Shown piece by piece: positions 1 to 64,000 of a stretch of DNA of 64,000 nt. Under the pieces are notes generated by a model, which saw nothing but the letters and a program-made list of their open reading frames with translations, had not been told where the DNA came from and searched no databases. The DNA comes from an uncultured Flavobacteriales bacterium (lineage in GTDB: Bacteria; Bacteroidota; Bacteroidia; Flavobacteriales; BACL11): NCBI GenBank assembly GCA_905478185.1, contig CAJQHO010000025.1, forward strand, positions 15,499-79,498. Reading direction: 5' to 3'. How positions within the stretch are numbered: the stretch's first letter is position 1; each line of letters opens with the position of its first letter. The position numbers and the translations under genes were made by a program.

Positions 1-1016
1 TTTCAGAAGTAACTATTGAAGGAGAAATTGAGGAAGGTGGTATTTTTATTTCTGATTTTAATGGTACAATTTATCCCACAATTTATGATAAAGAACTTAT
101 TAAAACAACTTTAGGGCAAGAGAGTTGTACTCCTATGCCTTACCGAGATCAAAATAATATTTTATATAAAGGTGCTGCAACAGTAAAAGATGGAGAATTC
201 TCTTTTTCTTTTATCGTCCCTAAAGATATTGCTTATAATTATGGTGCTGGTAAAATCTCGTATTATGCTGTAAGTGATGATGAAATTCCTGTTGATGCAA
301 GTGGAAGTGAAAAGGAATTTGTAATTGGTGGAAGTGCTGATAATGTTGTTTATGATTATGATGAAGCAGAATTGAGTCTTTTTATTAATACTCGAACTTT
401 TAAAGATGGAGGAGTAACTGATGAAAACCCTGTTTTGTTAGCTGATATATTTGATGAGAGTGGAATAAACACGGTTGGAAACGGAATTGGACATGATATT
501 ACTGCTGTGTTGGATGGAAACACTGCTAATCCTTATGTGTTAAATGATTTTTATGAAGCAGCAAAAGATGATTTTACAAAAGGAATAATCAATTTTCCAT
601 TCTATAATTTGGAAAAAGGAGAACATACGCTCACCTTAAAGGTTTGGGATGTATTTAATAATTCTTCTGAAGCAACAATTAGTTTTTTCGTTTCTGATGA
701 AAATGAATTTACAATTGCTGATTATATTACTTACCCCAATCCATTTTCTACTTCTACTGATATTTATTTCCAGCATAATAAACCAAACCAAAATTTGGGT
801 GTAGTGCTTGAGATTTACTCTATCACTGGCGTTTTAGTAAAGCAATTTGAAGAAACTTATACCGATAATGGTTATAGAATTGGTCCTATTAATTGGAATG
901 GAAAAGATGAGTATGGAGGGCAAATTAGTGCAGGTATGTATATTGCAAAATTGGATGTTTATTCTGATGATGGAGATTTTACCTCAAAATCTATCAGAAT
1001 TATACTAATGCCTTAA
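1..1016 (+). CDS. porU: T9SS sortase PorU, C-terminal part (gene starts upstream of window)
   Basis: Frame 3 is open from base 3 (SEVTIEGEIEEGG...), so the 5' end lies outside the window. It sits directly upstream of porV, as is usual in Bacteroidota. The C-terminus looks like a T9SS CTD (ITYPNPFSTSTDIYF...GMYIAKLDVY...IRIILMP). Confidence 0.7.
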   Translation, partial: SEVTIEGEIEEGGIFISDFNGTIYPTIYDKELIKTTLGQESCTPMPYRDQNNILYKGAATVKDGEFSFSFIVPKDIAYNYGAGKISYYAVSDDEIPVDASGSEKEFVIGGSADNVVYDYDEAELSLFINTRTFKDGGVTDENPVLLADIFDESGINTVGNGIGHDITAVLDGNTANPYVLNDFYEAAKDDFTKGIINFPFYNLEKGEHTLTLKVWDVFNNSSEATISFFVSDENEFTIADYITYPNPFSTSTDIYFQHNKPNQNLGVVLEIYSITGVLVKQFEETYTDNGYRIGPINWNGKDEYGGQISAGMYIAKLDVYSDDGDFTSKSIRIILMP

Positions 1017-1047
1017 TAAATGCGTTTAATCACACAATAAAAAGAAG

Positions 1048-1055
1048 TATATTTG
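1048..1055 (+). promoter_or_regulatory. Bacteroidota -7 promoter box (TAnnTTTG) for porV
   Basis: TATATTTG, 17 nt before the ATG. Confidence 0.4.
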
Positions 1056-1072
1056 CAAACTAAATTTTAAAA

Positions 1073-2254
1073 ATGAAACAACTAATTGGAATTTTAAGTG
1101 CATCATTAATGATGTTTTCTGCTTTTCCTCAAGGAAATGAGATTGATTATAGTGATTTGACAGGTGGTTTAAATACAATTACAACTGCTGTTCCTTTTTT
1201 AATGATATCTCCAGATTCTAAAGCTGGTGCAATGGGTGATGTTGGAGTCGCAACTACTCCTGATGCAAATTCTATGCATTGGAATCCTGCAAAACTTGCT
1301 TTTACTAAAGATGATATGGGAGCTTCTGTGTCTTATGTTCCATGGTTAAGAGCTTTAGTTCCAGATATTAATTTGTCATATTTAGCAGGTTATAAAAAGT
1401 TAGATGATAATCAAGCAGTTGGTTTAGAAATGCGTTATTTTTCATTGGGTGACATTACTTTTACTGATATACAGGGTATTACAATTGGGCAATATAAGCC
1501 ATACGAATTAGCTTTAGGAAGTTCGTATGCTAGAAAATTGTCAGATCAATTTTCATTAGCAATTTCTGGTAGATATATTTATTCTAACCTGACAGGTGGG
1601 CAATCAATAGGCGATTTTAAGACTGTCGCAGGGCAATCAGTTGCTGCTGATTTAGCAGGGTATTATGCAAAACCAATCAGAATGGTCGGACAGGATATAG
1701 ATTTAGGTGTTGGTTTAAATATTTCAAATATTGGAAGTAAGGTGTCATATTCTACTGACAGTCCTATTAGAGATTTTATTCCAATTAATTTAAGATTGGG
1801 AACTGCATTAGGTGCTGATATTGATGATTATAATAAAATATCTCTTGCTTTTGATATTAATAAGTTATTAGTTCCAACTCCACCTATTACTGATAATGGA
1901 GACATAAAATTAGGACAAAGTTCTGATGTTGGAGTGGTGTCTGGAATTTTTCAGTCATTTGGAGATGCGCCAGGTGGTTTTAGTGAGGAGATGAGAGAGA
2001 TAAATTACTCAATTGGAACTGAGTACTGGTACGCAAATCAGTTTGCTTTAAGAGCTGGTTACTTCTTTGAGCATTCTACTAAAGGGGGAAGAAAGTTCCT
2101 GACTTTTGGTTCAGGTGTTAAGTATAGTGCATTTACCCTTGATTTTTCTTATTTAGTAAATGCCAATAATGATGCTGGAGCAACAAACCCTTTAGCAAAT
2201 ACAATGCGATTTTCTATGATATGGAATTTCGGTGCAATGGAAGAAGCTAACTAA
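1073..2254 (+). CDS. porV: T9SS outer-membrane shuttle/channel protein PorV (LptO)
   Basis: Signal peptide followed by the typical PorV N-terminal motif (TAVPFLMISPDSKAGAMGDVGVATTPDANSMHWNPAKLAF). Beta-barrel-like alternating sequence. Adjacent to porU. Confidence 0.85.
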   Translation: MKQLIGILSASLMMFSAFPQGNEIDYSDLTGGLNTITTAVPFLMISPDSKAGAMGDVGVATTPDANSMHWNPAKLAFTKDDMGASVSYVPWLRALVPDINLSYLAGYKKLDDNQAVGLEMRYFSLGDITFTDIQGITIGQYKPYELALGSSYARKLSDQFSLAISGRYIYSNLTGGQSIGDFKTVAGQSVAADLAGYYAKPIRMVGQDIDLGVGLNISNIGSKVSYSTDSPIRDFIPINLRLGTALGADIDDYNKISLAFDINKLLVPTPPITDNGDIKLGQSSDVGVVSGIFQSFGDAPGGFSEEMREINYSIGTEYWYANQFALRAGYFFEHSTKGGRKFLTFGSGVKYSAFTLDFSYLVNANNDAGATNPLANTMRFSMIWNFGAMEEAN

Positions 2255-2255
2255 A

Positions 2256-2735
2256 ATGAATATAAGAGTCGGTTTTGGTTTTGATGTACATCAGTTAAAA
2301 GAAGGTTTAGACTTTTGGCTTGGTGGAATTATTGTCCCACATACAAAAGGAGGTCTTGGCCATTCGGATGCTGATGTTTTAATTCATACCATTTGTGATG
2401 CATTATTAGGAGCTGCAAATCTTGGGGATATTGGAAAACACTTCCCTGATACTGATCCAAAATACAAAGGAGTGGATAGCAAGTTATTGCTTAAAGAAGT
2501 AATTAAACTTATCAGAGAAAAAGGGTATGAATTAGGTAATGTTGATGCTACAATTTGCTTACAAACACCAAAAATTGGACCTTACATCCCTAAAATGCAA
2601 AAAGTACTTGCTGATTGTATGAGTGTAGATACTGATTTAGTTTCAATAAAAGCTACTACTACTGAAAAATTAAGTTTTGTTGGTAGAGAAGAAGGAGTTT
2701 CTGCTTATGCAACTGTTTTGATTCAAAAGTTTTAA
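2256..2735 (+). CDS. ispF: 2-C-methyl-D-erythritol 2,4-cyclodiphosphate synthase
   Basis: MNIRVGFGFDVHQL...GHSDADVLIHTICDALLGAANLGDIGKHFPDTD is the IspF signature. ATG at 2256 is preferred over the longer track ORF, which overlaps porV. Confidence 0.95.
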   Translation: MNIRVGFGFDVHQLKEGLDFWLGGIIVPHTKGGLGHSDADVLIHTICDALLGAANLGDIGKHFPDTDPKYKGVDSKLLLKEVIKLIREKGYELGNVDATICLQTPKIGPYIPKMQKVLADCMSVDTDLVSIKATTTEKLSFVGREEGVSAYATVLIQKF

Positions 2736-3211
2736 AAACCTAAATTTTCTTTCTTTTTATCATCTCTTAAATAGACTTGCATTTTTGCTTTTGCACAAAC
2801 AATTCCTTTTTTGTTAATGGCTTCCACTGTGTGCCATATTTCAAATTTACTATTTTCATCCAAAGTCTTTTCAGCTAACAATATATCTTCCTCAGTAATT
2901 TTAAAATGAAGTTTTAATGATGAATCAGCAGGGCGTAAATATTGTATTTCAGCAGATTTTAACCAGATAATTAGTTTCCTATTTTTGTTTGCGAAAATAT
3001 GATAATACATAGTAGGAAAGTAAGGGTCACAAGCTGAAAAGATACTTCCTCCAAAAATAGTTTTATGAAAATTTATATTAAAAAGAGCTCGTCTTAATAC
3101 TACTTTCATCTCCAAGAAATCATCAGAAATTTCCTTTAACACTATTCTGTTAAATAATAATGGAGGGAAAATATTCATTACAAATTTGAGTAAAATTTTT
3201 GGCACTTGCAT
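2732..3211 (-). CDS. DUF4442 / YiiD C-terminal-type hotdog-fold thioesterase-like protein
   Basis: Family-level resemblance (FHKTIFGGSIFSACDPYFPTMYY...). ATG at 3211 is preferred because a TATTTTTG box lies 4 nt upstream, inside the longer ORF. Confidence 0.55.
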   Translation of the reverse strand: MQVPKILLKFVMNIFPPLLFNRIVLKEISDDFLEMKVVLRRALFNINFHKTIFGGSIFSACDPYFPTMYYHIFANKNRKLIIWLKSAEIQYLRPADSSLKLHFKITEEDILLAEKTLDENSKFEIWHTVEAINKKGIVCAKAKMQVYLRDDKKKENLGF

Positions 3212-3215
3212 ATTG

Positions 3216-3223
3216 CAAAAATA
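3216..3223 (-). promoter_or_regulatory. -7 box (TAnnTTTG), 4 nt before the thioesterase-like gene start
   Basis: Minus strand TATTTTTG-CAAT-ATG. Confidence 0.45.
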
Positions 3224-3252
3224 AAAAACCCCACTCAAAAAGAGTAGGGTTT
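3222..3252 (-). terminator. intrinsic terminator after the peroxiredoxin gene
   Basis: Minus strand AACCCTACTC-TTTTT-GAGTGGGGTT (one mismatch) followed by TTTTTT. The T-run merges into the next gene's TATTTTTG box. Confidence 0.6.
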
Positions 3253-3274
3253 TAAAATTTAGATTTTAATTTAC

Positions 3275-3907
3275 TTAGTGTTTAGCTAAATAATCAGCTA
3301 CACTTTCGTGTGTTCCTTTCATAGCGTCATCACCTTTACTCCAGTTTGCAGGACAAACTTCTCCATTTTCTTCAAAATGTTGTAATGCATCAACCATTCT
3401 TAAAGCCTCATCAACATTTCTTCCTAATGGGAAATTATTAACGATTTGATGTTGTACGATTCCATTTTTATCAATTAAAAAAAGTCCTCTGTAAGCAATC
3501 ATTGGTCCTGTTGCGCACATATTTTCATTTTCATCTAATTCATAATCTCCAGCTAATACCCCAAAGTTTGCTGAAATTGTTTTAGAAGTATCAGCAACTA
3601 AAGGATAAGTAATTCCTTTAATACCACCTTCTGATTTATCCATTTGTAACCATCCCCAATGTGATTGTTCTGTATCTGTTGAGCAAGCAACTACTTCTAC
3701 TCCTCTTGCTTCAAATTCAGCTAATTTATTTTGAAATGCAAATAATTCTGTTGGACATACGAAAGTAAAATCCATAGGGTAGAAAAAGAATAATACGGGC
3801 TTTTCCCCTACAAACTGATCTAAAGAATAATCTGCTATAATTTGACCACCTTTTATTACTGCTGATGCAGAAAATGATGGCGCTTTTTTACCTACTAATA
3901 TTGACAT
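3275..3907 (-). CDS. 2-Cys peroxiredoxin (AhpC/Prx1 family)
   Basis: FFFYPMDFTFVCPTEL peroxidatic-Cys motif and a C-terminal resolving Cys (GEVCPANW). Confidence 0.9.
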   Translation of the reverse strand: MSILVGKKAPSFSASAVIKGGQIIADYSLDQFVGEKPVLFFFYPMDFTFVCPTELFAFQNKLAEFEARGVEVVACSTDTEQSHWGWLQMDKSEGGIKGITYPLVADTSKTISANFGVLAGDYELDENENMCATGPMIAYRGLFLIDKNGIVQHQIVNNFPLGRNVDEALRMVDALQHFEENGEVCPANWSKGDDAMKGTHESVADYLAKH

Positions 3908-3939
3908 AATTTTTTATTTTTTGATTATTAAAACTCGGG

Positions 3940-3947
3940 CAAAAATA
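3940..3947 (-). promoter_or_regulatory. -7 box (TAnnTTTG) for the peroxiredoxin gene
   Basis: Minus strand TATTTTTG upstream of the ATG at 3907. Confidence 0.45.
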
Positions 3948-3967
3948 ATACAAAATAAGGAGAAACC

Positions 3968-4495
3968 TTATATTTTGGATAGAATAAAAGCAGTTCGTTC
4001 ATTAACTGTTAATTTAGGGACTTCCACTAAAGTATAACCAAAGGATTGGTAAGTAGTGAGTAAAACTTTTTCTATGTTTTTTGCAGTGATAATATCTTCT
4101 TTTCTTTCACTGTCATTTGTATAGATTTCTGTCCAAATAGGGGTATAAAAAACAGTTTTGTTGTAAGGGAATTGTTTTGCCATTTCCATGATGTCATTAT
4201 TAACCGCTAGGTTATCATGTTTTAAGTAAGCTATTACATCAATAATTCCTCTATCAAAAAAATAAGTTTTACCTTTTGGGGCATTAGTATGTTGTGCTTT
4301 CCTAAGAGCTATTACTTGCTGAGAAAAAGCAGCTAAGTTTTTCCATGGTAAAGCATCTCCACCACTTGCAATCTCTTGCGTTATTATTGTTCTAGAAATT
4401 TCCTCAGCACATGAATGACCTTCTTTTTTGAGTGCATTAATAATTGCAGTTTTACCTGTTCCAGGAGCTCCAGTTATGATGTATTTTTGATTCAC
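3968..4495 (-). CDS. AAA_28-type P-loop ATPase (NadR C-terminal-like)
   Basis: Walker A motif ITGAPGTGKTA at the N-terminus. Small size and overall pattern fit the family. Confidence 0.55.
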   Translation of the reverse strand: MNQKYIITGAPGTGKTAIINALKKEGHSCAEEISRTIITQEIASGGDALPWKNLAAFSQQVIALRKAQHTNAPKGKTYFFDRGIIDVIAYLKHDNLAVNNDIMEMAKQFPYNKTVFYTPIWTEIYTNDSERKEDIITAKNIEKVLLTTYQSFGYTLVEVPKLTVNERTAFILSKI

Positions 4496-4496
4496 T

Positions 4497-5198
4497 TTAA
4501 AGGCTTAAGTAAGCAATTGCTGCCCCTAACAAAATAGCAAAAATCTTTTTTGAATTGAATTTATGTCCTTCACTGCTTTCAAATAATATTGTTGTTGAAA
4601 TATGAAGGAAAATCCCAATAACTACTGCCATTATTTCATTATGAAATGCTGCTAAATCAGCAAAAAGACTTCCTGAAAAAACCCCAAGAGGAGACATTAA
4701 TGCAAAAAGTAACAAATAGAAATAAGCTCTTGTTTTACTTATATTGCTTTGAAGGAATATTGTCATCAAAACAATAGCGACTGGCATTTTATGCAATACA
4801 ATTCCAGTAAGTAAGGCATTATGTGCATGATGATGAAGATGTCCTCCTAAAGGGACACCCTCTAGTAATGCATGCAGGCAAAGGCTAATGAGTACTGAAA
4901 AAGGTATAGCATTACTTTTGAGAAAATGCCCGTGCTCTATTCCTTGTGAAAAATATTCTAACAAAATCTGGATTAAGAAACCTCCTAATATAAAGAGTCC
5001 AATGTTTGGGGTGTCATTATGATGGAATATCTCAGGCAATAAATGTAAAACACTTACTGCTAGTAGGTAAGCCCCACTAAAAGTAAGTAATAGTTGGATG
5101 TTTCTGCTTTTTTCAGGTTTAAAAATTTCAACTATAATTGCTCCAGCAATTACAGATGCAAATAATAGTCCTAGTGTTATTAAATTCATTTCTTGCAA
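4497..5198 (-). CDS. ZIP family metal (Zn/Fe) transporter
   Basis: Polytopic membrane protein with His-rich loops (HGHF, HLHHHAH) and ZIP-like LEGVPLG / HKMPVAI motifs. Confidence 0.7.
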   Translation of the reverse strand: MQEMNLITLGLLFASVIAGAIIVEIFKPEKSRNIQLLLTFSGAYLLAVSVLHLLPEIFHHNDTPNIGLFILGGFLIQILLEYFSQGIEHGHFLKSNAIPFSVLISLCLHALLEGVPLGGHLHHHAHNALLTGIVLHKMPVAIVLMTIFLQSNISKTRAYFYLLLFALMSPLGVFSGSLFADLAAFHNEIMAVVIGIFLHISTTILFESSEGHKFNSKKIFAILLGAAIAYLSL

Positions 5199-5908
5199 AT
5201 TAGTATTAAACGATCAGCAATGTTATCTTCAAAACTGTCCAATTTATAATTGCCAAAGATATCAATAATTTTTAGCCCTGCATTGCTGATAAATTCAGAA
5301 TAATCAGCTAATGTTATTGCCTTTACTTTTTCTTGAAAATGCTGTTTTTTTGTTCCATCAATAATCTCAATATCTTTAATGATGTGCCCATTTTCTACTT
5401 TTCGTGTTATATTGAATACAATATTATCAATTGTTTTCTGTTCCTTGGGTACTAAGTTCGTAATTACCTTTTTTACATTCATAAAATCAATAATTAAAAA
5501 TCCTCCTGACTTTAAGTTTGTAGCCATAGCATTTATTGCTTTTTGCTCATCTTCCTCTTTTTCAAAATAACCAAAAGAAGTAAACAGGTTAGTTGCAATA
5601 TCAAAGTTATTTTTTTGATACACCTCACGCATATCGTGCACAGTAAATTGCAAAGTTGCATTTTCATTTTTTGTGGCAGTAGCTATGCTGTTGGGCGATA
5701 AATCCACCCCAGTAACATCTAATCCTAAGGAATTAAAATAAGTGGCATGTCTGCCTTTTCCGCAAGCAATATCTATGAGGGTGCTTCCTTGGGGGATTTG
5801 TAAGTGCTGTACTAAATTATCAATAAAAAGTTCTGCTTCTTTTTCATCTCTATTTTTATAGAGGATATGGTAATAGGAGGAATCAAACCAGTTTGCAAAC
5901 CAACTCAT
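5186..5908 (-). CDS. class I SAM-dependent methyltransferase
   Basis: SAM-binding motif I LIDIACGKGRH, followed by DVTGVDLS. Confidence 0.8.
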   Translation of the reverse strand: MSWFANWFDSSYYHILYKNRDEKEAELFIDNLVQHLQIPQGSTLIDIACGKGRHATYFNSLGLDVTGVDLSPNSIATATKNENATLQFTVHDMREVYQKNNFDIATNLFTSFGYFEKEEDEQKAINAMATNLKSGGFLIIDFMNVKKVITNLVPKEQKTIDNIVFNITRKVENGHIIKDIEIIDGTKKQHFQEKVKAITLADYSEFISNAGLKIIDIFGNYKLDSFEDNIADRLILICKK

Positions 5909-5991
5909 AATTGTTCTTTTAATTTTTTAGGCATTTCTTCTGTTGTTCCTTTAAACGAAAGAAAATGTTCTCTGAAATGGTCAAGGGTCAT
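5905..5991 (-). CDS. 28-aa ORF resembling the N-terminus of an MmcQ/YjbR-family protein (possible gene remnant)
   Basis: Hand translation gives MTLDHFREHFLSFKGTTEEMPKKLKEQL*. It starts 2 nt after the rlmB stop and ends in ATGA overlapping the methyltransferase start. The first ~21 aa fit the family N-terminal pattern (..R..LS.KG.TEE.P). Confidence 0.25.
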   Translation of the reverse strand: MTLDHFREHFLSFKGTTEEMPKKLKEQL

Positions 5992-5992
5992 A

Positions 5993-6736
5993 TTACCCTC
6001 TCTGTCTTATTGCTTCATATAAAATAACACCAGTAGCAACCGAAACATTTAAGGAAGCAATTTTTCCAGCCAAAGGAATCTTAGCTCTTGCATCACACAT
6101 TTTCAAAAACTCAGGAGAAACACCATCTTCTTCCGAACCTATAATAATAGCAGTAGGAGTTGTATAATCCGCTTTGTACATGTCGTCCTGAGTTTTTTCA
6201 GTACAACCAACCAATTGTATGCCACTTTCTTTCATGAATTGTATCGCTAATTTCAAATTCCAAGTACGGCAAACCGTGATTTTATGCAAGGCTCCAGCTG
6301 AGGTTTTTATCGCATCCGCATTAATGGCAGCAGCATTTTGTTCAGGAATTATAATTGCATCTACTCCAGTACATTCGGCAGTACGGGCAATCGCCCCAAA
6401 ATTTCTTACATCTGTAATTCTGTCCAATACTAATATCAAAGGATTTTTTCCTTGTTCGTAAAGTGCAGGAACAACATCTTCAATGTTATGAAAATCAATA
6501 GGAGAGATAAACGCAAAAACCCCTTGATGATTTTTTCTTGTCAAACGATTAATTTTCTCTACAGGAACATGTTTGTAGTTTATTCTCTTTTCGCGAACCA
6601 ATTTCCAGAGTTCTGCAAACAAATCGTTATGCAATCCTTTTTGGATAAATAGTTTGTCAATTGTTTTTCCGGCTTCAACTGCTTCAATTATGGCACGAAT
6701 ACCAAATATGTAATTTTTTTCTTCTGTGTTAGGCAT
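5993..6736 (-). CDS. rlmB: 23S rRNA (guanosine-2'-O)-methyltransferase RlmB (SpoU/TrmH family)
   Basis: SpoU motifs (LVLDRITDVRNFGAIARTAECTGVDAIII, IIIGSEEDGVS, LNVSVATGVILYE). ATG at 6736 (MPNTEEKNYIFG) is preferred. Confidence 0.85.
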   Translation of the reverse strand: MPNTEEKNYIFGIRAIIEAVEAGKTIDKLFIQKGLHNDLFAELWKLVREKRINYKHVPVEKINRLTRKNHQGVFAFISPIDFHNIEDVVPALYEQGKNPLILVLDRITDVRNFGAIARTAECTGVDAIIIPEQNAAAINADAIKTSAGALHKITVCRTWNLKLAIQFMKESGIQLVGCTEKTQDDMYKADYTTPTAIIIGSEEDGVSPEFLKMCDARAKIPLAGKIASLNVSVATGVILYEAIRQRG

Positions 6737-7898
6737 TATTGTCTTCTTTAAACTTAATTTGAGTGGTAATCTCAGGTATATCTCTGAGTTCAATTTCTTT
6801 TTGTATTTCTTCTGACTTTTCTTTTAAATCCTTTGTTAGAATTTGCTTCTTTCTTTTTTCCATTGGAGGGTTTAGTTTTTCAGCATTTTCAAACTGAATA
6901 ACACTTTCCAAGATATCTGTGGGTAATTGTTTTGCTTTTTGAAGTGTGTCTAAAAATTCCTCTGCAAAAAACTGGTCAATTTGTATTCTTCTTTTGGTAG
7001 TATGGGCAAATTTTCCGATAATCCTACATACATTATCTCGCTCTTCAGGACTTAATTTATCTGCAAATTCATACTCTTCAATCTTTTTAAGGCTTAGGAT
7101 TATTGGCTCCAAAGCATCTTTTGTAATAATATACACATTGTAGTTACCAATATTATAGGTGAATTGGTTAATTACTGAAAGTGTGTTAGAAGGAATTACT
7201 AGAAATAAATCCTTTTTTACATTATCGTGTTTTGCGTATTTTTTTAGATTTTCAGTTTGTAATTTGATGTATTTTGGAAAGTTACTTAAATCATCATTAG
7301 CTGGGCTTTTTGCATCAAAAACAATTAGTTGATCCATAATTTCAATGGAATTATCAGGTTTGTTTCTTGGATGAGGAAAATCTTCCTGTCCGATATATTC
7401 AATAACATGGTTGTTACAGATAATTCTAATATGATTTTCAATATCCCTTTCATGTTCTCCCCATTTGAGTTTCATGTTTTCTAATCTTTCCTGCTCTTTT
7501 TTAACACGCTCGTCATTAACTCTGGCAATTTCTGTTCTAAGACTATCTTGTAATGTGTTTGTTGATTCAATTGATTTTCTCAGAGTTTCATTTCTGTTTT
7601 CTTCTTCTTCTTTTAGTTTAGTATTTTCATTTCTTAAATTATTTTTGTCTAACTCAACTAGTTTTAATCTTTCTTCAATTTGAGTCTTTTCCGTTTTTAA
7701 TTGCTCAAAAGATGTCATTTTCGCATTTAATAAGCCTTCTGATTTTTGTATCTGATTAATTATTTCTTCTTTTGATGCAACTGATTTTTCTAACTCTGTA
7801 ATTTTCTTTCCATAATCTATAGTATCGCTTTCAAATGATTTTTTAAAATAAGTTGCTAAAGCGATAATAATAAGTAATCCGAGTAATCCTATTTCCAT
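6729..7898 (-). CDS. RmuC-like DNA recombination protein (TM anchor, coiled coil, nuclease-like C-terminal domain)
   Basis: N-terminal TM helix and a long E/K-rich coiled coil. The C-terminal LIVFDAKSP...DLFLVIPSN resembles the RmuC core. Confidence 0.45.
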   Translation of the reverse strand: MEIGLLGLLIIIALATYFKKSFESDTIDYGKKITELEKSVASKEEIINQIQKSEGLLNAKMTSFEQLKTEKTQIEERLKLVELDKNNLRNENTKLKEEEENRNETLRKSIESTNTLQDSLRTEIARVNDERVKKEQERLENMKLKWGEHERDIENHIRIICNNHVIEYIGQEDFPHPRNKPDNSIEIMDQLIVFDAKSPANDDLSNFPKYIKLQTENLKKYAKHDNVKKDLFLVIPSNTLSVINQFTYNIGNYNVYIITKDALEPIILSLKKIEEYEFADKLSPEERDNVCRIIGKFAHTTKRRIQIDQFFAEEFLDTLQKAKQLPTDILESVIQFENAEKLNPPMEKRKKQILTKDLKEKSEEIQKEIELRDIPEITTQIKFKEDNNA

Positions 7899-7913
7899 AA
7901 GTAGTTTTTTGAG

Positions 7914-8495
7914 TTATAAAATGAGGACTAAAGTACCAACTTCTATTAGCTTATACAAGTCAATTACTTCTTTATTTTTCATCCTTATACAGCCATGTGA
8001 AGCAGGTTTTCCTAACCTTCCTTCTTCTGATGTTCCGTGTATATAAATGTAGCGGCTAAAGGAATCAATGCCTTTTCCTTTATTCTTACCTTTTTCCAAG
8101 CCCTCTAGCCACAATATTCTACTGGTTATGTCATCAGTTTTGCTTTTTGTTTCATCAGTATATATGGTGGCGATATCGCCATAGAAAACTCTCCCTGTCA
8201 TTCTGCCATTAATAGGGATGTTATCTCCATATTTTTCTTTTACTTTATGTAGTCCAAGTGGTGTTTTATTACTTCCGGATTCACTTCCAGTTCCATATTC
8301 GGATGATGAAATAATGTATTTTTTTACAATTGCACCTTCTTTAATGTGATACATCTTCTGATTTTCAATAGAGACAAAAAGCAGTTCAGAATAATCTGTA
8401 GAAATGTAATTATTTGCTTTTTGGATTATATCTTCTTGGGAAAAAGAAGTGTTATAAAAAAGTAAAATTAGAATAAAGTTAAAGAGTCTGAGCAT
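7914..8495 (-). CDS. L,D-transpeptidase (YkuD domain), secreted
   Basis: Signal peptide. Catalytic motif IHGT...ASHGCIRMKN. Confidence 0.8.
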   Translation of the reverse strand: MLRLFNFILILLFYNTSFSQEDIIQKANNYISTDYSELLFVSIENQKMYHIKEGAIVKKYIISSSEYGTGSESGSNKTPLGLHKVKEKYGDNIPINGRMTGRVFYGDIATIYTDETKSKTDDITSRILWLEGLEKGKNKGKGIDSFSRYIYIHGTSEEGRLGKPASHGCIRMKNKEVIDLYKLIEVGTLVLIL

Positions 8496-9169
8496 AGGTT
8501 CCAGTCAATTGGTTTTTGGTTATTTTTTGTGAGTATCTCATTTGTTTTCGAAAAATGTTTGCATCCTAAAAAGCCTCTATATGCTGAAAAAGGAGAGGGG
8601 TGACTAGTTTCTAAAACGTAATGTTTTTCAGAGTCGATTAAATCTGCTTTTTTCTGAGCAAATGCACCCAAAAGTAAAAATACAACACCTTCTTTCTCTG
8701 CAGATAGTTTTGAAATTACAGCATTAGTAAAATTCTCCCATCCTATTTTCTGATGAGAACCAGCCTCTTTTTCTCTTACGGTAAGAGTAGCGTTTAAAAG
8801 CAATACTCCTTGCCTTGCCCAGCTTGTTAAGTCTCCATTTTCTGATATTGGGATTTTTAAATCAGAGTTTAATTCTTTAAAGATATTGCGTAATGATGGA
8901 GGATTTTTAATTCCATTTGGAACAGAAAAAGAAAGTCCGTGTGCTTGATTTTTTCCATGATAAGGGTCTTGTCCCAGTATTACAACCTTAACTTTTGATA
9001 AAGGTGTCTTATTAAAGGCATAAAAAACTAATTCATTTTTTGGAAAAATGCCAAATCTTTTCCTTTCTAAATCTACTTTTTTTAGCATTAATTTAAATGA
9101 ATCTGACTCAAGTTCATCTTGCAAAAATTCTGTCCAGTCATTATTTAGGTGTAAATTAGTCAAATTCAT
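8468..9169 (-). CDS. ung: uracil-DNA glycosylase
   Basis: VILGQDPYHGKNQAHGLSFSV and HPSPFSA motifs. Confidence 0.93.
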   Translation of the reverse strand: MNLTNLHLNNDWTEFLQDELESDSFKLMLKKVDLERKRFGIFPKNELVFYAFNKTPLSKVKVVILGQDPYHGKNQAHGLSFSVPNGIKNPPSLRNIFKELNSDLKIPISENGDLTSWARQGVLLLNATLTVREKEAGSHQKIGWENFTNAVISKLSAEKEGVVFLLLGAFAQKKADLIDSEKHYVLETSHPSPFSAYRGFLGCKHFSKTNEILTKNNQKPIDWNLCSDSLTLF

Positions 9170-9207
9170 TTTCTTATTTCAAAGATAGCTAATCTTGCTT
9201 AAAAATG

Positions 9208-9215
9208 TATTTTTG
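9208..9215 (+). promoter_or_regulatory. -7 box (TAnnTTTG) upstream of the small lipoprotein ORF and lipA
   Basis: TATTTTTG, 18 nt before the ATG at 9234. Confidence 0.4.
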
Positions 9216-9233
9216 CAACAAACTATTTATAAA

Positions 9234-9347
9234 ATGAAAAAAGTTATTTTTATTCTCTTTGCGATTACTTTACTAAGTTCTTGTGTTGTTAATCGTAATG
9301 CGTGTCCAGGTGTTGCTCAAGTTAATCAGGTAAACACAAATTCTTAA
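9234..9347 (+). CDS. 37-aa putative lipoprotein
   Basis: Hand translation gives MKKVIFILFAITLLSSCVVNRNACPGVAQVNQVNTNS*. It has a lipobox (LLSSC) and a TATTTTTG box 18 nt upstream. Too short for the ORF track. Confidence 0.3.
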   Translation: MKKVIFILFAITLLSSCVVNRNACPGVAQVNQVNTNS

Positions 9348-9374
9348 ATTCTGATTTTGAGTACTTCTGAAGTG

Positions 9375-10211
9375 ATGAAAAAACCAAAATGGTTAAAAGT
9401 TAAGCTGCCAACTGGTCAGGCTTACAAAAATGTAAGAGGGATTACCAAATCTCATGATTTGCATACTATTTGTGAAAGTGGTAATTGTCCTAATATGGGC
9501 GAGTGTTGGGGAGAAGGTACTGCAACTTTTATGATATTAGGAAATATATGTACAAGGTCATGTGGTTTTTGTAATGTTATGACAGGAAGGCCTTTAGCTG
9601 TTGATGTTTTAGAGCCTAAAAAAGTTGCTCGATCAGTTAAATTAATGGAAGTTAAACATGCTGTAGTTACTTCAGTTGATAGAGATGACTTAAAAGATGG
9701 TGGAGCGAGTATTTGGGTGGAAACTATCAATGAGATTCGTAAAGAAAATCCGCACACAACTATGGAAACTTTAATCCCTGATTTTAAAGCAAGGTTACAA
9801 GATATTCAGCCAATAATTGATGTAGCTCCTGAAGTTGTGTCTCATAATGTAGAGACAGTAAGAAGGCTCACAAAAAAAGTTAGAATTCAGGCTAAATATG
9901 ACAGAAGTTTAGATACGCTTAGGTTCTTATATGAGGGGGGTATTAAAACTAAATCAGGGATTATGTTGGGGCTTGGTGAAACTGAAGATGAAGTTATTGA
10001 AACTATGCGCGATTTGCGTAAAGTTGGCGTTCAGATTGTAACTATCGGACAATATCTTCAGCCTACTAAAAAGCATTTACCAGTTTTCGAGTATATTACT
10101 CCTGAGCAATTTAAAAAATATGAAGAAATTGGAAAGTCATTAGGATTCAGGCATGTTGAAAGTGGTCCTTTAGTTCGTTCTTCATATCATGCTGAAAAGC
10201 ATATTCATTAG
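9375..10211 (+). CDS. lipA: lipoyl synthase
   Basis: Radical-SAM CTRSCGFC cluster motif plus the N-terminal [12 protein letters not shown] motif. The track ORF starts at a TTG (9357); ATG at 9375 is more likely. Confidence 0.95.
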
Positions 10212-10257
10212 TAAAAAGTATTTTTCTAATTATTGTTGTTTGTTTAGCTTTAAACCT

Positions 10258-10265
10258 TATATTTG
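10258..10265 (+). promoter_or_regulatory. -7 box (TAnnTTTG) for the M43 protease gene
   Basis: TATATTTG upstream of the ATG at 10298. Confidence 0.45.
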
Positions 10266-10297
10266 TAACCTTAAATTTAACAAACAAATCATTAGAT

Positions 10298-13003
10298 ATG
10301 AGAAATAAAATTTTACCATTATTTTTAGGTGTATTATTGTCAGCAAACTTCAGCTTTGCTCAAAAGTGTGGAACTTATGAAGGTTCATTTGAAAATGAAA
10401 AAAATAAATTTCCAGAATTTTACCAATCTATAGAAAGTAAAAATTCAGATTTACAACAAAGTCATTTAAAAGCATTAAACAAAATGACTTCATTAAAAGT
10501 TGAGAATGGAGTTAGAATTATTCCTGTTGTTGTTCATGTTATTCATGATTTAGGAAATGAAAATATTTCTGACGTTTCAATTCAAGGTGCTTTAGATATT
10601 TTAAATGCAAATATTAATGGGCAAGGGGCTAACTTTTTAAATAAAACACCAGATATTTTTGCTGCTGTTAGAGGTGATTTAAAGGTTGAGTTTAGATTAG
10701 CAAAACTTGATCCAAACGGAAATCCCACTACAGGAATAAATAGAGTTAGGTCAACTTTGACTGATGAACCTGAACCTAGAGATGCAGTTAAATCGTTAAG
10801 TTATTGGAATTCTTATCAGTATTTAAATATTTGGACTCTTAAAAAGTTTGCTCCACAGGATGATGGAAATACACTTTTAGGTTATGCTCAGTTTCCTTGG
10901 AGCGGTTCAATGTCAACTGATGGTGTTGTTTTATTAGCGAATCAAATGGTTAGTGGTGGTACATTAACTCATGAGTGTGGACATTGGTTAGGACTAAGGC
11001 ATGTTTGGGGAGATGCAGTTTGTGGTGATGACGGAGTAAAAGACACTCCCCCTGCAAGAGAGCCTAATTTTGGAATTAATATGAATCATTTCCCATATCA
11101 TGTTGGGTTGGCTCCACCTGCAGGTCAAACTGGAGCTTGGGGGTGTATAGCAGATTCATTAAATCCTGCTGGAGAGATGTTTGTAAACTATATGGATTAT
11201 TCGAATGATGCAGATGTAACTATGTTTACTAAAGGACAAAATGCTATTATGAATGAAGTTCTTGATGGTAATTATGATGAAGAAACTCAAACTTCAGGTG
11301 TAGGTTTTAGAGAGTATATGTGGTCTAATGAAAATATATCCTTAACTGGAACAGCTGATGGCTATATGACTCCGACTTGTACGCAAGAAGCTACTTTTAA
11401 TGTTATTGGTGGATCTTCTTCAATTTGTGCAGGTGAATCAATTCTATTGAAAGGGAATAAAACTATGTTCGGTACTGGGAATGTAAGTTCTATGACATGG
11501 GATTTTGGTGATGGAAATACGGATAATTCAGGAGAGAATTTCCTTGCTCATGATTATATTTCAACAGGTTCTTATGATGTCACTTTGACTATTGAATATA
11601 ATGAGATGACTGAGGCAAGAGCTAGTTCTTTGGCTGACTTAGATATTGCAAATGCAACATCTTATGATTCTATAACTTCAACATTAATAGCTCAAGGTTC
11701 ACTGGCTGAATTAGAGGAAGTAAATGCAACGAATATTAATTTACATCTTGATGTTGATTCTTTTAGTATCGCATCTTATTTTGCGCATATCCCTGTTGAC
11801 AGCATGGTAGGGGAGCATTCTTCTGTTTATTATGGGCTTGATACATTTATGTTAATTTTTGATACTCCTAAAGGTGATGTTTTAGATACAGAATCTTCTG
11901 ATAGATTAACGAATTGTTATTCAACTTGGATAATAGATTCAGTGGTTGGATCTCAAAATACAGCTACTTTGGTGTGGGAATATGATACATTGACTTATTA
12001 TTTTGGTTTGTATTCTGCTGATGCTTATGACGCATACTTTATGGATACTCTTTTCTATAGAGGAAATGTAGAGCAAACTGTTTATATTGCTTATTTCTCA
12101 AATACATGTATTTCTACTACTACAGTTGAAAACTTCATTAAAGTAGGCTCAAATTCATCTTCAAATAATGCTGGCTCTTATTCTTATAGTTTTGAAAATG
12201 CTTCAGAATTAGATGATGACTGGGTTATTAATCAATCAACTGATGTTGCTAGTGGTTGGGAGTTTAATGCTGGTGATTTTACTGAATGGAAATGGAATTC
12301 TAGTGTTGCAGCTCATGGTGATGCTTCTATTATGATAGATGCAGAAGAATTAGGAGGAGTATTAAGATCTACAGAAATAATTTCAGGTGCTTATAACTTA
12401 TATGATTTAAATGATCCTGCAATTAAGTTTTCATGGTCAGGTGCTGCTGCAAATACTTTCCCAGTTAATGAACTAATTGTTACATATTCTGATAATTGTG
12501 GTGAGGACTGGAAATCACTTGGAACAATTAATGCTTTATTGGCTGCTAATGCAGGATTATATACAACTAGATTTGTGCCTAAACCATCTGAGTGGAATGA
12601 TACAATTATGTCAAAAAGCCAACTTAAACATGATAATATCCGCTTTAAGTTTGAATATGTAATTAGCGGAAATACAAATAATTTTTATTTAGATAATATT
12701 ATGATTGGTGAAGCTGACGCATTAATGACTGCACAAAATCAAAATAATTCAAGATTATCTGTTTATCCTAACCCAACAAATGGAAATGCAGTTATTGATA
12801 TTGAGAATCTTGCAGATGTAAATATTGAGGTTACTTTAATCAATATACTAGGATCAAAAGTAATGGAACTTTATAGTGGAGCAGTAGTAAGTAACTACCA
12901 GTCAATTGATGCGAATCTTACTAATCTTGATAAAGGAATCTACTTTGTAAGAGTTAATTCTAATGGAAATACAATTCTTACAGATAAGTTAATTCTTAAG
13001 TAA
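10298..13003 (+). CDS. secreted M43 (cytophagalysin/pappalysin-type) zinc metalloprotease with PKD, MAM-like and T9SS C-terminal domains
   Basis: HECGHWLGLRHVWGD zinc motif. PKD-like TWDFGDGNTDN...YDVTLTI. C-terminal LSVYPNPTNGNAVIDI...GIYFVRVNSNG...KLILK, a type-A-like T9SS CTD. Confidence 0.8.
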   Translation: MRNKILPLFLGVLLSANFSFAQKCGTYEGSFENEKNKFPEFYQSIESKNSDLQQSHLKALNKMTSLKVENGVRIIPVVVHVIHDLGNENISDVSIQGALDILNANINGQGANFLNKTPDIFAAVRGDLKVEFRLAKLDPNGNPTTGINRVRSTLTDEPEPRDAVKSLSYWNSYQYLNIWTLKKFAPQDDGNTLLGYAQFPWSGSMSTDGVVLLANQMVSGGTLTHECGHWLGLRHVWGDAVCGDDGVKDTPPAREPNFGINMNHFPYHVGLAPPAGQTGAWGCIADSLNPAGEMFVNYMDYSNDADVTMFTKGQNAIMNEVLDGNYDEETQTSGVGFREYMWSNENISLTGTADGYMTPTCTQEATFNVIGGSSSICAGESILLKGNKTMFGTGNVSSMTWDFGDGNTDNSGENFLAHDYISTGSYDVTLTIEYNEMTEARASSLADLDIANATSYDSITSTLIAQGSLAELEEVNATNINLHLDVDSFSIASYFAHIPVDSMVGEHSSVYYGLDTFMLIFDTPKGDVLDTESSDRLTNCYSTWIIDSVVGSQNTATLVWEYDTLTYYFGLYSADAYDAYFMDTLFYRGNVEQTVYIAYFSNTCISTTTVENFIKVGSNSSSNNAGSYSYSFENASELDDDWVINQSTDVASGWEFNAGDFTEWKWNSSVAAHGDASIMIDAEELGGVLRSTEIISGAYNLYDLNDPAIKFSWSGAAANTFPVNELIVTYSDNCGEDWKSLGTINALLAANAGLYTTRFVPKPSEWNDTIMSKSQLKHDNIRFKFEYVISGNTNNFYLDNIMIGEADALMTAQNQNNSRLSVYPNPTNGNAVIDIENLADVNIEVTLINILGSKVMELYSGAVVSNYQSIDANLTNLDKGIYFVRVNSNGNTILTDKLILK

Positions 13004-13022
13004 TAGATAAATAAATATAAAT

Positions 13023-13053
13023 AAAAAAGCCATCAGAAATGATGGCTTTTTTA
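13023..13053. terminator. bidirectional intrinsic terminator between the M43 protease gene (+) and lpxH (-)
   Basis: AAAAAA-AGCCATCA-GAAA-TGATGGCT-TTTTT. Perfect 8-bp stem with an A-run on one side and a T-run on the other. Confidence 0.75.
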
Positions 13054-13791
13054 TTTATTATAAGTTTTTAGATTGAGTTTTCCTTCTTCAAGTACTCCAT
13101 AAGTATTTTGGCTTAACCATTCTCCAAGGTTAATGTAGGTTGCTTTTTCGTCAACTTTAAGCTCTAAAGGGATGTGTCTGTGTCCGAACACATAATAATC
13201 AACAGGATTATTTTTTTGCATTTTCTCACAATATCCAAAAAGTAATTCTTTATCTTTTGAAGCAAATGGTACTTCACTGCTTTTTCGGCTACTTTTACTC
13301 CAAGTGTGAGCTAAGCTTAGACTAAAGTTAGGATGTAAACGAGCGAATAGAAACTGACAAACTTTAGATGTAAAAACTTGCTTTAAAAGTTTGTATAAAT
13401 AATCCCCACTCCCTAAACCATCTCCATGCCCAATAAATAACTTTTTATTTTGTTCTTCTACAACAATTGGTTTATGATGTATAGTGATTCCTACCTCTTC
13501 TGTTAAGTAGTTTTGCATCCATAGGTCATGATTGCCTACAAATAAATGGACTGCTATTCCTTTGTCAGTTAGTTCTGCAATTTTTCCTAAAACTCGAACA
13601 AATCCTTTTGGAACTACTTTTTTGTATTCAAACCAGAAATCAAAAATATCACCAACTAAGTAAATTGCTTTTGCATCTTTCTCAATTGAAGTAAGCCAAC
13701 TTACAATAAGTTTCTCTCTCTTATGGCTTTCTTCTATGTTTGGGCTTCCTAAATGGAAGTCAGAAGCAAAATATATATTTTCTTTAGTCAA
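13051..13791 (-). CDS. lpxH: UDP-2,3-diacylglucosamine hydrolase
   Basis: Calcineurin-like metallophosphoesterase motifs (FASDFHLG, GDIFDFW, GNHDLW, GHRH). Confidence 0.85.
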   Translation of the reverse strand: MTKENIYFASDFHLGSPNIEESHKREKLIVSWLTSIEKDAKAIYLVGDIFDFWFEYKKVVPKGFVRVLGKIAELTDKGIAVHLFVGNHDLWMQNYLTEEVGITIHHKPIVVEEQNKKLFIGHGDGLGSGDYLYKLLKQVFTSKVCQFLFARLHPNFSLSLAHTWSKSSRKSSEVPFASKDKELLFGYCEKMQKNNPVDYYVFGHRHIPLELKVDEKATYINLGEWLSQNTYGVLEEGKLNLKTYNK

Positions 13792-13793
13792 GA

Positions 13794-15242
13794 TTATTTT
13801 TCTAGTTCAGTTTTTAGTAATTGGTTTGCTAATTTAGGATCAGCTTGCCCTTTTGAAAGCTTCATTACTTCCCCCATAAACAAACCAATCAACCCTTTTT
13901 TACCTCCTTTATATTGCGCAACTTTTTCTGGGTATTTTGCAATTGCTTGAGTAATGTATTCTCCTAAAGCATCACTATCACTTTCTTGCACCCAATTATT
14001 TTCAGTAGCAATTTCTTCAGCAGTTTTATTGCTACTTAACATTGCAGGAAAAACTTTTGATGTAGCAACTGAGTTACTTATTCTTTCATCATCAACTATA
14101 CTAATAAGTGTTGCTAATTGTTCAGTTGAAATGCTGAAATCTGATATTGAAACTGCATTTTCATTAAGGTAAGATTTTACACTTCCGTTAACAAAATTGG
14201 CAGCTGATTTAAAGTTTTTTGTATGTGAGCATAGCTCATTATAATATAGTGCAATCCCTTTTTCGTCTATAAGAATATTGGTATCATAATCTGACAAACC
14301 GTATTCAGTTGTAAATTTACTGTATAGTTCTTTCGGTAAAGGTGGTAGTTGACTCTTAACTTGTGAAATATATTCTTCAGTTACAATTACGGCTTGTAAA
14401 TCTGGTTCCGGGAAGTATCTGTAGTCATTTGCTTCCTCTTTATGTCGCATGGAAATAGTAGTGTTGTTTGCAGCATTAAAACTTCTTGTTTCATGCACAA
14501 CAGTTCCTCCTTCCTCTAATATTTCAATTTGTCTGTCAATTTCAAATTCGATTGCTCTTTTTACATTTCTTGTTGAGTTCATATTCTTTACCTCAACTTT
14601 AGTTCCGAATTCTGTAGCTCCTTTAAGCATTACTGAAATATTTGCATCACATCTTAAGGATCCTTCCTCCATATTTCCATCACAAATATCTAGGTAACGA
14701 ACTAATTTTCTCACTTCATTTATGTATTGATAAGCTTCATCTGATGATCTAACATCAGGTTCAGACACAACCTCAACTAAAGGTACACCTGCTCTATTTA
14801 AATCAACTAAAGTGTGGAAAGGATCTAAATCATGAATAGATTTTCCAGCATCTTCCTCCATATGAATTCTAGTGATTTTAATGTCTTTAGGATTTCCATC
14901 TGCATCTTTAATAGTGATTACCCCACCGTTACAAATAGGTGTAGTGTCCTGTGTTATTTGATATCCTTTAGGTATATCAGCATAAAAGTAATTTTTACGA
15001 GCATATTCATTTCTTTCTCTGATATCTGAACCAACTGCTATACCTAGCCGCACAGCATATTCAATAACTTTAGCATTTGATTTGGGTAGAGTTCCAGGGT
15101 GGCCTAATGAAATTACTGATGTTTTTGTATTGGGTGTAGCCCCATAAATATTCTCATCAGACGAATATGCTTTTGTTTTTGTAAGTAATTGTGCATGGAC
15201 TTCAAGCCCAATCACAACTTCATATTTATCTCTTAAACTCAT
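13794..15242 (-). CDS. gatB: Asp-tRNA(Asn)/Glu-tRNA(Gln) amidotransferase subunit B
   Basis: YEVVIGLEVHAQL... and a full-length GatB pattern including the C-terminal YqeY-like tail. Confidence 0.95.
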   Translation of the reverse strand: MSLRDKYEVVIGLEVHAQLLTKTKAYSSDENIYGATPNTKTSVISLGHPGTLPKSNAKVIEYAVRLGIAVGSDIRERNEYARKNYFYADIPKGYQITQDTTPICNGGVITIKDADGNPKDIKITRIHMEEDAGKSIHDLDPFHTLVDLNRAGVPLVEVVSEPDVRSSDEAYQYINEVRKLVRYLDICDGNMEEGSLRCDANISVMLKGATEFGTKVEVKNMNSTRNVKRAIEFEIDRQIEILEEGGTVVHETRSFNAANNTTISMRHKEEANDYRYFPEPDLQAVIVTEEYISQVKSQLPPLPKELYSKFTTEYGLSDYDTNILIDEKGIALYYNELCSHTKNFKSAANFVNGSVKSYLNENAVSISDFSISTEQLATLISIVDDERISNSVATSKVFPAMLSSNKTAEEIATENNWVQESDSDALGEYITQAIAKYPEKVAQYKGGKKGLIGLFMGEVMKLSKGQADPKLANQLLKTELEK

Positions 15243-16585
15243 TATTCGAATAATACTTTTCCTGATTCTATTTGTTTCCCTCCTATATTAAGGCTGTAAA
15301 AATACAAACCATTCGCTAAATTTCCTCTTTTAATAGTAGTTTGATTTTTACTAATTGCAACATCCATTAATTTTGCTCCTAGGCTATTGTAAAGTGTAAA
15401 GTTATTAGCAGTATTATTAGTAATTGTAATCTGATTTGTAGCAGGAACAGGGTAGATGCTAGGTTTTAAATTTGTTTCAATTGTATGAGTTGTTCCACTA
15501 GTTAAATCAATAATATAAAGTCCTGTTTGCATATCAGAAACAATAATATTCCCAGATGATAAATAAGGGTAAACTCCCCAAGCTCCTTTATAGGACGCAT
15601 GGCTATTAGGAGCATAAGTATCATATTCCCAAGTTTGAACAGGATTACTTGGGTCAGAAATATCAAATACTCTTAAGCCATCATGGTAATAAGGAATATA
15701 GACCAAATCTCCTTTTATAATACCATTATGTGCCATTGATTGCGAATCAACTCCAGAATTAAAAGTAGCTAAAACTGAAATATTACTTAAGTCGGAAACA
15801 TCTAGTATTTTCACGTCATATCCATGATTTTCATCTTGCATAATATATAGCGTTCCATCATCATTAAGCCATCCAGAATGGTTATAGCCAGCATCTGGAT
15901 AAGATGTTAATGATGCTAATTCAACCCAAGCTGTTCCTGGTAATAAATCAAGGTAATGAAAATCTATAATTCTAAACCCATCATTTCCGCAATTAAGATA
16001 TGCTGTGTCGTTACGAACATAAGCATCATGAACATGCCCTACGGCATTGTATGAATAAATTAAAGTCGGATCTTTTGGATCAATTAGACTATATATATCC
16101 ATTGCTGAATTAGAAGCACAAGCATATAGTTTTGCTGTTGCTGTATCAATAAAAATATTATGAGATTTTGTAAATAGCGCATTGGAGTCATAAACGGTAG
16201 TTACTGAGTCAGGTAAAGTTGAAATGTCAATTATTTGTAATGTAGACGAACTTCCTTCATCACAAACTACATATAAGTACCCTTGGAAATCATGATAATC
16301 TCTATGGATTACTCCACCACCTTGGTATGCTCCTGCAACATAAGCAACTTGTGTTGCATTTGCAGGGTCAGTTACATCAAAAAAGTGGGTACCATCAGTT
16401 GATCCTATAATTGCTATTTCACTTCCGTTTACTTCCAGACCCCAACATTCGTTATAAGTATTGTTGTAAGCCCAAGAACCCATTAAAGTTGTGTCCTGCC
16501 AATTGTATAAAAGCGTTCCTGTTTGTTGTGCATTTGAGCTGATGCCAAGAAGAGCAATAGCTACTATTAAAATAAATTTATTCAT
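15242..16585 (-). CDS. secreted beta-propeller protein (choice-of-anchor B / LVIVD-repeat-like) with T9SS C-terminal domain
   Basis: Signal peptide and repeated propeller-like blades. C-terminal PSIYPVPATNQITI...GLYFYSLNIGG...GKVLFE. Its stop overlaps the gatB start (TAATG). Confidence 0.55.
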   Translation of the reverse strand: MNKFILIVAIALLGISSNAQQTGTLLYNWQDTTLMGSWAYNNTYNECWGLEVNGSEIAIIGSTDGTHFFDVTDPANATQVAYVAGAYQGGGVIHRDYHDFQGYLYVVCDEGSSSTLQIIDISTLPDSVTTVYDSNALFTKSHNIFIDTATAKLYACASNSAMDIYSLIDPKDPTLIYSYNAVGHVHDAYVRNDTAYLNCGNDGFRIIDFHYLDLLPGTAWVELASLTSYPDAGYNHSGWLNDDGTLYIMQDENHGYDVKILDVSDLSNISVLATFNSGVDSQSMAHNGIIKGDLVYIPYYHDGLRVFDISDPSNPVQTWEYDTYAPNSHASYKGAWGVYPYLSSGNIIVSDMQTGLYIIDLTSGTTHTIETNLKPSIYPVPATNQITITNNTANNFTLYNSLGAKLMDVAISKNQTTIKRGNLANGLYFYSLNIGGKQIESGKVLFE

Positions 16586-17394
16586 TATATTGATTCGATT
16601 AGTTCTTTAATAATTAGGGTTAGTTTTGGTTCAGCTACTTCTGATACTTTTTGAATTTCTTCATGAGTTACCTTTTGTATTTTACCAGGGACTCCTAAAT
16701 CAGTAATTACGGACATGGCAAAACAAGGAATATTCATATGACGAGCAACAATCACTTCAGGAGCAGTGGACATTCCAACAGTATCTCCACCAATAATTCT
16801 CATGTGATTGTATTCAGCTGGAGTTTCTAAAGTTGGACCTGTAAGTGCAACATAAACTCCTTTTTGTAAAGGCAGATTATTTGCCTTTGCAATGCTTTCT
16901 GCTTTACTGATTAAATCTCTGCAATAAGGTTCACTCATATCAGGGAATCTAGGGCCTAGTTCAGCAATATTTTCGCCAATTAACGGATTAGGAATAAGGT
17001 TGATATGATCACTTAAAATCATTAAATCACCTACTTCATAATCTGGGTTTACACCTCCACTAGCATTAGATACTACTAGGTTTTCTATTCCTAAAAGTTT
17101 CATTACTCGCACAGGAAAAGTAACTTTATCCATAGGGTAGCCCTCATAAAAATGAAAACGTCCTTGCATAGCGACTACTCCTTTTCCTCCTAGATTTCCG
17201 AAAATTAATCTTCCACTATGTCCCTCAACAGTTGAAAGAGGAAAGTTAGGAATGTCTTTATAAGAAATAGAATGTTTAATGTCAATTTCATTAACTAAAC
17301 CTCCAAGCCCTGTACCTAAAATGATACCAACTTTTGGTTGGTTATTTGTTTTTTTTTGTAAGAATTCAGCTGATTCTTTAATTTTTTGCAACAT
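16585..17394 (-). CDS. purine nucleoside phosphorylase (PNP family, trimeric type)
   Basis: GHSGRLIFG...MQGRFHFYEGY...VSNASGG...GDTVGMSTAPE motifs. Confidence 0.9.
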   Translation of the reverse strand: MLQKIKESAEFLQKKTNNQPKVGIILGTGLGGLVNEIDIKHSISYKDIPNFPLSTVEGHSGRLIFGNLGGKGVVAMQGRFHFYEGYPMDKVTFPVRVMKLLGIENLVVSNASGGVNPDYEVGDLMILSDHINLIPNPLIGENIAELGPRFPDMSEPYCRDLISKAESIAKANNLPLQKGVYVALTGPTLETPAEYNHMRIIGGDTVGMSTAPEVIVARHMNIPCFAMSVITDLGVPGKIQKVTHEEIQKVSEVAEPKLTLIIKELIESI

Positions 17395-18457
17395 AGTTTA
17401 ATATTTGTCTGTTAAAGATTTCTTGTTCTGAAAATGCAATATCAATAGGGATATAATAGAAATTTGCATCTTCAAAGTGGGCTAATAATTCTCTTAATTT
17501 AGTAGCATCTTTTTCGGTGGTCAAGATAAGTTTTTTTGCACTTTCATCAGCATTGTATTTTGCTAAGATTTTTTGAGCATCATAAGTAGTATAGGAATGA
17601 TGATCTTTAAATGTAATTTGACTTATAGTGTGCCCTTTGTTTTCTAACTGCTCCACTAGGGGTTTTGGGTTTACTATTCCGCTTACTAAAGTAATGCTGT
17701 ATTTTTGATCTGAAGTAAATTCCTTATTTGTGCTTATGCACCTCCAAGTGCAGTAGTTAATGTGTGAGAAATAAGCTTTTTGATGTGCAAAAAGATGGAG
17801 CCTTTCTAGCATCCCCTTTTTTAAAGTTGGGTTGATATTCTCTGGTGTTTTACTAAAAACGATTGCATTTGCTCTTTCTGCTCCTTTTTTGCTTTCCCTT
17901 AAATTACCAACTGGCATTAAATTATCTTTGTAAAAAGGACTTGCGTAAGGCGTAATGAGAATATTAAATCCTGCTTTTATCCATCTGTGTTGATAGCCAT
18001 CATCAAGTAGTATAACATCAGTTTCAGGAAAATCTTTTAGGATTTTTTTCACCCCTTTATTCCTATTTTTTTCTACTACAACTATGCAGTTAGGATTGTT
18101 TAGTTTTAACTGTAAAGGTTCATCACCTACTTCAGTAGCAGTTCTTGTTGTTTCAACATATTGTAGAGTTGATGTTTTTCGCCCATATCCTCTGCTGAGG
18201 ATAGCAACTTTATAATCAGTTTTTAGTAGATTAATAATGTACTGTGTGTGTGGTGTTTTCCCTGTACCACCTACTGATAAATTACCAATACAGATGATAG
18301 GTATGTTGTGGCTTACGGATTTAAATATTCCATAGTCGAATAACAAATTACGAATGGCTGTAATCCTACCGTAAATGAATGATAATGGGATTAATAGAAA
18401 ATATATAAGGGATTTAAAAGTATGTATATTAAAATTAGTCCATTTCATCTTTCGCAA
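17378..18457 (-). CDS. lpxK: tetraacyldisaccharide 4'-kinase
   Basis: P-loop GNLSVGGTGKTP and SRGYGRK; LpxK length and pattern. Confidence 0.85.
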   Translation of the reverse strand: MRKMKWTNFNIHTFKSLIYFLLIPLSFIYGRITAIRNLLFDYGIFKSVSHNIPIICIGNLSVGGTGKTPHTQYIINLLKTDYKVAILSRGYGRKTSTLQYVETTRTATEVGDEPLQLKLNNPNCIVVVEKNRNKGVKKILKDFPETDVILLDDGYQHRWIKAGFNILITPYASPFYKDNLMPVGNLRESKKGAERANAIVFSKTPENINPTLKKGMLERLHLFAHQKAYFSHINYCTWRCISTNKEFTSDQKYSITLVSGIVNPKPLVEQLENKGHTISQITFKDHHSYTTYDAQKILAKYNADESAKKLILTTEKDATKLRELLAHFEDANFYYIPIDIAFSEQEIFNRQILNYVAKN

Positions 18458-18510
18458 AGATAAGATTTAGATTTAAGATACTAGAAATTGAGGGATAGAC
18501 TTTGTTTTTG

Positions 18511-18518
18511 TATTTTTG
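18511..18518 (+). promoter_or_regulatory. -7 box (TAnnTTTG), 4 nt before the Nif3-like gene start
   Basis: TATTTTTG-AAAA-ATG. Confidence 0.45.
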
Positions 18519-18522
18519 AAAA

Positions 18523-19311
18523 ATGAAAATAATAGAAGTAACAAATTTTTTAGAACAGTATGCTCCATTGGAATATCAAGAAACTTATGATAATTGTGGG
18601 CTAAATATAGGTGATGCAAATGCTGAGATTAAGGGTGTTCTTATCACTTTAGATTGTATAGAAAGTGTAATTGATGAAGCAATAGCAACAGAGTGTAACC
18701 TTATTGTGGCTCATCATCCTATTATTTTTTCAGGATTAAAAAAAATCAATGGAAAAAACTATATTGAACGCACAGTAATAAAAGCAATCAAAAACGATAT
18801 TGCTATTTATGCCATACATACTAACTTGGATAATGTGCATAATGGTGTAAGTGCTAAAATTGCTGATCAATTAGGGCTTGAAAATTGCAAGGTTTTAGCT
18901 CCTAAAAATGAGGTGGAAAATAGTTCAGTTGGTTCGGGTATTTTAGGAACATTAAAAACTCCTATTAGTTCTGCTGATTTTCTAAAGCAGTTAAAATCCA
19001 GTATGCAAACAAATTGTGTGAGGCATACTGCACTAGTAAAAGATGAAATAAAAACAGTTGCAGTTTGTGGTGGTAGTGGTAGTTTTTTGCTTAACAATGC
19101 AATTGCTGCTAAAGCGGATGTTTTTATTACTGCTGATTTTAAATATCATGAGTTCTTTGATGCTGAAAATAAGATTGTTATTGCAGACATTGGGCACTAT
19201 GAAAGTGAGCAATTTACAAAGGATTTGATTTATGATTTGCTTGTCAAAAATTTTACTAAATTTGCCGTCCGATTATCAAAAGTGAACACTAATCCGATAA
19301 AGTACTTATAA
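18523..19311 (+). CDS. Nif3-like dinuclear metal-centre protein (NIF3/YbgI family)
   Basis: DNCGLNIGD...LIVAHHPIIF...YAIHTNLD...ADIGHYESE motifs. Confidence 0.85.
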   Translation: MKIIEVTNFLEQYAPLEYQETYDNCGLNIGDANAEIKGVLITLDCIESVIDEAIATECNLIVAHHPIIFSGLKKINGKNYIERTVIKAIKNDIAIYAIHTNLDNVHNGVSAKIADQLGLENCKVLAPKNEVENSSVGSGILGTLKTPISSADFLKQLKSSMQTNCVRHTALVKDEIKTVAVCGGSGSFLLNNAIAAKADVFITADFKYHEFFDAENKIVIADIGHYESEQFTKDLIYDLLVKNFTKFAVRLSKVNTNPIKYL

Positions 19312-20072
19312 TGGCAAAAAAAACAAAAAAAACTACTGCTTCAGTAGAGGATAAATTAAAAGCGTTACACCTACTTCAAGTTATTGATACTAAAGTTGAT
19401 AAAATTAGAATTATCAGAGGTGAACTGCCTTTAGAAATTGAAGATTTAGAAGATGTAATTGTTGGTTTAAATTCAAGATTAGAGAAACTTAATGAGGATT
19501 TAGCAACTTCTAAAGATGTAATTGTTGGCAATAAAAATTCGATTGCTTTAGCAACTGAAGCTATCGAAAAGTACGAGAAGCAATTAAAAAACATCAAGAA
19601 TAATCGTGAGTTTACTTCATTAACTAAAGAAGTAGAGTACCAAAACTTAGAAATTCAGATTGCTGAAAAGAAGAAAATTCAGAATGAAGCAAATGTTTTA
19701 CATAAAACAGAAATTATTAATGCTTGTAAGGAGCAAATTTCTGAAAAAGATGAAGAATTAAAAATTAAGCAAAGTGAGCTTGACGAGATTGTAAAAGAAA
19801 CTGAGAAAGAAGAAAAAGCGTTAATGACTGATTCTGCTAAAGCTGAGAAAGTTATTGATGATAGATTACTTGGAGCTTACAAAAGAATTAGATCAAAAGT
19901 AGCAAACGGTATGGCTGTTGTTTCTGTTGATAGAAATGCTTGTGGAGGTTGTTTTGCAACTATTCCACCTCAAAGAGAATTGGACATTCAAATGCATAAA
20001 AAAGTAATTGCTTGTGAGCATTGCGGTAGAATTATGATTGATGCTAACATCTTTGAAGAGCAAGAAGCTTAG
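19311..20072 (+). CDS. coiled-coil zinc-ribbon protein (DUF164/C4-type zinc-ribbon family)
   Basis: Long coiled coil, then CGGCFATIPPQ...CEHCGRIM. Usually found next to the Nif3 gene. Confidence 0.75.
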   Translation: MAKKTKKTTASVEDKLKALHLLQVIDTKVDKIRIIRGELPLEIEDLEDVIVGLNSRLEKLNEDLATSKDVIVGNKNSIALATEAIEKYEKQLKNIKNNREFTSLTKEVEYQNLEIQIAEKKKIQNEANVLHKTEIINACKEQISEKDEELKIKQSELDEIVKETEKEEKALMTDSAKAEKVIDDRLLGAYKRIRSKVANGMAVVSVDRNACGGCFATIPPQRELDIQMHKKVIACEHCGRIMIDANIFEEQEA

Positions 20073-20090
20073 TAAAATTTAGAACTATTT

Positions 20091-20125
20091 AAAAGGGATT
20101 TCATATTTTTGGAATCCCTTTTTTT
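20091..20125 (+). terminator. intrinsic terminator after the zinc-ribbon gene
   Basis: AAGGGATTTC-ATATTTTT-GGAATCCCTT followed by TTTTT. Confidence 0.7.
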
Positions 20126-20130
20126 ATGCC

Positions 20131-21588
20131 ATGAGATTTTTTATCATCATTTTTTTGTTATTAAGCAAATTTACTTTTGCTTCTTTTGATATGAATGAGA
20201 ATATGCAACAATCATACTTGCATATTATAAACTTAGAGTTTGAGTCTGCTAAAAAATTACTAGCTAATGAGCAATCTCAAAATCCCACTAATGGTTTTAT
20301 TCCACTTCATCAAAACTATATTGATTTCTTAACCATTATTATAGGTGAGGAGAAAAGTTATTTTGATAATTCTATTCAGCAAAAGGAAGTGAGAATGGAA
20401 TTGCTTGAAAGCAAAAATGTAGATTCTCCTTACTATTTATATTCTCAAGCAGAAATTCATTTGCAATGGGCTTTTTCTCGTTTAAAATTTGATCAATATT
20501 CAACTGCTGCTTATGAGTTTATTAAAGCATATAAGCTATTAGAAAAAAATCAAGAAAAATTCCCTGACTTTACTTTAAATAAAAAGGGTTTAGGTTTAAT
20601 TCATGCTTTGCTTGGTGCAGTTCCTGAGCAGTTCCATTGGATTTTAAATCTGGCTGGTTTAGATGGGGGTGTAGCGCTTGGTCTTTCGGAGTTAGATGAA
20701 GTTTTGAATGATGAGAATTTTAAAATGTATGAGAATGAAGTATTGTTTTTGCTTTCTTTTTTGCAAATTAACTTGAATGAAAATGATACTATTTCTCAGC
20801 AATATCTGGATAAGATAGGAGATAGGTATAAAGAAAATATATTATTGAATTTTACTGCAGCACGGCTATCTCATAATTTAGGAGAGAATGAATTAACACT
20901 TAAAATACTGGAAGATAAGCCAAGTACTTTGTCAGCTTTCCCTTTTCATTATTTGAATTATTTGCAGGGTATGTCTTATTTGTATCAGTTGAATTATGAA
21001 AATGCTAAACAGCAATTTGAAGTCTTTTTAGGCGATTTTAATGGTATTAATTACATCAAATCTGCTTATCATAAATTAGCTTGGATTTCTTTTTTGCAAG
21101 GAGAAGATGATAATTATTTTGAGAAGGTAATTACTGAAGGTAATACTTCAATTGATGAAGATAAAGTTGCATTGAAAGATGCAAATACAAACTATATAAC
21201 ACATTCTAGATTGTTAAAAACAAGGTTGCTTTATGATGGAGGGTACTATGAAAAGGCACTATTAGACATTTCTGGAGTAAAGATAATAAAAGACTATTCT
21301 AGATTCTATGATGAATATTGGTATCGTTTAGCGCGTATCAAATCTAAACTTGATTATGATGATAAAGAAATTATTGAGCATTTTCAATTGTCTATTGATC
21401 AAGGAAAGAATTCTGCTAATTATTATGCTCCTATGTCAGCTTTGCAAATTGCCTTAATCTATGAAAAGCAAAATGAACTGGATAAAGCAGCAATCTATTT
21501 TGAAAAGTGTCTTTCAATGTCAGATTTTGACTATGAGAGAGGAATTCATCAAAAAGCTAAATCAGGTTTGGTAAGAATATCAGATTAG
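20131..21588 (+). CDS. hypothetical secreted helical-repeat (TPR-like) protein
   Basis: Signal peptide and helical-repeat-like composition. No motif I can assign. It overlaps the next gene convergently by 4 nt. Confidence 0.4.
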   Translation: MRFFIIIFLLLSKFTFASFDMNENMQQSYLHIINLEFESAKKLLANEQSQNPTNGFIPLHQNYIDFLTIIIGEEKSYFDNSIQQKEVRMELLESKNVDSPYYLYSQAEIHLQWAFSRLKFDQYSTAAYEFIKAYKLLEKNQEKFPDFTLNKKGLGLIHALLGAVPEQFHWILNLAGLDGGVALGLSELDEVLNDENFKMYENEVLFLLSFLQINLNENDTISQQYLDKIGDRYKENILLNFTAARLSHNLGENELTLKILEDKPSTLSAFPFHYLNYLQGMSYLYQLNYENAKQQFEVFLGDFNGINYIKSAYHKLAWISFLQGEDDNYFEKVITEGNTSIDEDKVALKDANTNYITHSRLLKTRLLYDGGYYEKALLDISGVKIIKDYSRFYDEYWYRLARIKSKLDYDDKEIIEHFQLSIDQGKNSANYYAPMSALQIALIYEKQNELDKAAIYFEKCLSMSDFDYERGIHQKAKSGLVRISD

Positions 21589-23033
21589 TATCTGAAGCCT
21601 ATAGTAAAAATCAAACATTGATTGGTGTTAACTAAAGATGTTGGCGCAATATATTCTTCACTATATAATAAGTGTTCATTTGCTCCTTGAGATAAAACAT
21701 AAGCGATATCAAAATAATAACCGCCATTATTTATTCCTAAACCATAGCTAAAGTTTTCTCTGCTAAAATCTTTATTTGCAAATGCACTTCCTAGTTTAGC
21801 ATATCCAGTTCTTAAAATAAATGGTTTGATATTCATCTCTGCTCCTATCTTTATGTTTTCAGTTTTTTGGTATAAGTTTGAAATAATTTCATTCTCATCA
21901 GTAAACCTATAGCTATCTGAGTTCATTCTTACTGAGGAATAATCTATGATTTCATAATCCCCACTAATTAAAATGTTTTTATTTAAAATAGTAGAAGCAC
22001 TTAAATTTGCTTTCCATGGAGTTTGTAATTTGTATTCAAAATAGTTTACTGGAGAATCTTCCGTATAACTTACTTCATTAAAATGAGTAGTGATTAAAGT
22101 GCTATATGTTTCTTCAATATTGTAATATGTTGGGGAATGTACACTTGCCCCTATTTTAAAAGATTCATTTACCCTAAATATTGCCCCAACTTTTAAGTTC
22201 ATTCCATTACCGTATGTAGTAAGTTCTTCTTGGTAGTCAAAACCATTTAGTCCGTTAATTGTATCTTCAAAAGAGTGTTCGCTATAAATGGTATTCTCAT
22301 AATAATTTATTGAAGGAAATCCTATGCTTGCTCCTATATACAATTGTTCGTTATATGACCCACCAGCTGAAAATACAAATTCATTCTCTCCTCCTAATGT
22401 TTGTACGTGTTTAGCTTGCATCTTATTGCTGTTACTACTTACATGTGAGATGTAACTTCCGTTATCATTTGCATACCAACCGTTAATTGTATCATTATTT
22501 TCTAAATCAATTAAATCAGACCAAAAAGCAGGACTCCCATGAAAAGAATTTAGGTTGTCAATTGTATTTCCTTGAGCGTATTCTAAAATATTGTCAGCTA
22601 ATGATGAAGTGTTGTTATGCCCTTCAATTATTATATTTCTATCATAACTTGTTAATTGATTCCAGCCTATAGCAATATTAATTCTTTTCCAGTCAGTATC
22701 TGCCTTTGGTATAGTAAAAACTAACCCTAGATTACCAATGTCTAATCCTGTGTTATAATCAGCAGTATTTGTTCCATTAAAGTATGATTTAGTGCTATTT
22801 AAATTAAATGTTGGCGTGAAAGTAAATTCACTAAACTGATACATTCCAATCCCAGCAGGATTCAAGCTTAAAGCTGAAAATTCTCCTCCTAGTGAGCCAA
22901 ATGCACCACCCATTGCAGAATATCTTGCAGTTCCTAAATTCTCTTGTGTTGAATATCTTAATGCGTCAACTTCATTTTGTGCGTTAAGTGTTGTGCTGAT
23001 TGCTAAAGCAATTACTAAAATTCTTTTTATCAT
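21585..23033 (-). CDS. FadL/PorV-superfamily outer-membrane beta-barrel protein
   Basis: Signal peptide plus the N-terminal motif ALRYS..NLGTARYSAMGGAFGSLGGEFSALSLNPAGIG, and a C-terminal aromatic end (FTIGFRY). Confidence 0.6.
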   Translation of the reverse strand: MIKRILVIALAISTTLNAQNEVDALRYSTQENLGTARYSAMGGAFGSLGGEFSALSLNPAGIGMYQFSEFTFTPTFNLNSTKSYFNGTNTADYNTGLDIGNLGLVFTIPKADTDWKRINIAIGWNQLTSYDRNIIIEGHNNTSSLADNILEYAQGNTIDNLNSFHGSPAFWSDLIDLENNDTINGWYANDNGSYISHVSSNSNKMQAKHVQTLGGENEFVFSAGGSYNEQLYIGASIGFPSINYYENTIYSEHSFEDTINGLNGFDYQEELTTYGNGMNLKVGAIFRVNESFKIGASVHSPTYYNIEETYSTLITTHFNEVSYTEDSPVNYFEYKLQTPWKANLSASTILNKNILISGDYEIIDYSSVRMNSDSYRFTDENEIISNLYQKTENIKIGAEMNIKPFILRTGYAKLGSAFANKDFSRENFSYGLGINNGGYYFDIAYVLSQGANEHLLYSEEYIAPTSLVNTNQCLIFTIGFRY

Positions 23034-23035
23034 TT

Positions 23036-24010
23036 TTATCTTCTTGGTTTTGAGCTTCTTTTATTTCCTCCTGAGGACCTATTGTTGCTATTTGATCTGT
23101 TCCCAGAATTTGATTTGTAGCTTCTGTTGTTGGTTTTTGGTGAAGAATATGTGTTGTTGCTTCTATTGTTTGTTTTAGTTGTTGTGCTGTTTTTATTGGA
23201 GCTATTCCCTCTTGTGTTGTTACTATTTGTTGAATTGCTTTTGTAATTACTGTTATTGTAAGTGTTTTTACTAACTCCAATATTTGTTTTAGTAGTTGTA
23301 TTTCCTCTGTAAATATTTGTTGTTTTTACAGTTGAATTTGAACTATTACTTCTAGTGTTAGTCGAATTGGTTTTTATTGAGCTGTTGTTTCTGATATTTA
23401 CAGTAGAGGAGTTGTTATTGCTGGTATTGGTTTTTACACCTCTATTTCCTCTTGAAGTTAGCGCTCCTCTGTGTCCAGTTGTGTATGTGTGGTTACTATT
23501 TGTATTTACAGTAATATTGTTATTGTGGTGATGGTTGTATCCGTATCCGTAATAAGAATAGTAGCCCCCAGTGTAGTAAGGAGAGTAGTAGTAATCGTAA
23601 TAATAAGGGGAGTAACTGTAGTAAGAATAGTAAGGAGAATTCCAGTTGTAACCATAATAGATGCTTGTTCCGCAATAAAATGGGTCATTATTATACCAAT
23701 AGTAGTCAGTATAAATTCCGCCATAATATCCAGTACTGTACATTGGCCTATGAAATCTTCTTATTCTTGATGAAAAACTATAGTCATAGTAATCATCAGC
23801 TTCATAATAATCGCCATAATAATTATTGACTGTTGTTCCTGTGTCAGTAGTTATCGTTTCATTTTCTACTTGATTATTTACAGTCATTTCTTCATAGGTG
23901 CTAAATTCATCACTTTCTAAATAATTAGGATCAGAATAATGCACATGAGTTGTTGTTATGCAAGATGCTAAAAACAACATTAATATTGTGGGGAGAAGTA
24001 GGTTTTTCAT
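23036..24010 (-). CDS. low-complexity lipoprotein: acidic/Tyr-rich core plus N/S/T/K/R-rich basic tail
   Basis: Lipobox MLFLASC, using the start at MKNLLLP (24010). A very Tyr-dense stretch (YYSYYSYSPYYYDYYYSPYYTGGYYSYYGYGYNHHH) is followed by a tail built almost only from N, S, T, K, R and G. Its stop lies 2 nt before the barrel-gene start. Confidence 0.5.
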   Translation of the reverse strand: MKNLLLPTILMLFLASCITTTHVHYSDPNYLESDEFSTYEEMTVNNQVENETITTDTGTTVNNYYGDYYEADDYYDYSFSSRIRRFHRPMYSTGYYGGIYTDYYWYNNDPFYCGTSIYYGYNWNSPYYSYYSYSPYYYDYYYSPYYTGGYYSYYGYGYNHHHNNNITVNTNSNHTYTTGHRGALTSRGNRGVKTNTSNNNSSTVNIRNNSSIKTNSTNTRSNSSNSTVKTTNIYRGNTTTKTNIGVSKNTYNNSNYKSNSTNSNNTRGNSSNKNSTTTKTNNRSNNTYSSPKTNNRSYKSNSGNRSNSNNRSSGGNKRSSKPRR

Positions 24011-24060
24011 AGCTATAATTTTTTGTTTGATACTCATAAACTTATGCTCGTTTAATTTAT

Positions 24061-24068
24061 TAGTTTTG
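24061..24068 (+). promoter_or_regulatory. -7 box (TAnnTTTG) for proS
   Basis: TAGTTTTG, 56 nt before the ATG at 24125. Confidence 0.35.
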
Positions 24069-24124
24069 TACTACCTTTTTGGTAAACGAAATTAATACTA
24101 CAAAATTACATTTTTTAAGATTAA

Positions 24125-25597
24125 ATGGCAAAAAAATTAACATCAAGAGCAGAGGACTATTCTCAATGGTATAATGAGATTGTTCAAGGAGCTGATTTAG
24201 CTGAGAATTCAGGAGTAAGAGGTTGTATGGTTATCAAACCTTATGGATATGCAATATGGGAAAAAATGCAAGCTGAATTAGATAAAAAGTTTAAAGAGAC
24301 AGGACATGAAAATGCTTATTTTCCTCTTTTTATACCTAAATCATATTTTAGTAAAGAAGCAAGTCATGTTGATGGTTTCGCTAAAGAATGTGCTGTTGTT
24401 ACTCATTATCGATTAAAAAATGATCCTAACGGAAAAGGTGTTATTGTTGATCCTGATGCAAAATTGGAAGAGGAATTAATTGTTCGTCCTACTTCTGAAA
24501 CTATCATCTGGGATACTTACAGAAAATGGATACAATCCTATAGAGATTTGCCTATTTTAGTTAATCAATGGGCTAATGTGGTGAGATGGGAAATGCGTAC
24601 TAGATTATTTTTGCGTACTGCTGAGTTTTTGTGGCAAGAAGGACATACAGCTCATGCAACTAAAAAGGAAGCAATTGCTGAAACGGAACAAATGATTGAT
24701 GTATATGCTGATTTTGCTCAAGATTTTATGGCAATGCCGGTAATTAAAGGTGTAAAATCAGAAAATGAAAGATTTGCTGGTGCACTTGAAACTTATTGTA
24801 TTGAGGCACTAATGCAAGATGGGAAAGCTTTACAAGCAGGAACTTCTCACTTTTTAGGTCAGAATTTTGCAAAAGCTTTTGATGTAAAGTTTGCTACTAA
24901 AGAAGGAAAACAGGAATATGTTTGGGCAACTTCTTGGGGGGTTTCTACTCGTTTGATGGGCGCTTTAGTAATGACACATTCTGACGATAAGGGTTTGGTT
25001 TTACCACCTAAATTAGCACCATATCAAGTTGTTATTGTTCCCATTTATAAAGGAGATGAGCAATTAGAAAAAGTATCGGAAGTAGCTTTAAAAGTTAAAA
25101 AGAACTTAGAAGCTAAAGGAATTTCAGTTAAGTTTGATAATAGGGATACACATAAGCCAGGGTGGAAGTTTGCAGAATATGAGCTTAAAGGCGTGCCATT
25201 GCGTTTAGCACTTGGTGCTCGTGATTTAGAAAATGGTACAATTGAAGTTGCCAGAAGAGATACTTTAGAAAAAGAAACATATCAGATAGAAGACATTGAA
25301 AATAAGGTGGAGCATTTGTTAGAGAAAATTCAAGAAAATTTATATCAAAAAGCACTTGATTTTCGTGCGGAAAAAACTTACAAAGCTGACTCAAAAGAGG
25401 AGTTTGTTGAATTAATTAAAAAAGGTGGTTTTGTTTATGCCCATTGGGATGGAACTTTTGAAACAGAGGAATTGATTAAAAAGGAAACAAAAGCAACTAT
25501 TAGATGTATTCCATTGGATGCAAAAGAGGAAAGTGGAGTTTGTTTGTTTAGTGGAAAACCATCTAACAAACGAGTGTCATTTGCAAAAGCATATTAA
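24125..25597 (+). CDS. proS: proline--tRNA ligase (archaeal/eukaryote-like type)
   Basis: Class II aaRS motifs ([27 protein letters not shown]) and a C-terminal zinc-less ProRS domain ending in AKAY. Confidence 0.95.
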
Positions 25598-25599
25598 TT

Positions 25600-26274
25600 A
25601 TGAATTCAGAAGAAAAGATAGTTAGTTTATTAAAAGAAAAGGCTTGTACTAAGCAAAAGATTTATCGAATTACTAAAAATGTTTTTGCTAATTTTCAAGA
25701 TGTATTGCAAGAAAAAGCAACCATTTTAAATAATGAAGTTCAAGATAAAGATGTTGAGGTTTCTTATGAAGAATCCGGGGATTTTGATGCTAAATTAAAA
25801 TTTTCTGGTGATACGCTTTTGTTTCATATGCATTCAAATATTTTTGATTTTGATTCTTCACATCAAATACATAAAACATCTTATGTAAAGGAGGATAAGA
25901 TGAGGTCCTTTTGTGGGGTAATAAATATTTATAATTTTCTTTCAGATTCTTTAAAGTATAATCGCTTGAATGATGCAGGATTTTTGATTGCTCGGATATT
26001 TATTAATAAGGATAATCATTTTTTTGTTGAAGGGGATAAGCAGTTAGGTTTCTTGTTTAATGATTTTGTTAATCAGCAAATAGATGAAGTTCAGATTTGT
26101 AAAATTATTGATACAGCTATGATTTATGCTCTTAATTTTGATTTACAAACACCTAATTTTAATGATGTAAAAGTTGTTTCTTTACATCAAATACTAGATA
26201 TAAACAACAATCATAAAATTAAAACTTCTAAGCGTTTGGGATTCAAATTCTCTTCTGAAACAAATAATGACTAA
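25600..26274 (+). CDS. hypothetical protein, start 2 nt after the proS stop
   Basis: Long ORF with coding-like composition, starting 2 nt after the proS stop. No recognisable motif. Confidence 0.45.
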   Translation: MNSEEKIVSLLKEKACTKQKIYRITKNVFANFQDVLQEKATILNNEVQDKDVEVSYEESGDFDAKLKFSGDTLLFHMHSNIFDFDSSHQIHKTSYVKEDKMRSFCGVINIYNFLSDSLKYNRLNDAGFLIARIFINKDNHFFVEGDKQLGFLFNDFVNQQIDEVQICKIIDTAMIYALNFDLQTPNFNDVKVVSLHQILDINNNHKIKTSKRLGFKFSSETNND

Positions 26275-26300
26275 TTTCTTTGAGGAATTAAAAAAAAGTA

Positions 26301-26308
26301 TAAATTTG
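26301..26308 (+). promoter_or_regulatory. -7 box (TAnnTTTG) upstream of tRNA-Glu (and probably rpsT)
   Basis: TAAATTTG, 25 nt before the tRNA 5' end. Confidence 0.5.
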
Positions 26309-26333
26309 CAACCTCAATTTTGAGAAAAGGGAT

Positions 26334-26405
26334 GGCCCGTTCGTCTAACGGTTAGGACATGCGGTTTTCATCCGTAAAATAGGGGTTCGATTCCCCTACG
26401 GGCTA
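26334..26405 (+). tRNA. tRNA-Glu (anticodon UUC)
   Basis: Hand-folded cloverleaf. Acceptor GGCCCGT/ACGGGCT; anticodon stem TGCGG/CCGTA with loop TTTTCAT (anticodon TTC); T-arm AGGGG-TTCGATT-CCCCT. No encoded CCA. Confidence 0.9.
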
Positions 26406-26421
26406 CAAAAAATTTAAAACT

Positions 26422-26676
26422 ATGGCAAATCATAAATCAGCATTAAAAAGAATTAGACAAACTGAAACTAGAAGATTGTTGAATAAGTATAAGAATAAAA
26501 CTGCAAGAAATGCAGTAAGAGATCTTAGAGCTTCTACTGATAAAAAAGAAGCAACAGCAATGTTACCTAAAGTATCTGCAATGATAGATAAGTTAACTAA
26601 GACTAATATTATTCACAAGAATAAAGCTTCAAACTTAAAATCAAAATTAACTAAGCATATGAATGCATTAGCATAA
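26422..26676 (+). CDS. rpsT: 30S ribosomal protein S20
   Basis: [18 protein letters not shown] is the S20 N-terminus; 84 aa, basic. Confidence 0.92.
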
Positions 26677-26697
26677 TTTTAAAATATTTGATTATTT

Positions 26698-26731
26698 AAA
26701 AGGGCTTATCATTTGATAAGCCCTTTTTTTT
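26698..26731 (+). terminator. intrinsic terminator after rpsT
   Basis: AAGGGCTTATCA..TGATAAGCCCTT followed by a T-run. Confidence 0.8.
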
Positions 26732-26738
26732 ATATTTG
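26731..26738 (+). promoter_or_regulatory. -7 box (TAnnTTTG), 4 nt before the deacetylase-like gene GTG
   Basis: TATATTTG-TTCC-GTG, directly after the rpsT terminator. Confidence 0.45.
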
Positions 26739-26742
26739 TTCC

Positions 26743-28056
26743 GTGCAAAAATTACTAATTTATATTCCCAAGATAACTGCAAGACATAAGTATGTTTTTA
26801 AAGTAATTTTTAATGAGATATATCAAGTTGAATATCAGCTTACTGATGATAAGGACTTTTATTTAACTTCAACTTCACCAAGATTAAATTATTCTAAATC
26901 AATTTTATTTGATGGAGAGGTATTTGTTGAGTCAGTTGATTTGTTACAAGAAAGACAGATAAATGAGGTGGAAGTTAACTTTGTAGAAATAAATGAGAAT
27001 CCTTATTTGTTTGCTACTACTCACCAAGAGTCATATCATCATGATTTATTTGCCGCTACTTTTTATCTGATTAGTAGGTATGAGGAATATTTCCCGCACT
27101 TGAAAGATAAATACGGAAGGTATAAAGCATCAGAAAGCATTGCTTATAAAGAGGGTTTTCTAAAAAGACCAATTGTAAATATTTGGGGGCAAGAATTTAT
27201 AACGGTTCTGGAGGATAAATACCCTGAACTTCAAATAAACAAACCTAAGTTTAAATATATTTCCACAATTGATATTGATAATGCCTACCTTTATAAAGGG
27301 AAGGGATTCGTGCGTTTTTTGGCTTTTCTTATAAAATCGGTTTTGTCTTTTAATTTTTCAGAAATAAAACAGGCTGTAGAGGTGGTTTTCAGAAAAAGAA
27401 AAGACCCTTATGATACTTTTTCCTTACAATTTAATCTTCAGAAAAAATATGATTTAAATGTGAAGTATTTTGTTCTCTTAGGTGATTATGGTCTGAATGA
27501 TAAGAATTTATCGCATACAAATAGTAATGTTAATTCTTTGATTAAACGCCTTGCAGATTTAGCTCCAGTAGGAATTCACCCTTCATTTGGCTCAAATAAG
27601 AATATTGTAAACTTACAAGAAGAGATAAAAAGGTTAGAGTATATCCAAAAAAGAGAGGTTTCTTTGAGCCGACAGCATTTTTTGAAACTGTCCTTACCAG
27701 ATACTTATAAAAAACTTATTGCTTCAGGGATTACTGATGATTACACAATGGGGTATGCATCCGAATTAGGATTTAGGGCAGGCATTGCCTCATCCTTTAC
27801 TTTTTATGATTTGGATATGGAACAAGAGTTGCCAATTAGAATTCATCCTTTTGCAATTACTGATGATGTTTTGAAATTTAATATGAAGATTAGTGCTGAT
27901 GATGTTGTGTCTGAAATTTCTGAACTCATTGATACAGTTAAAAAAATAGATGGAACTTTGATAAGTGTTTGGCATAATGATACTTTTAGTAATTTTGGAC
28001 AATGGAAAGGATGGAAGAATGTATATGAGGAGATGGTTAAGTTAATAAAACAATAA
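26743..28056 (+). CDS. polysaccharide deacetylase-like family protein (Bacteroidota-type, N-terminal DUF)
   Basis: The N-terminus KLLIYIPKITARHKYVFKVIF is typical of this family. GTG at 26743 is preferred because the longer ORF runs through the rpsT terminator. Confidence 0.5.
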   Translation: MQKLLIYIPKITARHKYVFKVIFNEIYQVEYQLTDDKDFYLTSTSPRLNYSKSILFDGEVFVESVDLLQERQINEVEVNFVEINENPYLFATTHQESYHHDLFAATFYLISRYEEYFPHLKDKYGRYKASESIAYKEGFLKRPIVNIWGQEFITVLEDKYPELQINKPKFKYISTIDIDNAYLYKGKGFVRFLAFLIKSVLSFNFSEIKQAVEVVFRKRKDPYDTFSLQFNLQKKYDLNVKYFVLLGDYGLNDKNLSHTNSNVNSLIKRLADLAPVGIHPSFGSNKNIVNLQEEIKRLEYIQKREVSLSRQHFLKLSLPDTYKKLIASGITDDYTMGYASELGFRAGIASSFTFYDLDMEQELPIRIHPFAITDDVLKFNMKISADDVVSEISELIDTVKKIDGTLISVWHNDTFSNFGQWKGWKNVYEEMVKLIKQ

Positions 28057-28058
28057 GT

Positions 28059-28712
28059 ATGAAATTTAATAATTTAGGAATAAATAACTCAATATTTAAT
28101 CATTTCATTCGCGAGATTAGAGATGTTAAAATTCAAAATGACCCATTAAGGTTCAGAAGAAATATTGAAAGAATTGGGGAGATTTTTGCTTATGAGATAA
28201 GTAAAAAAATGGATTATGAAGATAAAGATATTACTACTCCATTAGGGATTTCTTCTGAAAGTTTAATGACAGAAGCCCCAGTTTTAGCAACTATATTAAG
28301 AGCTGGACTTCCTCTCCATCAAGGTCTCCTTAATTATTTTGACAGGTCAGACAATACTTTTATTTCAGCTTATAGAAAGCATAAAAAAGGCAGTGATTTT
28401 GTAATTAAGATTGAATATATGGCTTCTCCATCTTTGGAGGGAAAGACTGTTATTTTATGTGATCCAATGTTGGCTAGTGGAAGCTCCATGGTATTGGCTA
28501 TGGAAGCTCTCCTTTCAAAAGGAAATCCAAAGCATATTCATGTTGTGGCAATTATTGCAAGTTCTGAAGGAATTCAATATTTGAAAGAAAACTCTCCTGT
28601 AAAAAATTGGACTTTATGGGTCGGGGCAGAAGATGAAGAAATGACAGCACAATCTTACATAGTGCCTGGGCTTGGTGATGCTGGGGATTTAGCTTTTGGA
28701 GAGAAAGAGTAA
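28059..28712 (+). CDS. upp: uracil phosphoribosyltransferase
   Basis: PRPP-binding VILCDPMLASGSS and C-terminal YIVPGLGDAGD. Confidence 0.9.
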   Translation: MKFNNLGINNSIFNHFIREIRDVKIQNDPLRFRRNIERIGEIFAYEISKKMDYEDKDITTPLGISSESLMTEAPVLATILRAGLPLHQGLLNYFDRSDNTFISAYRKHKKGSDFVIKIEYMASPSLEGKTVILCDPMLASGSSMVLAMEALLSKGNPKHIHVVAIIASSEGIQYLKENSPVKNWTLWVGAEDEEMTAQSYIVPGLGDAGDLAFGEKE

Positions 28713-29405
28713 ATGAAATACAAACATATTTTCTTTGATTTAGATAGAACTCTCTGGGATTTTGAAATAAATTCTCATGAAACTTTAGTAGAACTTTGTA
28801 ATACATACAAACTGAATGCAATAGGTGTAGATGATTATGAAGATTTTATAAGAACTTATAAAAATCATAATGCTAAACTTTGGGATTTATACAGAGTAGA
28901 TAAAATTTCTCAAAAAGATTTAAGAAGAGAAAGGTTTCAAAGAGCTCTTGCTGATTATAATATAGAAGATCCCATTCTTGCAGAAAGTATTGGAGAAGAT
29001 TATATTGATGTTTGCCCAAGAAAGAACAAGTTATATCCACATGCAATTGAAGTTTTAGACTATTTAAAAGAGAGGTATGAACTTCACATTATCACTAACG
29101 GATTTGACAAAACACAACATATTAAGTTAGAACATTCTAATTTGAAACCTTATTTTAATCAGATAATAACTTCTGAGAAAACAGGGGTAAAAAAACCAAA
29201 TCCTTTAATTTTCTCTCATGCACTTACTTTAGCAAATGCAATAAAAGATGAAAGTGTTTATATTGGAGATAATCTAATTGTAGATATTTTAGGATGTCAA
29301 AATTCTGGAATAGATGGAGTTTATTTTAATCCTGAGAGAATAGAACATGCTGAAAATCCAAAATTTGAGATTGAGTGTTTAAGCAAACTTAAGAAGATAT
29401 TTTAA
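28713..29405 (+). CDS. HAD-superfamily hydrolase, YjjG-like pyrimidine 5'-nucleotidase
   Basis: HAD motif I IFFDLDRTLWD, then ITNG...K(K)P and GDNLIVDI. Confidence 0.75.
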   Translation: MKYKHIFFDLDRTLWDFEINSHETLVELCNTYKLNAIGVDDYEDFIRTYKNHNAKLWDLYRVDKISQKDLRRERFQRALADYNIEDPILAESIGEDYIDVCPRKNKLYPHAIEVLDYLKERYELHIITNGFDKTQHIKLEHSNLKPYFNQIITSEKTGVKKPNPLIFSHALTLANAIKDESVYIGDNLIVDILGCQNSGIDGVYFNPERIEHAENPKFEIECLSKLKKIF

Positions 29406-30552
29406 ATCCCCCTTTTTTTAAATCTTTCCAATAATTAGAATATGATTTACTTATAACTCCTGGATTACTTATCTGCAACTCTCCAAATTTTAAGGAAAGT
29501 GGAGCAAAACTCATTGCCATTCTATGGTCGTCATAAGTTTCAATTATTTTTGGTGTATTAAGTTTTAGAAGCTCATTTTCTACTGCAGTAATCCTATCTG
29601 TTTCTTTGTTTTTTAAAGTTTGAATTCCTGTAAATTCTGAACCCTTTTTTAAGGCAAAAAGTGTGCATTTTAATGATTGGTAAATATCAGGTGTTTCAAT
29701 GAGATTGTAAGTTTCTGAAGGGCTAATCTTTTTATTTTTTGTCAATATTAAATTCCCATTTTTAAACACTGAATCTACTCCTAAATCTTTAAAAATTTCT
29801 TTACAAGCAGAATCTCCTTGAATAGACTCCTCATTTAATCCTCTTAAGATTATTTTACATTTTTCAGATAATGATGCACTTTGAAACCAAAAAGTTGCAG
29901 CAGACCAATCTGATTCTACAGTGTAGTTTTTTGCTACATATTCTTGCTTTAGAATAGTAATTACTTCCTTGTTCCATGTCCAATTAATTCCAAATTCACC
30001 CATCAATTTTAAAGTCATCAATACATAAGATTTTGAAACTAATTCTCCTTTTATTTTAAGTATTAGACCATTTCTTAAATTAGGAGCGATTAGTAAAAGT
30101 GATGAAATAAACTGAGAACTTATTGTGCCGTCAATTTCTATTTCTCCACCATCAATTTCTGTTCCAATAATTTTTAATGGAGGAGAATCCTCTTTCTCTA
30201 AATATTCAATTTTAACTCTCAATCCTTGTAAAGAATTTACCAACTCTTTTATAGGCCTTTCCTTCATTCTATCCGATCCGTTTAAAATAAATTCTTTGCC
30301 TTTCTGAATTGATAAAAAAGAAGTTAAAAAACGAAAAGAAGTTCCTGCATGAGAAACATTAATTGTTTTTTCTTTAGAATTTAAAGCATTTTTAAGCAAG
30401 ATTGTATCATCAGATTCAGATAGATTTTTAATGAGGAATTTCTCTTTACAAAGTGCTTTAATAATCAATAATCGATTAGATATACTTTTTGATGAGGGCA
30501 AATCTATCTCACAATTTACTACTTTAGTTGGGTGTGAAATTTTATAATTCAT
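29389..30552 (-). CDS. aroA: 3-phosphoshikimate 1-carboxyvinyltransferase (short form)
   Basis: LPSSKSISNR...GTSFRFL...DHRMAMSFAPL motifs. Confidence 0.85.
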   Translation of the reverse strand: MNYKISHPTKVVNCEIDLPSSKSISNRLLIIKALCKEKFLIKNLSESDDTILLKNALNSKEKTINVSHAGTSFRFLTSFLSIQKGKEFILNGSDRMKERPIKELVNSLQGLRVKIEYLEKEDSPPLKIIGTEIDGGEIEIDGTISSQFISSLLLIAPNLRNGLILKIKGELVSKSYVLMTLKLMGEFGINWTWNKEVITILKQEYVAKNYTVESDWSAATFWFQSASLSEKCKIILRGLNEESIQGDSACKEIFKDLGVDSVFKNGNLILTKNKKISPSETYNLIETPDIYQSLKCTLFALKKGSEFTGIQTLKNKETDRITAVENELLKLNTPKIIETYDDHRMAMSFAPLSLKFGELQISNPGVISKSYSNYWKDLKKGGFKISS

Positions 30553-31531
30553 CTGTAGAAAATAAATTATCTACACTACAACTCCCTATGTTTGTAAGTA
30601 AAGAGAAGTTAATTTTCCCTACTTTATTTTTCTTGTCATTCATTAAAAACGGAAGTAAATCTGATTTTTTTGGATTAAAGGGTAAAGAAAAATTAGACAA
30701 AATATAATTTTTGATTTCATTCTTTTTTTCTTGAGAAATTACTGATAATTCTACTTCTAAAAGTATTCCCATTAGCACAGCCTCTCCATGCAAAATAGGA
30801 GTTCCTTTTTCTAAATAATAACTTTCAACTGCATGTCCGAAAGTATGTCCAAAATTCAGCTTTTTCCTTTCTCCTTTTTCATAGGGGTCAGATAAGACAA
30901 TTTTGTTTTTTATATTTATTGAGGTTTCAATTATTTTTTCCCAATTCATTTCATTAAAAGGAACTGAAATAATTTCTTCCCACAAATTCTTATCTGAAAT
31001 GAGAGCATGTTTTACCACTTCAGCAAAGCCAGATTTCAACTGATTTTCTGGAAGTGTTTGTAAAAATTCAGGACTAATAATAACCGATTTAGGATTTGAA
31101 AAAAGTCCTACTTGATTTTTGAAATCTTTAAAGTCAATACCTAGTTTTCCACCAACAGAAGCATCTACCATAGCCAATAAAGTAGTCGGAACTTGTATAA
31201 AATCAATCCCTCTTTTATAAGTAGAAGCTGCAAAACCTCCCATATCTCCAATAACTCCACCTCCCAAATTTATCAATAAGGAATCTCTATCAAAATTATG
31301 TTCTGAAAGTTGTTCCCAAATATAATTACAGCTAGAAATGCTTTTATTTATTTCTCCTGAAATAACCTCAATAATAATTGAGTTTTCCAGTTGAGGAAGT
31401 TTTGGTAAGCAATTTCGTTTTGTATTCTCATCAACTAGTATTGCTACTTTGGAATACCCAGAAATATCCAATTTGGAAAGAGAATTTTCTCCAAGCCAAA
31501 TAGAATAGTTATCTGATTTTATTTCTTTCAC
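30542..31531 (-). CDS. aroB: 3-dehydroquinate synthase
   Basis: GGGVIGDMGGFAASTYKRGI...VDASVGGK...GHTFGHAVE motifs. The GTG at 31531 overlaps the upstream stop as GTGA. The track's ATG at 31564 would overlap by 37 nt. Confidence 0.85.
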   Translation of the reverse strand: MKEIKSDNYSIWLGENSLSKLDISGYSKVAILVDENTKRNCLPKLPQLENSIIIEVISGEINKSISSCNYIWEQLSEHNFDRDSLLINLGGGVIGDMGGFAASTYKRGIDFIQVPTTLLAMVDASVGGKLGIDFKDFKNQVGLFSNPKSVIISPEFLQTLPENQLKSGFAEVVKHALISDKNLWEEIISVPFNEMNWEKIIETSINIKNKIVLSDPYEKGERKKLNFGHTFGHAVESYYLEKGTPILHGEAVLMGILLEVELSVISQEKKNEIKNYILSNFSLPFNPKKSDLLPFLMNDKKNKVGKINFSLLTNIGSCSVDNLFSTDEL

Positions 31532-33147
31532 TCTGTAACTTCTGGCAAAGGGTTTCCGGTACACCCATTAGGATATGCAGTTCCTAAAATTGTAGAAATT
31601 GTTGGGGCAATATCACGAATATTTACTTTTCTATCTGTTTTTCCTTGTGGTATTGCACCTCCCCAGAAAATTAGTGGAACATGTGTATCATAACTATAAG
31701 AAGAACCATGAGTAGTTCCTCCGGAAGACCAATATGATGAGAGCCATCCAGTTTGCAAGCTCACAATTACATCACCCGATCTTTTCTGATTAAAACCTCT
31801 CTGAACTAAAGAATGAAAAGAATTAGAGTATTCATTTTCGTGTAATTGTGTTGCTGTATAAGTGTTTTTTACCCACTTATGTTTCAAGAAAAACTGTGCA
31901 CAATTTCTCTGAATTTCTTCCAAACTTACATTTTTTTCTTCAATCAAATCATGATTTAAAAACAAATGATTATTGGAATAGTTCTTTATCCAATCTCCCT
32001 TTCCGTAAATAGTATTCAGATGAGATAGTAATTCTGTTTTCATGATTGAGCCATCAAAATAACCAGCAGGAATATTCCTTTCTAAAAGTTCATTTGGTTC
32101 TGAAACTACACCATGATCGGCAGTGATAAATACAATTGCATTTTCAAAACCAACTTTACTATTAATTGTTTTTAAGAGTTTGGCTATATCCTTATCCAAA
32201 CGAATATAAGTGTCTTTAATTTCAGAAGCATGAGGGCCATATTGATGACCAATATAATCGGTAGAAGAAAAACTAACTGTTAAAATATCTGTGTTTTTTC
32301 CTTGTCCTAATTTTTCTTTCAAAAGTATTTCAAGTGCCAAATCATTTAAAATAGTATTACCAAATGGTGTCTTTTTTATTGCACTCCCTCCTTTTTGTAT
32401 TAGTAAGGAGTCTAAATTATGAGTGAATTCCCCATCAACTTCCCAATTTCCTTTCAAATAATTTTGAGCCGTATTATTATCATTTATTTCCTGAATATAG
32501 TTTGGGAGATTGTTCATATAAAATGAAGAAGTAATCCATCTGCCCTCAGAATTCATCCAATAAGCAGCATTTGCAGCATGACCAGCAGATAGAATTGCAC
32601 CCCTATCTTTTAATGATATTCCTATAACTTTACTTTCTTCATTGAATAGTTTTAACTCGTCACTAAAGGTTGTAGTTAGCATATGGTGTGGTGACATCTT
32701 CCCGTCAGCAGATTGTACATCTACATTTTTTTGTTCGCAATTACAAACGGTATGCATATCCCCATCTCCTGCACAATATATATAATCTCCTGAGTTTTTA
32801 TCGTACCAGTCATTAGCAATTATCCCGTGTACAGCAGGAGTAGTTCCTGTATAAATACTTGCATGACCAGGACCTGTATATGTAGGAACATATCCGAATT
32901 GTGCATTCCTGAAAAAATGACCTTCATTTATCAGTCTTTTGAAACCATCATTCCCAAAATCTTTCCAAAAACGATATATATAATCGTAACGCATTTGATC
33001 CACTACAATTCCTACTACTAGTTTTGGTTTTGTTATTTCATTCTCTGAACCTACTTGAAGAGAAAAGGAAATTCCTTTTGACTTTTTTTGTGCAAAAGAT
33101 TGAAATCCTGTAAAAATGATAAGTGTAAGTATGAGTGTTTTTTTCAT
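31528..33147 (-). CDS. pafA: PafA-like alkaline phosphatase (nucleotide pyrophosphatase/phosphodiesterase superfamily)
   Basis: Signal peptide. KPKLVVGIVVDQMRYDYIYRF...YVPTYTGPGHASIYTGTTPAVHGIIANDWYDK closely resembles the Bacteroidota PafA N-terminal core, with ITADHG further on. Confidence 0.7.
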   Translation of the reverse strand: MKKTLILTLIIFTGFQSFAQKKSKGISFSLQVGSENEITKPKLVVGIVVDQMRYDYIYRFWKDFGNDGFKRLINEGHFFRNAQFGYVPTYTGPGHASIYTGTTPAVHGIIANDWYDKNSGDYIYCAGDGDMHTVCNCEQKNVDVQSADGKMSPHHMLTTTFSDELKLFNEESKVIGISLKDRGAILSAGHAANAAYWMNSEGRWITSSFYMNNLPNYIQEINDNNTAQNYLKGNWEVDGEFTHNLDSLLIQKGGSAIKKTPFGNTILNDLALEILLKEKLGQGKNTDILTVSFSSTDYIGHQYGPHASEIKDTYIRLDKDIAKLLKTINSKVGFENAIVFITADHGVVSEPNELLERNIPAGYFDGSIMKTELLSHLNTIYGKGDWIKNYSNNHLFLNHDLIEEKNVSLEEIQRNCAQFFLKHKWVKNTYTATQLHENEYSNSFHSLVQRGFNQKRSGDVIVSLQTGWLSSYWSSGGTTHGSSYSYDTHVPLIFWGGAIPQGKTDRKVNIRDIAPTISTILGTAYPNGCTGNPLPEVTE

Positions 33148-33165
33148 TGTTAATCTATTGTTTTA
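33146..33165. repeat. 20-nt exact gene-junction repeat, copy 1 (partner at 53416..53435)
   Basis: ATTGTTAATCTATTGTTTTA (minus strand TAAAACAATAGATTAACAAT) spans an upstream stop and the next gene's start region in both places. Confidence 0.75.
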
Positions 33166-33727
33166 AGAAATAATATTTTGTTGAAGTAATATGATACATT
33201 ATCGAATCTTGATAGACTCCGTTTATATTAAATATTGGAAAAATAGTTGTGTCATTTTGAATTGATGTTATTTGAAGTTCATTAATATCTAATTTATTAA
33301 TTAAAAATTTCTGAGTATTACCATTTTGAAAATTTATCTCTAAAGTATCTGATTTTTTTAAGTAACTATGTTGCTCATCATTGTAAGTAATATCATTATA
33401 ATCTACATATGTTTCTATTAAGCTCTGACTTTCATTAAAACTCCAAATCCTAGACTTAAAAACAGTTGATTCACCGGATGTAATTACGTATTGAAGTGTA
33501 TTTGATATAAAAAGACTTTCATTTACACTGTTATTATAAATAATATTTGTGTTTCCATCAATATAATTTCCTCCAAAAATCCCTTCTTCTAAAAAATTAT
33601 TTTCGACATTAAGATTCCAAGCGTTATTTAGAGAAATTGGTTCTATTACTACTTCATTGTTTCCCTCTTTCTTACAAGAACTAAATAGTATAGGCAAACA
33701 AAGTAATATAAGTAGTAGTTTTTTCAT
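33155..33727 (-). CDS. hypothetical lipoprotein
   Basis: MKKLLLILLCLPILFSSC lipobox. The first 38 nt are 36/38 identical to the 5' end of the esterase gene at 53005. Confidence 0.45.
   Translation of the reverse strand: MKKLLLILLCLPILFSSCKKEGNNEVVIEPISLNNAWNLNVENNFLEEGIFGGNYIDGNTNIIYNNSVNESLFISNTLQYVITSGESTVFKSRIWSFNESQSLIETYVDYNDITYNDEQHSYLKKSDTLEINFQNGNTQKFLINKLDINELQITSIQNDTTIFPIFNINGVYQDSIMYHITSTKYYFLKQ
33690..33727. repeat. 38-nt signal-peptide 5' module, copy 1 (partner at 52968..53005)
   Basis: ATAGGCA[AA]CAAAGTAATATAAGTAGTAGTTTTTTCAT versus ATAGGCA[TG]CAAAG...: 36/38 identical by eye. Encodes MKKLLLILLC. Confidence 0.8.
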
Positions 33728-34401
33728 TTTTTCCTATTTTTAATCGCAAGAACCCCAAGAGATAAACTTACCGCAACTAATACATCTGCCATTGGGGGTA
33801 CTTCAGGCCAAACAAAATTCCAGATACAAACTAGCGCAAGCCATACAAACCAAATCCAATCCAATTTTTTTATTTTCATTTTATACATGTAATAGACTAG
33901 CAAACTTACAAAAAGCCCCCAAAACATACCTCCTAGAATATCAAATGGATAATGTACTCCTAAATAAACTCTACTAAAACCAACCAAAACTGCCCAAGAA
34001 AACAAATGCACAAATCCCCAATAATTCCTGAATAATAAGGATACAAAAAAGGCAATTGCAAAAGAGTTAGAAGCATGTGAGGAGATAAATCCGAAAGGAC
34101 CTCCACAACCATCAACAACTCTTATTGCTTCTAAAAAATGACATGGTCTTGCTCTTTCAAAAACTTCTTTAAAAAGATGAACACTTCCAAAATCTGCTAT
34201 AAAAATTAGCAATCCTAATGCTAATAATATTTTAATGAATTGATTTGAAAATCGTTTGTAAATTAAATATAGTATATAAATATAAAGTGGAATCCAAAAC
34301 CATTTTGAAGAAATAAGAATCATTAGCTGATCCATTTGTTCCCATCCTGCAGGGTTGATTATTCTGAATAAATATTCATCTATTTTCTGCAGCTTCTCCA
34401 T
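33724..34401 (-). CDS. PAP2-family phosphatase (membrane)
   Basis: Polytopic membrane protein. PAP2 motifs KEVFERARP...SSHASN...SRVYLGVHYPFD. Confidence 0.8.
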   Translation of the reverse strand: MEKLQKIDEYLFRIINPAGWEQMDQLMILISSKWFWIPLYIYILYLIYKRFSNQFIKILLALGLLIFIADFGSVHLFKEVFERARPCHFLEAIRVVDGCGGPFGFISSHASNSFAIAFFVSLLFRNYWGFVHLFSWAVLVGFSRVYLGVHYPFDILGGMFWGLFVSLLVYYMYKMKIKKLDWIWFVWLALVCIWNFVWPEVPPMADVLVAVSLSLGVLAIKNRKK

Positions 34402-35399
34402 TACTCATTCAGTTTTTTCCAGATTAAATCTTTCAGTTCTGTAATCCCTTGTTGGGCAACAGAAGAAATAAATAAAGAAGGTAAATCTTTTGGCAATTCT
34501 TCTTTCATTTCAGCTATTAGTTCTTCATCTAACATATCAGATTTACTAATGGCAAGTATCCTGTCTTTATCCAAAAGTTCAGGATTATATTTTTGTAATT
34601 CTCCTAAAAGAATTTCGTATTCCTTTGCAATGTCAGCTGAATCGGCTGGTACCATAAATAGTAGGGTAGAATTTCTTTCAATATGTCGCAAGAATCGTAA
34701 TCCCAACCCTTTTCCTTCAGAAGCTCCTTCAATAATTCCAGGAATATCTGCCATGATAAAGGACTTGTCTCCTCTATAGGATACAATTCCTAAATTAGGG
34801 ACTAAGGTTGTGAACGGGTAGTTGGCAATCTGTGGTTTTGCAGCAGAAATTACCGAAAGTAAAGTAGATTTACCTGCATTTGGAAAGCCTACTAATCCAA
34901 TGTCAGCCAATACTTTTAGCTCTAAAACAAACCAATCTTCAATTACATCACCACCAGGCTGAGAATATCTTGGAGCTTGATTGGTTGGGGATTTAAAGTG
35001 AGAATTTCCTCTTCCACCCATTCCACCTTTTACGAGCGTAATTTCTTCTGCATCATCTGTTATTTCAAATAAGACTTCTCCACTTTCAGCATGCTTAATA
35101 ATTGTACCTAAAGGTACTTCAATATAGCTACTCTCTCCATCTTTACCAAAGCTATTACTTCCAGTTCCATCACCGCCATGGTTAGCAAAGATGTGTTTTT
35201 GATAACGCAAATGAAGTAAAGTCCACATTTGTTTATTCCCTCTGATAATTACACTTCCTCCATGCCCTCCATCTCCACCATCCGGACCACCTTTTGCTGT
35301 GGTTTTATCTCTCCTAAAGTGAGAGGATCCAGCACCTCCTTTACCAGAACGGCAAAAGATTTTTACATAATCAACAAAGTTGGAATTTTTAACTCTCAT
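34401..35399 (-). CDS. obgE: GTPase ObgE/CgtA
   Basis: Gly-rich Obg fold ([19 protein letters not shown]) plus G-domain [17 protein letters not shown]. Confidence 0.95.
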
Positions 35400-35972
35400 T
35401 TACAATGTATCAATCACATTATTAAGTTTACTTGCAATGTCTTCTACAGTACCATTACCTTTAATTTCAGATAGTTTATTTTGTGTAGAATAATAGTCTT
35501 TAAGTGGTGCTGTTTTATTATTATATTCATTAATTCGATTTGCAATAATGCTCTCATTTTGGTCGTCTGCTCTTCCAGAATTCTCTCCCCTTGCTAGTAA
35601 TCTTCTTATTAATTCTTCATCTTCAACTATTAAAGAAAGCATAGCTGAAATTGAAGTTCCTTTCTCATCTAACAAATTATCCAGAGCTTCAGCTTGTGCT
35701 GTAGTTCTTGGGAAACCATCAAAAATAAACCCATTTGCATTTGGGTTATTATCTAATTTGGAAGATATCATTCCAATAACAACTGCATCAGGTACTAAAT
35801 CTCCTCTATCCATTAATGTTTTTGCCTTTAATCCTAAAATAGTTCCTGCAGCTATTTCTCCTCTTAATATATCGCCAGTTGAAAGGTGTACTAGGTCATA
35901 TTTGTCAATTAATAAGTTAGATTGCGTTCCTTTCCCTGCACCAGGGGGCCCAAATAATACTAAGTTTAACAT
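35400..35972 (-). CDS. adk: adenylate kinase
   Basis: GPPGAGKGTQ P-loop, GDLVPD, DGFPRT. Confidence 0.95.
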   Translation of the reverse strand: MLNLVLFGPPGAGKGTQSNLLIDKYDLVHLSTGDILRGEIAAGTILGLKAKTLMDRGDLVPDAVVIGMISSKLDNNPNANGFIFDGFPRTTAQAEALDNLLDEKGTSISAMLSLIVEDEELIRRLLARGENSGRADDQNESIIANRINEYNNKTAPLKDYYSTQNKLSEIKGNGTVEDIASKLNNVIDTL

Positions 35973-35983
35973 TGGTTTTTAGT

Positions 35984-36520
35984 TTAGTTTTTTAATTTAA
36001 AAATATGTGGCAAATTACGCCCAATTTCGTCATAATCCAAACCATATCCTACAACAAAATCATTTGGGATAGATTTCCCAATAAAATCAATAGGAATTTC
36101 TTTTGTATAGGCCTCTGGCTTAAAGAGTAATGTAGCAACTTTTATATCTGCCACCTCTTCTTTTTCAAGTAATGATATTATTTTTTCTAAGGTAATACCG
36201 GTATCAATTATATCTTCAAGGATTATGATATTTCTATTTCTAATATCTTGTCCTAGACCAATTAGTTTGCTTACTTCTCCAGTTGTTTGAGTTCCCGAGT
36301 AAGATGAAAGCTTAACAAAAGAAATTTCGGTATTTGGTAGAGTTATCTTCTTCATTATATCTGAAGAAAACATGAAAGAACCATTCAATACAGAAATAAA
36401 TAAAGGATCTTTTATTCTTGCGTTATTTATATTATGAGCCATAGAATGTACTATAGCAGCAATTTCAGTCTCCGGAATAAAAACTTCAAATGTTTTATTA
36501 TGTAAAGTAATTGGTTTCAT
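35984..36520 (-). CDS. hpt: hypoxanthine phosphoribosyltransferase
   Basis: PRPP motif IIILEDIIDTGITL and VVGYGLDY. Confidence 0.9.
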   Translation of the reverse strand: MKPITLHNKTFEVFIPETEIAAIVHSMAHNINNARIKDPLFISVLNGSFMFSSDIMKKITLPNTEISFVKLSSYSGTQTTGEVSKLIGLGQDIRNRNIIILEDIIDTGITLEKIISLLEKEEVADIKVATLLFKPEAYTKEIPIDFIGKSIPNDFVVGYGLDYDEIGRNLPHIFKLKN

Positions 36521-37451
36521 TTAACAATTTCAGTTTCTCTTCCCACATATCTTTGATAGTTAAAAGTTTTCTTTCTGGATTTTGCTCACTTATATTAATA
36601 GATGAGGTAGAAGTGACACCATTAAGCTGATCAACCACAGCTAATCCTTCACCTAATTCATAATAATCTACTGTTACAAAATTAGGGAATTTATTAGTTT
36701 GGGTTTGACAATTTAGAGCTCTATTAATAAAAAATGGATTTGCATTTACATCATTTGATTCATTGTAGAGGCCATATCCTAAGGTAGCATCAGTAACAAA
36801 ATGATTGAAGATAAATAAATCATTTAAAGGATCTCCTCTGTTAAAATCACATGTAAAATCATTGATATTGCCAACACTATAATGCGTTTCTACAGCATAC
36901 TCCCATACATAATGATACCAATCTTGTGAACTACTTGCATCATCAACATCAGAAAAGATAACTAGTCTATTATCATTATCAATCATGTTTTGTAATGTAG
37001 GCCATGTTGCATTATGTGTGTATAAATAATTAGATAATCCTGATTGGTTAATTTCATCCTCTATGTCATTAGTTGTCACATAACATTCTAGTATGATTGT
37101 TATAACTTCATTTGGATTATTATCTAAAAATATTTTGATGTCATTAAATATATCAGATAACGGGATGTATCCCAGGGCAATTATTGAATGATATACCACT
37201 GGAGTGCCAAATAAATCATTATAAACATCAATCATCAAACCTCTAACTCCATCATTTAATTGAGATGCTATATTATAGGTTTGATTAGGAAATAATAATC
37301 CATCTTGATCTGAGTTAAAAGCATTATGTGTTGTTAAATAAGCAACCTCATTATATTGCTTGGAACATAAATCCAATGAACCATTACATTGTGCATGGCT
37401 AATCTGTAGTGAGATCACTAGTAGTAATAATATAGATATAGTTTTCTTCAT
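36498..37451 (-). CDS. secreted PI-PLC X-domain-like phosphodiesterase
   Basis: Signal peptide, then CNGSLDLCSKQYNEVAYLTTHNAFN...GVRGLMIDVY, the pattern of the eukaryote-like PLC-like phosphodiesterase family. Confidence 0.55.
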   Translation of the reverse strand: MKKTISILLLLVISLQISHAQCNGSLDLCSKQYNEVAYLTTHNAFNSDQDGLLFPNQTYNIASQLNDGVRGLMIDVYNDLFGTPVVYHSIIALGYIPLSDIFNDIKIFLDNNPNEVITIILECYVTTNDIEDEINQSGLSNYLYTHNATWPTLQNMIDNDNRLVIFSDVDDASSSQDWYHYVWEYAVETHYSVGNINDFTCDFNRGDPLNDLFIFNHFVTDATLGYGLYNESNDVNANPFFINRALNCQTQTNKFPNFVTVDYYELGEGLAVVDQLNGVTSTSSINISEQNPERKLLTIKDMWEEKLKLLNETNYFT

Positions 37452-37453
37452 GT

Positions 37454-39160
37454 TTAATTATTACACCATACTTTTCTTAAAGTTAATTGCTCTTCTGTTG
37501 GTTTTTTTATTCTTACAAGTTCCAAAAGTTTGTAATGATTCCCAACAGCTAAAGATATGGTTTTTTCTGAAAACTTCTTTTTTATTGTTAAAGTGACATT
37601 CTCTTTACATTCTTTCAAGATGTCTGAAAGTTTTCCTTCAATTTTCTCCCCATTTACTTTTGTAATTTCATCTTCAGGAGCAATTCCTTTTTTATCAGTA
37701 ACCGAATTCGGTTCTACCTTTTTAATAATGATTTTACCATCCTCTTTTACAGCTATAAATCCAAAATATTGAGCAGATAGATTAGGGTTTTTCTTTTCTT
37801 TTAATTCCAAACCAGCTACTTCCAAAACCGTTTTTAAAGTTGGGATGTAATCCTCAGTTCCATAAATATGATTTTCAAAAATTTCAGCTACTTTCAGCCC
37901 TCCAAATTTCACGCATATATTTCTAAAATCATCTTCAGAATATCCTTTTCCTTTAAGTGCAAAATCTTCATAGAGTTCTCTCATTGCAGAGTGTAAACTT
38001 TCTTTTCCATCTGTATTGTTAATGATTTCCAAATCTATCATAAGCATACAAAGTGCAGCATCTGGATAAATAGATGTTTTTCTGTCAGGAGCCCCTAGTT
38101 TGTAACCATCTAACCAATTATCAAAACCACTATCAGCAACCGAAAGATTGAATCTTCCATAGTTTATAAGATGTCTTTCCAAGTTCTGATTTTGAGTTTT
38201 TGCAAATTCCTCCCAATTAAACACTCCAGAATTATATAACATCATATCTCCCATATAAGTTGTAACTCCCTCTGCAACAAAACCAGTTCGGAAATAATTT
38301 TCCTTGGTATAATCGTAAGGGTACATTTCTACTGGTCGGATGGATTTTATATTCCAAGTATGGTAGAGTTCATGAGAACAAACTCCCAATAAATCTTCAT
38401 ATCTTTTATCCATTATTTCTTCTCCAGGACCTAAAAGTAAAACTGTGTTCTTAGTGTGTTCTACTCCATGATAACTTCTGTAAGGGGTGATTTGGAAAAA
38501 GTAATGATATTCATCAACTGGGAATCCGCCAAAGTGTTTTATCTGACTTTTAGTGAAAGCTGTGAAGTCCTTGTTTAATTTTTCCCAATCTGGTTTGCAT
38601 TCCCCTTGAAACCATAAATGAAATGTAATTCCATCTACTTCATATGTTCCGTGCTGTAAAGTATCCGAACAAATAATTGGTGATTCTGAAAGCAAGTCAT
38701 AACCCTTTACCGTAAGCATATTTTCTTCTTGCTCCATTGATGAGGCAATCTTATAATTTTTAGCAATATTTAATGCAATTTTATAGTCTTCTTCCATTCT
38801 ATCCACAATATAGAACATGCAGTGTACAGGATTTAAATACAATTGGTGTTCATCCAAATAACAAGCGCCTGCATCCAATTGGTTGGCATAAAAGTTATAA
38901 GTAACGGTAATTTCCATTGTTCCAGTTGTATCTACTTCCCATAAATCTTTAGTGATTTTCTTAAATGGAAGAGAATTGTTTTTTTCATCAAAAGCAGCCC
39001 ATTTTTGAATGTTTTGAGAGAAATTTGCTAACTCATATCTTCCAGGACGCCAAGCAGAAAGTTGAAACTGCATGCTTTTTGCTCCATTTGTTTTGGTAGT
39101 AAATTCAAAATCAACAAAGTGCCTATGTGGGTTGCTATATGAAATGGAATAACTTATCAT
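37454..39160 (-). CDS. M61 family metallopeptidase (glycyl aminopeptidase-like) with C-terminal PDZ domain
   Basis: HELYHTWN zinc motif in the M61 context. PDZ-like IIKKVEPNSVTDKKGIAPEDEITKVNG. Confidence 0.75.
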   Translation of the reverse strand: MISYSISYSNPHRHFVDFEFTTKTNGAKSMQFQLSAWRPGRYELANFSQNIQKWAAFDEKNNSLPFKKITKDLWEVDTTGTMEITVTYNFYANQLDAGACYLDEHQLYLNPVHCMFYIVDRMEEDYKIALNIAKNYKIASSMEQEENMLTVKGYDLLSESPIICSDTLQHGTYEVDGITFHLWFQGECKPDWEKLNKDFTAFTKSQIKHFGGFPVDEYHYFFQITPYRSYHGVEHTKNTVLLLGPGEEIMDKRYEDLLGVCSHELYHTWNIKSIRPVEMYPYDYTKENYFRTGFVAEGVTTYMGDMMLYNSGVFNWEEFAKTQNQNLERHLINYGRFNLSVADSGFDNWLDGYKLGAPDRKTSIYPDAALCMLMIDLEIINNTDGKESLHSAMRELYEDFALKGKGYSEDDFRNICVKFGGLKVAEIFENHIYGTEDYIPTLKTVLEVAGLELKEKKNPNLSAQYFGFIAVKEDGKIIIKKVEPNSVTDKKGIAPEDEITKVNGEKIEGKLSDILKECKENVTLTIKKKFSEKTISLAVGNHYKLLELVRIKKPTEEQLTLRKVWCNN

Positions 39161-39177
39161 TGTTAAAATTTAAGATG

Positions 39178-39185
39178 CAAACGTA
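39178..39185 (-). promoter_or_regulatory. -7 box (TAnnTTTG) for the M61 peptidase gene
   Basis: Minus strand TACGTTTG upstream of the ATG at 39160. Confidence 0.4.
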
Positions 39186-39288
39186 CAAATTTTAAGATGC
39201 ATAGTTCATGTTTTAAAAATTTGTATTATGTCAATAATATTCATGATGTTTTGAGTAATATTGCAGTCTTAAATAAAAATTTAAAACT

Positions 39289-40674
39289 ATGAACTTTGAT
39301 GTTATTGTATTAGGAAGTGGTCCTGGAGGCTATGTGTCGGCTATCCGTGCCTCACAATTAGGATTAAAAGTAGCTATTATTGAAAAAGAAAGCTTAGGTG
39401 GGATTTGTTTAAACTGGGGTTGTATTCCAACTAAAGCATTATTAAAATCAGCTCAAGTTTTCGAATATATTAATCATGCAGAGGACTATGGAATTTCTGT
39501 TAAAGATGCAAATGCTGATTTTCCTGCAATTATTAAAAGAAGTAGAGATGTTGCTGATGGTATGAGTAGTGGGATTGCGTACTTACTTAAAAAGAACAAG
39601 GTTGAAGTAATTTATGGTTTTGGAAAAGTAAAACCAGGAAATAAAGTAGCTGTTACTGTTGATGGTAAATCAACTGATTATTCAGCAAAAAATATTATTA
39701 TAGCAACAGGTGCTAGAAGTAGACAACTACCTAATTTACCTCAAGATGGAAAAAAAATAATTGGATATAGAGATGCACTTGCTTTAGCAAAGGCACCTAA
39801 AAAAATGGTGATTGTTGGTTCTGGAGCAATTGGTGTAGAGTTTGCTTATTTCTATAATTCAATGGGTACAGATGTTACTGTTGTTGAGTTTATGCCAAAT
39901 ATTGTTCCTGTTGAGGATGTTGATGTTTCCAAGCAGTTACAAAGATCATTCAAAAAGTCAGGAATTAAAGTAATGACGAACTCATCTGTTGAGAAAATAG
40001 ACACTAATGGTACAGGTTGTAAAGTAATGATAAAAACTAAAAAAGGTGAAGAAACTATAGAATGTGATGTGGTGCTTTCAGCTGTTGGAATTGTTGCTAA
40101 TATTGAGAATATTGGTTTGGAAGAAGTTGGTATTAAAACAGAAAAAGGAAAAATTTTGGTAGATGATTTCTACAATACAAATGTAAGTGGATATCATGCT
40201 ATTGGTGATGTCTTGCCAAATCAAGCATTGGCACATGTTGCATCTGCTGAAGGAATTACTTGTGTAGAAAAAATTGCAGGACATAACCCTGAGCCAATTG
40301 ATTATGGAAATATTCCTGGTTGTACTTATGCTAGTCCAGAAATTGCATCAGTAGGAATGACAGAAGCAGCTGCTAAAGAAGCAGGATATGAAATTAAAGT
40401 AGGGAAATTTCCTTTTACAGCATCCGGTAAAGCATCTGCAGCAGGACATAAAGATGGTTTTGTAAAAGTTATTTTTGACGCTAAATATGGAGAGTGGTTA
40501 GGTTGCCATATGATAGGATACAATGTTACGGAATTGATTGCTGAAGCAGTAGTTGCTCGTAAATTAGAAACTACAGGGCATGAAGTATTAAAAGCTGTTC
40601 ATCCTCACCCAACAATGAGTGAAGCTGTGATGGAAGCAGTAGCGGATGCTTATGATGAGGTTATTCATATATAG
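39289..40674 (+). CDS. lpdA: dihydrolipoyl dehydrogenase
   Basis: GSGPGGY FAD motif, redox-active GGICLNWGCIPTK, C-terminal HPHPTMSE. Confidence 0.93.
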   Translation: MNFDVIVLGSGPGGYVSAIRASQLGLKVAIIEKESLGGICLNWGCIPTKALLKSAQVFEYINHAEDYGISVKDANADFPAIIKRSRDVADGMSSGIAYLLKKNKVEVIYGFGKVKPGNKVAVTVDGKSTDYSAKNIIIATGARSRQLPNLPQDGKKIIGYRDALALAKAPKKMVIVGSGAIGVEFAYFYNSMGTDVTVVEFMPNIVPVEDVDVSKQLQRSFKKSGIKVMTNSSVEKIDTNGTGCKVMIKTKKGEETIECDVVLSAVGIVANIENIGLEEVGIKTEKGKILVDDFYNTNVSGYHAIGDVLPNQALAHVASAEGITCVEKIAGHNPEPIDYGNIPGCTYASPEIASVGMTEAAAKEAGYEIKVGKFPFTASGKASAAGHKDGFVKVIFDAKYGEWLGCHMIGYNVTELIAEAVVARKLETTGHEVLKAVHPHPTMSEAVMEAVADAYDEVIHI

Positions 40675-40696
40675 TTTGAGTATTTAAATATAAAAT

Positions 40697-40726
40697 AAAA
40701 GCCCTCCAATTTGGAGGGCTTTTTTA
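40697..40726. terminator. bidirectional intrinsic terminator between lpd (+) and the BNR/sortilin-type gene (-)
   Basis: AAAA-GCCCTCC-AATT-GGAGGGC-TTTTTT. Confidence 0.8.
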
Positions 40727-40763
40727 TTTATTGAAATTTTGAGTTTATAACAAATAACTAATC

Positions 40764-43700
40764 TTACTGCACAACCAACTTCCTTTGCTCAGTTATCCCC
40801 TTATGCATTAACTTTACAAAATAGATGCCTTTTGCTTGTTTGCTGAGGTCAATTTGTTGTAGTCCACCATGAATGGTTTCATTGGCAACTAGCTTTCCAA
40901 AGATAGAATACACTTCTACTTTCATAGTGTTGGCATCCGTACGGATATTAAATATTCCTTTAGTAGGGTTCGGGTAAATTAAGGTATTAGTATTGATACT
41001 CTCACCTTCTTCAATAGCTAAAATATTTTGGCCATTAATATTGATATTGTCCATATAAAAATGATTACCATAATCATTAATAGCAACAAAACGCACCATA
41101 ATTGTATCTCCATTCAGTCCCCAAGTACTTAAATTGATACTATCACTTGCCCAGCTGCCACAAGTAGGAGACCAAGCACTTCCTTCATAAGGTACAGTTT
41201 GCAAATCTGGACCGATAGCTCCATAAATAGAATCCCAAGTGCTACCGCAATCAGTAGAGATATCAATTCTTAATCCATCATCATAACCACTTGCATATCC
41301 GGAATATGCATAGTCGTAAGTTAACCAGTTTTGCGCACTTACGCCATTTCCTAAGGACACCTTGTTACTAATTAAATAAGCCTCTTCACCAGGATATTGA
41401 ATCCAGTAATGATTAACATAAGCAGTAGTTGTCGGAAGACAATCTATTCCAAAATCAACAACAGTAGAAAGCCAACTAAAAGATGGTGATTCTAATTCCC
41501 ATGCTGTAGGAGGAAAGTTGCTATTCTCAAAATCTTGAGCAAAATTTATTGAATTTGTTATTAATGATATTGAATCAGCATAAGTAATGAAATCAGTATA
41601 AGATTGTGAGCTTGTTCCAAAAGCGTCAGTTACGGTTAAAGTAACATCATACTTTCCAGGATTTGAGTAAACAACAACTGGGTCTTCCTGAGTAGATGAA
41701 GAAGGAGTCCCTCCAGGGAAAGACCATTGCCAAGAAGCACTGCTTAATCTTACAGCTGAATGATCAACAAACTTTACCGTATCATTTATACAATTAATTT
41801 CTAATCTATCTGCAGCAATTTGTGCTGATGGCGGGGTGTTTTCATAAAAATCAATTTCATAAGCGCTTCTGTTAGTTCCATTTTGTAAAATCCCCTCACG
41901 ATAATAAGGGATTAACTGTGTTGAATAGGTGTTTTTAGGCAAATTAACGTCATATATATCCCAATCAGCCATAGAATTATTTCTGTAGTAAACAGACTCC
42001 CTTGTTCCTATATACACCCCATTTCCTCCTCTTTGATGTTCAATATTAGTAACATTAATATTATCAAGAGTTGGTGTACTCCAATTTATCCAGTTTTGTC
42101 CACCATCTACCGATTTAAAAACTTCATACCCTTCAGCATCTTGCACTCCGCCATACATACTGCATCTTGCAATCCAAAGTGTATTTTCGTCATAACTACT
42201 TATAGATATATCATATGGAATCCAATCCTGACCATTGATATTTGTTGGGGTAATTTCAATCCAAGTATTTCCTGCATCTGAAGATCTGTAAATATGTTTA
42301 GTTCCCCACCATGATGGCCAAGTAGCTACATAAATTACATCAGGATTACTCCATGCTACCTCAACAGATGTTACTTTGTCATTAAAATGATAAACAGGAG
42401 AATAACTTGCACCATTATTTTTTGATAGCCAAAGAGTTGTATCTTCTCCAATATAGTTCCAATTATAACACCTTGGGTCAAATTCCATTTGGGAAGATTC
42501 TCCTGTTATATAGGATGCATTTGGTTTTTTAGCTAAAGAGAAGCCTGAAATTCCAATTGTCCTATCTCCTGAAAGTACCTTTCCACCATAGTCACTATAA
42601 GCAACTCTTGGATTTCCAAAATTTACAAAGCCTCTTATCCCATCACCACCATCAGTACATAGCCAATCATTTATGTAAGTATTCCCATCTTTAAGCATTG
42701 TTCCATTATGGTAAGTTCCACCAAGCATTACTTCTCCATCCTTAAAGCCTGCACCAAATCCCCAAAAATCAGCTCCCGCAATACCGTATTGTTTTTTGTA
42801 AATACTATCACCTGCATTATCAGAATAAAACACACCTCCATCACATGCAAACCACAGATCATTACCAAAGTAGTTGATATCATGAATATCTGCATGAACA
42901 TACCCTTTTTTATGAGGTTCACTCCATTTGGCAGGGCACGTAAAGCTGACACCATTGTCAAAAGATATCCAATGCTGAACTCCTCCAACATGAATAATGT
43001 CAGCATTTGTTGGGTTTACTGCCAAACCTAAATCATAATAATATTGTCCTCCATCATCTGATCCATCCGGTTGCCAGCCCATCATATTTATATTTACTGA
43101 ATCTGGCGGACCTGCAGGTTGAGGTCCACAACATTCAAAAGTCCAATTCTCTCCTTTATCATAACTAATATATACTCCATATAACCCACTTCCTCCATTT
43201 GCATGACCTGTTGCAAGGGCAACAATTTTATCTGGTGATGCAGGGCTAACGGCAATTTCTGTTCTTCCTTGCTCATCTCCAGTTCCAGGGTTAGGCCATC
43301 CGTTTGTAAAGTTTGTAAGTGTATTCCCTCCATTATCTGATCTGTAAAAAAGAGTACTATCTCCCGCTTGTTTTACAAAATACATTGTATTTGGATTGCT
43401 AGGATGAAACTCAATTTCTAAAAAATTACCATTCATAATCAAAGTGAAGTTATTCCCTCCATCTATTGATTTAAATAGACCTTCATCAGATGCGATAAAT
43501 AATATTTGATTATTAGTAGTTGATAGTTTTATATCCTTTGTTGAATGGGATAAAGCAGTAAATGTTGCATTCCCAATAACTGTCCAGTTTACCCCTCCAT
43601 CATATGATTTATAAATTCCTCCATTCCCACTGATGTAGATAATTTCTGGATTTGTAAAATCTATTTCAATAGCATATACTCCATTTAGAAATAAATCCTG

Positions 43701-44168
43701 CGTAATTAAATTCCAGTTATCACCTTTATCAATTGTTTTCCATGCACCAGCAGTAGCTGAACCAGCATATAATACATTTGGATTACTTGCAGCTTGTTCT
43801 ATTGTATATACATGAGCAGCACCAGGGGCATAACTTCTACTTGCAGCATCCTTATCGAAATCCCAAGGTCCTACACATTCCCATTGATTACTGCTTTTTG
43901 AAGTTTTAAGAGTTGGTTTAGCGTTTGAGAATCTACTAATACCCCTTAACCATCTTTTGTAGTACTGTGTGTGTTTATTTTTTACTAATTCATTCTTTTT
44001 ATAATAATCGGTATAGGCATTAATTACTTCTCCTTCATCAGGATTTTCTGCATACATCAATTGTGCCCAATGCGGCAAATTTTCAGCATTTGCATTGTAT
44101 TTCATTTCCACTTGCGCAACAAGTGAAAACTTGAAAGTGATAAAAAGTAGGAATAGTAATTTCTTCAT
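40764..44168 (-). CDS. large secreted BNR/sortilin(VPS10)-type beta-propeller protein with PKD, MAM-like and T9SS C-terminal domains
   Basis: Many Asp-box-like repeats (S.D.G.NW / S.D.G.TW). PKD-like WSFPGGTPSSS...YDVTLTVT. C-terminal LIYPNPTKGIFNI...GIYFVKLMHKG...KLVVQ. Confidence 0.7.
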   Translation of the reverse strand: MKKLLFLLFITFKFSLVAQVEMKYNANAENLPHWAQLMYAENPDEGEVINAYTDYYKKNELVKNKHTQYYKRWLRGISRFSNAKPTLKTSKSSNQWECVGPWDFDKDAASRSYAPGAAHVYTIEQAASNPNVLYAGSATAGAWKTIDKGDNWNLITQDLFLNGVYAIEIDFTNPEIIYISGNGGIYKSYDGGVNWTVIGNATFTALSHSTKDIKLSTTNNQILFIASDEGLFKSIDGGNNFTLIMNGNFLEIEFHPSNPNTMYFVKQAGDSTLFYRSDNGGNTLTNFTNGWPNPGTGDEQGRTEIAVSPASPDKIVALATGHANGGSGLYGVYISYDKGENWTFECCGPQPAGPPDSVNINMMGWQPDGSDDGGQYYYDLGLAVNPTNADIIHVGGVQHWISFDNGVSFTCPAKWSEPHKKGYVHADIHDINYFGNDLWFACDGGVFYSDNAGDSIYKKQYGIAGADFWGFGAGFKDGEVMLGGTYHNGTMLKDGNTYINDWLCTDGGDGIRGFVNFGNPRVAYSDYGGKVLSGDRTIGISGFSLAKKPNASYITGESSQMEFDPRCYNWNYIGEDTTLWLSKNNGASYSPVYHFNDKVTSVEVAWSNPDVIYVATWPSWWGTKHIYRSSDAGNTWIEITPTNINGQDWIPYDISISSYDENTLWIARCSMYGGVQDAEGYEVFKSVDGGQNWINWSTPTLDNINVTNIEHQRGGNGVYIGTRESVYYRNNSMADWDIYDVNLPKNTYSTQLIPYYREGILQNGTNRSAYEIDFYENTPPSAQIAADRLEINCINDTVKFVDHSAVRLSSASWQWSFPGGTPSSSTQEDPVVVYSNPGKYDVTLTVTDAFGTSSQSYTDFITYADSISLITNSINFAQDFENSNFPPTAWELESPSFSWLSTVVDFGIDCLPTTTAYVNHYWIQYPGEEAYLISNKVSLGNGVSAQNWLTYDYAYSGYASGYDDGLRIDISTDCGSTWDSIYGAIGPDLQTVPYEGSAWSPTCGSWASDSINLSTWGLNGDTIMVRFVAINDYGNHFYMDNININGQNILAIEEGESINTNTLIYPNPTKGIFNIRTDANTMKVEVYSIFGKLVANETIHGGLQQIDLSKQAKGIYFVKLMHKGITEQRKLVVQ

Positions 44169-44178
44169 AATTAGGTAA

Positions 44179-44207
44179 TAAAAAAGGTCGCATAATTGCG
44201 ACCTTAA
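44179..44207 (-). terminator. intrinsic terminator after metK
   Basis: Minus strand AAGGTCGCA-ATTA-TGCGACCTT followed by TTTTT. Confidence 0.75.
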
Positions 44208-44222
44208 AATTAGTTTTTTTTA

Positions 44223-45482
44223 TTATAAGCTAAAAGCTTCTTTTATTTCTTCTTGGCAGTCTATTTTTTCCCAAGTAAAAGTTTCTACTTCTATTTCTTT
44301 TTGTTTTCCGTTAACAAGGAAACTAACAGTTTTATTTTCTGATGTTCTTCCCATATGCCCGTAAGCTGCAGTTTCGGAATAAATAGGATTTTTAAGTTTT
44401 AAACGGCTAATAATTGATGCTGGTTTTAAGTTGAAACAAGGCATGTTTTTTACTATCTCAGCAATTTCTCCATCTGTCTTATTTACTTTAGAAGTTCTGT
44501 AAGTATCAATGAAAATACCCATTGGCTCAGCAACTCCAATGGCATAACTTACTTGTACTAAAATTCTGTCAGCAACACCTGCTTCTACCAAGTTTTTAGC
44601 AATATGACGAGTTGCATAAGCTGCTGAACGATCCACTTTTGATGGGTCTTTACCAGAAAATGCTCCACCACCATGAGCCCCTTTTCCACCATATGTATCT
44701 ACAATAATTTTTCTACCAGTAAGTCCAGTATCTCCATGTGGCCCTCCAATCACAAATTTTCCTGTTGGATTTACATGGTATTTTTCTGTTCCGAAAAGCG
44801 CTTTATTATCTTCTGATAATTGAATTTTAATTCTTGGAATTAATATTTCTCTAACATCTTTTTCAATTTGCTCTTGCATTGGTTTTTCATCAGCAAAATC
44901 ATCATGCTGAGTGGAAACTACAATGTCAGTTATTCGCTTAGGCGTATGGTCATCATTATATTCCAAAGTAACCTGCGATTTTGAATCAGGACGCAAGTAA
45001 GTCATTTCCTTCCCTGCTTTACGGATTGCCGCAAGTTCAATTAATATTTTATGCGAAATATCCAAAGCCAAAGGCATTAAATTCTCGGTTTCGTTTGTAG
45101 CATAACCAAACATCATTCCTTGGTCTCCTGCTCCTTGTTCTTTGTTTAATCCTTTTCCTTCAACTACTCCTTGATTAATATCTGGTGACTGTTCGTGTAT
45201 TGCTGAAATAACTCCACAACTATCTCCATCAAATTGGTATTCTGATTTATCGTATCCAATTTTTAAAATTACTTCTCTAGCAATTTTTTGAACATCAATG
45301 TAAGCTTCAGTAGTTACTTCACCTGAAAGCACTGTAAGTCCTGTAGTTACTAAGGTTTCACAAGCAACTTTTGAGTTTGGGTCTTGGGCTAAAAAATTAT
45401 CTAATAGTGCATCCGAAATCTGATCGGCTACTTTGTCTGGGTGTCCTTCTGAAACGGACTCTGATGTGAAATAATATGACAT
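44223..45482 (-). CDS. metK: S-adenosylmethionine synthase
   Basis: [55 protein letters not shown] at 45482 is preferred. Confidence 0.96.
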
Positions 45483-45551
45483 CTTTTTAAATTTTAAGTT
45501 TAACAATAATTTAATCGGACGATTTGGCGTAAAAGCGCTAAAGGAAATACT

Positions 45552-45600
45552 GTTTTTAGCATTTTTTTTAGTGGTTGCAATAGGCCAAATCTATCCACTT
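45552..45600 (-). promoter_or_regulatory. candidate pseudoknotted leader element upstream of metK (possible SAM-II/V-like aptamer, unproven)
   Basis: Minus-strand RNA AAGUGGAUAGAUUUGGCCUAUUGCAACCACUAAAAAAAAUGCUAAAAAC. It has outer stem AGUGG/CCACU and inner stem AUAG/CUAU. Loop UUUGGC can pair with downstream GCUAAA across an A8 linker. All folded by hand. Confidence 0.3.
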
Positions 45601-45607
45601 AGGTCGG

Positions 45608-45615
45608 CAAACTTA
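45608..45615 (-). promoter_or_regulatory. -7 box (TAnnTTTG) for metK
   Basis: Minus strand TAAGTTTG, just upstream of the candidate leader structure. Confidence 0.45.
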
Positions 45616-45671
45616 TAAAATTTTTTAAAATTGTGCTTGTTTTTTAATTTTTTTGTTTTTATTTGTGCCAT

Positions 45672-45770
45672 ACTTATCAAGAAAGACGGAGGGATGGGCC
45701 CTATGATGTCTTGGCAACCTTGGAAATGCAAGGTGCCAAATCCCACTCCATAATATGGAGGAAGATGAGC
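45672..45770 (+). promoter_or_regulatory. SAM-I (S-box) riboswitch upstream of metH-metF
   Basis: CTTATCAAGAAAGACGGAGGGATGGGCCCTATGATGTCTTGGCAACC...AAGGTGCCAAATCCCACTCCATAATATGGAGGAAGATGAG matches the S-box consensus blocks. P1 is CTTATC/GATGAG. Confidence 0.9.
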
Positions 45771-45822
45771 GGAATACATAAATTTTCCCCACCCTATCTT
45801 TTTTGCTAAGTCTTATTAAAAT

Positions 45823-48800
45823 ATGAGACCTAAAATAGAACAATTACTACTGAACAGAATCCTTGTGCTTGATGGCGCAATGGGTACTATGATCCAAAGA
45901 TATACTCTTTCTGAAGAAGATTTTAGAGGAGAACAATTCAAAAATCATTCTTTTGATGTAAAAGGAAATAATGACTTGCTTTCCATCACACGCCCTGATA
46001 TTATCAAGGCAATCCATAAAGAATATTTGGATACTGGGGCTGATATTATTGAAACAAATACCTTTAGCGGAACAAGCATTGCGCAAGGGGATTATAGTTT
46101 AGAATCGGCTGTATATGAGTTAAATTTCCAATCTGCAAAAATTGCAAAGGAGGTGGCTATTGCGTGTTCAACTCCTGAAAAACCAAGATTTGTTGCTGGG
46201 GCTATTGGGCCAACCAACCGTACAGCATCTATCTCTCCTGATGTAGAAAATCCTGCATTTAGGCATATTACTTTTGATGGGCTAAAGGATGCTTATATTG
46301 AACAGGTAAATGCTTTGTTAGATGGGGGAGTAGATTTATTATTGGTAGAAACCGTATTCGATACCCTTAATTGTAAGGCTGCATTATTTGCCATTGAAGA
46401 GGTATTTGAAGCAAAAGACTTACGAGTTCCTATTATGGTTTCAGGAACAATTACGGATGAAAGTGGCAGAACACTCTCTGGACAAACGGCTGAAGCCTTC
46501 TTGAATTCTATTTCCCATATCCCACTATTGAGTGTTGGGTTTAACTGTGCTTTGGGGACAAAAGCCATGCGCCCTTATGTGAGAGAATTATCAAGAAAAG
46601 CCCCATTTTATGTGAGTGCTTACCCCAATGCGGGTTTGCCTAATGAAATGGGAGAATATGACGAAAGCCCAGAAGAAATGGGTGCTCAATTAGAAGATTT
46701 TATGCAAAGTGATTTGGTTAATATTATTGGAGGTTGTTGTGGTACAACTCCTAAGCACATTGCAGAATTTGCACGCATTGCAAATAAATATTCCCCAAGG
46801 AAAATTCCAGTACTTAAAAAGGAAATGCGCTTGAGCGGATTGGAGGCAGTTACGATTTCAACAGCAAGTAATTTTGCAAATATTGGCGAGCGTACTAATG
46901 TAATGGGTTCTCTGAAATTCAAAAGATTAATAAAAGAAGATAATCTGGAAAAAGCACTTGAAGTAGCATTGCACCAGGTAGAAGGAGGGGCACAAGCCAT
47001 TGATATTAATATGGATGATGGAATGTTGGAAGGACAGGAATGCATGACACATTTTTTAAATTTAATAGCATCAGACCCTGATATATCTAAAGTGCCAATT
47101 ATGGTAGATTCTTCTAAATGGCATATTATAGAAGCAGGACTTAAATGTATACAAGGAAAAGGAATTGTTAATTCTATATCATTAAAAGAAGGAGAAGAAG
47201 TGTTTAAACAGCATGCTAAAACCATTCTAAAATATGGTGCTGCTGTGGTTGTAATGGCTTTTGATGAAAAGGGCCAGGCAGTGGACTATAATGATAAAAT
47301 TAGAATTTGTGAAAGAGCTTATCGTATTTTAGTAGATGAGATTGGTTTTCCTGCTGAGGATATTATTTTTGATCCGAATATATTAACGGTTGCTACTGGC
47401 ATTGAAGAGCATAATAATTATGCAGTTGATTTTTTCAAGGCTACAAAATGGATAAAAGAAAATCTGCCATACGCTAAGGTAAGTGGTGGCGTGAGTAATG
47501 TGTCCTTTTCGTTCAGAGGAAATAATATTGTCCGTGAGGCTATGCATTCTGCCTTTTTATTTCATGCGATTAATAATGGCATGGATATGGGAATTGTAAA
47601 TGCAGGAATGATTGAGGTGTATCAAGATATTCCTAAATATTTACTGAAATCAGTAGAAGATGTACTATTGAATAAAGATGATGGAGCCACTGAACGCTTG
47701 GTGGATTTGGCAGAAAATATAAAGGGAGATGGAAAGCAAAGAGTTGAGGATTTATCTTGGAGAGAACAGTCGTTAGAAGGAAGATTATCTCATGCTTTGG
47801 TAAAAGGAATAGTTGCTTTTATTGAACAGGATACAGAAGAAGCTCGCTTAAAAGCAGTACGCCCTTTGGATGTGATTGAAGGTCCTTTAATGGATGGAAT
47901 GGGAATAGTAGGTGAGCTTTTTGGAGCAGGAAAAATGTTTTTACCACAAGTAGTAAAAAGTGCACGAGTAATGAAAAAAGCAGTGGCAGTACTTACTCCA
48001 TTTATTGAAAAAGAAAAAACAGCAAGTATCAAGGCAGGAAAAGTGCTTTTGGCTACTGTGAAAGGAGATGTGCATGATATCGGAAAAAATATTCTGGGTG
48101 TAGTTTTGGGCTGTAATAATTATGAAATTATTGATTTGGGAGTAATGGTTCCTGCTAATAAAATTCTGGAGGAAGCAAAAAAACAGGATGTAGATGTAAT
48201 TGGATTAAGCGGATTGATTACTCCTTCTTTGGACGAAATGATTGATGTGGCAAAGGAGATGCAAAGAAATGATTTTAAGGTGCCACTTATGATTGGTGGA
48301 GCAACAACTTCTAAGATTCATACAGCAGTAAAAATTTACGAACATTACATTAACAATACGGTTGTACATGTATTGGATGCTTCCAAAGCAGTAGGAGTGA
48401 CAAGTAAACTAATAGGAAAAGATAAAGCAAATTTCCAAATAGCTGTTGCTACTGAATACGAGACAATTAAGGAAAATTATTTGAATAGAAAATCGGATAA
48501 AGAATATGTGAGTATTGCTAGTGCAAGGGAAAATGCAGCTAAAACGGATTGGGAAAACTTAACTATTCCTACTGCAAATCAATTAGGTGTGCAGGTTTTT
48601 GATAACATTGATATAACTACCATTCGTAACTATATTGATTGGACACCTTTCTTTTTTACTTGGGAAATGCGTAAAAAATATCCAGCAATATTGGAGGATG
48701 AAAACTTTGGAGAGCAAGCAAAGCAGTTATTGGAAGATGCTAATACTATGTTGGATAATATTATTAAAAATAAATGGTTGAAGGCTAAAGCGGTAATTGG

Positions 48801-49458
48801 TATTTGGCAAGCACACTCAGTAGGAGATAATGTTCATTTATTTGAAAATGGAAAAAAGATTGCTACTTATAATTTCTTGCGTCAGCAAGGGAAAAAGGGA
48901 AAAGCAAACAGATGTTTGGCTGATTTTGTAGCACCACTTACTTCCAACAAACAAGATTATATGGGTTCTTTTGTCTGTACGGCAGGTTTGGGAATTGAAA
49001 AGCAGTTGGCAGTTTTTGAAAAAGATCATGACGACTATAATAGCATTATGTTGAAAGCTATTGCGGATAGATTAGCAGAAGCCCTTACTGAATATATGCA
49101 CGAAAAAATCCGTAAAGAAATTTGGGGTTATGCTGGAAATGAGCAGTTCAAAAATGAGGATTTAATTAAGGAAGAGTACAAAGGAATTCGCCCTGCTCCA
49201 GGCTATACTGCATGTCCTGATCATACCGAAAAGTTAAAAATATTTGAATTGTTGGATGCTGAAAAAAGTATAGGAGTAAGCCTTACAGAAAGCATGGCTA
49301 TGAGCCCGAATGCAACAGTAAGTGGTTATTATTTTGCTCATGCTGAGGCTAAATATTTTAGTGTTGGAAAAGTACAGGACGACCAAATAGCAGATTATGC
49401 AAAACGAAAAAACATGAGTGTAGCACAAGTAGAGAAATGGCTAAGGTCAAATATATAA
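45823..49458 (+). CDS. metH: cobalamin-dependent methionine synthase
   Basis: All modules are present: Hcy-binding (GGCCGTTP), pterin-binding, B12-binding (GDVHDIGKN) and the C-terminal activation domain. 1211 aa. Confidence 0.96.
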
Positions 49459-49467
49459 AATGAAATT

Positions 49468-50421
49468 ATGAAAGTAACAGAACATATTACAAACGCAAAA
49501 AAGACATTATTTTCTTTTGAGATTCTACCTCCTTTAAAAGGAACAAGCATACAGTCTATCTATAATTCCTTAGATCTGTTAATGGAGTTTAATCCTTCAT
49601 TTGTTGATGTAACTTATCATAGAGAGGAGTTTGTATATAAGAAAAGAACAGATGGATTATTGGAAAGAAGAGCGGTAAGGAAACGACCTGGGACTGTAGG
49701 GATATGTGCAGCAATAATGAATAAATATCAGGTGGATACTGTACCTCATATTATCTGTGGAGGTTTTAGTAAGGAAGAAACAGAGAATGCATTAATCGAT
49801 TTAGATTTCTTAGGAATTGATAATGTATTGGTGTTAAGGGGTGATCCTATAAAATCAGAAACTTATTTTTCAGCAGAAGAAGATGGACATAAATATGCTT
49901 CAGAATTATTAGGGCAAGTAAACGAGATGAATAATGGAATCTATTTGGATGAAGAACTAAAAAGTTCAGCTCCAACTAATTTTTGCATAGGGGTTGCTGG
50001 CTATCCTGAAAAGCATTTTGAAGCCCCCAATATTCATTCGGATATTCATTTCCTGAAAAAGAAAGTAGAAGCAGGTGCTGATTATATTGTTACACAAATG
50101 TTTTTTGACAATCAGAAGTATTTCGATTTTGTAAACTTATGCCGAGAAAATGATATTACTATTCCGATTATACCTGGAATTAAACCTATTTCTACTCAAA
50201 AGCAATTGACTTTATTGCCACAAAGGTTTCATTTGAATGTGCCAAATCCACTTGTGGATGAAGTGCTAAAATGCAAGACCAATACAGATGTTAGGCAAGT
50301 AGGAGTAGAATGGGCTATTCAGCAAACAAAAGAACTTATTGACTTTGGCGTACCTTGTATCCATTTTTATACTATGGGGAAATCGGATAATGTGCAGCAA
50401 ATAGTTGGAAGCTTTTCTTAA
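49468..50421 (+). CDS. metF: 5,10-methylenetetrahydrofolate reductase
   Basis: FSFEILPP...VDVTYH...ITQMFFD MetF pattern. Immediately downstream of metH. Confidence 0.9.
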   Translation: MKVTEHITNAKKTLFSFEILPPLKGTSIQSIYNSLDLLMEFNPSFVDVTYHREEFVYKKRTDGLLERRAVRKRPGTVGICAAIMNKYQVDTVPHIICGGFSKEETENALIDLDFLGIDNVLVLRGDPIKSETYFSAEEDGHKYASELLGQVNEMNNGIYLDEELKSSAPTNFCIGVAGYPEKHFEAPNIHSDIHFLKKKVEAGADYIVTQMFFDNQKYFDFVNLCRENDITIPIIPGIKPISTQKQLTLLPQRFHLNVPNPLVDEVLKCKTNTDVRQVGVEWAIQQTKELIDFGVPCIHFYTMGKSDNVQQIVGSFS

Positions 50422-51119
50422 GCAGTCAATTTTCTAAAATGCTCTTCTAGGTCGATCTTATTATTTTGGAAATTAGAAATTAATTGGTCGTCAACAATTT
50501 TACCTTTACTAATGATGATTACTCGGTTACACATTTTATCAACTTCTTGCATAATGTGTGTGGATAGGAGTACAGTTTTATCTTTCCCAACTTCTTTTAT
50601 TAGATTTCTAATTTCCACCAATTGATTAGGGTCAAGTCCTGTTGTTGGTTCATCAAGAATTAATACTTCTGGATTATGTAAAAGTGCTGCAGCTAACCCA
50701 ACTCTTTGTCTGTATCCTTTACTTAGTTCTCCAATTTTTTTACTTTGCTCAGGCATTAATCCTATTTGTATGATAATTTCAGCAATACGATTGTTTAAGT
50801 TTTCAACTTTATAAATACCTCCAACAAAAGAAAGATATTCTTTCACATACATGTCGGTATAAAGAGGATTGTGCTCTGGTAAATAGCCAATTTTTGCTTT
50901 TACTTGTAAGTCTTGTTCTTGAATGTCTAAGTTGCAGACCTGTACCTTACCACTATCTTGCTGTAAATAGCACGTTATGATTTTCATCAGTGTAGATTTT
51001 CCAGCTCCATTCGGGCCTAAAAAACCAACTATTTCACCTTTGTTTAGTGTAAAGGAAACATCAGTAAGAGCTTGTTGTTTATCGTAAGATTTAGTTACAC
51101 TATTTATGATTAATGACAT
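50418..51119 (-). CDS. ABC transporter ATP-binding protein (ABC-2 type, GldA-like N-terminal region), no adjacent permease
   Basis: Walker A GPNGAGKST, signature LSKGYRQR, Walker B LILDEPTTGLD. IGYLPEHNPLYTDMYVKEYL resembles GldA. ATG at 51119 is preferred. Confidence 0.8.
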   Translation of the reverse strand: MSLIINSVTKSYDKQQALTDVSFTLNKGEIVGFLGPNGAGKSTLMKIITCYLQQDSGKVQVCNLDIQEQDLQVKAKIGYLPEHNPLYTDMYVKEYLSFVGGIYKVENLNNRIAEIIIQIGLMPEQSKKIGELSKGYRQRVGLAAALLHNPEVLILDEPTTGLDPNQLVEIRNLIKEVGKDKTVLLSTHIMQEVDKMCNRVIIISKGKIVDDQLISNFQNNKIDLEEHFRKLTA

Positions 51120-51177
51120 GTAGCAAAGATAGACAATAGATTTTGACAATAGTTAACGATTCATTCTAAAATTATCA

Positions 51178-51185
51178 TAATTTTG
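51178..51185 (+). promoter_or_regulatory. -7 box (TAnnTTTG), 4 nt before the sulfotransferase-like gene start
   Basis: TAATTTTG-TGAT-ATG. Confidence 0.4.
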
Positions 51186-51189
51186 TGAT

Positions 51190-52005
51190 ATGAATTTACA
51201 TAACTCTTCAAGATGGTATTTGCACCTTGTTTATTATCAGTTAGTAAAACTCAGTAGGTTTTTTACAAATAATTTTTTTGGAAGAAAAGATCATCAATTT
51301 TTATTTATTTTAACTCCACCTTATTGTGGATCTACTTTGTTAAACCAGATTCTTTCTACTTCTAATAATTTGAGTTGTAATAATCATTTAGGTGTTAGGG
51401 AAGGGCAATTACTCCCTGAAGTAAAAGACATGATGTTTTTAAATAAAGGTTGGCATAATGAAGTGCATTATGATTGGGCGTTTATCAAAAAAACTTGGAT
51501 GAAATATTGGGATCAAAGGATGGGTATACTAATGGATAAAAGCAATCCTAATATGATGAGAGTGCCTGCAATAAAGAAAGAATTTCAAAACTCAACCTTT
51601 ATTGCAATGGTAAGAAATCCATATGCTCAAGTTGAAGGAATTATGAGAAGAAATGGAGCGACAGCAGAATATGCTGCAAAGTTTGCTTTAAAATGTTTGA
51701 GGTATCAAAAGCAAAATAAACTTTCAGAAAAAGAAAATATTCTTTTTACTTCTTATGAAGAACTATGTGATACAAAATATGAAGTAGTAGAGAAGATTAA
51801 AGAATTTATTCCTGAAATAGGAAATATTGATTCTGATTTAGAATTTTCAGCACATAACTTTAAGACTGATTGCAAAATGAAAATCCAAAATCTAAATAAA
51901 GAAAAAATAAAGAAGATAAACAAGGAGAATATGGGTATTATAAACTCTTACTTTAATAAAGAAATAGATTTGCTAGAATTTTTTGGCTATTCAATAATTG
52001 AATAA
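51190..52005 (+). CDS. putative sulfotransferase-family protein
   Basis: LFILTPPYCGSTLL resembles the PAPS 5'-phosphosulfate-binding loop, and FIAMVRNPYAQVEG the 3'-phosphate-binding motif. Motif-level call only. Confidence 0.4.
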   Translation: MNLHNSSRWYLHLVYYQLVKLSRFFTNNFFGRKDHQFLFILTPPYCGSTLLNQILSTSNNLSCNNHLGVREGQLLPEVKDMMFLNKGWHNEVHYDWAFIKKTWMKYWDQRMGILMDKSNPNMMRVPAIKKEFQNSTFIAMVRNPYAQVEGIMRRNGATAEYAAKFALKCLRYQKQNKLSEKENILFTSYEELCDTKYEVVEKIKEFIPEIGNIDSDLEFSAHNFKTDCKMKIQNLNKEKIKKINKENMGIINSYFNKEIDLLEFFGYSIIE

Positions 52006-52039
52006 CAACTTGCTTTTCTACACTTCCATCATCATAGAT

Positions 52040-53005
52040 TTAAAATAGAGGTTGATTTGTAGCTATTTTCACTTCTTGACCAAGCACATTAATAGTACTT
52101 ACTAATTCTTTATTCAACCTAATTGACTGTTCAGTTATACTTGTTGGACTATTAGAAATTTGACTAAAAAAGTTCCATATTTCTTCACTTGCCCAAAAAT
52201 CATCATTTCCCCATGGAGCCACATCAAACCATGTATGTAGTCCATTATATACTTTGTAGAACCAAACTTTATCCCCAGTATTAATATTGTGATATTTTGT
52301 TACATCAGTAATATTATTATCATTATTTATATCTAATAAAGAGTAACTAGTATCTACACTGCAAGAATTATAATTTACCCAATTAGTAACAATGTCAGGA
52401 GCTGACATATAAGGCCCATAATTTGGAAAGTTTCCTCCATTGAAATTAATCACATTGTCATTTGTTCCATGTAATACTAATACTGAGATATTACTAGAAG
52501 GTAAACAAATATTCATATAGTCAAAAATTGTTCCTGCTAATGGAGCAATAGCATCAAAAATATTTGAGTTTTGACATCTTGCTAAATGAAATGATATATC
52601 TCCTCCATAAGAAAAACCAGTAGCAAATATTCTGTTTTCATCAAATTGATACTGACTCTGTAACGAATCATTTAATGCATGAATAAAATCAACATCAGAC
52701 AAACCACTACAATTCCAGGATGTTAGACCTGAAGTTCCATTATCTCCATCAATTAATGCTGTAGGATAACAAACCGCAAAATTATTTTGATCAGATAAGA
52801 TATTAAAAGCAGTGCTTGACATAATCTGGCCTCCATTCCCACCCCACCCATGAAAAGCATAAACAATTGGTGAGTTTGCTGGTAGATTATTTGGAATATG
52901 TAAATAAAACTCTCTTTGTATATTATTATCAGTAAAATAAAAAGGACCATCCTGCCCAAACCCAATCATAGGCATGCAAAGTAATATAAGTAGTAGTTTT
53001 TTCAT
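52040..53005 (-). CDS. secreted esterase, PHB-depolymerase/LpqC-like alpha/beta hydrolase, with a truncated C-terminal tail
   Basis: Signal peptide. YAFHGWGGNG and nucleophile elbow GFSYGG. The C-terminus ..VLGQEVKIATNQPLF ends at a TAA, and the same frame continues IYDDGSVEKQVVIQ. Confidence 0.6.
   Translation of the reverse strand: MKKLLLILLCMPMIGFGQDGPFYFTDNNIQREFYLHIPNNLPANSPIVYAFHGWGGNGGQIMSSTAFNILSDQNNFAVCYPTALIDGDNGTSGLTSWNCSGLSDVDFIHALNDSLQSQYQFDENRIFATGFSYGGDISFHLARCQNSNIFDAIAPLAGTIFDYMNICLPSSNISVLVLHGTNDNVINFNGGNFPNYGPYMSAPDIVTNWVNYNSCSVDTSYSLLDINNDNNITDVTKYHNINTGDKVWFYKVYNGLHTWFDVAPWGNDDFWASEEIWNFFSQISNSPTSITEQSIRLNKELVSTINVLGQEVKIATNQPLF
52968..53005. repeat. 38-nt signal-peptide 5' module, copy 2 (partner at 33690..33727)
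   Basis: See copy 1. Confidence 0.8.
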
Positions 53006-53022
53006 AATATTAGTTTATTGGT
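52992..53022. repeat. 31-nt 5' UTR + start-codon module, copy 1 (partner at 53391..53421)
   Basis: AGTAGTTTTTTCATAAT[A/C]TTAGTTTATTG[G/T]T: 29/31 identical by eye, in front of two adjacent genes. Confidence 0.75.
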
Positions 53023-53404
53023 TGTAGTTATATCCTTCCCAAAATCCTGAAGAGCCATCTGTTGATGAGCTCCATTCTCCACTTCCATAATTACCATTTA
53101 ATTGCCCTTCAAAGGCAACACCATAAGTTCCTGTTCCAATGGCAGCATCAAAAATCCCACTATTTGATACAGTGCCAATTAAATCAACCCCCTCAGGAGC
53201 AGCAGAAGAAATAGCGGTACCATTAATCTCTCCTGAAGAAGAAATATCAGCATTCCAAGCCCCAACATTAGTACTGTCTTGCTGATAGTAATATCCTGAC
53301 CAATATCCAATAAATGGAGAACTAGCAGTGTCATCTTCCTCTTCTTTCTTACAAGCTGAAAAGATAAGTGATACTGCCAATAATGTGTAAAGTAGTTTTT
53401 TCAT
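53015..53404 (-). CDS. small Gly/Ser/Tyr-rich lipoprotein
   Basis: Lipobox SLIFSAC; 129 aa. Lies between two tail-bearing secreted-protein genes. Confidence 0.45.
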   Translation of the reverse strand: MKKLLYTLLAVSLIFSACKKEEEDDTASSPFIGYWSGYYYQQDSTNVGAWNADISSSGEINGTAISSAAPEGVDLIGTVSNSGIFDAAIGTGTYGVAFEGQLNGNYGSGEWSSSTDGSSGFWEGYNYNQ

Positions 53405-53421
53405 AATCTTAGTTTATTGTT
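53391..53421. repeat. 31-nt 5' UTR + start-codon module, copy 2 (partner at 52992..53022)
   Basis: See copy 1. Confidence 0.75.
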
Positions 53422-53435
53422 AATCTATTGTTTTA
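53416..53435. repeat. 20-nt exact gene-junction repeat, copy 2 (partner at 33146..33165)
   Basis: See copy 1. Confidence 0.75.
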
Positions 53436-54404
53436 TTCTATAACTATTCTTTTGTCTACTGTTCCATCATCATAGATGTAAAATAGAGGTTGATTTATTC
53501 CTTTTGTTTCTCTTCCAAGAACATCTGTAACTCGCACTACTTGTCTTTTTGTATTTATCTCTGAAACTGAGCTAGCGTTAGGGCAGTAGTTTCCGTCAGG
53601 AGCTAATAAAGGAAGTTTATATTGAGTATCAGTTATTAATGCATGCATCAATATATCCGTGCTTTGTAAAAGTGTAGCATTGTAAGGCTCCCATTCATTA
53701 GCAATCCCTTGTGCAGTTTGGGCGTCATCCAATATCCCCATATAACTTACAATTGCCCAGTACATATATTCAATCATCATGCATTCATAATCGCAAGTCC
53801 AATCATCATAATGATACCAAGCAGAAGCAGGATAAGGATTCGGAATAGTCATAAATTGACCTCCTCTTGCTACATCCATAGCATCCGACATTAAAGATGA
53901 ATTGGCCTGCATGCTAAAGGCATTAGGATATATATTGGTATGGCCTACATGGTTTATTGTATGTATAATTTCCTCTACTGTAGCATCATCTCCCCAATGT
54001 CCTGTTTGTGTAGGATCAATTTCGAAATTATATAAAACTGCACTTACACCATCTCCTTGATAATAATTTTCAAAGGTGTTCATTGCTGTATTCCCATCAT
54101 CATAAAATATAGGCATTAGCGCACTTTCACTTGTAAGTTGAGATTCAATTAAAGGATCGTCCACTATTCCATCTTCATTGTTGTCCAATAGTTCAGCTGC
54201 AACTGCTGCTGCATGTAAAACTTTTGCATCTGATATTGTGCTTTCAGCATAAATACTAAAGCATCCTAACACATCCACATATTTTGTGAAAAGTGCAAGG
54301 GCTGGGTCAGTTGCATTTGGGTTTGGGTCTATTGTAAAACAAACAGTGTTTTGTGCATTTATCAATATTGGAAAAGTAAATAGCAGTGTAAATATTTTAT
54401 TCAT
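53433..54404 (-). CDS. hypothetical secreted protein with C-terminal LGRE..NQPLFYIYDDGTVDKRIVIE tail
   Basis: Signal peptide from the ATG at 54404 (MNKIFTLLFTFPILINAQ). No catalytic motif I can assign. It carries the intact C-terminal tail. Confidence 0.45.
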   Translation of the reverse strand: MNKIFTLLFTFPILINAQNTVCFTIDPNPNATDPALALFTKYVDVLGCFSIYAESTISDAKVLHAAAVAAELLDNNEDGIVDDPLIESQLTSESALMPIFYDDGNTAMNTFENYYQGDGVSAVLYNFEIDPTQTGHWGDDATVEEIIHTINHVGHTNIYPNAFSMQANSSLMSDAMDVARGGQFMTIPNPYPASAWYHYDDWTCDYECMMIEYMYWAIVSYMGILDDAQTAQGIANEWEPYNATLLQSTDILMHALITDTQYKLPLLAPDGNYCPNASSVSEINTKRQVVRVTDVLGRETKGINQPLFYIYDDGTVDKRIVIE

Positions 54405-54425
54405 TTCTCTTATTTTAGATTTGAG

Positions 54426-54433
54426 CAAACTTA
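54426..54433 (-). promoter_or_regulatory. -7 box (TAnnTTTG) for the 54404-52040 secreted-protein operon
   Basis: Minus strand TAAGTTTG, about 21 nt before the ATG at 54404. Back-to-back with the rsgA box. Confidence 0.4.
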
Positions 54434-54447
54434 CAAAATATAACAAC

Positions 54448-54455
54448 TATATTTG
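54448..54455 (+). promoter_or_regulatory. -7 box (TAnnTTTG), 4 nt before the rsgA GTG
   Basis: TATATTTG-CAGG-GTG. Confidence 0.45.
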
Positions 54456-54459
54456 CAGG

Positions 54460-55386
54460 GTGAAAGGAACAGTAATTAAATCAACAGGTAAGCGCTACAC
54501 CGTAAAAACGGAAGATGGTGAAGTTGTGCAATGCAGGCTAAAAGGAAAATTTAGAATTGCTGGCATAACAAGCACAAATCCTGTTGTAGTTGGAGATAAG
54601 GTGGAGGCGGAAAAAGAATCTGAACTTTGGATGATTTTAAAGTTGTTTGAAAGAAAAAATCACATCCTTAGAAAGTCAGTGAACTTATCTAAACAAACTC
54701 ATATTATTGCCGCCAATGTTGATCAGGCAATATTAATGATTACATTGGATAGCCCTGTAACTACTACTGGTTTTATTGATCGATTTTTGGTAGCAGCAAA
54801 CGCTTATGGAGTTGATGTTATTCTTTTGTTTAATAAGATAGATATATTGAGTGATGAGTTAAAAATTCAACAAGAAAATCTTAAAAAAGTATACGAAAAG
54901 ATAGGCTATACTTGTTTTGCTACTTCTGTAATTAATGATGATTTATCAGAGATTAAAAAATTAATGAAAGGTAAAGTAAATATAATTTCTGGGCATTCAG
55001 GAGTTGGGAAATCTACATTAATAAATACCTTACAACCCAACTTAAATATTAACACTAAAGAGGTTTCGTATACGCATCAGCAAGGACAGCATACGACTAC
55101 ATTCTCTGAGTTGCATGACTTGGATTTTGGAGCTTCAATAATTGATACTCCTGGAATAAGAGGTTTTGGTTTAGTAGAGTTAGATTCAGCTGAAATAGGA
55201 AATTATTTCCAAGAATTTTTTGCATTAAAATCGGAATGTAAATTCCATAATTGCATACATAAAAATGAGCCAAACTGTGCAGTAAAATTAGCATTAGAAA
55301 GTGGTGAAATTGCTAAAAGTAGGCATAAGAATTATTTAAAAATGTTAGTTGAGGAGGAGGAACATTTTAGAACAAATGATTATTAA
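54460..55386 (+). CDS. rsgA: ribosome small-subunit-dependent GTPase A
   Basis: OB-fold N-terminus (KGTVIKSTGKRYTV), circularly permuted G-domain (LFNKID...GHSGVGKSTLIN...DTPG) and a zinc knuckle (CKFHNCIHKNEPNC). GTG at 54460 is preferred. Confidence 0.9.
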   Translation: MKGTVIKSTGKRYTVKTEDGEVVQCRLKGKFRIAGITSTNPVVVGDKVEAEKESELWMILKLFERKNHILRKSVNLSKQTHIIAANVDQAILMITLDSPVTTTGFIDRFLVAANAYGVDVILLFNKIDILSDELKIQQENLKKVYEKIGYTCFATSVINDDLSEIKKLMKGKVNIISGHSGVGKSTLINTLQPNLNINTKEVSYTHQQGQHTTTFSELHDLDFGASIIDTPGIRGFGLVELDSAEIGNYFQEFFALKSECKFHNCIHKNEPNCAVKLALESGEIAKSRHKNYLKMLVEEEEHFRTNDY

Positions 55387-55839
55387 ATGAGAGCTGTTAT
55401 TCAAAGAGTTTCAGAAGCATCAGTAATAATTGAGAACGAAATTATTTCAAGAATTGAAATAGGTTTAGTGATTTTGCTAGGAATTGAAATTGATGATAAT
55501 ACTGAAGATGTAAAATGGCTAGCAAATAAAACCTCACAACTCAGAATTTTCTCGGATATTGAAGGTAAAATGAATAACTCAATTACGGATGTTAATGGAG
55601 CGGTTATTGTTGTAAGCCAATTTACTTTACTCGCCAAAACCAAAAAAGGGAATCGCCCATCTTATATAAAAGCATCCAGGCCAGAACAAGCAATTCCTTT
55701 ATATGAGTTGTTTAAAGAAGAACTATCTCAATTGATTGGAAAGAAAGTTCAATCAGGAGTGTTTGGTGCTAATATGCAAGTTTCTCTGATCAATGATGGG
55801 CCTGTTACTATTATTATTGATAGTAAAAATAAGGAATAA
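55387..55839 (+). CDS. dtd: D-aminoacyl-tRNA deacylase
   Basis: MRAVIQRV...SQFTL...GNRPS...NDGPVT motifs. Confidence 0.93.
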   Translation: MRAVIQRVSEASVIIENEIISRIEIGLVILLGIEIDDNTEDVKWLANKTSQLRIFSDIEGKMNNSITDVNGAVIVVSQFTLLAKTKKGNRPSYIKASRPEQAIPLYELFKEELSQLIGKKVQSGVFGANMQVSLINDGPVTIIIDSKNKE

Positions 55840-55866
55840 AAAAAAGGAGCTTTTCAGCTCCTTTTA
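55838..55866. terminator. bidirectional intrinsic terminator between dtd (+) and the TonB-receptor pseudogene (-)
   Basis: AAAAAAAA-GGAGCT-TTTC-AGCTCC-TTTT. Confidence 0.7.
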
Positions 55867-55868
55867 AA

Positions 55869-57786
55869 TTAAAGTATAATTTTCACTCCAGCTCGCATCC
55901 ATCTTCCTTGTTGGGGTACATTTCCAAAATCAACATATTCTTTGTCGAATAAGTTATTGATTTCAAGATAAAGTGTACTGTTTTTAAACGCATTATAAGA
56001 AACTCGAGTTGATGCTATCCAAAATGGTAAATACTCAACTTCTAATCCTGTATTAAAGTCCGTATACCCTCCTTCTCTGTCTTGATAAGTTGCTCTCCAA
56101 TCTATTCTTAATTGATCATTAACTAATTGATTTGCTGAAATTGAAAAATTAGTTTTTAAATTATCAAGCACATAAGCTGATTGGAATCCATCAGATTTTT
56201 TATTTAACTTATTTGAAGCATAGTTTACTCCTAAATTGTTTACAGGAAGGTTAGAGTTAAACAACTTGTTGATATTGATTTTTGAATTAATTTCATATCC
56301 TTTAGTTGTAAGTTGATTTAAGTTTTGAGTTCTCCAGATACTGTCTCCTTCAGCTAATATCCAGTCAATCATATTTGATCCTTCTCTTTGGTATAAAGTA
56401 AAAGTTGTTTTGTGATAATTGGCTGTCCACTTTACTCCAATCTCCTTGTTAGTTGAGTGTTCTGATTTTAAATATTCATTTCCCTGATTTGTTGGTGATG
56501 CATAATAAAGCTCAGTATAGTTTGGTGTTCTCATTGATTTATTAGAAGATGCAAATAATTTAATGTCATCATTTATATTGTAAGAGATGTCAATTCCCGG
56601 GAAATATTCATTCCCATATTCTGAGTCAATATTCATCATAACCCCTACTGATATGCTAAGATTTTCAATGGTTAAATTCTTTTCAGCAAATAAGTTTGTT
56701 GTTGTTCTTGTTTGTCCTTTTGTAAGTATTTAGGCTGTCAATTTCAATAGGGTTTTCTAAGTCTTCCCCTAATCTATTACTGATTATTTTATCAGTTCTA
56801 ATTTCCATTCCAATGACATTAGAGCCATTTTTTGTTTTTTGAACTGCATTAAAATCCATTCCATAAACATTTGTTTCATGGAAATTATGATACCAAGATG
56901 GATGATTTCTGAATAAAATAAACTCATCATTGTGTTTTTTCCAATACAATTTGTTCTCTAATGAAATAGTTCCTTCTTTCTTGAATTGTAAAGATGAAAA
57001 AGTAGTTTTAGTTTTTTCAAATTGTGTTGGATATTTTGGTGTGTAGAAGGTATAAGCTCCAAATTCTTAATCGGTATATCCTATATTGAAAAGAGCTTTT
57101 ATTCCTGCAATATTTCCGCTTGCTTGGTAATAGTAATTTTTAATTTTATAATCTACTTCCATAGTAGTTGTATCTCTATCTTTATGGTAGATAGGAAATC
57201 CATCACTTCTTTTTTGATTAATAGAAATATTGTGATTGTTGTTAGATGTTTTTAAAGCATAGTTGATTTCAGCTGATTTAAATCCGTTTTGACCGCTACT
57301 TAAAGTTACTGAAGAACTCCCTTCTTTCTTAGTAATAATATTGATAGCTCCTGTGTAGGCATAGTTCCCAAAAATTCGTGTAGCTCCACCAGTAATTACT
57401 TCAATCCTTTCTATTTGCTCCAAGCTTACAGGTAGATCCATAGTATGATGCCCTGTTTGAGGGTCATTTAATTTGATTCCGTTTAACATTACAAGTACTT
57501 GTTCGAATGTTCCACCTCTCATACTTATGTCTGCTTGCACTCCTTGCCCTCCTCTTTGTCTTACATCTACATTTATTGCGTACTCTAATAAATCTTCAAT
57601 AGTTTGAACTGGAGCATTTTGTATTTCTTCTAAACTGATTATTTGCACATTAGATGTGTTTTCAGTTGATGATGCTCTGTTTGCTGAAACTACAACTTCA
57701 TCTAATTTTTTATTTACTGTGTTTTGTGCATTTACAAAAGTTGTACTAATAACAATTGCAAAAAGTGTTCTGATTACTTTTTTCAT
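55869..57786 (-). pseudogene. TonB-dependent outer-membrane receptor, disrupted (1 in-frame TAA + 1 frameshift); TPP-riboswitch controlled, so a likely thiamine-related receptor
   Basis: Three track ORFs (57067..57786 plug domain, 56683..56949, 55869..56639) form one receptor. The first two are in the same frame, separated only by a TAA at 57067-57069 (..GYTD*EFGAYTFYTP..). The third frame takes over near the run cctttt at 56716-56721 (..LNTYK|GQTRTTTNLFAEKNLTIENL..). Confidence 0.8.
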
Positions 57787-57837
57787 TTTGGTTTTTTTAA
57801 ATTATAAATAGGTGAGAGCAGAATAGAAAGTTCTTTG

Positions 57838-57914
57838 TCATTTTCCCTAAAATGAATTACCACTTCAGGTTCCATGGGTTTGTTCTCAGCCGTATTGCAG
57901 CACCCCAGAAATTT
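57838..57914 (-). promoter_or_regulatory. TPP (THI-box) riboswitch
   Basis: Minus strand CUGGGGUGCUGCAAUACGGCUGAGAACAAACCCAUGGAACCUGAAGUGGUAAUUCAUUUUAGGGAAAAUG contains the conserved blocks GGGGUGC, GCUGAGA, ACCC, AACCUGA, GGUAAU and UAGGGAA in the canonical order. Confidence 0.85.
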
Positions 57915-57917
57915 TGG

Positions 57918-57925
57918 CAAATATA
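57918..57925 (-). promoter_or_regulatory. -7 box (TAnnTTTG) driving the TPP riboswitch and receptor transcript
   Basis: Minus strand TATATTTG, a few nt upstream of the riboswitch P1 region. Confidence 0.5.
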
Positions 57926-57955
57926 TAATTATCTAGAATAATTATATATAAATAA

Positions 57956-58597
57956 TTAGTTATTTAATCCGTCCGGTATTCCGTAAAAATGAACCATTTC
58001 TATTTTGTTGGAAAGAGACATAATTCCAGGATTTATTCCAGGATTTCCCTCAGGAATATTAGTGTTTAAGTCTGAATAATATTCTTTCCAAACTTTAAGG
58101 GTGTCTTTGGTTTTTGGATGAAGGAAAGTCATTGGTTTTAACTGAAAAATAGAGTCTTTCTCAAATGCTTCAAAGATGAGTTCTGAGCAGTAATACGTTT
58201 CATTATTTATTAAGAATACTTCATCATATGTAATCTCTAATTTACTTTTAGAATAAGAAACAGCATTGCTGATAGAATTTGTAAATTCCTTTTTTAATCT
58301 ACCAACAATTACTTTTGGGTTCCCGTTTTTATCAAAAGAACGATTGATAAAATCATCTAAGTTAGTGATCATTACTTTGGGAGGAATTGCTTCTAAAACT
58401 TTAAGCGTATCATTGTCTAAAACCACCAAGCCAATATGAGAAAAGTTAGCGCCATTATATCCTGGAGTTACTAATTCTATTGCATCACAAAGTGGTGAGG
58501 AATCTAAATCCTGGAAAAGCAAATCTCCTTCTTGCAGTTTAAAGTTTTTTGTGCAAGAAATCAGAATAGTAAAAAGTAAATAAAAATATTTTTTCAT
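57956..58597 (-). CDS. YiiX/YaeF-family permuted papain-like (NlpC/P60-related) lipoprotein
   Basis: Lipobox TILISC. GDLLFQD...FSHIGLVV...YYCSELIFEAF pattern of the family. Confidence 0.65.
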   Translation of the reverse strand: MKKYFYLLFTILISCTKNFKLQEGDLLFQDLDSSPLCDAIELVTPGYNGANFSHIGLVVLDNDTLKVLEAIPPKVMITNLDDFINRSFDKNGNPKVIVGRLKKEFTNSISNAVSYSKSKLEITYDEVFLINNETYYCSELIFEAFEKDSIFQLKPMTFLHPKTKDTLKVWKEYYSDLNTNIPEGNPGINPGIMSLSNKIEMVHFYGIPDGLNN

Positions 58598-58607
58598 TTT
58601 TCAAACA

Positions 58608-58637
58608 TAAAAAAAGAGGACTACATTGAGTCCTCTT
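58608..58637 (-). terminator. intrinsic terminator after atpC
   Basis: Minus strand AGAGGACT-CAATGT-AGTCCTCT followed by T7. Confidence 0.8.
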
Positions 58638-58659
58638 TTGATAATTTATTTAAATGTAA

Positions 58660-58896
58660 TTAATCTGCTAAAACAATTATTTTATTGTTTTGCATTTCAA
58701 TTACTCCACCATTTATTTCAAAATTTTCAGTAGTGTTATCAGCAGTAATTACTCTTATATTTCCGTTAGTTAAAGTTGAAATAATGGGAGCGTGACTATT
58801 CAATACTTCAAAACCTCCTGTTGTTCCTGGGAATTTCACTGAAGTCACTTCTCCTGTAAAAACTTTTTTTTCGGGTGTTATTATTTCTAATATCAT
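58660..58896 (-). CDS. atpC: F0F1 ATP synthase subunit epsilon (short form)
   Basis: LEIITPEK.VF.GEV..V..PG..G.FEVL..HAP pattern. Directly downstream of atpD. Confidence 0.85.
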   Translation of the reverse strand: MILEIITPEKKVFTGEVTSVKFPGTTGGFEVLNSHAPIISTLTNGNIRVITADNTTENFEINGGVIEMQNNKIIVLAD

Positions 58897-58903
58897 TACT
58901 TGA

Positions 58904-60508
<1,605 letters not shown>

Positions 60509-60561
60509 TTAATTGTTAATTTTGAACACTTTTTCAACAAAAAAATACAAATAATAAATAA

Positions 60562-61497
60562 GTGAAAGTTTACCATTCAATTGAGGAGTTTCCCTCAGAT
60601 ATTAATACAATTATTACCATTGGTACTTTTGATGGAGTACATAAGGGGCATCAAACAATAATTGATAAGCTAAATGCAACAGCAAAAAAAGAAGGTTTGC
60701 AAAGTGTTTTGCTTACTTTCTATCCTCATCCAAGGCATGTTCTATTTCCTGATGATCAAAAGTTAAAATTAATTAGTACAATTGAAGAGAAAACTCAGGC
60801 ACTTGAAAAAACTGGATTGCAAAACCTTATTACACATGAGTTTACTGTTGATTTCTCCCGTTTAAAATCAGTTAATTTTATTAGAGATTTTTTAGTGAAT
60901 AAGTTGAATATGAAACATATGGTAGTTGGTTATGATCATCATTTTGGTAAAAATAGAGAGGGAACTTATGAAAACCTTTTAGCTTTATCAGAATTATATG
61001 ACTTTAAGTTACATAAAATTGAGCCTCAAAATGTTGATGAGGTAACTATTAGTTCTACTAAAATAAGAAATGCGATTGCTGAAGGTGATATTGAAAAAGC
61101 AAATTCTTATTTATGTTGTGATTTTGCTATAAATGGTAAGGTAGAAAAAGGAAATAAAATTGGAAACAGTATTGGGTTTCCAACTGCAAATATTAAGGTA
61201 GTAAATAACTGGAAAATATTACCAAAGGATGGGGTGTATGCTGTTAAAGTTTTTGTTGAGTATCAGCAGTTTTATGGCATGTTAAATATTGGAGTTCGCC
61301 CAACTATTAATGACGATTCACACACCATAGAGGTGCATATTTTTGATTTTAATAAAGATATATACAATCAAAATATTAAAATTGAATTTTCAGAAAGAAT
61401 TAGAGGTGAAAAGAAATTTGAAAATCTTGATGTTTTGAAAAAACAATTGCAAATTGATGAAAGTAAATGTAAGAAAATCTTTAACCTTTTAAGTTAG
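60562..61497 (+). CDS. ribF: bifunctional riboflavin kinase / FAD synthetase
   Basis: GTFDGVHKGH and SST.IR in the FMN-adenylyltransferase half; GFPTAN...GVY...GMLNIG in the kinase half. GTG start. Confidence 0.92.
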   Translation: MKVYHSIEEFPSDINTIITIGTFDGVHKGHQTIIDKLNATAKKEGLQSVLLTFYPHPRHVLFPDDQKLKLISTIEEKTQALEKTGLQNLITHEFTVDFSRLKSVNFIRDFLVNKLNMKHMVVGYDHHFGKNREGTYENLLALSELYDFKLHKIEPQNVDEVTISSTKIRNAIAEGDIEKANSYLCCDFAINGKVEKGNKIGNSIGFPTANIKVVNNWKILPKDGVYAVKVFVEYQQFYGMLNIGVRPTINDDSHTIEVHIFDFNKDIYNQNIKIEFSERIRGEKKFENLDVLKKQLQIDESKCKKIFNLLS

Positions 61498-62143
61498 TGG
61501 TTAATTTGTGTTTTATTGCAAGCTGAGCTAAAGCTACTGGAGTTTTTACATCAAGTTTTACCATTATGTTTTTTCTGTGTGTTTCAACAGTCCTTTTGCT
61601 TATCTTTAATAAACCTGCAATCGCAGAATTCTTCTCATCATTTAATATGTGTTCCAAAACCTCCCTCTCTCTAGTTGATAGCGAGTATTTTGTTTGATAT
61701 TTATCTTTATTAACTGAACTTATTTTGTCTTCTTTTAATAAATTTTTATTAACAAATTCTTTTCCGTTTAAGCAGTTTGTTAAAGCTTTAATTATTTCAT
61801 CTCTATCAGAGTTCTTGCTCAAATATCCTGCTGCACCATGATTGAATGATTCTTTAATAATATTAGCATCTTCATACATGCTTAGCATAATTACAGGAGT
61901 TTCAATTTGTAATTTTTTTAGCCTTTTACAGAACTGTATGCCATCCATTATTGGCATATTAATATCAGAGAAAATAATATCAACATTTTGATTTTTTAAA
62001 TAAGTAATAGCATCTTTAGCATTGCTGAATGTTGAATGAACTTTTAAACCAATATCTTCTAAAATCCCAGTTAATCCGTTTGTAAAAAGAAGATGGTCAT
62101 CAATAATTATAGCAGATTTACCATTTATTATTTCTGATTTCAT
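61481..62143 (-). CDS. response regulator, NarL/LuxR family
   Basis: REC domain (IIDDH...DIIFSDINMP) plus a C-terminal LuxR HTH (LSTREREVLEHI...ISKRTVETHRKNIMVKL). Confidence 0.88.
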   Translation of the reverse strand: MKSEIINGKSAIIIDDHLLFTNGLTGILEDIGLKVHSTFSNAKDAITYLKNQNVDIIFSDINMPIMDGIQFCKRLKKLQIETPVIMLSMYEDANIIKESFNHGAAGYLSKNSDRDEIIKALTNCLNGKEFVNKNLLKEDKISSVNKDKYQTKYSLSTREREVLEHILNDEKNSAIAGLLKISKRTVETHRKNIMVKLDVKTPVALAQLAIKHKLTTNLKG

Positions 62144-63934
62144 CTAAATTACTTTGTATGGTAAATCTATTATAATTGTTGATCCAGACCCTTCCTTAGA
62201 GTCAATTTCTACTTTCCCATCAAAAAGAAGAGCTCTTTGCTGAATTAAGTTCAATCCTAACCCCCCATGTTTATCATTCGGATTAAAACCGACTCCATCA
62301 TCTTCAACTATTATTGTAAGATGATCTTCATGCCCAATAACTTGGAAACTTGCATTTTTTGCCTTAGAATGTTTAATAATATTTGCGGCTAGATTTTGTA
62401 AAATTCTATACACATTAAATTTTAAATCATTATTAATGTTATTTATTTCATCTTCTGGATGGATTTGAATATTACAATTGATACCCTTAGAAAATCTACT
62501 TGATATTTTGTTTTCAATTAAATGAATAAAATTATTACCGTCAAAAGAAACAGGAACAAGAGAGTGAGATAAATCACGTATATTATCTTGAACATTTTTA
62601 AGGTTTTCAAGTTCACCTTCTCTATCAGTAATAATTTTGTTTAATTTTGAAATCTCCATTGTAAAGGTTGGGTTGTTAAGTTTATTCGCAATTTCAGCTT
62701 CAGTCTTGACTACATCTAAAGTTCTTATCATATTTAGTCTTATAGCAGCTATCGACCCTCCAATGTCATCATGTAATTCTTTAGCAATCCAATTGTCAAT
62801 TTTTTCATATTCATCAATAATTGCTTTTGCAGCATTTGTTTTTTGCTTTTCAATAATAAATTTAATAGTTTTCTTTTTTGAAATCCTTGATAAAATAACA
62901 GAGAGTAGTAGAGCTAATATTAATGCAAATATCAGTATGTATTGCTTCTTTTTAAATGCCGATTCTATTTCTATCTCTTCTGTAAGTATTGTTGATAGGT
63001 CCTTTTCTCTTTTTACAATTTGCTCATGCTGTTTGATGCCCATCAAACTATCTTTAATAGGTATAGATTTTTCTATGGCATTTAATGCCAATTCATGATC
63101 TCCAGAAATCTTATATGATTCGGATAAATTACCATATAAAACTGCCAAATTAGCATGCTTTTCATGATTTAAACATAGGTCAATACTTTTCTGGAAATAA
63201 TGAGCTGCAGAATCTGCAGTCCTCAACATTAAGAAAAGATAACCTATATTATTATTAGCTTCAATTAATTGAGGTATAAGATTTAATTTTTTTCTTATTT
63301 GCAAGGATTTTCTTAAATAAGAAAATGCTGTATCCAAATTTCCATTATCATAATGGTAGATTCCTAATGAAGTGTAATTATAAGCAAGTGCTTTATGATC
63401 ATTTAATAATCTATTTATTTTCATTGACTCTATTTTATAATAGATAGAAGAGTCTGGTTCACCCATTTTCCTTTTGAAAATTCCGAGAAAATTATATGTT
63501 TTAGCTATTTGTATTGAATCTTGTTTCTCTTTTGCCAAATTAAGAATTAGATTTGATATTTTAACTCCTTCATCTAGCTTATTAGAATGATTATAAATTT
63601 TAATTAACAAATTATACGCATTTTTCCTCCCTTTATAGCTATTAATTTCATCTGCAATTTTTAAGGATTCTACCCCAGACTCTAGTGCGAGTACTCTTCT
63701 AGCTTGATCTAAATAGATTCGTCCTAATTGAAATGTTCCATCCATTTCTCCTTGCTTGTATTGATGATGTTTAGATAAAACTACCGATCTATTAGCAAAA
63801 TAATATGCAGAATCTAGATCAATATGAATATATTCTTTTGCCTTCTTGTTAAGCGAGTCAATATCAATGTTGTAATCCTGCCCTAGAAGAAATGCAGGAA
63901 TTAATAAGAAAATAGTTAGAATAAATTTATACAT
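62144..63934 (-). CDS. TPR-repeat sensor histidine kinase (HisKA_3 / HATPase_c)
   Basis: N-terminal signal/TM, TPR-like repeats and one further TM. H-box IAKELHDDIGGS. ATPase GLGLNLIQQRALLFDGKVEIDSKEGSGS. Confidence 0.8.
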   Translation of the reverse strand: MYKFILTIFLLIPAFLLGQDYNIDIDSLNKKAKEYIHIDLDSAYYFANRSVVLSKHHQYKQGEMDGTFQLGRIYLDQARRVLALESGVESLKIADEINSYKGRKNAYNLLIKIYNHSNKLDEGVKISNLILNLAKEKQDSIQIAKTYNFLGIFKRKMGEPDSSIYYKIESMKINRLLNDHKALAYNYTSLGIYHYDNGNLDTAFSYLRKSLQIRKKLNLIPQLIEANNNIGYLFLMLRTADSAAHYFQKSIDLCLNHEKHANLAVLYGNLSESYKISGDHELALNAIEKSIPIKDSLMGIKQHEQIVKREKDLSTILTEEIEIESAFKKKQYILIFALILALLLSVILSRISKKKTIKFIIEKQKTNAAKAIIDEYEKIDNWIAKELHDDIGGSIAAIRLNMIRTLDVVKTEAEIANKLNNPTFTMEISKLNKIITDREGELENLKNVQDNIRDLSHSLVPVSFDGNNFIHLIENKISSRFSKGINCNIQIHPEDEINNINNDLKFNVYRILQNLAANIIKHSKAKNASFQVIGHEDHLTIIVEDDGVGFNPNDKHGGLGLNLIQQRALLFDGKVEIDSKEGSGSTIIIDLPYKVI

Positions 63935-64000
63935 AATTCAGACAAAGATATACTTAATTTTTTAGCTCCAATTTTGCAAATTTTAGTAATAAGTCTTTTT

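Follow-up and report, generated by a model that had tools for sequence, protein, structure and literature searches.

A short C-terminal tail on unrelated secreted proteins of marine Flavobacteriales, a putative T9SS export signal

The locus and its shared tail

The window analysed here is a 64-kb stretch (64,000 nucleotides) of DNA from an uncultured Flavobacteriales bacterium. It contains three co-oriented genes on the minus strand, g1, g2 and g3, as a first-pass annotation of the sequence had described. g1 (53433-54404, minus) encodes 323 aa from the ATG at 54404, begins with the signal peptide MNKIFTLLFTFPILINAQ and ends in the short tail described below. No Pfam or NCBIfam family matched g1, and none of its 2,011 homologues in metagenomes has a name; the tail is kept in the g1 orthologues of loci L001, L009, L017, L025, L026 and L080. 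As annotated, g2 (53015-53404, minus) is a Gly/Ser/Tyr-rich lipoprotein of 129 aa with the lipobox IFSAC, the lipoprotein signal being its sole family match, and it is without the tail. The exact g2 protein is present on 55 public contigs, and in the syntenic relative L080 an unrelated 200-aa lipoprotein stands in its place. The third gene, g3 (52040-53005, minus), is a nonsense allele of a probable PHB-depolymerase-type esterase, with 321 aa and a premature TAA at 52040-52042. One of three family models supports the esterase assignment, with the body scoring 25.3 bits against PF10503 (cutoff 23); the body is below cutoff for NF050058 (8.5e-33; 114 versus 150) and TIGR01840 (47.4 versus 107.85).

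The three genes had been placed behind one promoter. A promoter-like box of the Bacteroidota -7 type, TAAGTTTG, is indeed located at 54426-54433 (minus), 22 nt upstream of the g1 ATG. However, its motif class, TANNTTTG, occurs in the window at chance frequency (114 observed versus 108.6 expected) with no enrichment, so that the box as promoter of g1-g2-g3 is plausible but unproven. Motifs of the TANNTTTG type are absent from the 28-nt spacer between g1 and g2 and from the 9-nt spacer between g2 and g3.

The same window encodes T9SS components, namely the C-terminal part of the sortase PorU (3-1016, plus; NF033707, 3.9e-116) and the shuttle/outer-membrane protein PorV (1073-2254, plus; NF033710, 488.9 bits, cutoff 250). 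A canonical long type A CTD lies at 12761-13003 (plus), at the end of ORF 10196-13003, and two further ones end ORFs 15242-16606 and 40764-44219 (both minus). These three score 49.7, 46.0 and 51.1 bits against TIGR04183 (cutoff 23) and PorU's own CTD also passes the model, in agreement with the four full CTDs counted earlier. The window holds the short tail together with PorU, PorV and CTDs of the long type A.

The bodies of g1 and g3 are unrelated, and both genes share a C-terminal tail of ~46 residues. The g1 tail (53436-53570, minus; 45 aa, SVSEINTKRQVVRVTDVLGRETKGINQPLFYIYDDGTVDKRIVIE) has the predicted cleavage motif NAS↓SVSE, the arrow marking the cut, and three predicted strands, VVRVT, LFYIYD and DKRIV. 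The tail consensus is …T-T-A-I-x-E…NKELLKVTDLLGRETKG.KN.PLFYIYDDGTVEKRIVIE. The tail sequences read as first described, and the DNA core of 53455-53496 (g1) and 52017-52058 (g3) was confirmed to be identical at 39/42 positions, or 38/42 in the codon-aligned 42-nt frame. We ran a DNA HMM (nhmmer) trained on 86 tails from other genomes over the 64-kb window. It matched the g1 tail (E = 5.5e-31), the g3 tail (E = 1.3e-18) and one marginal remnant. The similarity between the g1 and g3 tails is far beyond chance.

The remnant is a candidate decayed third tail at 36528-36598 (minus), at the end of ORF 36498-37457 (E = 0.031, HMM positions 8-79); at the protein level the match is not significant (i-E = 0.48). 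It reads …ERKLLTIKDM, a frameshift, GRETEIVK, a stop and NQLLYII, and the start of the next gene cuts off the remainder.

Extent and conservation of the tail family

The motif was sought on other secreted proteins and found on hundreds, so the idea of a shared signal stands. Scanning 185,579 species genomes with the pattern FYIYDDG, we obtained 346 tblastn-confirmed places, several per genome; conservation of FYIYDDG in this set is selected for, because it served as the scan pattern. The hosts are uncultured marine Flavobacteriales or Bacteroidota MAGs, with one exception labelled Thalassomonas. A profile search of 1.84 billion representatives retrieved, at E<=1e-3, no fewer than 3,854 protein clusters, of which 1,616 also pass E<=1e-10, and the match ends no more than 2 residues from the C-terminus in 149 of the 150 top clusters. 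The 78 complete tail ORFs have unrelated bodies of 95-1,338 aa. An obvious signal peptide is present in 65 of them, and in ~6 others it follows a non-ATG start. Carriers of the tail include esterases, phosphodiesterases, LRR proteins and many unknowns. The tail is thus a conserved C-terminal module and no private duplication of the g1/g3 operon.

The conserved block ends ~46 aa from the C-terminus, upstream of which the sequence belongs to the unrelated bodies. In the family logo (n = 86), counted over 46 aa from the putative cleavage site, an I (56/86) is accompanied by D-x-L-G-R (81, 79, 86 and 74 of 86 for D, L, G and R), then F-Y-I-Y, then E-K-[RK]. The Leu before FYIY is encoded by CTC, CTT, TTA, CTA or CTG, and the residue is always Leu. 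Judged from these sequences, the tail is under protein-level selection.

AF2 predicts the tail to be a single three-stranded β-sheet. Modelled alone, it has a pLDDT of 79 and strands at residues 12-16, 29-34 and 39-43; the same three strands appear at 289-293, 306-311 and 316-320 of full-length g1. Comparison with known CTD folds, as had been proposed, gave no significant match: in Foldseek the best match has E = 0.87, and the RemA CTD (chain 8gl6_D) ranks 17th with E = 1.8. Similarly, a sequence-profile search of the PDB returned nothing relevant.

The g3 tail and the DNA of the family

The TAA at 52040-52042 is in frame, where g1 has TAC, and hence the annotated g3 protein ends in ...NQPLF. 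The normal stop after VVIQ is also mutated, from TAA to TTA. The translated 5′ part of the tail (52043-52141, minus; SITEQSIRLNKELVSTINVLGQEVKIATNQPLF) is of the g3 type; its IN(V/T)(L/F)GQ signature is common to the examined esterase relatives P0149, P0153, P0419 and P0430, and the distant P0236 has INLLGQ. The untranslated 3′ part (51998-52039, minus; IYDDGSVEKQVVIQ) is orthologous to the tail of g4, a 579-aa phosphodiesterase/LamG gene that is the downstream neighbour of g3 and has been deleted in the lineage of the window. By blastn, the window from 52051 aligns to the g4 tail of L080 from 10338, and the alignment continues into a sulfotransferase gene. This convergent gene (51190-52005, plus; PF13469, 2.4e-10) overlaps with its last codons the end of the g4-derived tail, and in L080 it overlaps the g4 tail with the same geometry. 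Furthermore, GGAAGTGTAGAAAAG is common to the g3 tail and g4 and absent from the g3 tail of L080. As read from these alignments, the g3 tail is a recombinant of its own 5′ half and the 3′ half of the tail of the deleted g4. The junction must lie within 52027-52080 (minus), the interval of the conserved core AATCAACCTCTATTTTA.ATCTATGATGATGGA: on one side of it the bases specific to g3 end with GGTCAAGAA, and on the other those specific to g4 begin with AGTGTAGAAAAG.

The arrangement without g4 is also found in an independent metagenome contig (99.78% identical). A metagenome scan for the junction with a first exact pattern gave no match, and a shorter pattern found L084. An intact version of the recombinant tail, ending in VVIQ and a stop, is present in L084 and P0424, and the closest g3 homologues have 336 aa and an intact tail. 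The exact 321-aa product occurs on 15 contigs, and the 336-aa P0424, with an intact tail and one other residue different, on 25. The in-frame TAA is a real, segregating nonsense allele; a sequencing or assembly error was rejected as its cause, since the exact truncated protein is found on 15 independent contigs and the independent metagenome contig also has the arrangement without g4.

The first-pass annotation had taken the DNA identity between the g1 and g3 tails to exceed what the protein needs and to reflect recent copying or homogenisation in the operon. The excess is present, but its source is that rare codons have become fixed across the family. We compared 93 copies from some 40 genomes: 13% of all random pairs have an identity of at least 39/42 and 23% of at least 38/42, and pairs with the same 14 residues have a mean of 38.5/42. 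Rare codons are fixed at set positions throughout the family, CTC at 52% (background 3%), TAC at 77% (23%), ATC at 85% (11%) and GAG at 78% (24%), and the g1-g3 identity is for this reason no proof of recent copying. With an identity typical of the family, recent copying between g1 and g3 was rejected. Tail pairs from one genome are just slightly more alike than pairs from different genomes (82.7% versus 80.9%), which indicates little homogenisation at the operon or genome level, and concerted evolution within genomes was rejected on this small difference. RNA structure was likewise rejected as the reason for the fixed codons, as six tails were no more stably folded than their shuffled versions (z between -1.09 and +0.93). 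Covariation of Leu and Glu codons is marginal (p = 0.047, confounded by relatedness), and Rfam gave sub-threshold matches alone (E >= 0.007, all below the gathering score), mostly of the Leu_leader model over terminator hairpins.

Two further stretches of DNA are shared beyond the tail itself. A junction of ~93-106 nt, which runs from the tail end through the spacer into the beginning of the following signal peptide, is repeated with 94-96% identity at non-orthologous gene boundaries. The 30-nt signal-peptide sequence ATGAAAAAACTACTACTTATATTACTTTGC has 29 exact occurrences in 22 loci from many genomes. In addition, the g3 body is 98.4% identical to that of a genome which is otherwise 80-82% identical.

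Readings of the tail

Prediction of T9SS cargo normally rests on TIGR04183, PF18962 and TIGR04131. Type A CTDs (TIGR04183/PF18962) have 70-100 aa that form a seven-strand Ig-like β-sandwich, and type B CTDs have 150-235 aa with a cognate PorP/SprF shuttle gene alongside. Like a type A CTD, the tail is C-terminal on Sec-dependent cargo in T9SS-encoding Bacteroidota and has B-, D- and E-like motifs in the same order; unlike it, the tail has ~46 aa and three predicted strands, with neither the YPNP strand nor the central hairpin. Two more kinds of C-terminal T9SS signal, type B (TIGR04131) and type C (NF033708, ChiA-type), are also unlike type A in sequence. The proposed check of the C-termini with TIGR04183, TIGR04131 and Por_Secre_tail (PF18962), extended by NF033708, gave no match at E<=10 on segments of 46-120 aa or on full proteins, and the tail is unlike an ordinary type A CTD even with its upstream residues. 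g1, a repaired g3 and the 46-aa tail have no TIGR04183/PF18962 match at E<=1, and neither model matches at E<=10 the 75-aa C-termini of three tail proteins from other genomes. No PorP/SprF shuttle gene is adjacent to the tail genes here.

The fetched loci contain 16 long type A CTDs and 88 short tails. Iterating a type A HMM on the genomes of these loci recovered the 16 long CTDs and no short tail (0 of 88). When the short and the long sets were aligned with hhalign, the probability was 3.8% (P = 0.011) and the alignment was confined to the motif B strand. The Pfam lists of tail-bearing esterases are without PF18962, whereas P0253, a distant esterase homologue, has it. In P0253 a canonical PF18962 type A CTD directly follows the EKIW.FFS helix, in the slot of the short tail, and P0253 shares the lead-in T-S-A-x-E…NK with the short tail. 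In P0249 a dockerin fills the slot after this helix.

The closest published counterparts are the short CTDs of Prevotella intermedia (Ye et al. 2025, Open Biol 15:240335; PMC11969387), whose architecture was published as unique to that species. They extend 40-55 aa from the cleavage site and form one three-stranded sheet, the counterpart of long-CTD strands 3, 6 and 7. Their cleavage motif has a conserved Ile, and they have Gly and a basic residue in motif B, Tyr-Ile in D and a doubled basic residue in E; cleavage and glycosylation were demonstrated, and most are still detectable by HMMs built from long CTDs (PMC11969387). We likened the tail to them by this published description. The tail would have 45-46 aa if cut at [TS][TS]↓[SA]I.E, a site placed by analogy, and is also a single three-stranded β-sheet in the AF2 prediction. 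Its putative cleavage motif likewise contains a conserved Ile shortly ahead of strand 1. The candidate motifs B, D and E agree in order and in most key residues, with a Gly that never varies and a basic residue next to it in B, Tyr-Ile in D and Lys/Arg plus an extra basic residue in E. Each type coexists with long type A CTDs in one genome. On the other hand, P. intermedia belongs to the oral Bacteroidales and the hosts of the tail to uncultured marine Flavobacteriales. The tail is much more conserved, its FYIYDDG core (the scan pattern) varying little. The motif D Gly, absolutely conserved in P. intermedia, is replaced in the tail (P-L-F-Y), the motif B Tyr is absent, and the spacer between B and D has 7-9 aa rather than 1-6. 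The tail is missed by TIGR04183 and PF18962, unlike most P. intermedia short CTDs under long-CTD HMMs, and is known from sequence and prediction. The last 22 residues of the Porphyromonas gingivalis HBP35 CTD, which comprise motifs D and E, are enough to export GFP through the T9SS (review PMC10202324). The equivalent region of the tail is the conserved FYIYDDGTVEKRIVIE block, although the HBP35 signal is an engineered truncation of a long/medium CTD and the tail a natural, genome-wide class.

Taken together, the tail is probably a stripped-down and so far unannotated T9SS export signal of marine Flavobacteriales. This agrees with the earlier suggestion of a minimal or variant sorting signal, which is the best reading of a sequence that has no type A score and occurs on hundreds of secreted proteins; export, recognition and cleavage are what we infer. 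The carrier would cross the inner membrane by its Sec signal peptide, and the ~46-residue tail would then fold as a single three-stranded sheet. In this sheet the translocon and the PorV shuttle would find the equivalents of three CTD motifs: B, with D-L-L-G-R in the loop that follows strand 1; D, with F-Y-I-Y on strand 2; and E, with E-K-[KR] on strand 3. PorU would remove the tail, probably at [TS]-[TS]↓[SA]-I-x-E, 8-10 residues before strand 1. In the window, g1 would have an intact putative signal; the nonsense codon of g3 precedes motifs D and E, so that the esterase should be stranded in the periplasm or the gene inactivated.

If the tail is such a signal, the secretome of major marine degraders of organic matter has been systematically under-called, as the tail is invisible to TIGR04183, PF18962 and TIGR04131 yet forms the end of no fewer than 3,854 protein clusters from marine Flavobacteriales that are uncultured, abundant and streamlined. 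The short CTD architecture would then be a general solution that has arisen or persisted outside P. intermedia, and a conserved 46-aa tail of three strands would be an attractive minimal tag for work on recognition by PorV and the translocon.

It is unlikely that the tail is instead a module unrelated to the T9SS, such as a surface-anchoring or ligand-binding β-motif or the signal of another sorting pathway, with a convergent likeness to short CTDs. The tail does have no statistically significant homology to any CTD and is missing the motif D glycine, and its extreme conservation (again with FYIYDDG as the scan pattern) is unlike that of type A CTDs, which are loosely conserved and less than 40% identical (PMC12618676). 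Such a module would, however, have to account for the position at the protein end (149/150 top clusters) with a Sec signal at the other end, for the slot shared with the canonical type A CTD of P0253, and for the occurrence in genomes with T9SS genes and long CTDs. Nor does the tail have a hydrophobic helix or a basic end such as exosortase or rhombosortase signals have.

Even less probable is a reading in which the tail is first of all repeated DNA, an element for recombination or expression that is located at the ends of genes and translated only secondarily, with recent copying or conversion inside the operon as the cause of the g1-g3 identity. Residues are conserved through synonymous and even first-position changes of Leu codons, and the element is always in frame at the ORF end in the 3,854 protein clusters. 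The identity of g1 and g3 is what pairs drawn at random from the family typically have, within- and between-genome identities are 82.7% and 80.9%, and there is no stable RNA structure (z -1.1 to +0.9) or convincing covariation (p = 0.047). These points stand against the rare codons fixed at specific positions across the family, the recombinant g3 tail with loss of the gene between two tails, the ~93-106-nt junction recurring at non-orthologous boundaries with 94-96% identity and the 29 exact copies of the ATGAAAAAACTACTACTTATATTACTTTGC 30-mer in 22 loci, all of which a DNA repeat would explain. Finally, an ordinary full-length type A CTD with diverged first strands, in which upstream residues would restore the seven-strand β-sandwich, is very improbable: hhalign pairs the LLKITDLLGRE strand with the 'v.iyD..G..v' strand of the local type A CTDs and motifs B, D and E follow one another in the type A order overall, but C-termini of 75-120 aa and whole proteins have no TIGR04183/PF18962 match at E<=10 where real CTDs score 46-51 bits, conservation ends ~46 aa from the terminus with unrelated bodies upstream, AF2 predicts three strands only, and the overlap with the iterated type A HMM is zero.

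Alongside the export reading, it is conceivable, though we consider it rather doubtful, that the secreted-protein genes of this clade are cassettes whose near-fixed DNA ends act as homology handles for deletion, replacement and exchange of bodies between strains or loci. The 5′ end would be the ATGAAAAAACTACTACTTATATTACTTTGC 30-mer and the 3′ end the short-CTD core with its position-specific rare codons, and the nucleotide-level conservation of these ends would be no by-product. Three events at this locus could be read in this way, namely the loss of g4 by tail-tail recombination, the swap of g2 and the g3 body of 98.4% identity against 80-82%. If cassettes of this kind exist, the secretome would be modular and driven by recombination. 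As a variant, the fixed codons may serve to adjust translation at the point at which the export signal emerges, or to keep AT-only slippery runs out of it. Quite apart from these readings, the locus offers a concrete and testable case of repeated signal-coding DNA shaping gene content, with a tail that is recombinant, a nonsense allele that segregates and rare codons that are fixed.

Genes g1 to g3 and the tail family

Three co-oriented genes are found on the minus strand: g1 (53433-54404), an ORF for a 323-aa signal-peptide protein; g2 (53015-53404), an ORF for a Gly/Ser/Tyr-rich lipoprotein of 129 aa; and g3 (52040-53005), an esterase gene. Spacers on this strand of the window are 28 nt between g1 and g2 and 9 nt between g2 and g3. 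The Pfam Esterase_PHB match of g3 (25.3 bits) passes the cutoff of 23, and its likeness to extracellular PHA depolymerases scores under the cutoffs of those models in the Pfam/NCBIfam scan. The same Pfam and NCBIfam models assigned g1 to no family. The g1 family is very abundant in marine data (2,011 homologues at E ≤ 1e-5, without annotation) with His, Cys, Asp and Trp invariant at numerous positions, e.g., H148-x3-H152-x2-H155 and the Cys pairs C22/C48 and C204/C208; g1 is modelled poorly by AF2 (pLDDT 58.5), and its fold matches, to collagenase and PPEP peptidase domains, are weak and non-significant. The exact g2 protein is recorded on 55 contigs. One promoter had been assigned to the three genes. 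A promoter-like box (TAAGTTTG) is indeed present at 54426-54433, 22 nt upstream of the g1 start, but the motif class is not enriched: TANNTTTG occurs across the window at chance density (114 observed vs 108.6 expected), so a single promoter is plausible at most.

It is evident that g1 and g3 end in one tail, as the first-pass annotation reported, with a DNA core 39/42 identical. The shared signal envisaged there also occurs on proteins beyond this operon, at 346 tblastn-confirmed places in a scan of 185,579 genomes (one per species). The hosts are uncultured marine Flavobacteriales-type MAGs, including Cryomorphaceae BACL11, TMED6, UWMA, FRAM18 and NIOZ, with several copies per genome; the sole exception is labelled Thalassomonas. 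A 46-aa tail query matched 28 short metagenomic ORFs, all 28 of which end …LLKVTDLLGRETKG.KN.PLFYIYDDGTVEKRIVIE. In 79 fetched loci, 88 ORFs carry a terminal tail on unrelated bodies of 95 to 1,338 aa, and a signal peptide, often MKKLLLILLCLPMIGFGQ, opens about nine in ten of the complete tail ORFs. When 1.84 billion cluster representatives were searched with a profile of the tail, 3,854 clusters reached E ≤ 1e-3, 1,616 of them E ≤ 1e-10, and 149 of the 150 best matches end at the last residue or within 2 residues of it. The tail thus constitutes a large conserved family and not a local duplication.

In the window, a tail DNA HMM (nhmmer) found only the two described copies (E = 5.5e-31 and 1.3e-18) besides a marginal third match at 36528-36598 (E = 0.031). 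The minus-strand ORF at 36498-37457 encodes a 317-aa protein with a signal peptide and without a family, and its end resembles a frameshifted, truncated tail (…KLLTIKDM / GRETEIVK*NQLLYII; 36498-36620, minus strand), overlapping the following gene at its start. This stretch might tentatively be taken as a third, decayed tail.

The tail as a probable short T9SS signal

The first-pass annotation had set the tail apart from an ordinary type A C-terminal domain (CTD), and the model searches agree with this. TIGR04183, PF18962, TIGR04131 and NF033708 (type C) gave no match to the tail at E ≤ 10, even with 75-120 residues of context, although the same scan scored three long CTDs of the window at 46-51 bits and passed the CTD of PorU itself (28.8 bits, TIGR04183). 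A type A HMM iterated on the tail-bearing genomes gathered 16 long CTDs but did not pick up any of the 88 short ones. Alignment of short against long signals with hhalign placed only the LLKITDLLGRE strand on the 'v.iyD..G..v' strand (probability 3.8%, P = 0.011). With the fold searches also negative, the tail does not score as an ordinary type A CTD in these searches, upstream residues included.

The organism has a T9SS and uses long CTDs, since the window opens inside porU, the sortase gene, followed by porV for the shuttle protein (3-2254), 50 kb from the tail operon. AF2 predicts exactly three β-strands, both for the tail alone (pLDDT 79) and within g1. A PDB profile search and Foldseek were negative. 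The family logo starts with [TS]-[TS]-[SA]-I-x-E and three further residues, and continues as N-K-E-L-L-K-V-T-D-L-L-G-R-E-T-K-G-T-(K)-N-Q-P-L-F-Y-I-Y-D-D-G-T-V-E-K-[RK]-I-V-I-E, which gives a tail of 46 residues counted from [SA].

A study of Prevotella intermedia published in 2025 described 48 'short CTDs' of 40-55 aa, whose single three-stranded sheet corresponds to long-CTD strands 3, 6 and 7 (PMC11969387). The cleavage motif of these signals reads PT/GI, in which Ile is the most conserved residue; the invariant Gly of motif B precedes a basic residue, an Ile follows motif D, and in motif E the basic residue is doubled (PMC11969387). Their cleavage and glycosylation were seen in experiments, and in models they bind PorV in the manner of long CTDs (PMC11969387). 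The marine tail matches this architecture nearly throughout, but it lacks the motif D glycine and the motif B tyrosine, and its spacer between motifs B and D is slightly longer. The last 22 residues of a P. gingivalis CTD (motifs D and E) were sufficient for GFP export (review PMC10202324). Among relatives of the g3 esterase, close ones are of 336 aa with the short tail intact, and the distant homologue P0253 has a canonical PF18962 CTD in the tail's exact place, after the same helix and with a similar lead-in (T-S-A-x-E…NK); another relative, P0249, has a dockerin at this position.

Taken together, the T9SS genes, the three predicted strands, the likeness to P. intermedia, the P0253 replacement and the GFP precedent make it probable that the tail is a short T9SS CTD. 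The earlier idea of a variant sorting signal is thus backed by several indirect lines of evidence that converge and by a recent precedent from experiments. The tail would be recognised by PorV and the translocon and then be cleaved off by PorU. We propose a class of short CTDs in marine Flavobacteriales that is invisible to current HMMs and unannotated, which bears on T9SS biology and on the prediction of marine secretomes.

Codon conservation and recombination in the tail core

We compared codons in 91-93 tail copies from some 40 genomes. Across the family, particular positions of the tail core (e.g., window 53455-53496) hold nearly fixed rare codons: CTC for Leu (52% in tails vs 3% in the background), TAC for the first Tyr (77% vs 23%), ATC for Ile (85% vs 11%) and GAG for Glu (78% vs 24%). 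At neighbouring positions, TAT encodes the second Tyr in 97% of copies and GAT the first Asp in 100%. Protein-level selection is evident all the same, since five synonymous codons are used for the Leu. Recent copying between g1 and g3, proposed earlier from the 39/42 identity, is not borne out. In a codon-aligned 42-nt frame the pair is identical at 38/42 sites; random tail pairs reach at least 39/42 in 13% and at least 38/42 in 23% of cases, and residue-identical pairs average 38.5/42. The identity is therefore a property of the whole family, and a family-wide codon pattern together with a specific tail-tail recombination replaces the copying model. As causes of codon fixation, no stable RNA structure and no convincing codon covariation were found, an Rfam search of the tails gave no family at threshold, and homogenisation within genomes is slight (82.7% within vs 80.9% between); none of these accounts for the pattern.

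An in-frame TAA (52040-52042) interrupts the g3 tail; 14 further tail codons (IYDDGSVEKQVVIQ) are readable 3′ of it, and TTA stands in place of the normal g3 stop (51995-51997). In the syntenic contig L080 (GCA_902511985.1) the gene order is rsgA, g1, a 200-aa lipoprotein, g3 (336 aa), g4 and a convergent sulfotransferase, where g4 (8655-10394) encodes a 579-aa phosphodiesterase/LamG protein that also ends in a tail. In L082, a second contig, g4 likewise follows g3. In the window g4 is missing between g3 and the sulfotransferase, and the sequence from 52051 on is orthologous to the g4 tail and runs on into the sulfotransferase gene, overlapping it as in L080. The 5′ half of the g3 tail (INVLGQE…) is g3-specific; the related esterases P0419 and P0430 have nearly the same 5′ half (1-2 substitutions) and their own 3′ half, …YIYDDGTVEKRIVIE. 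By this comparison the g3 tail (51998-52141) is a g3/g4 recombinant. The junction is confined to 52027-52080, inside the conserved core, which is the signature of a deletion via recombination between two tail repeats.

The arrangement lacking g4 is not an assembly artefact, because L084, an independent metagenome contig, shows the same arrangement at 99.78% identity over 3,603 nt. The window and L084 differ at 8 sites, three of them within about 45 nt of tail core, and L084 has the Tyr codon TAC and a proper TAA after VVIQ. The exact truncated g3 product (321 aa) is found on 15 public contigs, and P0424 (336 aa, intact tail, one other residue changed) on 25. The nonsense codon is thus a real, segregating variant. 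Through it g3 loses motifs D and E, which, by analogy with CTD truncations, should block export of the esterase.

Possible exchange of cassettes, and sequences next to the tails

The g3 body (52160-53020) shares 98.4% identity over 861 nt with L080 7604-8461, whereas the flanks share merely 80-82%. The same esterase occupies at least four distinct genomic contexts, L080, L081, L091 and L092/L093 among them, with nucleotide identities of 93-98% for L080, L082, L091 and L092 and 87% for L081. These comparisons suggest that the esterase gene was recently exchanged between lineages or loci. At L080 6996-7598, an unrelated 200-aa lipoprotein gene stands in place of g2 (window 53015-53404) between conserved junction sequences. 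A junction module of 93-106 nt, consisting of the tail end, the stop, the spacer AACAATAGATTAACAATAAACTAAGATT and the next signal-peptide start (ATGAAAAAACTACT…), shows 94-96% identity at non-orthologous gene boundaries (window 53391-53483, L080 8576-8668 and L091 6948-7052). The next ATG overlaps or immediately follows the tail stop in 5 of 87 loci, four of them with an overlapping ATGA. The 30-nt signal-peptide DNA ATGAAAAAACTACTACTTATATTACTTTGC (MKKLLLILLC) has 29 exact copies in 22 loci of different genomes, two copies being in the window (52976-53005 and 33698-33727), and its carriers are unrelated genes, lipoproteins included. Such nucleotide conservation is unusually strong for a signal peptide. 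The identity of the g3 body, the esterase contexts, the g2 replacement, the junction module and the signal-peptide repeats together allow a model in which conserved ends would serve as homology handles for swapping secreted-protein cassettes.

A near-identical terminator hairpin (AAAACCCACTCAAATGAGTGGGTTT) lies directly 3′ of the tail stop in 17 of 87 tails (e.g., in loci L007, L012, L019, L030, L038, L045, L058, L063, L067, L070 and L079) and is absent from the window. In 13 of the 17 the hairpin precedes GGTGGGCC…TTCGAAC, a sequence that resembles a tRNA 3′ end in reverse complement; genuine tRNAs were called by ARAGORN in just two loci, L029 (Met) and L056 (Phe). This element may be the remnant of something like an att site, or else an intergenic repeat.

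Follow-up and report, generated by a model that had tools for sequence, protein, structure and literature searches.

Does a leader RNA that resembles a TPP riboswitch still act as a sensor when the receptor gene behind it is broken, and is that gene broken in the cell or only in the assembly? The locus lies on the minus strand of a 64,000-nucleotide stretch of DNA (the window) from an uncultured marine member of the Flavobacteriales, whose nearest named relatives are MAGs of the 'Cryomorphaceae BACL11' type. TonB receptors controlled by TPP riboswitches, OMthi and omr1, are already known. For the present locus, we consider it probable that a TPP-derived leader precedes a BtuB-sized TonB receptor, that this leader is a sensor of the thiamine family, and that the receptor has been killed by two real and recent lesions.

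The receptor gene spans 55869–57786 and carries the Pfam Plug and TonB_dep_Rec_b-barrel domains. Its neighbours are atpDC and a C92 peptidase gene upstream and dtd and rsgA downstream. The promoter, leader RNA, receptor and terminator form a monocistronic unit, of which the receptor part is laid out as follows.

57067–57786, minus strand: pseudogene fragment 1, 239 codons that take in the signal peptide, DEVVVSANR, the plug domain and the first part of the barrel, ending at the TAA at 57067–57069.
55869–56720, minus strand: pseudogene fragment 3, the C-terminal 283 barrel codons and the stop codon, in the +1 frame as counted from the start codon.
55842–55865, minus strand: intrinsic terminator, a 10-bp stem and a T run, directly after the receptor stop codon.

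Conceptual repair gives a protein with a Plug domain (PF07715, 66.5 bits against a Pfam cutoff of 23.9) and a 22-strand barrel (PF00593, 104 bits against a cutoff of 27, residues 165–612). Read by eye from the translation, the N-terminus is a signal peptide, MKKVIRTLFAIVISTTFVNA|QN, followed by the TonB-box-like LDEVVVSANR. The TonB box of BtuB is DTLVVTANR; DEVVVSANR is similar to it, in a comparison made by eye. BtuB is also the best-scoring named family for the repaired protein and is of similar size (TIGR01779, NF007926; PDB 1NQE and others). Identity with BtuB was nevertheless rejected, since the protein scores 132.9 against a cutoff of 599.7 for TIGR01779 and 107.4 against 836 for NF007926. 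In the PDB, the match to BtuB covers the plug only (E about 1e-12). Neither the window nor any of the nine ortholog loci among the 13 scanned yielded a cobalamin riboswitch. JGI labels relatives as 'vitamin B12 transporter', and among the annotations of relatives no source labels any of them as a thiamine receptor. Neither pnuT, tnr3 nor any other thiamine gene adjoins the receptor, and no thiamine-related Pfam family occurs in the whole 64 kb, which bears out a preliminary description of the locus in its remark that no pnuT or tenA-like partner is adjacent.

What ties the receptor to thiamine is its leader, in which four elements can be delimited.

57918–57925, minus strand: −7 promoter box TAtaTTTG (TAnnTTTG), Bacteroidota type, read directly.
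57827–57917, minus strand: non-canonical aptamer, TPP-riboswitch-derived as judged by its match to RF00059 (44.7 bits, full model 1–105).
57846–57869, minus strand: P4/P5 arm of the aptamer, a continuous 9-bp helix (CCUGAAGUG / CAUUUUAGG, loop GUAAUU) in the cmscan alignment.
57811–57834, minus strand: candidate expression platform, a hairpin AGAAC..UUCU at 57834–57820 followed by the C-rich GCUCUCACC at 57819–57811.

TAnnTTTG is the −7 promoter consensus of the Bacteroidetes. The box, which had been placed just upstream of the leader, is indeed there (57925–57918), and since transcription is expected to begin a few bases further downstream, the aptamer would lie right at the 5′ terminus of the mRNA. 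The same TAtaTTTG is present in 25 of 26 distinct homologous leaders, decayed ones included, the exception being L050 with TACATTTA; related TAnnTTT(G/A) boxes are also found in many orthologs that have no leader. A −33 TTG was not found upstream of the −7 box.

When both strands of the 64 kb were scanned with 4227 Rfam families, TPP was the only sub-threshold match with E ≤ 0.05 in the window. The leader matches RF00059 over its full length, with E values of 1.7e-5 for the whole window and 7.9e-8 in a 301-nt scan, but its 44.7 bits are below the gathering cutoff of 54.3, so that the TPP assignment first made by eye stands as homology and fails as a curated call. At the gathering threshold, Rfam reports no TPP element in the window or in the nine ortholog loci among the 13 scanned. 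All ten relatives scored likewise fall below that cutoff (30–52 bits), with scores that include 51.7, 51.2, 45.9, 45.8, 45.8, 44.7, 39.9, 39.4 and 30.1 bits. Judged by its sequence, the leader is homologous to, and descended from, a TPP riboswitch.

The likeness is unevenly distributed over the aptamer. As in the canonical TPP aptamer (E. coli thiM, RF00059), the P2/P3/J3-2 pyrimidine-sensor half is intact (GGGGUGC at 57906–57900, CUGAGA at 57889–57884 and ACCC at 57879–57876), and the CCUG...UAGGGA frame of P4 is retained. In contrast to the canonical form, P3a is absent, P1 comprises only two to four A-U pairs (two of five possible pairs in the window and four of five in L055 and L062), and scores lie at 30–52 bits against the gathering value of 54.3. 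Over the aligned cells of ten relatives, 95.5% of P2, 79% of P3 and 60% of P1 are paired. No pair has changed on both sides, and the values equal those of shuffles; the family is too shallow for this covariation test to be informative. Nor does the fold give a thermodynamic signal, since shuffled sequences reach a minimum free energy just as good as that of the leader (z = 0.01).

The most telling difference concerns the internal loop. In thiM, C77 and G78 (the 'GCG' of J5-4) contact the pyrophosphate and are conserved (PMC3764141, PMC7824784, bioRxiv 10.1101/2022.01.04.474978). In the leader, the J5-4 'GCG' block is gone: the model sequence CCggCGuAGGGA is aligned to CAUUU-UAGGGA, and the loop formed by G60-A61-U62 and C77-G78-U79 is reduced to a paired A-U. 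This A-U pair occupies the former bulge position in nine of nine distinct sequences, 96.3% of the cells of the P4/P5 arm are paired when it is included, and the arm is identical in sequence in orthologs down to 69–74% protein identity. The preliminary description had credited the leader with every conserved THI-box block; the six blocks that it listed are present, between 57843 and 57906, whereas the J5-4 GCG is missing and P1 has two of its five pairs. Its phrase 'intact-looking sensor RNA' does not fit an element that scores below the curated TPP threshold and lacks equivalents of C77 and G78. Because these bases are missing, TPP is only a candidate ligand. We suggest that the leader descends from a TPP riboswitch that would have kept the pyrimidine-sensing half and lost the pyrophosphate-binding internal loop.

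Is such an RNA still maintained? L055 and L066 have diverged to 67% identity in the upstream gene, 75% in the receptor and only 0.43–0.48 at four-fold degenerate sites, but their aptamers still agree at 76 of 81 positions. This suggests that the variant aptamer is under purifying selection, although the conservation in these two could in principle be due to recombination at a mosaic locus rather than to selection. Broken and intact alleles have the same aptamer sequence; the receptor gene died too recently for the sensor to show extra damage. On the other hand, close relatives and sister strains whose genes are intact have a leader that is decayed (as in L009) or swapped out, and for most of the 50–72%-identical orthologs no homologue of it was detected upstream. 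The 52–65-nt leaders of most 629-aa orthologs look plausible by eye beside the 5′ half of the aptamer, with a resemblance that is not significant against shuffles. From the decayed and replaced leaders and from their absence in most deeper orthologs, it follows that regulation by the leader is dispensable and that the receptor family is only weakly tied to thiamine. The suggestion that the broken gene reflects decay of thiamine-salvage capacity is accordingly not upheld, since the only link between receptor and thiamine is a leader that has in turn decayed or been exchanged among close relatives whose genes are intact.

These losses bring up the possibility, rather unlikely in our judgement but to be taken seriously, that the leader is a riboswitch fossil, of TPP descent but binding no ligand, and conserved for promoter-proximal sequence, mRNA stability or translation efficiency. 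A fossil would fit the missing GCG pyrophosphate motif and the weak P1, and heavy decay, loss of 21 nt from the platform (L043) and single hits in CUGAGA or AGGGA are tolerated in close relatives whose genes are intact; elsewhere, conserved-looking diatom TPP aptamers have proved unresponsive (bioRxiv 10.1101/2022.01.04.474978). However, it is exactly the TPP-core blocks that stay conserved when the background diverges, and lineages that lose core blocks drift quickly to about 70% identity, as expected under selection for the fold. We favour a leader that is most likely still a thiamine-family sensor and that would lower receptor expression when its ligand is abundant.

How it might do so is indicated by the candidate platform. 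GCUCUCACC is the only C-rich block of the leader, reads GC(A/U)CUCCCC in relatives and is complementary to the GGGGUGC of the aptamer. Conservation of the hairpin and the C-rich block extends to decayed leaders, and the alternative pairing of GGGGUGC with the C-rich block appears in minimum-free-energy folds of relatives. The leader contains no terminator-like site, and neither constrained nor unconstrained folds gave a convincing sequestering helix over the start codon or a terminator. A complementarity between UUCAUUUU(A)GG and the start region, (C)CAAAAUGAA, was discounted, as A-rich MKK starts make a chance match likely; this pairing would also imply an ON switch. The segment would thus be a putative platform, in which the aptamer fold probably competes with the pairing of GGGGUGC to the downstream C-rich block. 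We infer that it acts on translation or on the fate of the transcript and not through a classical terminator. In Bacteroides thetaiotaomicron, TPP riboswitches next to the start codons of transporters act on translation and not on mRNA level (bioRxiv 10.1101/867226).

OMthi of that species (BT2390; PMC5613172, bioRxiv 10.1101/867226) is one of the closest parallels in layout, being a monocistronic Bacteroidota TonB-dependent receptor with a THI-box leader near its start codon. Compared by description, its gene of 2,225 bp (about 741 aa) is longer than the 639 aa found here; unlike OMthi, the present locus has a sub-threshold aptamer without the GCG and a pseudogene, and pnuT and tnr3 are not nearby. 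An attempted link to OMthi through Bacteroidales homologues failed, the nearest ones found being only 27–29% identical and having no TPP element. The second parallel, omr1, is a putative TonB-dependent vitamin B1 receptor of marine bacterioplankton and is likewise found in marine Flavobacteriales; a TDP riboswitch has been reported close to it in two MAG clusters of this order, and its substrate specificity is stated to be unclear (PMC10881298; PMC12442306). The omr1 riboswitches were called with RF00059 via Infernal, whereas the leader family described here fails the gathering score of that model.

We now turn to the receptor gene. Its ORF anatomy is as previously described, and it is a genuine pseudogene with two lesions. 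The first on the path of translation is the in-frame TAA at 57067–57069 (GYTD*EFGAY), a nonsense change of Lys240 from AAA to TAA; in a DNA alignment, six relatives have AAA at this site. The second changes the reading frame to +1 from about 56720, so that the last 284 codons, stop included, are in another frame, as had been recognised. The cause, however, is not the homopolymer to which the shift had been attributed. The A4 run at 56718–56721 is unchanged, and AAAA is likewise present in four intact relatives. Alignment with the intact alleles L009, L010, L037 and L038 and the deletion-only alleles L035 and L036 places instead a 2-bp deletion in a dinucleotide repeat (TACACAAAA to TACAAAA).

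56721–56724, minus strand: deletion junction in an (AC)2 repeat, codon 355/356, ancestral TTACACAAAAGG, located by alignment with intact and deletion-only alleles.

The window lacks 2 bp of the ACAC repeat (TTACACAAAAGG to TTACAAAAGG), which removes Thr356 and shifts the frame. Intact proteins read NTYTKGQTR at this point, and the ancestral protein is 639 aa long, not 638.

The order of events can be read from the alleles. L035 and L036 (P0089) have the deletion and keep AAA, and P0138 and P0140 are further 367-aa forms. Since wild contigs thus carry the deletion without the stop, the deletion preceded the stop. Private to the deletion lineage are K559Q and one synonymous change, followed by I183N and K240* on the branch leading to the window; substitutions on the pseudogene lineage are too few for any dN/dS test. 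The deletion at codon 355/356 would have come first and Lys240 to TAA second, leaving a 239-aa plug fragment as the only product that could be made. Intact 639-aa alleles at 96–99% identity (P0001, L009, L010, L037 and L039–L048) dominate the 197-sequence cluster. Intact, deletion-only and deletion-plus-stop alleles coexist in wild populations, with intact ones predominating, in line with the strain heterogeneity and recent decay that had been offered as one explanation.

Might the loss have been selected? The receptor could be a phage or toxin target, or costly when thiamine is not limiting, with knock-outs, divergent alleles and deregulated leaders kept by fluctuating selection. Several independent lesions do occur in otherwise near-identical alleles, namely a +1 G near codon 77 in L053, Ser502 to TAA in L049, a disruption beyond about codon 419 in L085 and a frameshift in L103; but the coverage of L049 is about 1.5x, and L085 may be chimeric. 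Two allele classes, of 639 and 629 aa and about 72% identical, share the same leader and upstream gene (L054, L062, L103); L038 is a chimeric allele, and a swap of the leader segment with sharp boundaries was also seen. Against this, intact alleles predominate, no phage or toxin evidence supports it, and the substitutions are too few for dN/dS. We regard adaptive loss as unlikely. By the allele alignments, the gene is a young, polymorphic pseudogene, and mostly a case of ordinary strain-level gene loss.

It is highly improbable that sequencing or assembly errors produced the breaks in a gene that the cell carries intact. The deletion does lie in a short repeat beside an A run, an error-prone context, and the window probably comes from a metagenome-derived assembly. 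Yet 55801–58000 is 99.95–100% identical in eight independently assembled contigs (ENA megahit and SPAdes, JGI, Logan), and L104 is a further contig with both lesions. The same two lesions thus recur in at least nine independent metagenome assemblies, made with different assemblers in different projects, which excludes the assembly error that the preliminary description had considered. The intermediate allele occurs in two further samples, the nonsense change is a substitution and not an indel, and no other of the roughly 58 ORFs of at least 110 aa in the window looks interrupted. The exact 239-aa product has been called on 15–20 contigs (NCBI, JGI, ENA, Logan), 15 of them in the sequence collection. 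Both lesions are real and of recent origin, and wild populations are polymorphic for them.

Continued expression by recoding, through read-through or reassignment of the TAA and a +1 ribosomal frameshift at AAA-AGG, is scarcely credible, for although slippage of tRNA-Lys by +1 on A-AAA-GG would bring back the frame and yield exactly the 638-aa repair, TAA is the main stop in the window (the normal stop of 47 of 57 ORFs, which rules out reassignment), AGG makes up 14% of Arg codons, AAA-AGG occurs four times inside ordinary genes, and intact alleles with a sense codon and no shift at the two sites mark the stop and the shift as new lesions and not conserved signals.

A stronger reading of the leader would make it a clade-specific, specificity-shifted variant rather than a degraded TPP switch. 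The systems described in 2017 and by Atilho et al. in 2019 (PMC6478431) likewise keep a parent fold, with a few changes located exactly at ligand contacts, and are conserved within clades; set against them, the variant here belongs to a narrow clade, shows no covariation, decays readily in sister lineages and has a candidate ligand only. We think it distinctly unlikely, if attractive, that the leader keeps the pyrimidine pocket, dispenses with pyrophosphate recognition and senses a non-pyrophosphorylated vitamer (thiamine, HMP or AmMP) to control an outer-membrane vitamer receptor, whose expression state (regulated, leader-replaced or knocked out) is kept polymorphic in wild marine Flavobacteriales.

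TPP riboswitches are the standard marker for vitamin B1 transporters in marine metagenomes. As the leader never passes the Rfam threshold, surveys based on RF00059 would probably miss this receptor family. With its pyrophosphate-contacting bases absent and its sequence conserved all the same, the leader is a concrete and cheap candidate for a test of altered specificity. The pseudogene by itself is ordinary. What the locus offers is a riboswitch–gene pair coming apart in the wild, with intact, leader-decayed, frameshifted, and frameshifted and nonsense alleles among near-identical genomes, and this mix of alleles bears on strain-to-strain variation in B1 auxotrophy and uptake traits.

The receptor gene and its leader make up a single transcription unit, as delimited by reading of the sequence and a terminator search. 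The features, given in window coordinates, are as follows.

57925-55842, minus strand: transcription unit, from a TAtaTTTG (−7) box at 57925-57918 to a strong intrinsic terminator at 55865-55842
57786-55869, minus strand: receptor coding part, with a Plug domain and a TonB-dependent-receptor barrel after conceptual repair
ORF 1, minus strand: 239 codons, ending at the TAA at 57067-57069

At the N-terminus the sequence looks like a signal peptide, after which comes the TonB-box-like DEVVVSANR. Downstream of the TAA, the frame of ORF 1 runs on to a frameshift-induced stop at 56683, and the +1 frame holds the final 284 codons. The anatomy in the preliminary description, a plug-domain ORF closed by an in-frame TAA with the end of the gene in another frame, is borne out. 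The sub-threshold Rfam matches named Histone3 stem-loop, STnc40 and BSnc120 (~3350-3450 in related loci L039, L043, L045, L048, L050, L052, L055, L058, L059, L062 and L066) are spurious; all coincide with the receptor gene’s intrinsic terminator.

At gathering thresholds, a whole-window Rfam scan found SAM-I, SAM-II and a tRNA, and no TPP element. In a permissive scan, the TPP model RF00059 matches the leader over its full length at 57827-57917 with 44.7 bits, below the gathering score of 54.3. The E-value is 7.9e-8 locally and 1.7e-5 over the whole window, and this is the window’s sole sub-threshold Rfam match with E ≤ 0.05. That is, the match is full-length and significant but falls under the cutoff. 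The two SAM classes, both above their gathering scores, adjoin each other in a single intergenic region between divergent genes:

45545-45604, minus strand: SAM-II long-loop, 58.5 bits, leading to metK (44223-45506, minus strand)
45671-45771, plus strand: SAM-I, 83.8 bits, leading to B12-dependent metH and metF (45823-50421, plus strand)

Elsewhere in the window, PorV and three large Por_Secre_tail (type IX secretion) proteins are encoded at 1073-2254, 10298-13003, 15242-16585 and 40764-44168; two of the latter have PKD domains and one an M43 peptidase domain. The set is in keeping with a Bacteroidota surface-protein repertoire.

The TPP ancestry of the leader is established, and its pyrimidine-sensor half is canonical (GGGGUGC, CUGAGA, ACCC). 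P3a, a stem of variable length (bioRxiv 10.1101/2022.01.04.474978), is absent, the alignment to the model showing a gap there, and only two of the five P1 pairs form. The J4-5/J5-4 internal loop is lost, the model having CCggCGuAGGGA where the leader has CAUUU-UAGGGA, so that P4 and P5 become a single unbroken 9-bp helix. The missing CG occupies the position of C77/G78 in the E. coli thiM aptamer, highly conserved bases of the “GCG” motif that bind pyrophosphate and its metal ions (PMC3764141, PMC7824784, bioRxiv 10.1101/2022.01.04.474978). The earlier statement that every conserved THI-box block is present is therefore inaccurate.

About 110 related loci were gathered for comparison. The same aptamer, its P4/P5 identical and likewise GCG-less, is found ahead of receptor alleles whose protein identity goes down to 69-74% (L054, L055, L058, L062, L066 and L103). 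None of the relatives’ aptamers that were scored reaches the Rfam TPP cutoff, the top score being 51.7 bits. Between the window and L055 and L066, identity is 67% in the upstream gene and ~75% in the receptor, with 0.43-0.48 at four-fold degenerate sites, yet the aptamer matches at 76 of 81 positions. Since the non-coding aptamer is far better conserved than the flanking coding sequence, the comparison argues for purifying selection on the variant aptamer; recombination at this mosaic locus is a less likely alternative. The aptamer family shows zero compensatory changes, with 85% of cells pairing, so the structural claim rests on homology to RF00059.

The leaders also conserve a small hairpin (57834-57820 in the window) and a C-rich block, GC(A/U)CUCCCC, which is GCUCUCACC at 57819-57811 and is complementary to GGGGUGC; this pairing is seen in the MFE folds of relatives. 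The −7 box sets the start of transcription immediately ahead of the aptamer. In the probable switch, GGGGUGC would be locked in P2/P3 and the C-rich block freed when ligand is bound; without ligand, the C-rich block would disrupt the aptamer. No classical terminator was found in the leader, and the output would probably be on translation or transcript fate instead. In B. thetaiotaomicron, transporter TPP riboswitches close to the start codon act on translation (bioRxiv 10.1101/867226). With no pyrophosphate pocket, the sensed ligand need not be TPP. In the window strain the output is moot, since the most that the gene can yield is a 239-aa plug fragment.

Neither break in the receptor gene is an artefact. 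A 239-aa product identical to the window’s is annotated on 15-20 contigs (NCBI, JGI, ENA, Logan). Over window 55801-58000, eight fetched contigs, which stem from independent projects and assemblers, agree at 2199-2200 of 2200 bases and carry both lesions. The sole mismatch, which alone separates the window from most broken-allele contigs, is A/C at 57930, five nucleotides before the −7 box; the window, L004, L035 and L036 have A, and L001-L003 and L005-L008 have C. No other interrupted ORF is apparent among ~58 ORFs of at least 110 aa in the 64 kb. Stop reassignment and programmed frameshifting are unsupported, since TAA is the usual stop (47 of 57 ORFs) and AAA-AGG occurs within normal genes of the window.

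Intact 639-aa alleles (96-99% identity) predominate in a 197-member cluster. DNA alignment with four of them identifies the nonsense lesion as Lys240 AAA to TAA and the frameshift as loss of 2 bp from an (AC)2 repeat, TTACACAAAAGG to TTACAAAAGG; the ancestral receptor had one more Thr (NTYTKGQ). The A4 run is equally long in intact genes, so the lesion is not the homopolymer frameshift first described. L035 and L036, from other samples, carry the deletion yet keep AAA (protein P0089, 367 aa; further 367-aa forms are P0138 and P0140), which makes the deletion the older lesion and the nonsense mutation the younger. Private changes of the deletion lineage are very few, namely K559Q and one synonymous change, to which the window branch adds I183N and K240*. 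The pseudogene is young, and the closest intact alleles sampled are ~1% divergent. Window and intact alleles have the same aptamer sequence, as expected if gene death was very recent. Real, recent and polymorphic, the pseudogene is as such ordinary.

The leader, too, is lost in places. L009/L051/L098, L050 and L052 have intact receptors 96-99% identical to the window’s and upstream genes 93-96% identical, with an intervening ~220-250-nt promoter and leader segment (window ~58000-57780) just 56-77% identical. Its borders are sharp and the TPP blocks are gone; L009, L050 and L052 give no TPP match even at E ≤ 10. The segment (3790-4000 in L009) also takes in the C92 peptidase gene’s 3′ end, and its flanks are 92-100% identical. 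The leader seems to have been swapped as a cassette and not to have decayed in place. Other decayed or shortened leaders, in L059, L113, L107/L056 and L091, retain significant homology, and L045, L058, L054 and L048 each have a single conserved-block change. The 50-72% orthologs mostly have short leaders without significant aptamer homology. In L043, L046 and L048 a 21-nt deletion ~20 nt ahead of the ATG has taken away the hairpin’s 3′ half and the C-rich block, part of the putative expression platform; aptamer and gene are intact. This is a natural, ready-made mutant of that platform. The contrast drawn in the preliminary description, an intact sensor before a broken gene, is therefore just one state of the locus among several, beside sensor with gene (the commonest) and decayed sensor with gene.

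By default, the loss is put down to neutral decay of a dispensable uptake gene. Even so, the locus is unusually dynamic, with further independent lesions, all behind a TPP-type leader, in L053 (nt ~230), L049 (codon 502), L085 (after codon ~419) and L103 (~codon 490); these are less secure than the window lesions, some lying on weak contigs (L049 has ~1.5x coverage and L085 is possibly chimeric). Two receptor allele classes occur, of 639 and 629 aa (~72% aa and 75% DNA identity). The 629-aa alleles L054, L062 and L103 share their leader, and an upstream gene at 99% identity, with the 639-aa class; L038 is chimeric (first two thirds window-like, last third 75% identical), and downstream dtd and rsgA are likewise mosaic (76-99%). 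The lesions, the two classes, the L038 chimera and the swapped leader would be compatible with an exposed receptor under fluctuating selection.

TonB-dependent receptors under THI-box control are already established, with genetic evidence for thiamine uptake by OMthi/BT2390 of Bacteroides (PMC5613172). For omr1, the putative marine vitamin B1 receptor, a TDP riboswitch is reported close by in SAR86 and in two Flavobacteriales MAG clusters (PMC10881298); the receptor’s specificity is called unclear in PMC12442306. At 639 aa, the window receptor is BtuB-sized, whereas OMthi/BT2390 has ~741 aa. BtuB membership was rejected, as the receptor falls short of the NCBIfam cutoffs and a B12 riboswitch was found neither in the window nor in the 9 ortholog loci among 13 scanned. 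No pnuT, tnr3 or tenA neighbours the window receptor, and no database source examined names it or its relatives a thiamine receptor. The initial observation is confirmed, and its interpretation supported, in part. What is worthwhile is a conserved TPP-derived aptamer, below the Rfam threshold, that lacks the pyrophosphate-binding bases, and a natural allele series in which both halves of a riboswitch–gene pair are eroding independently.
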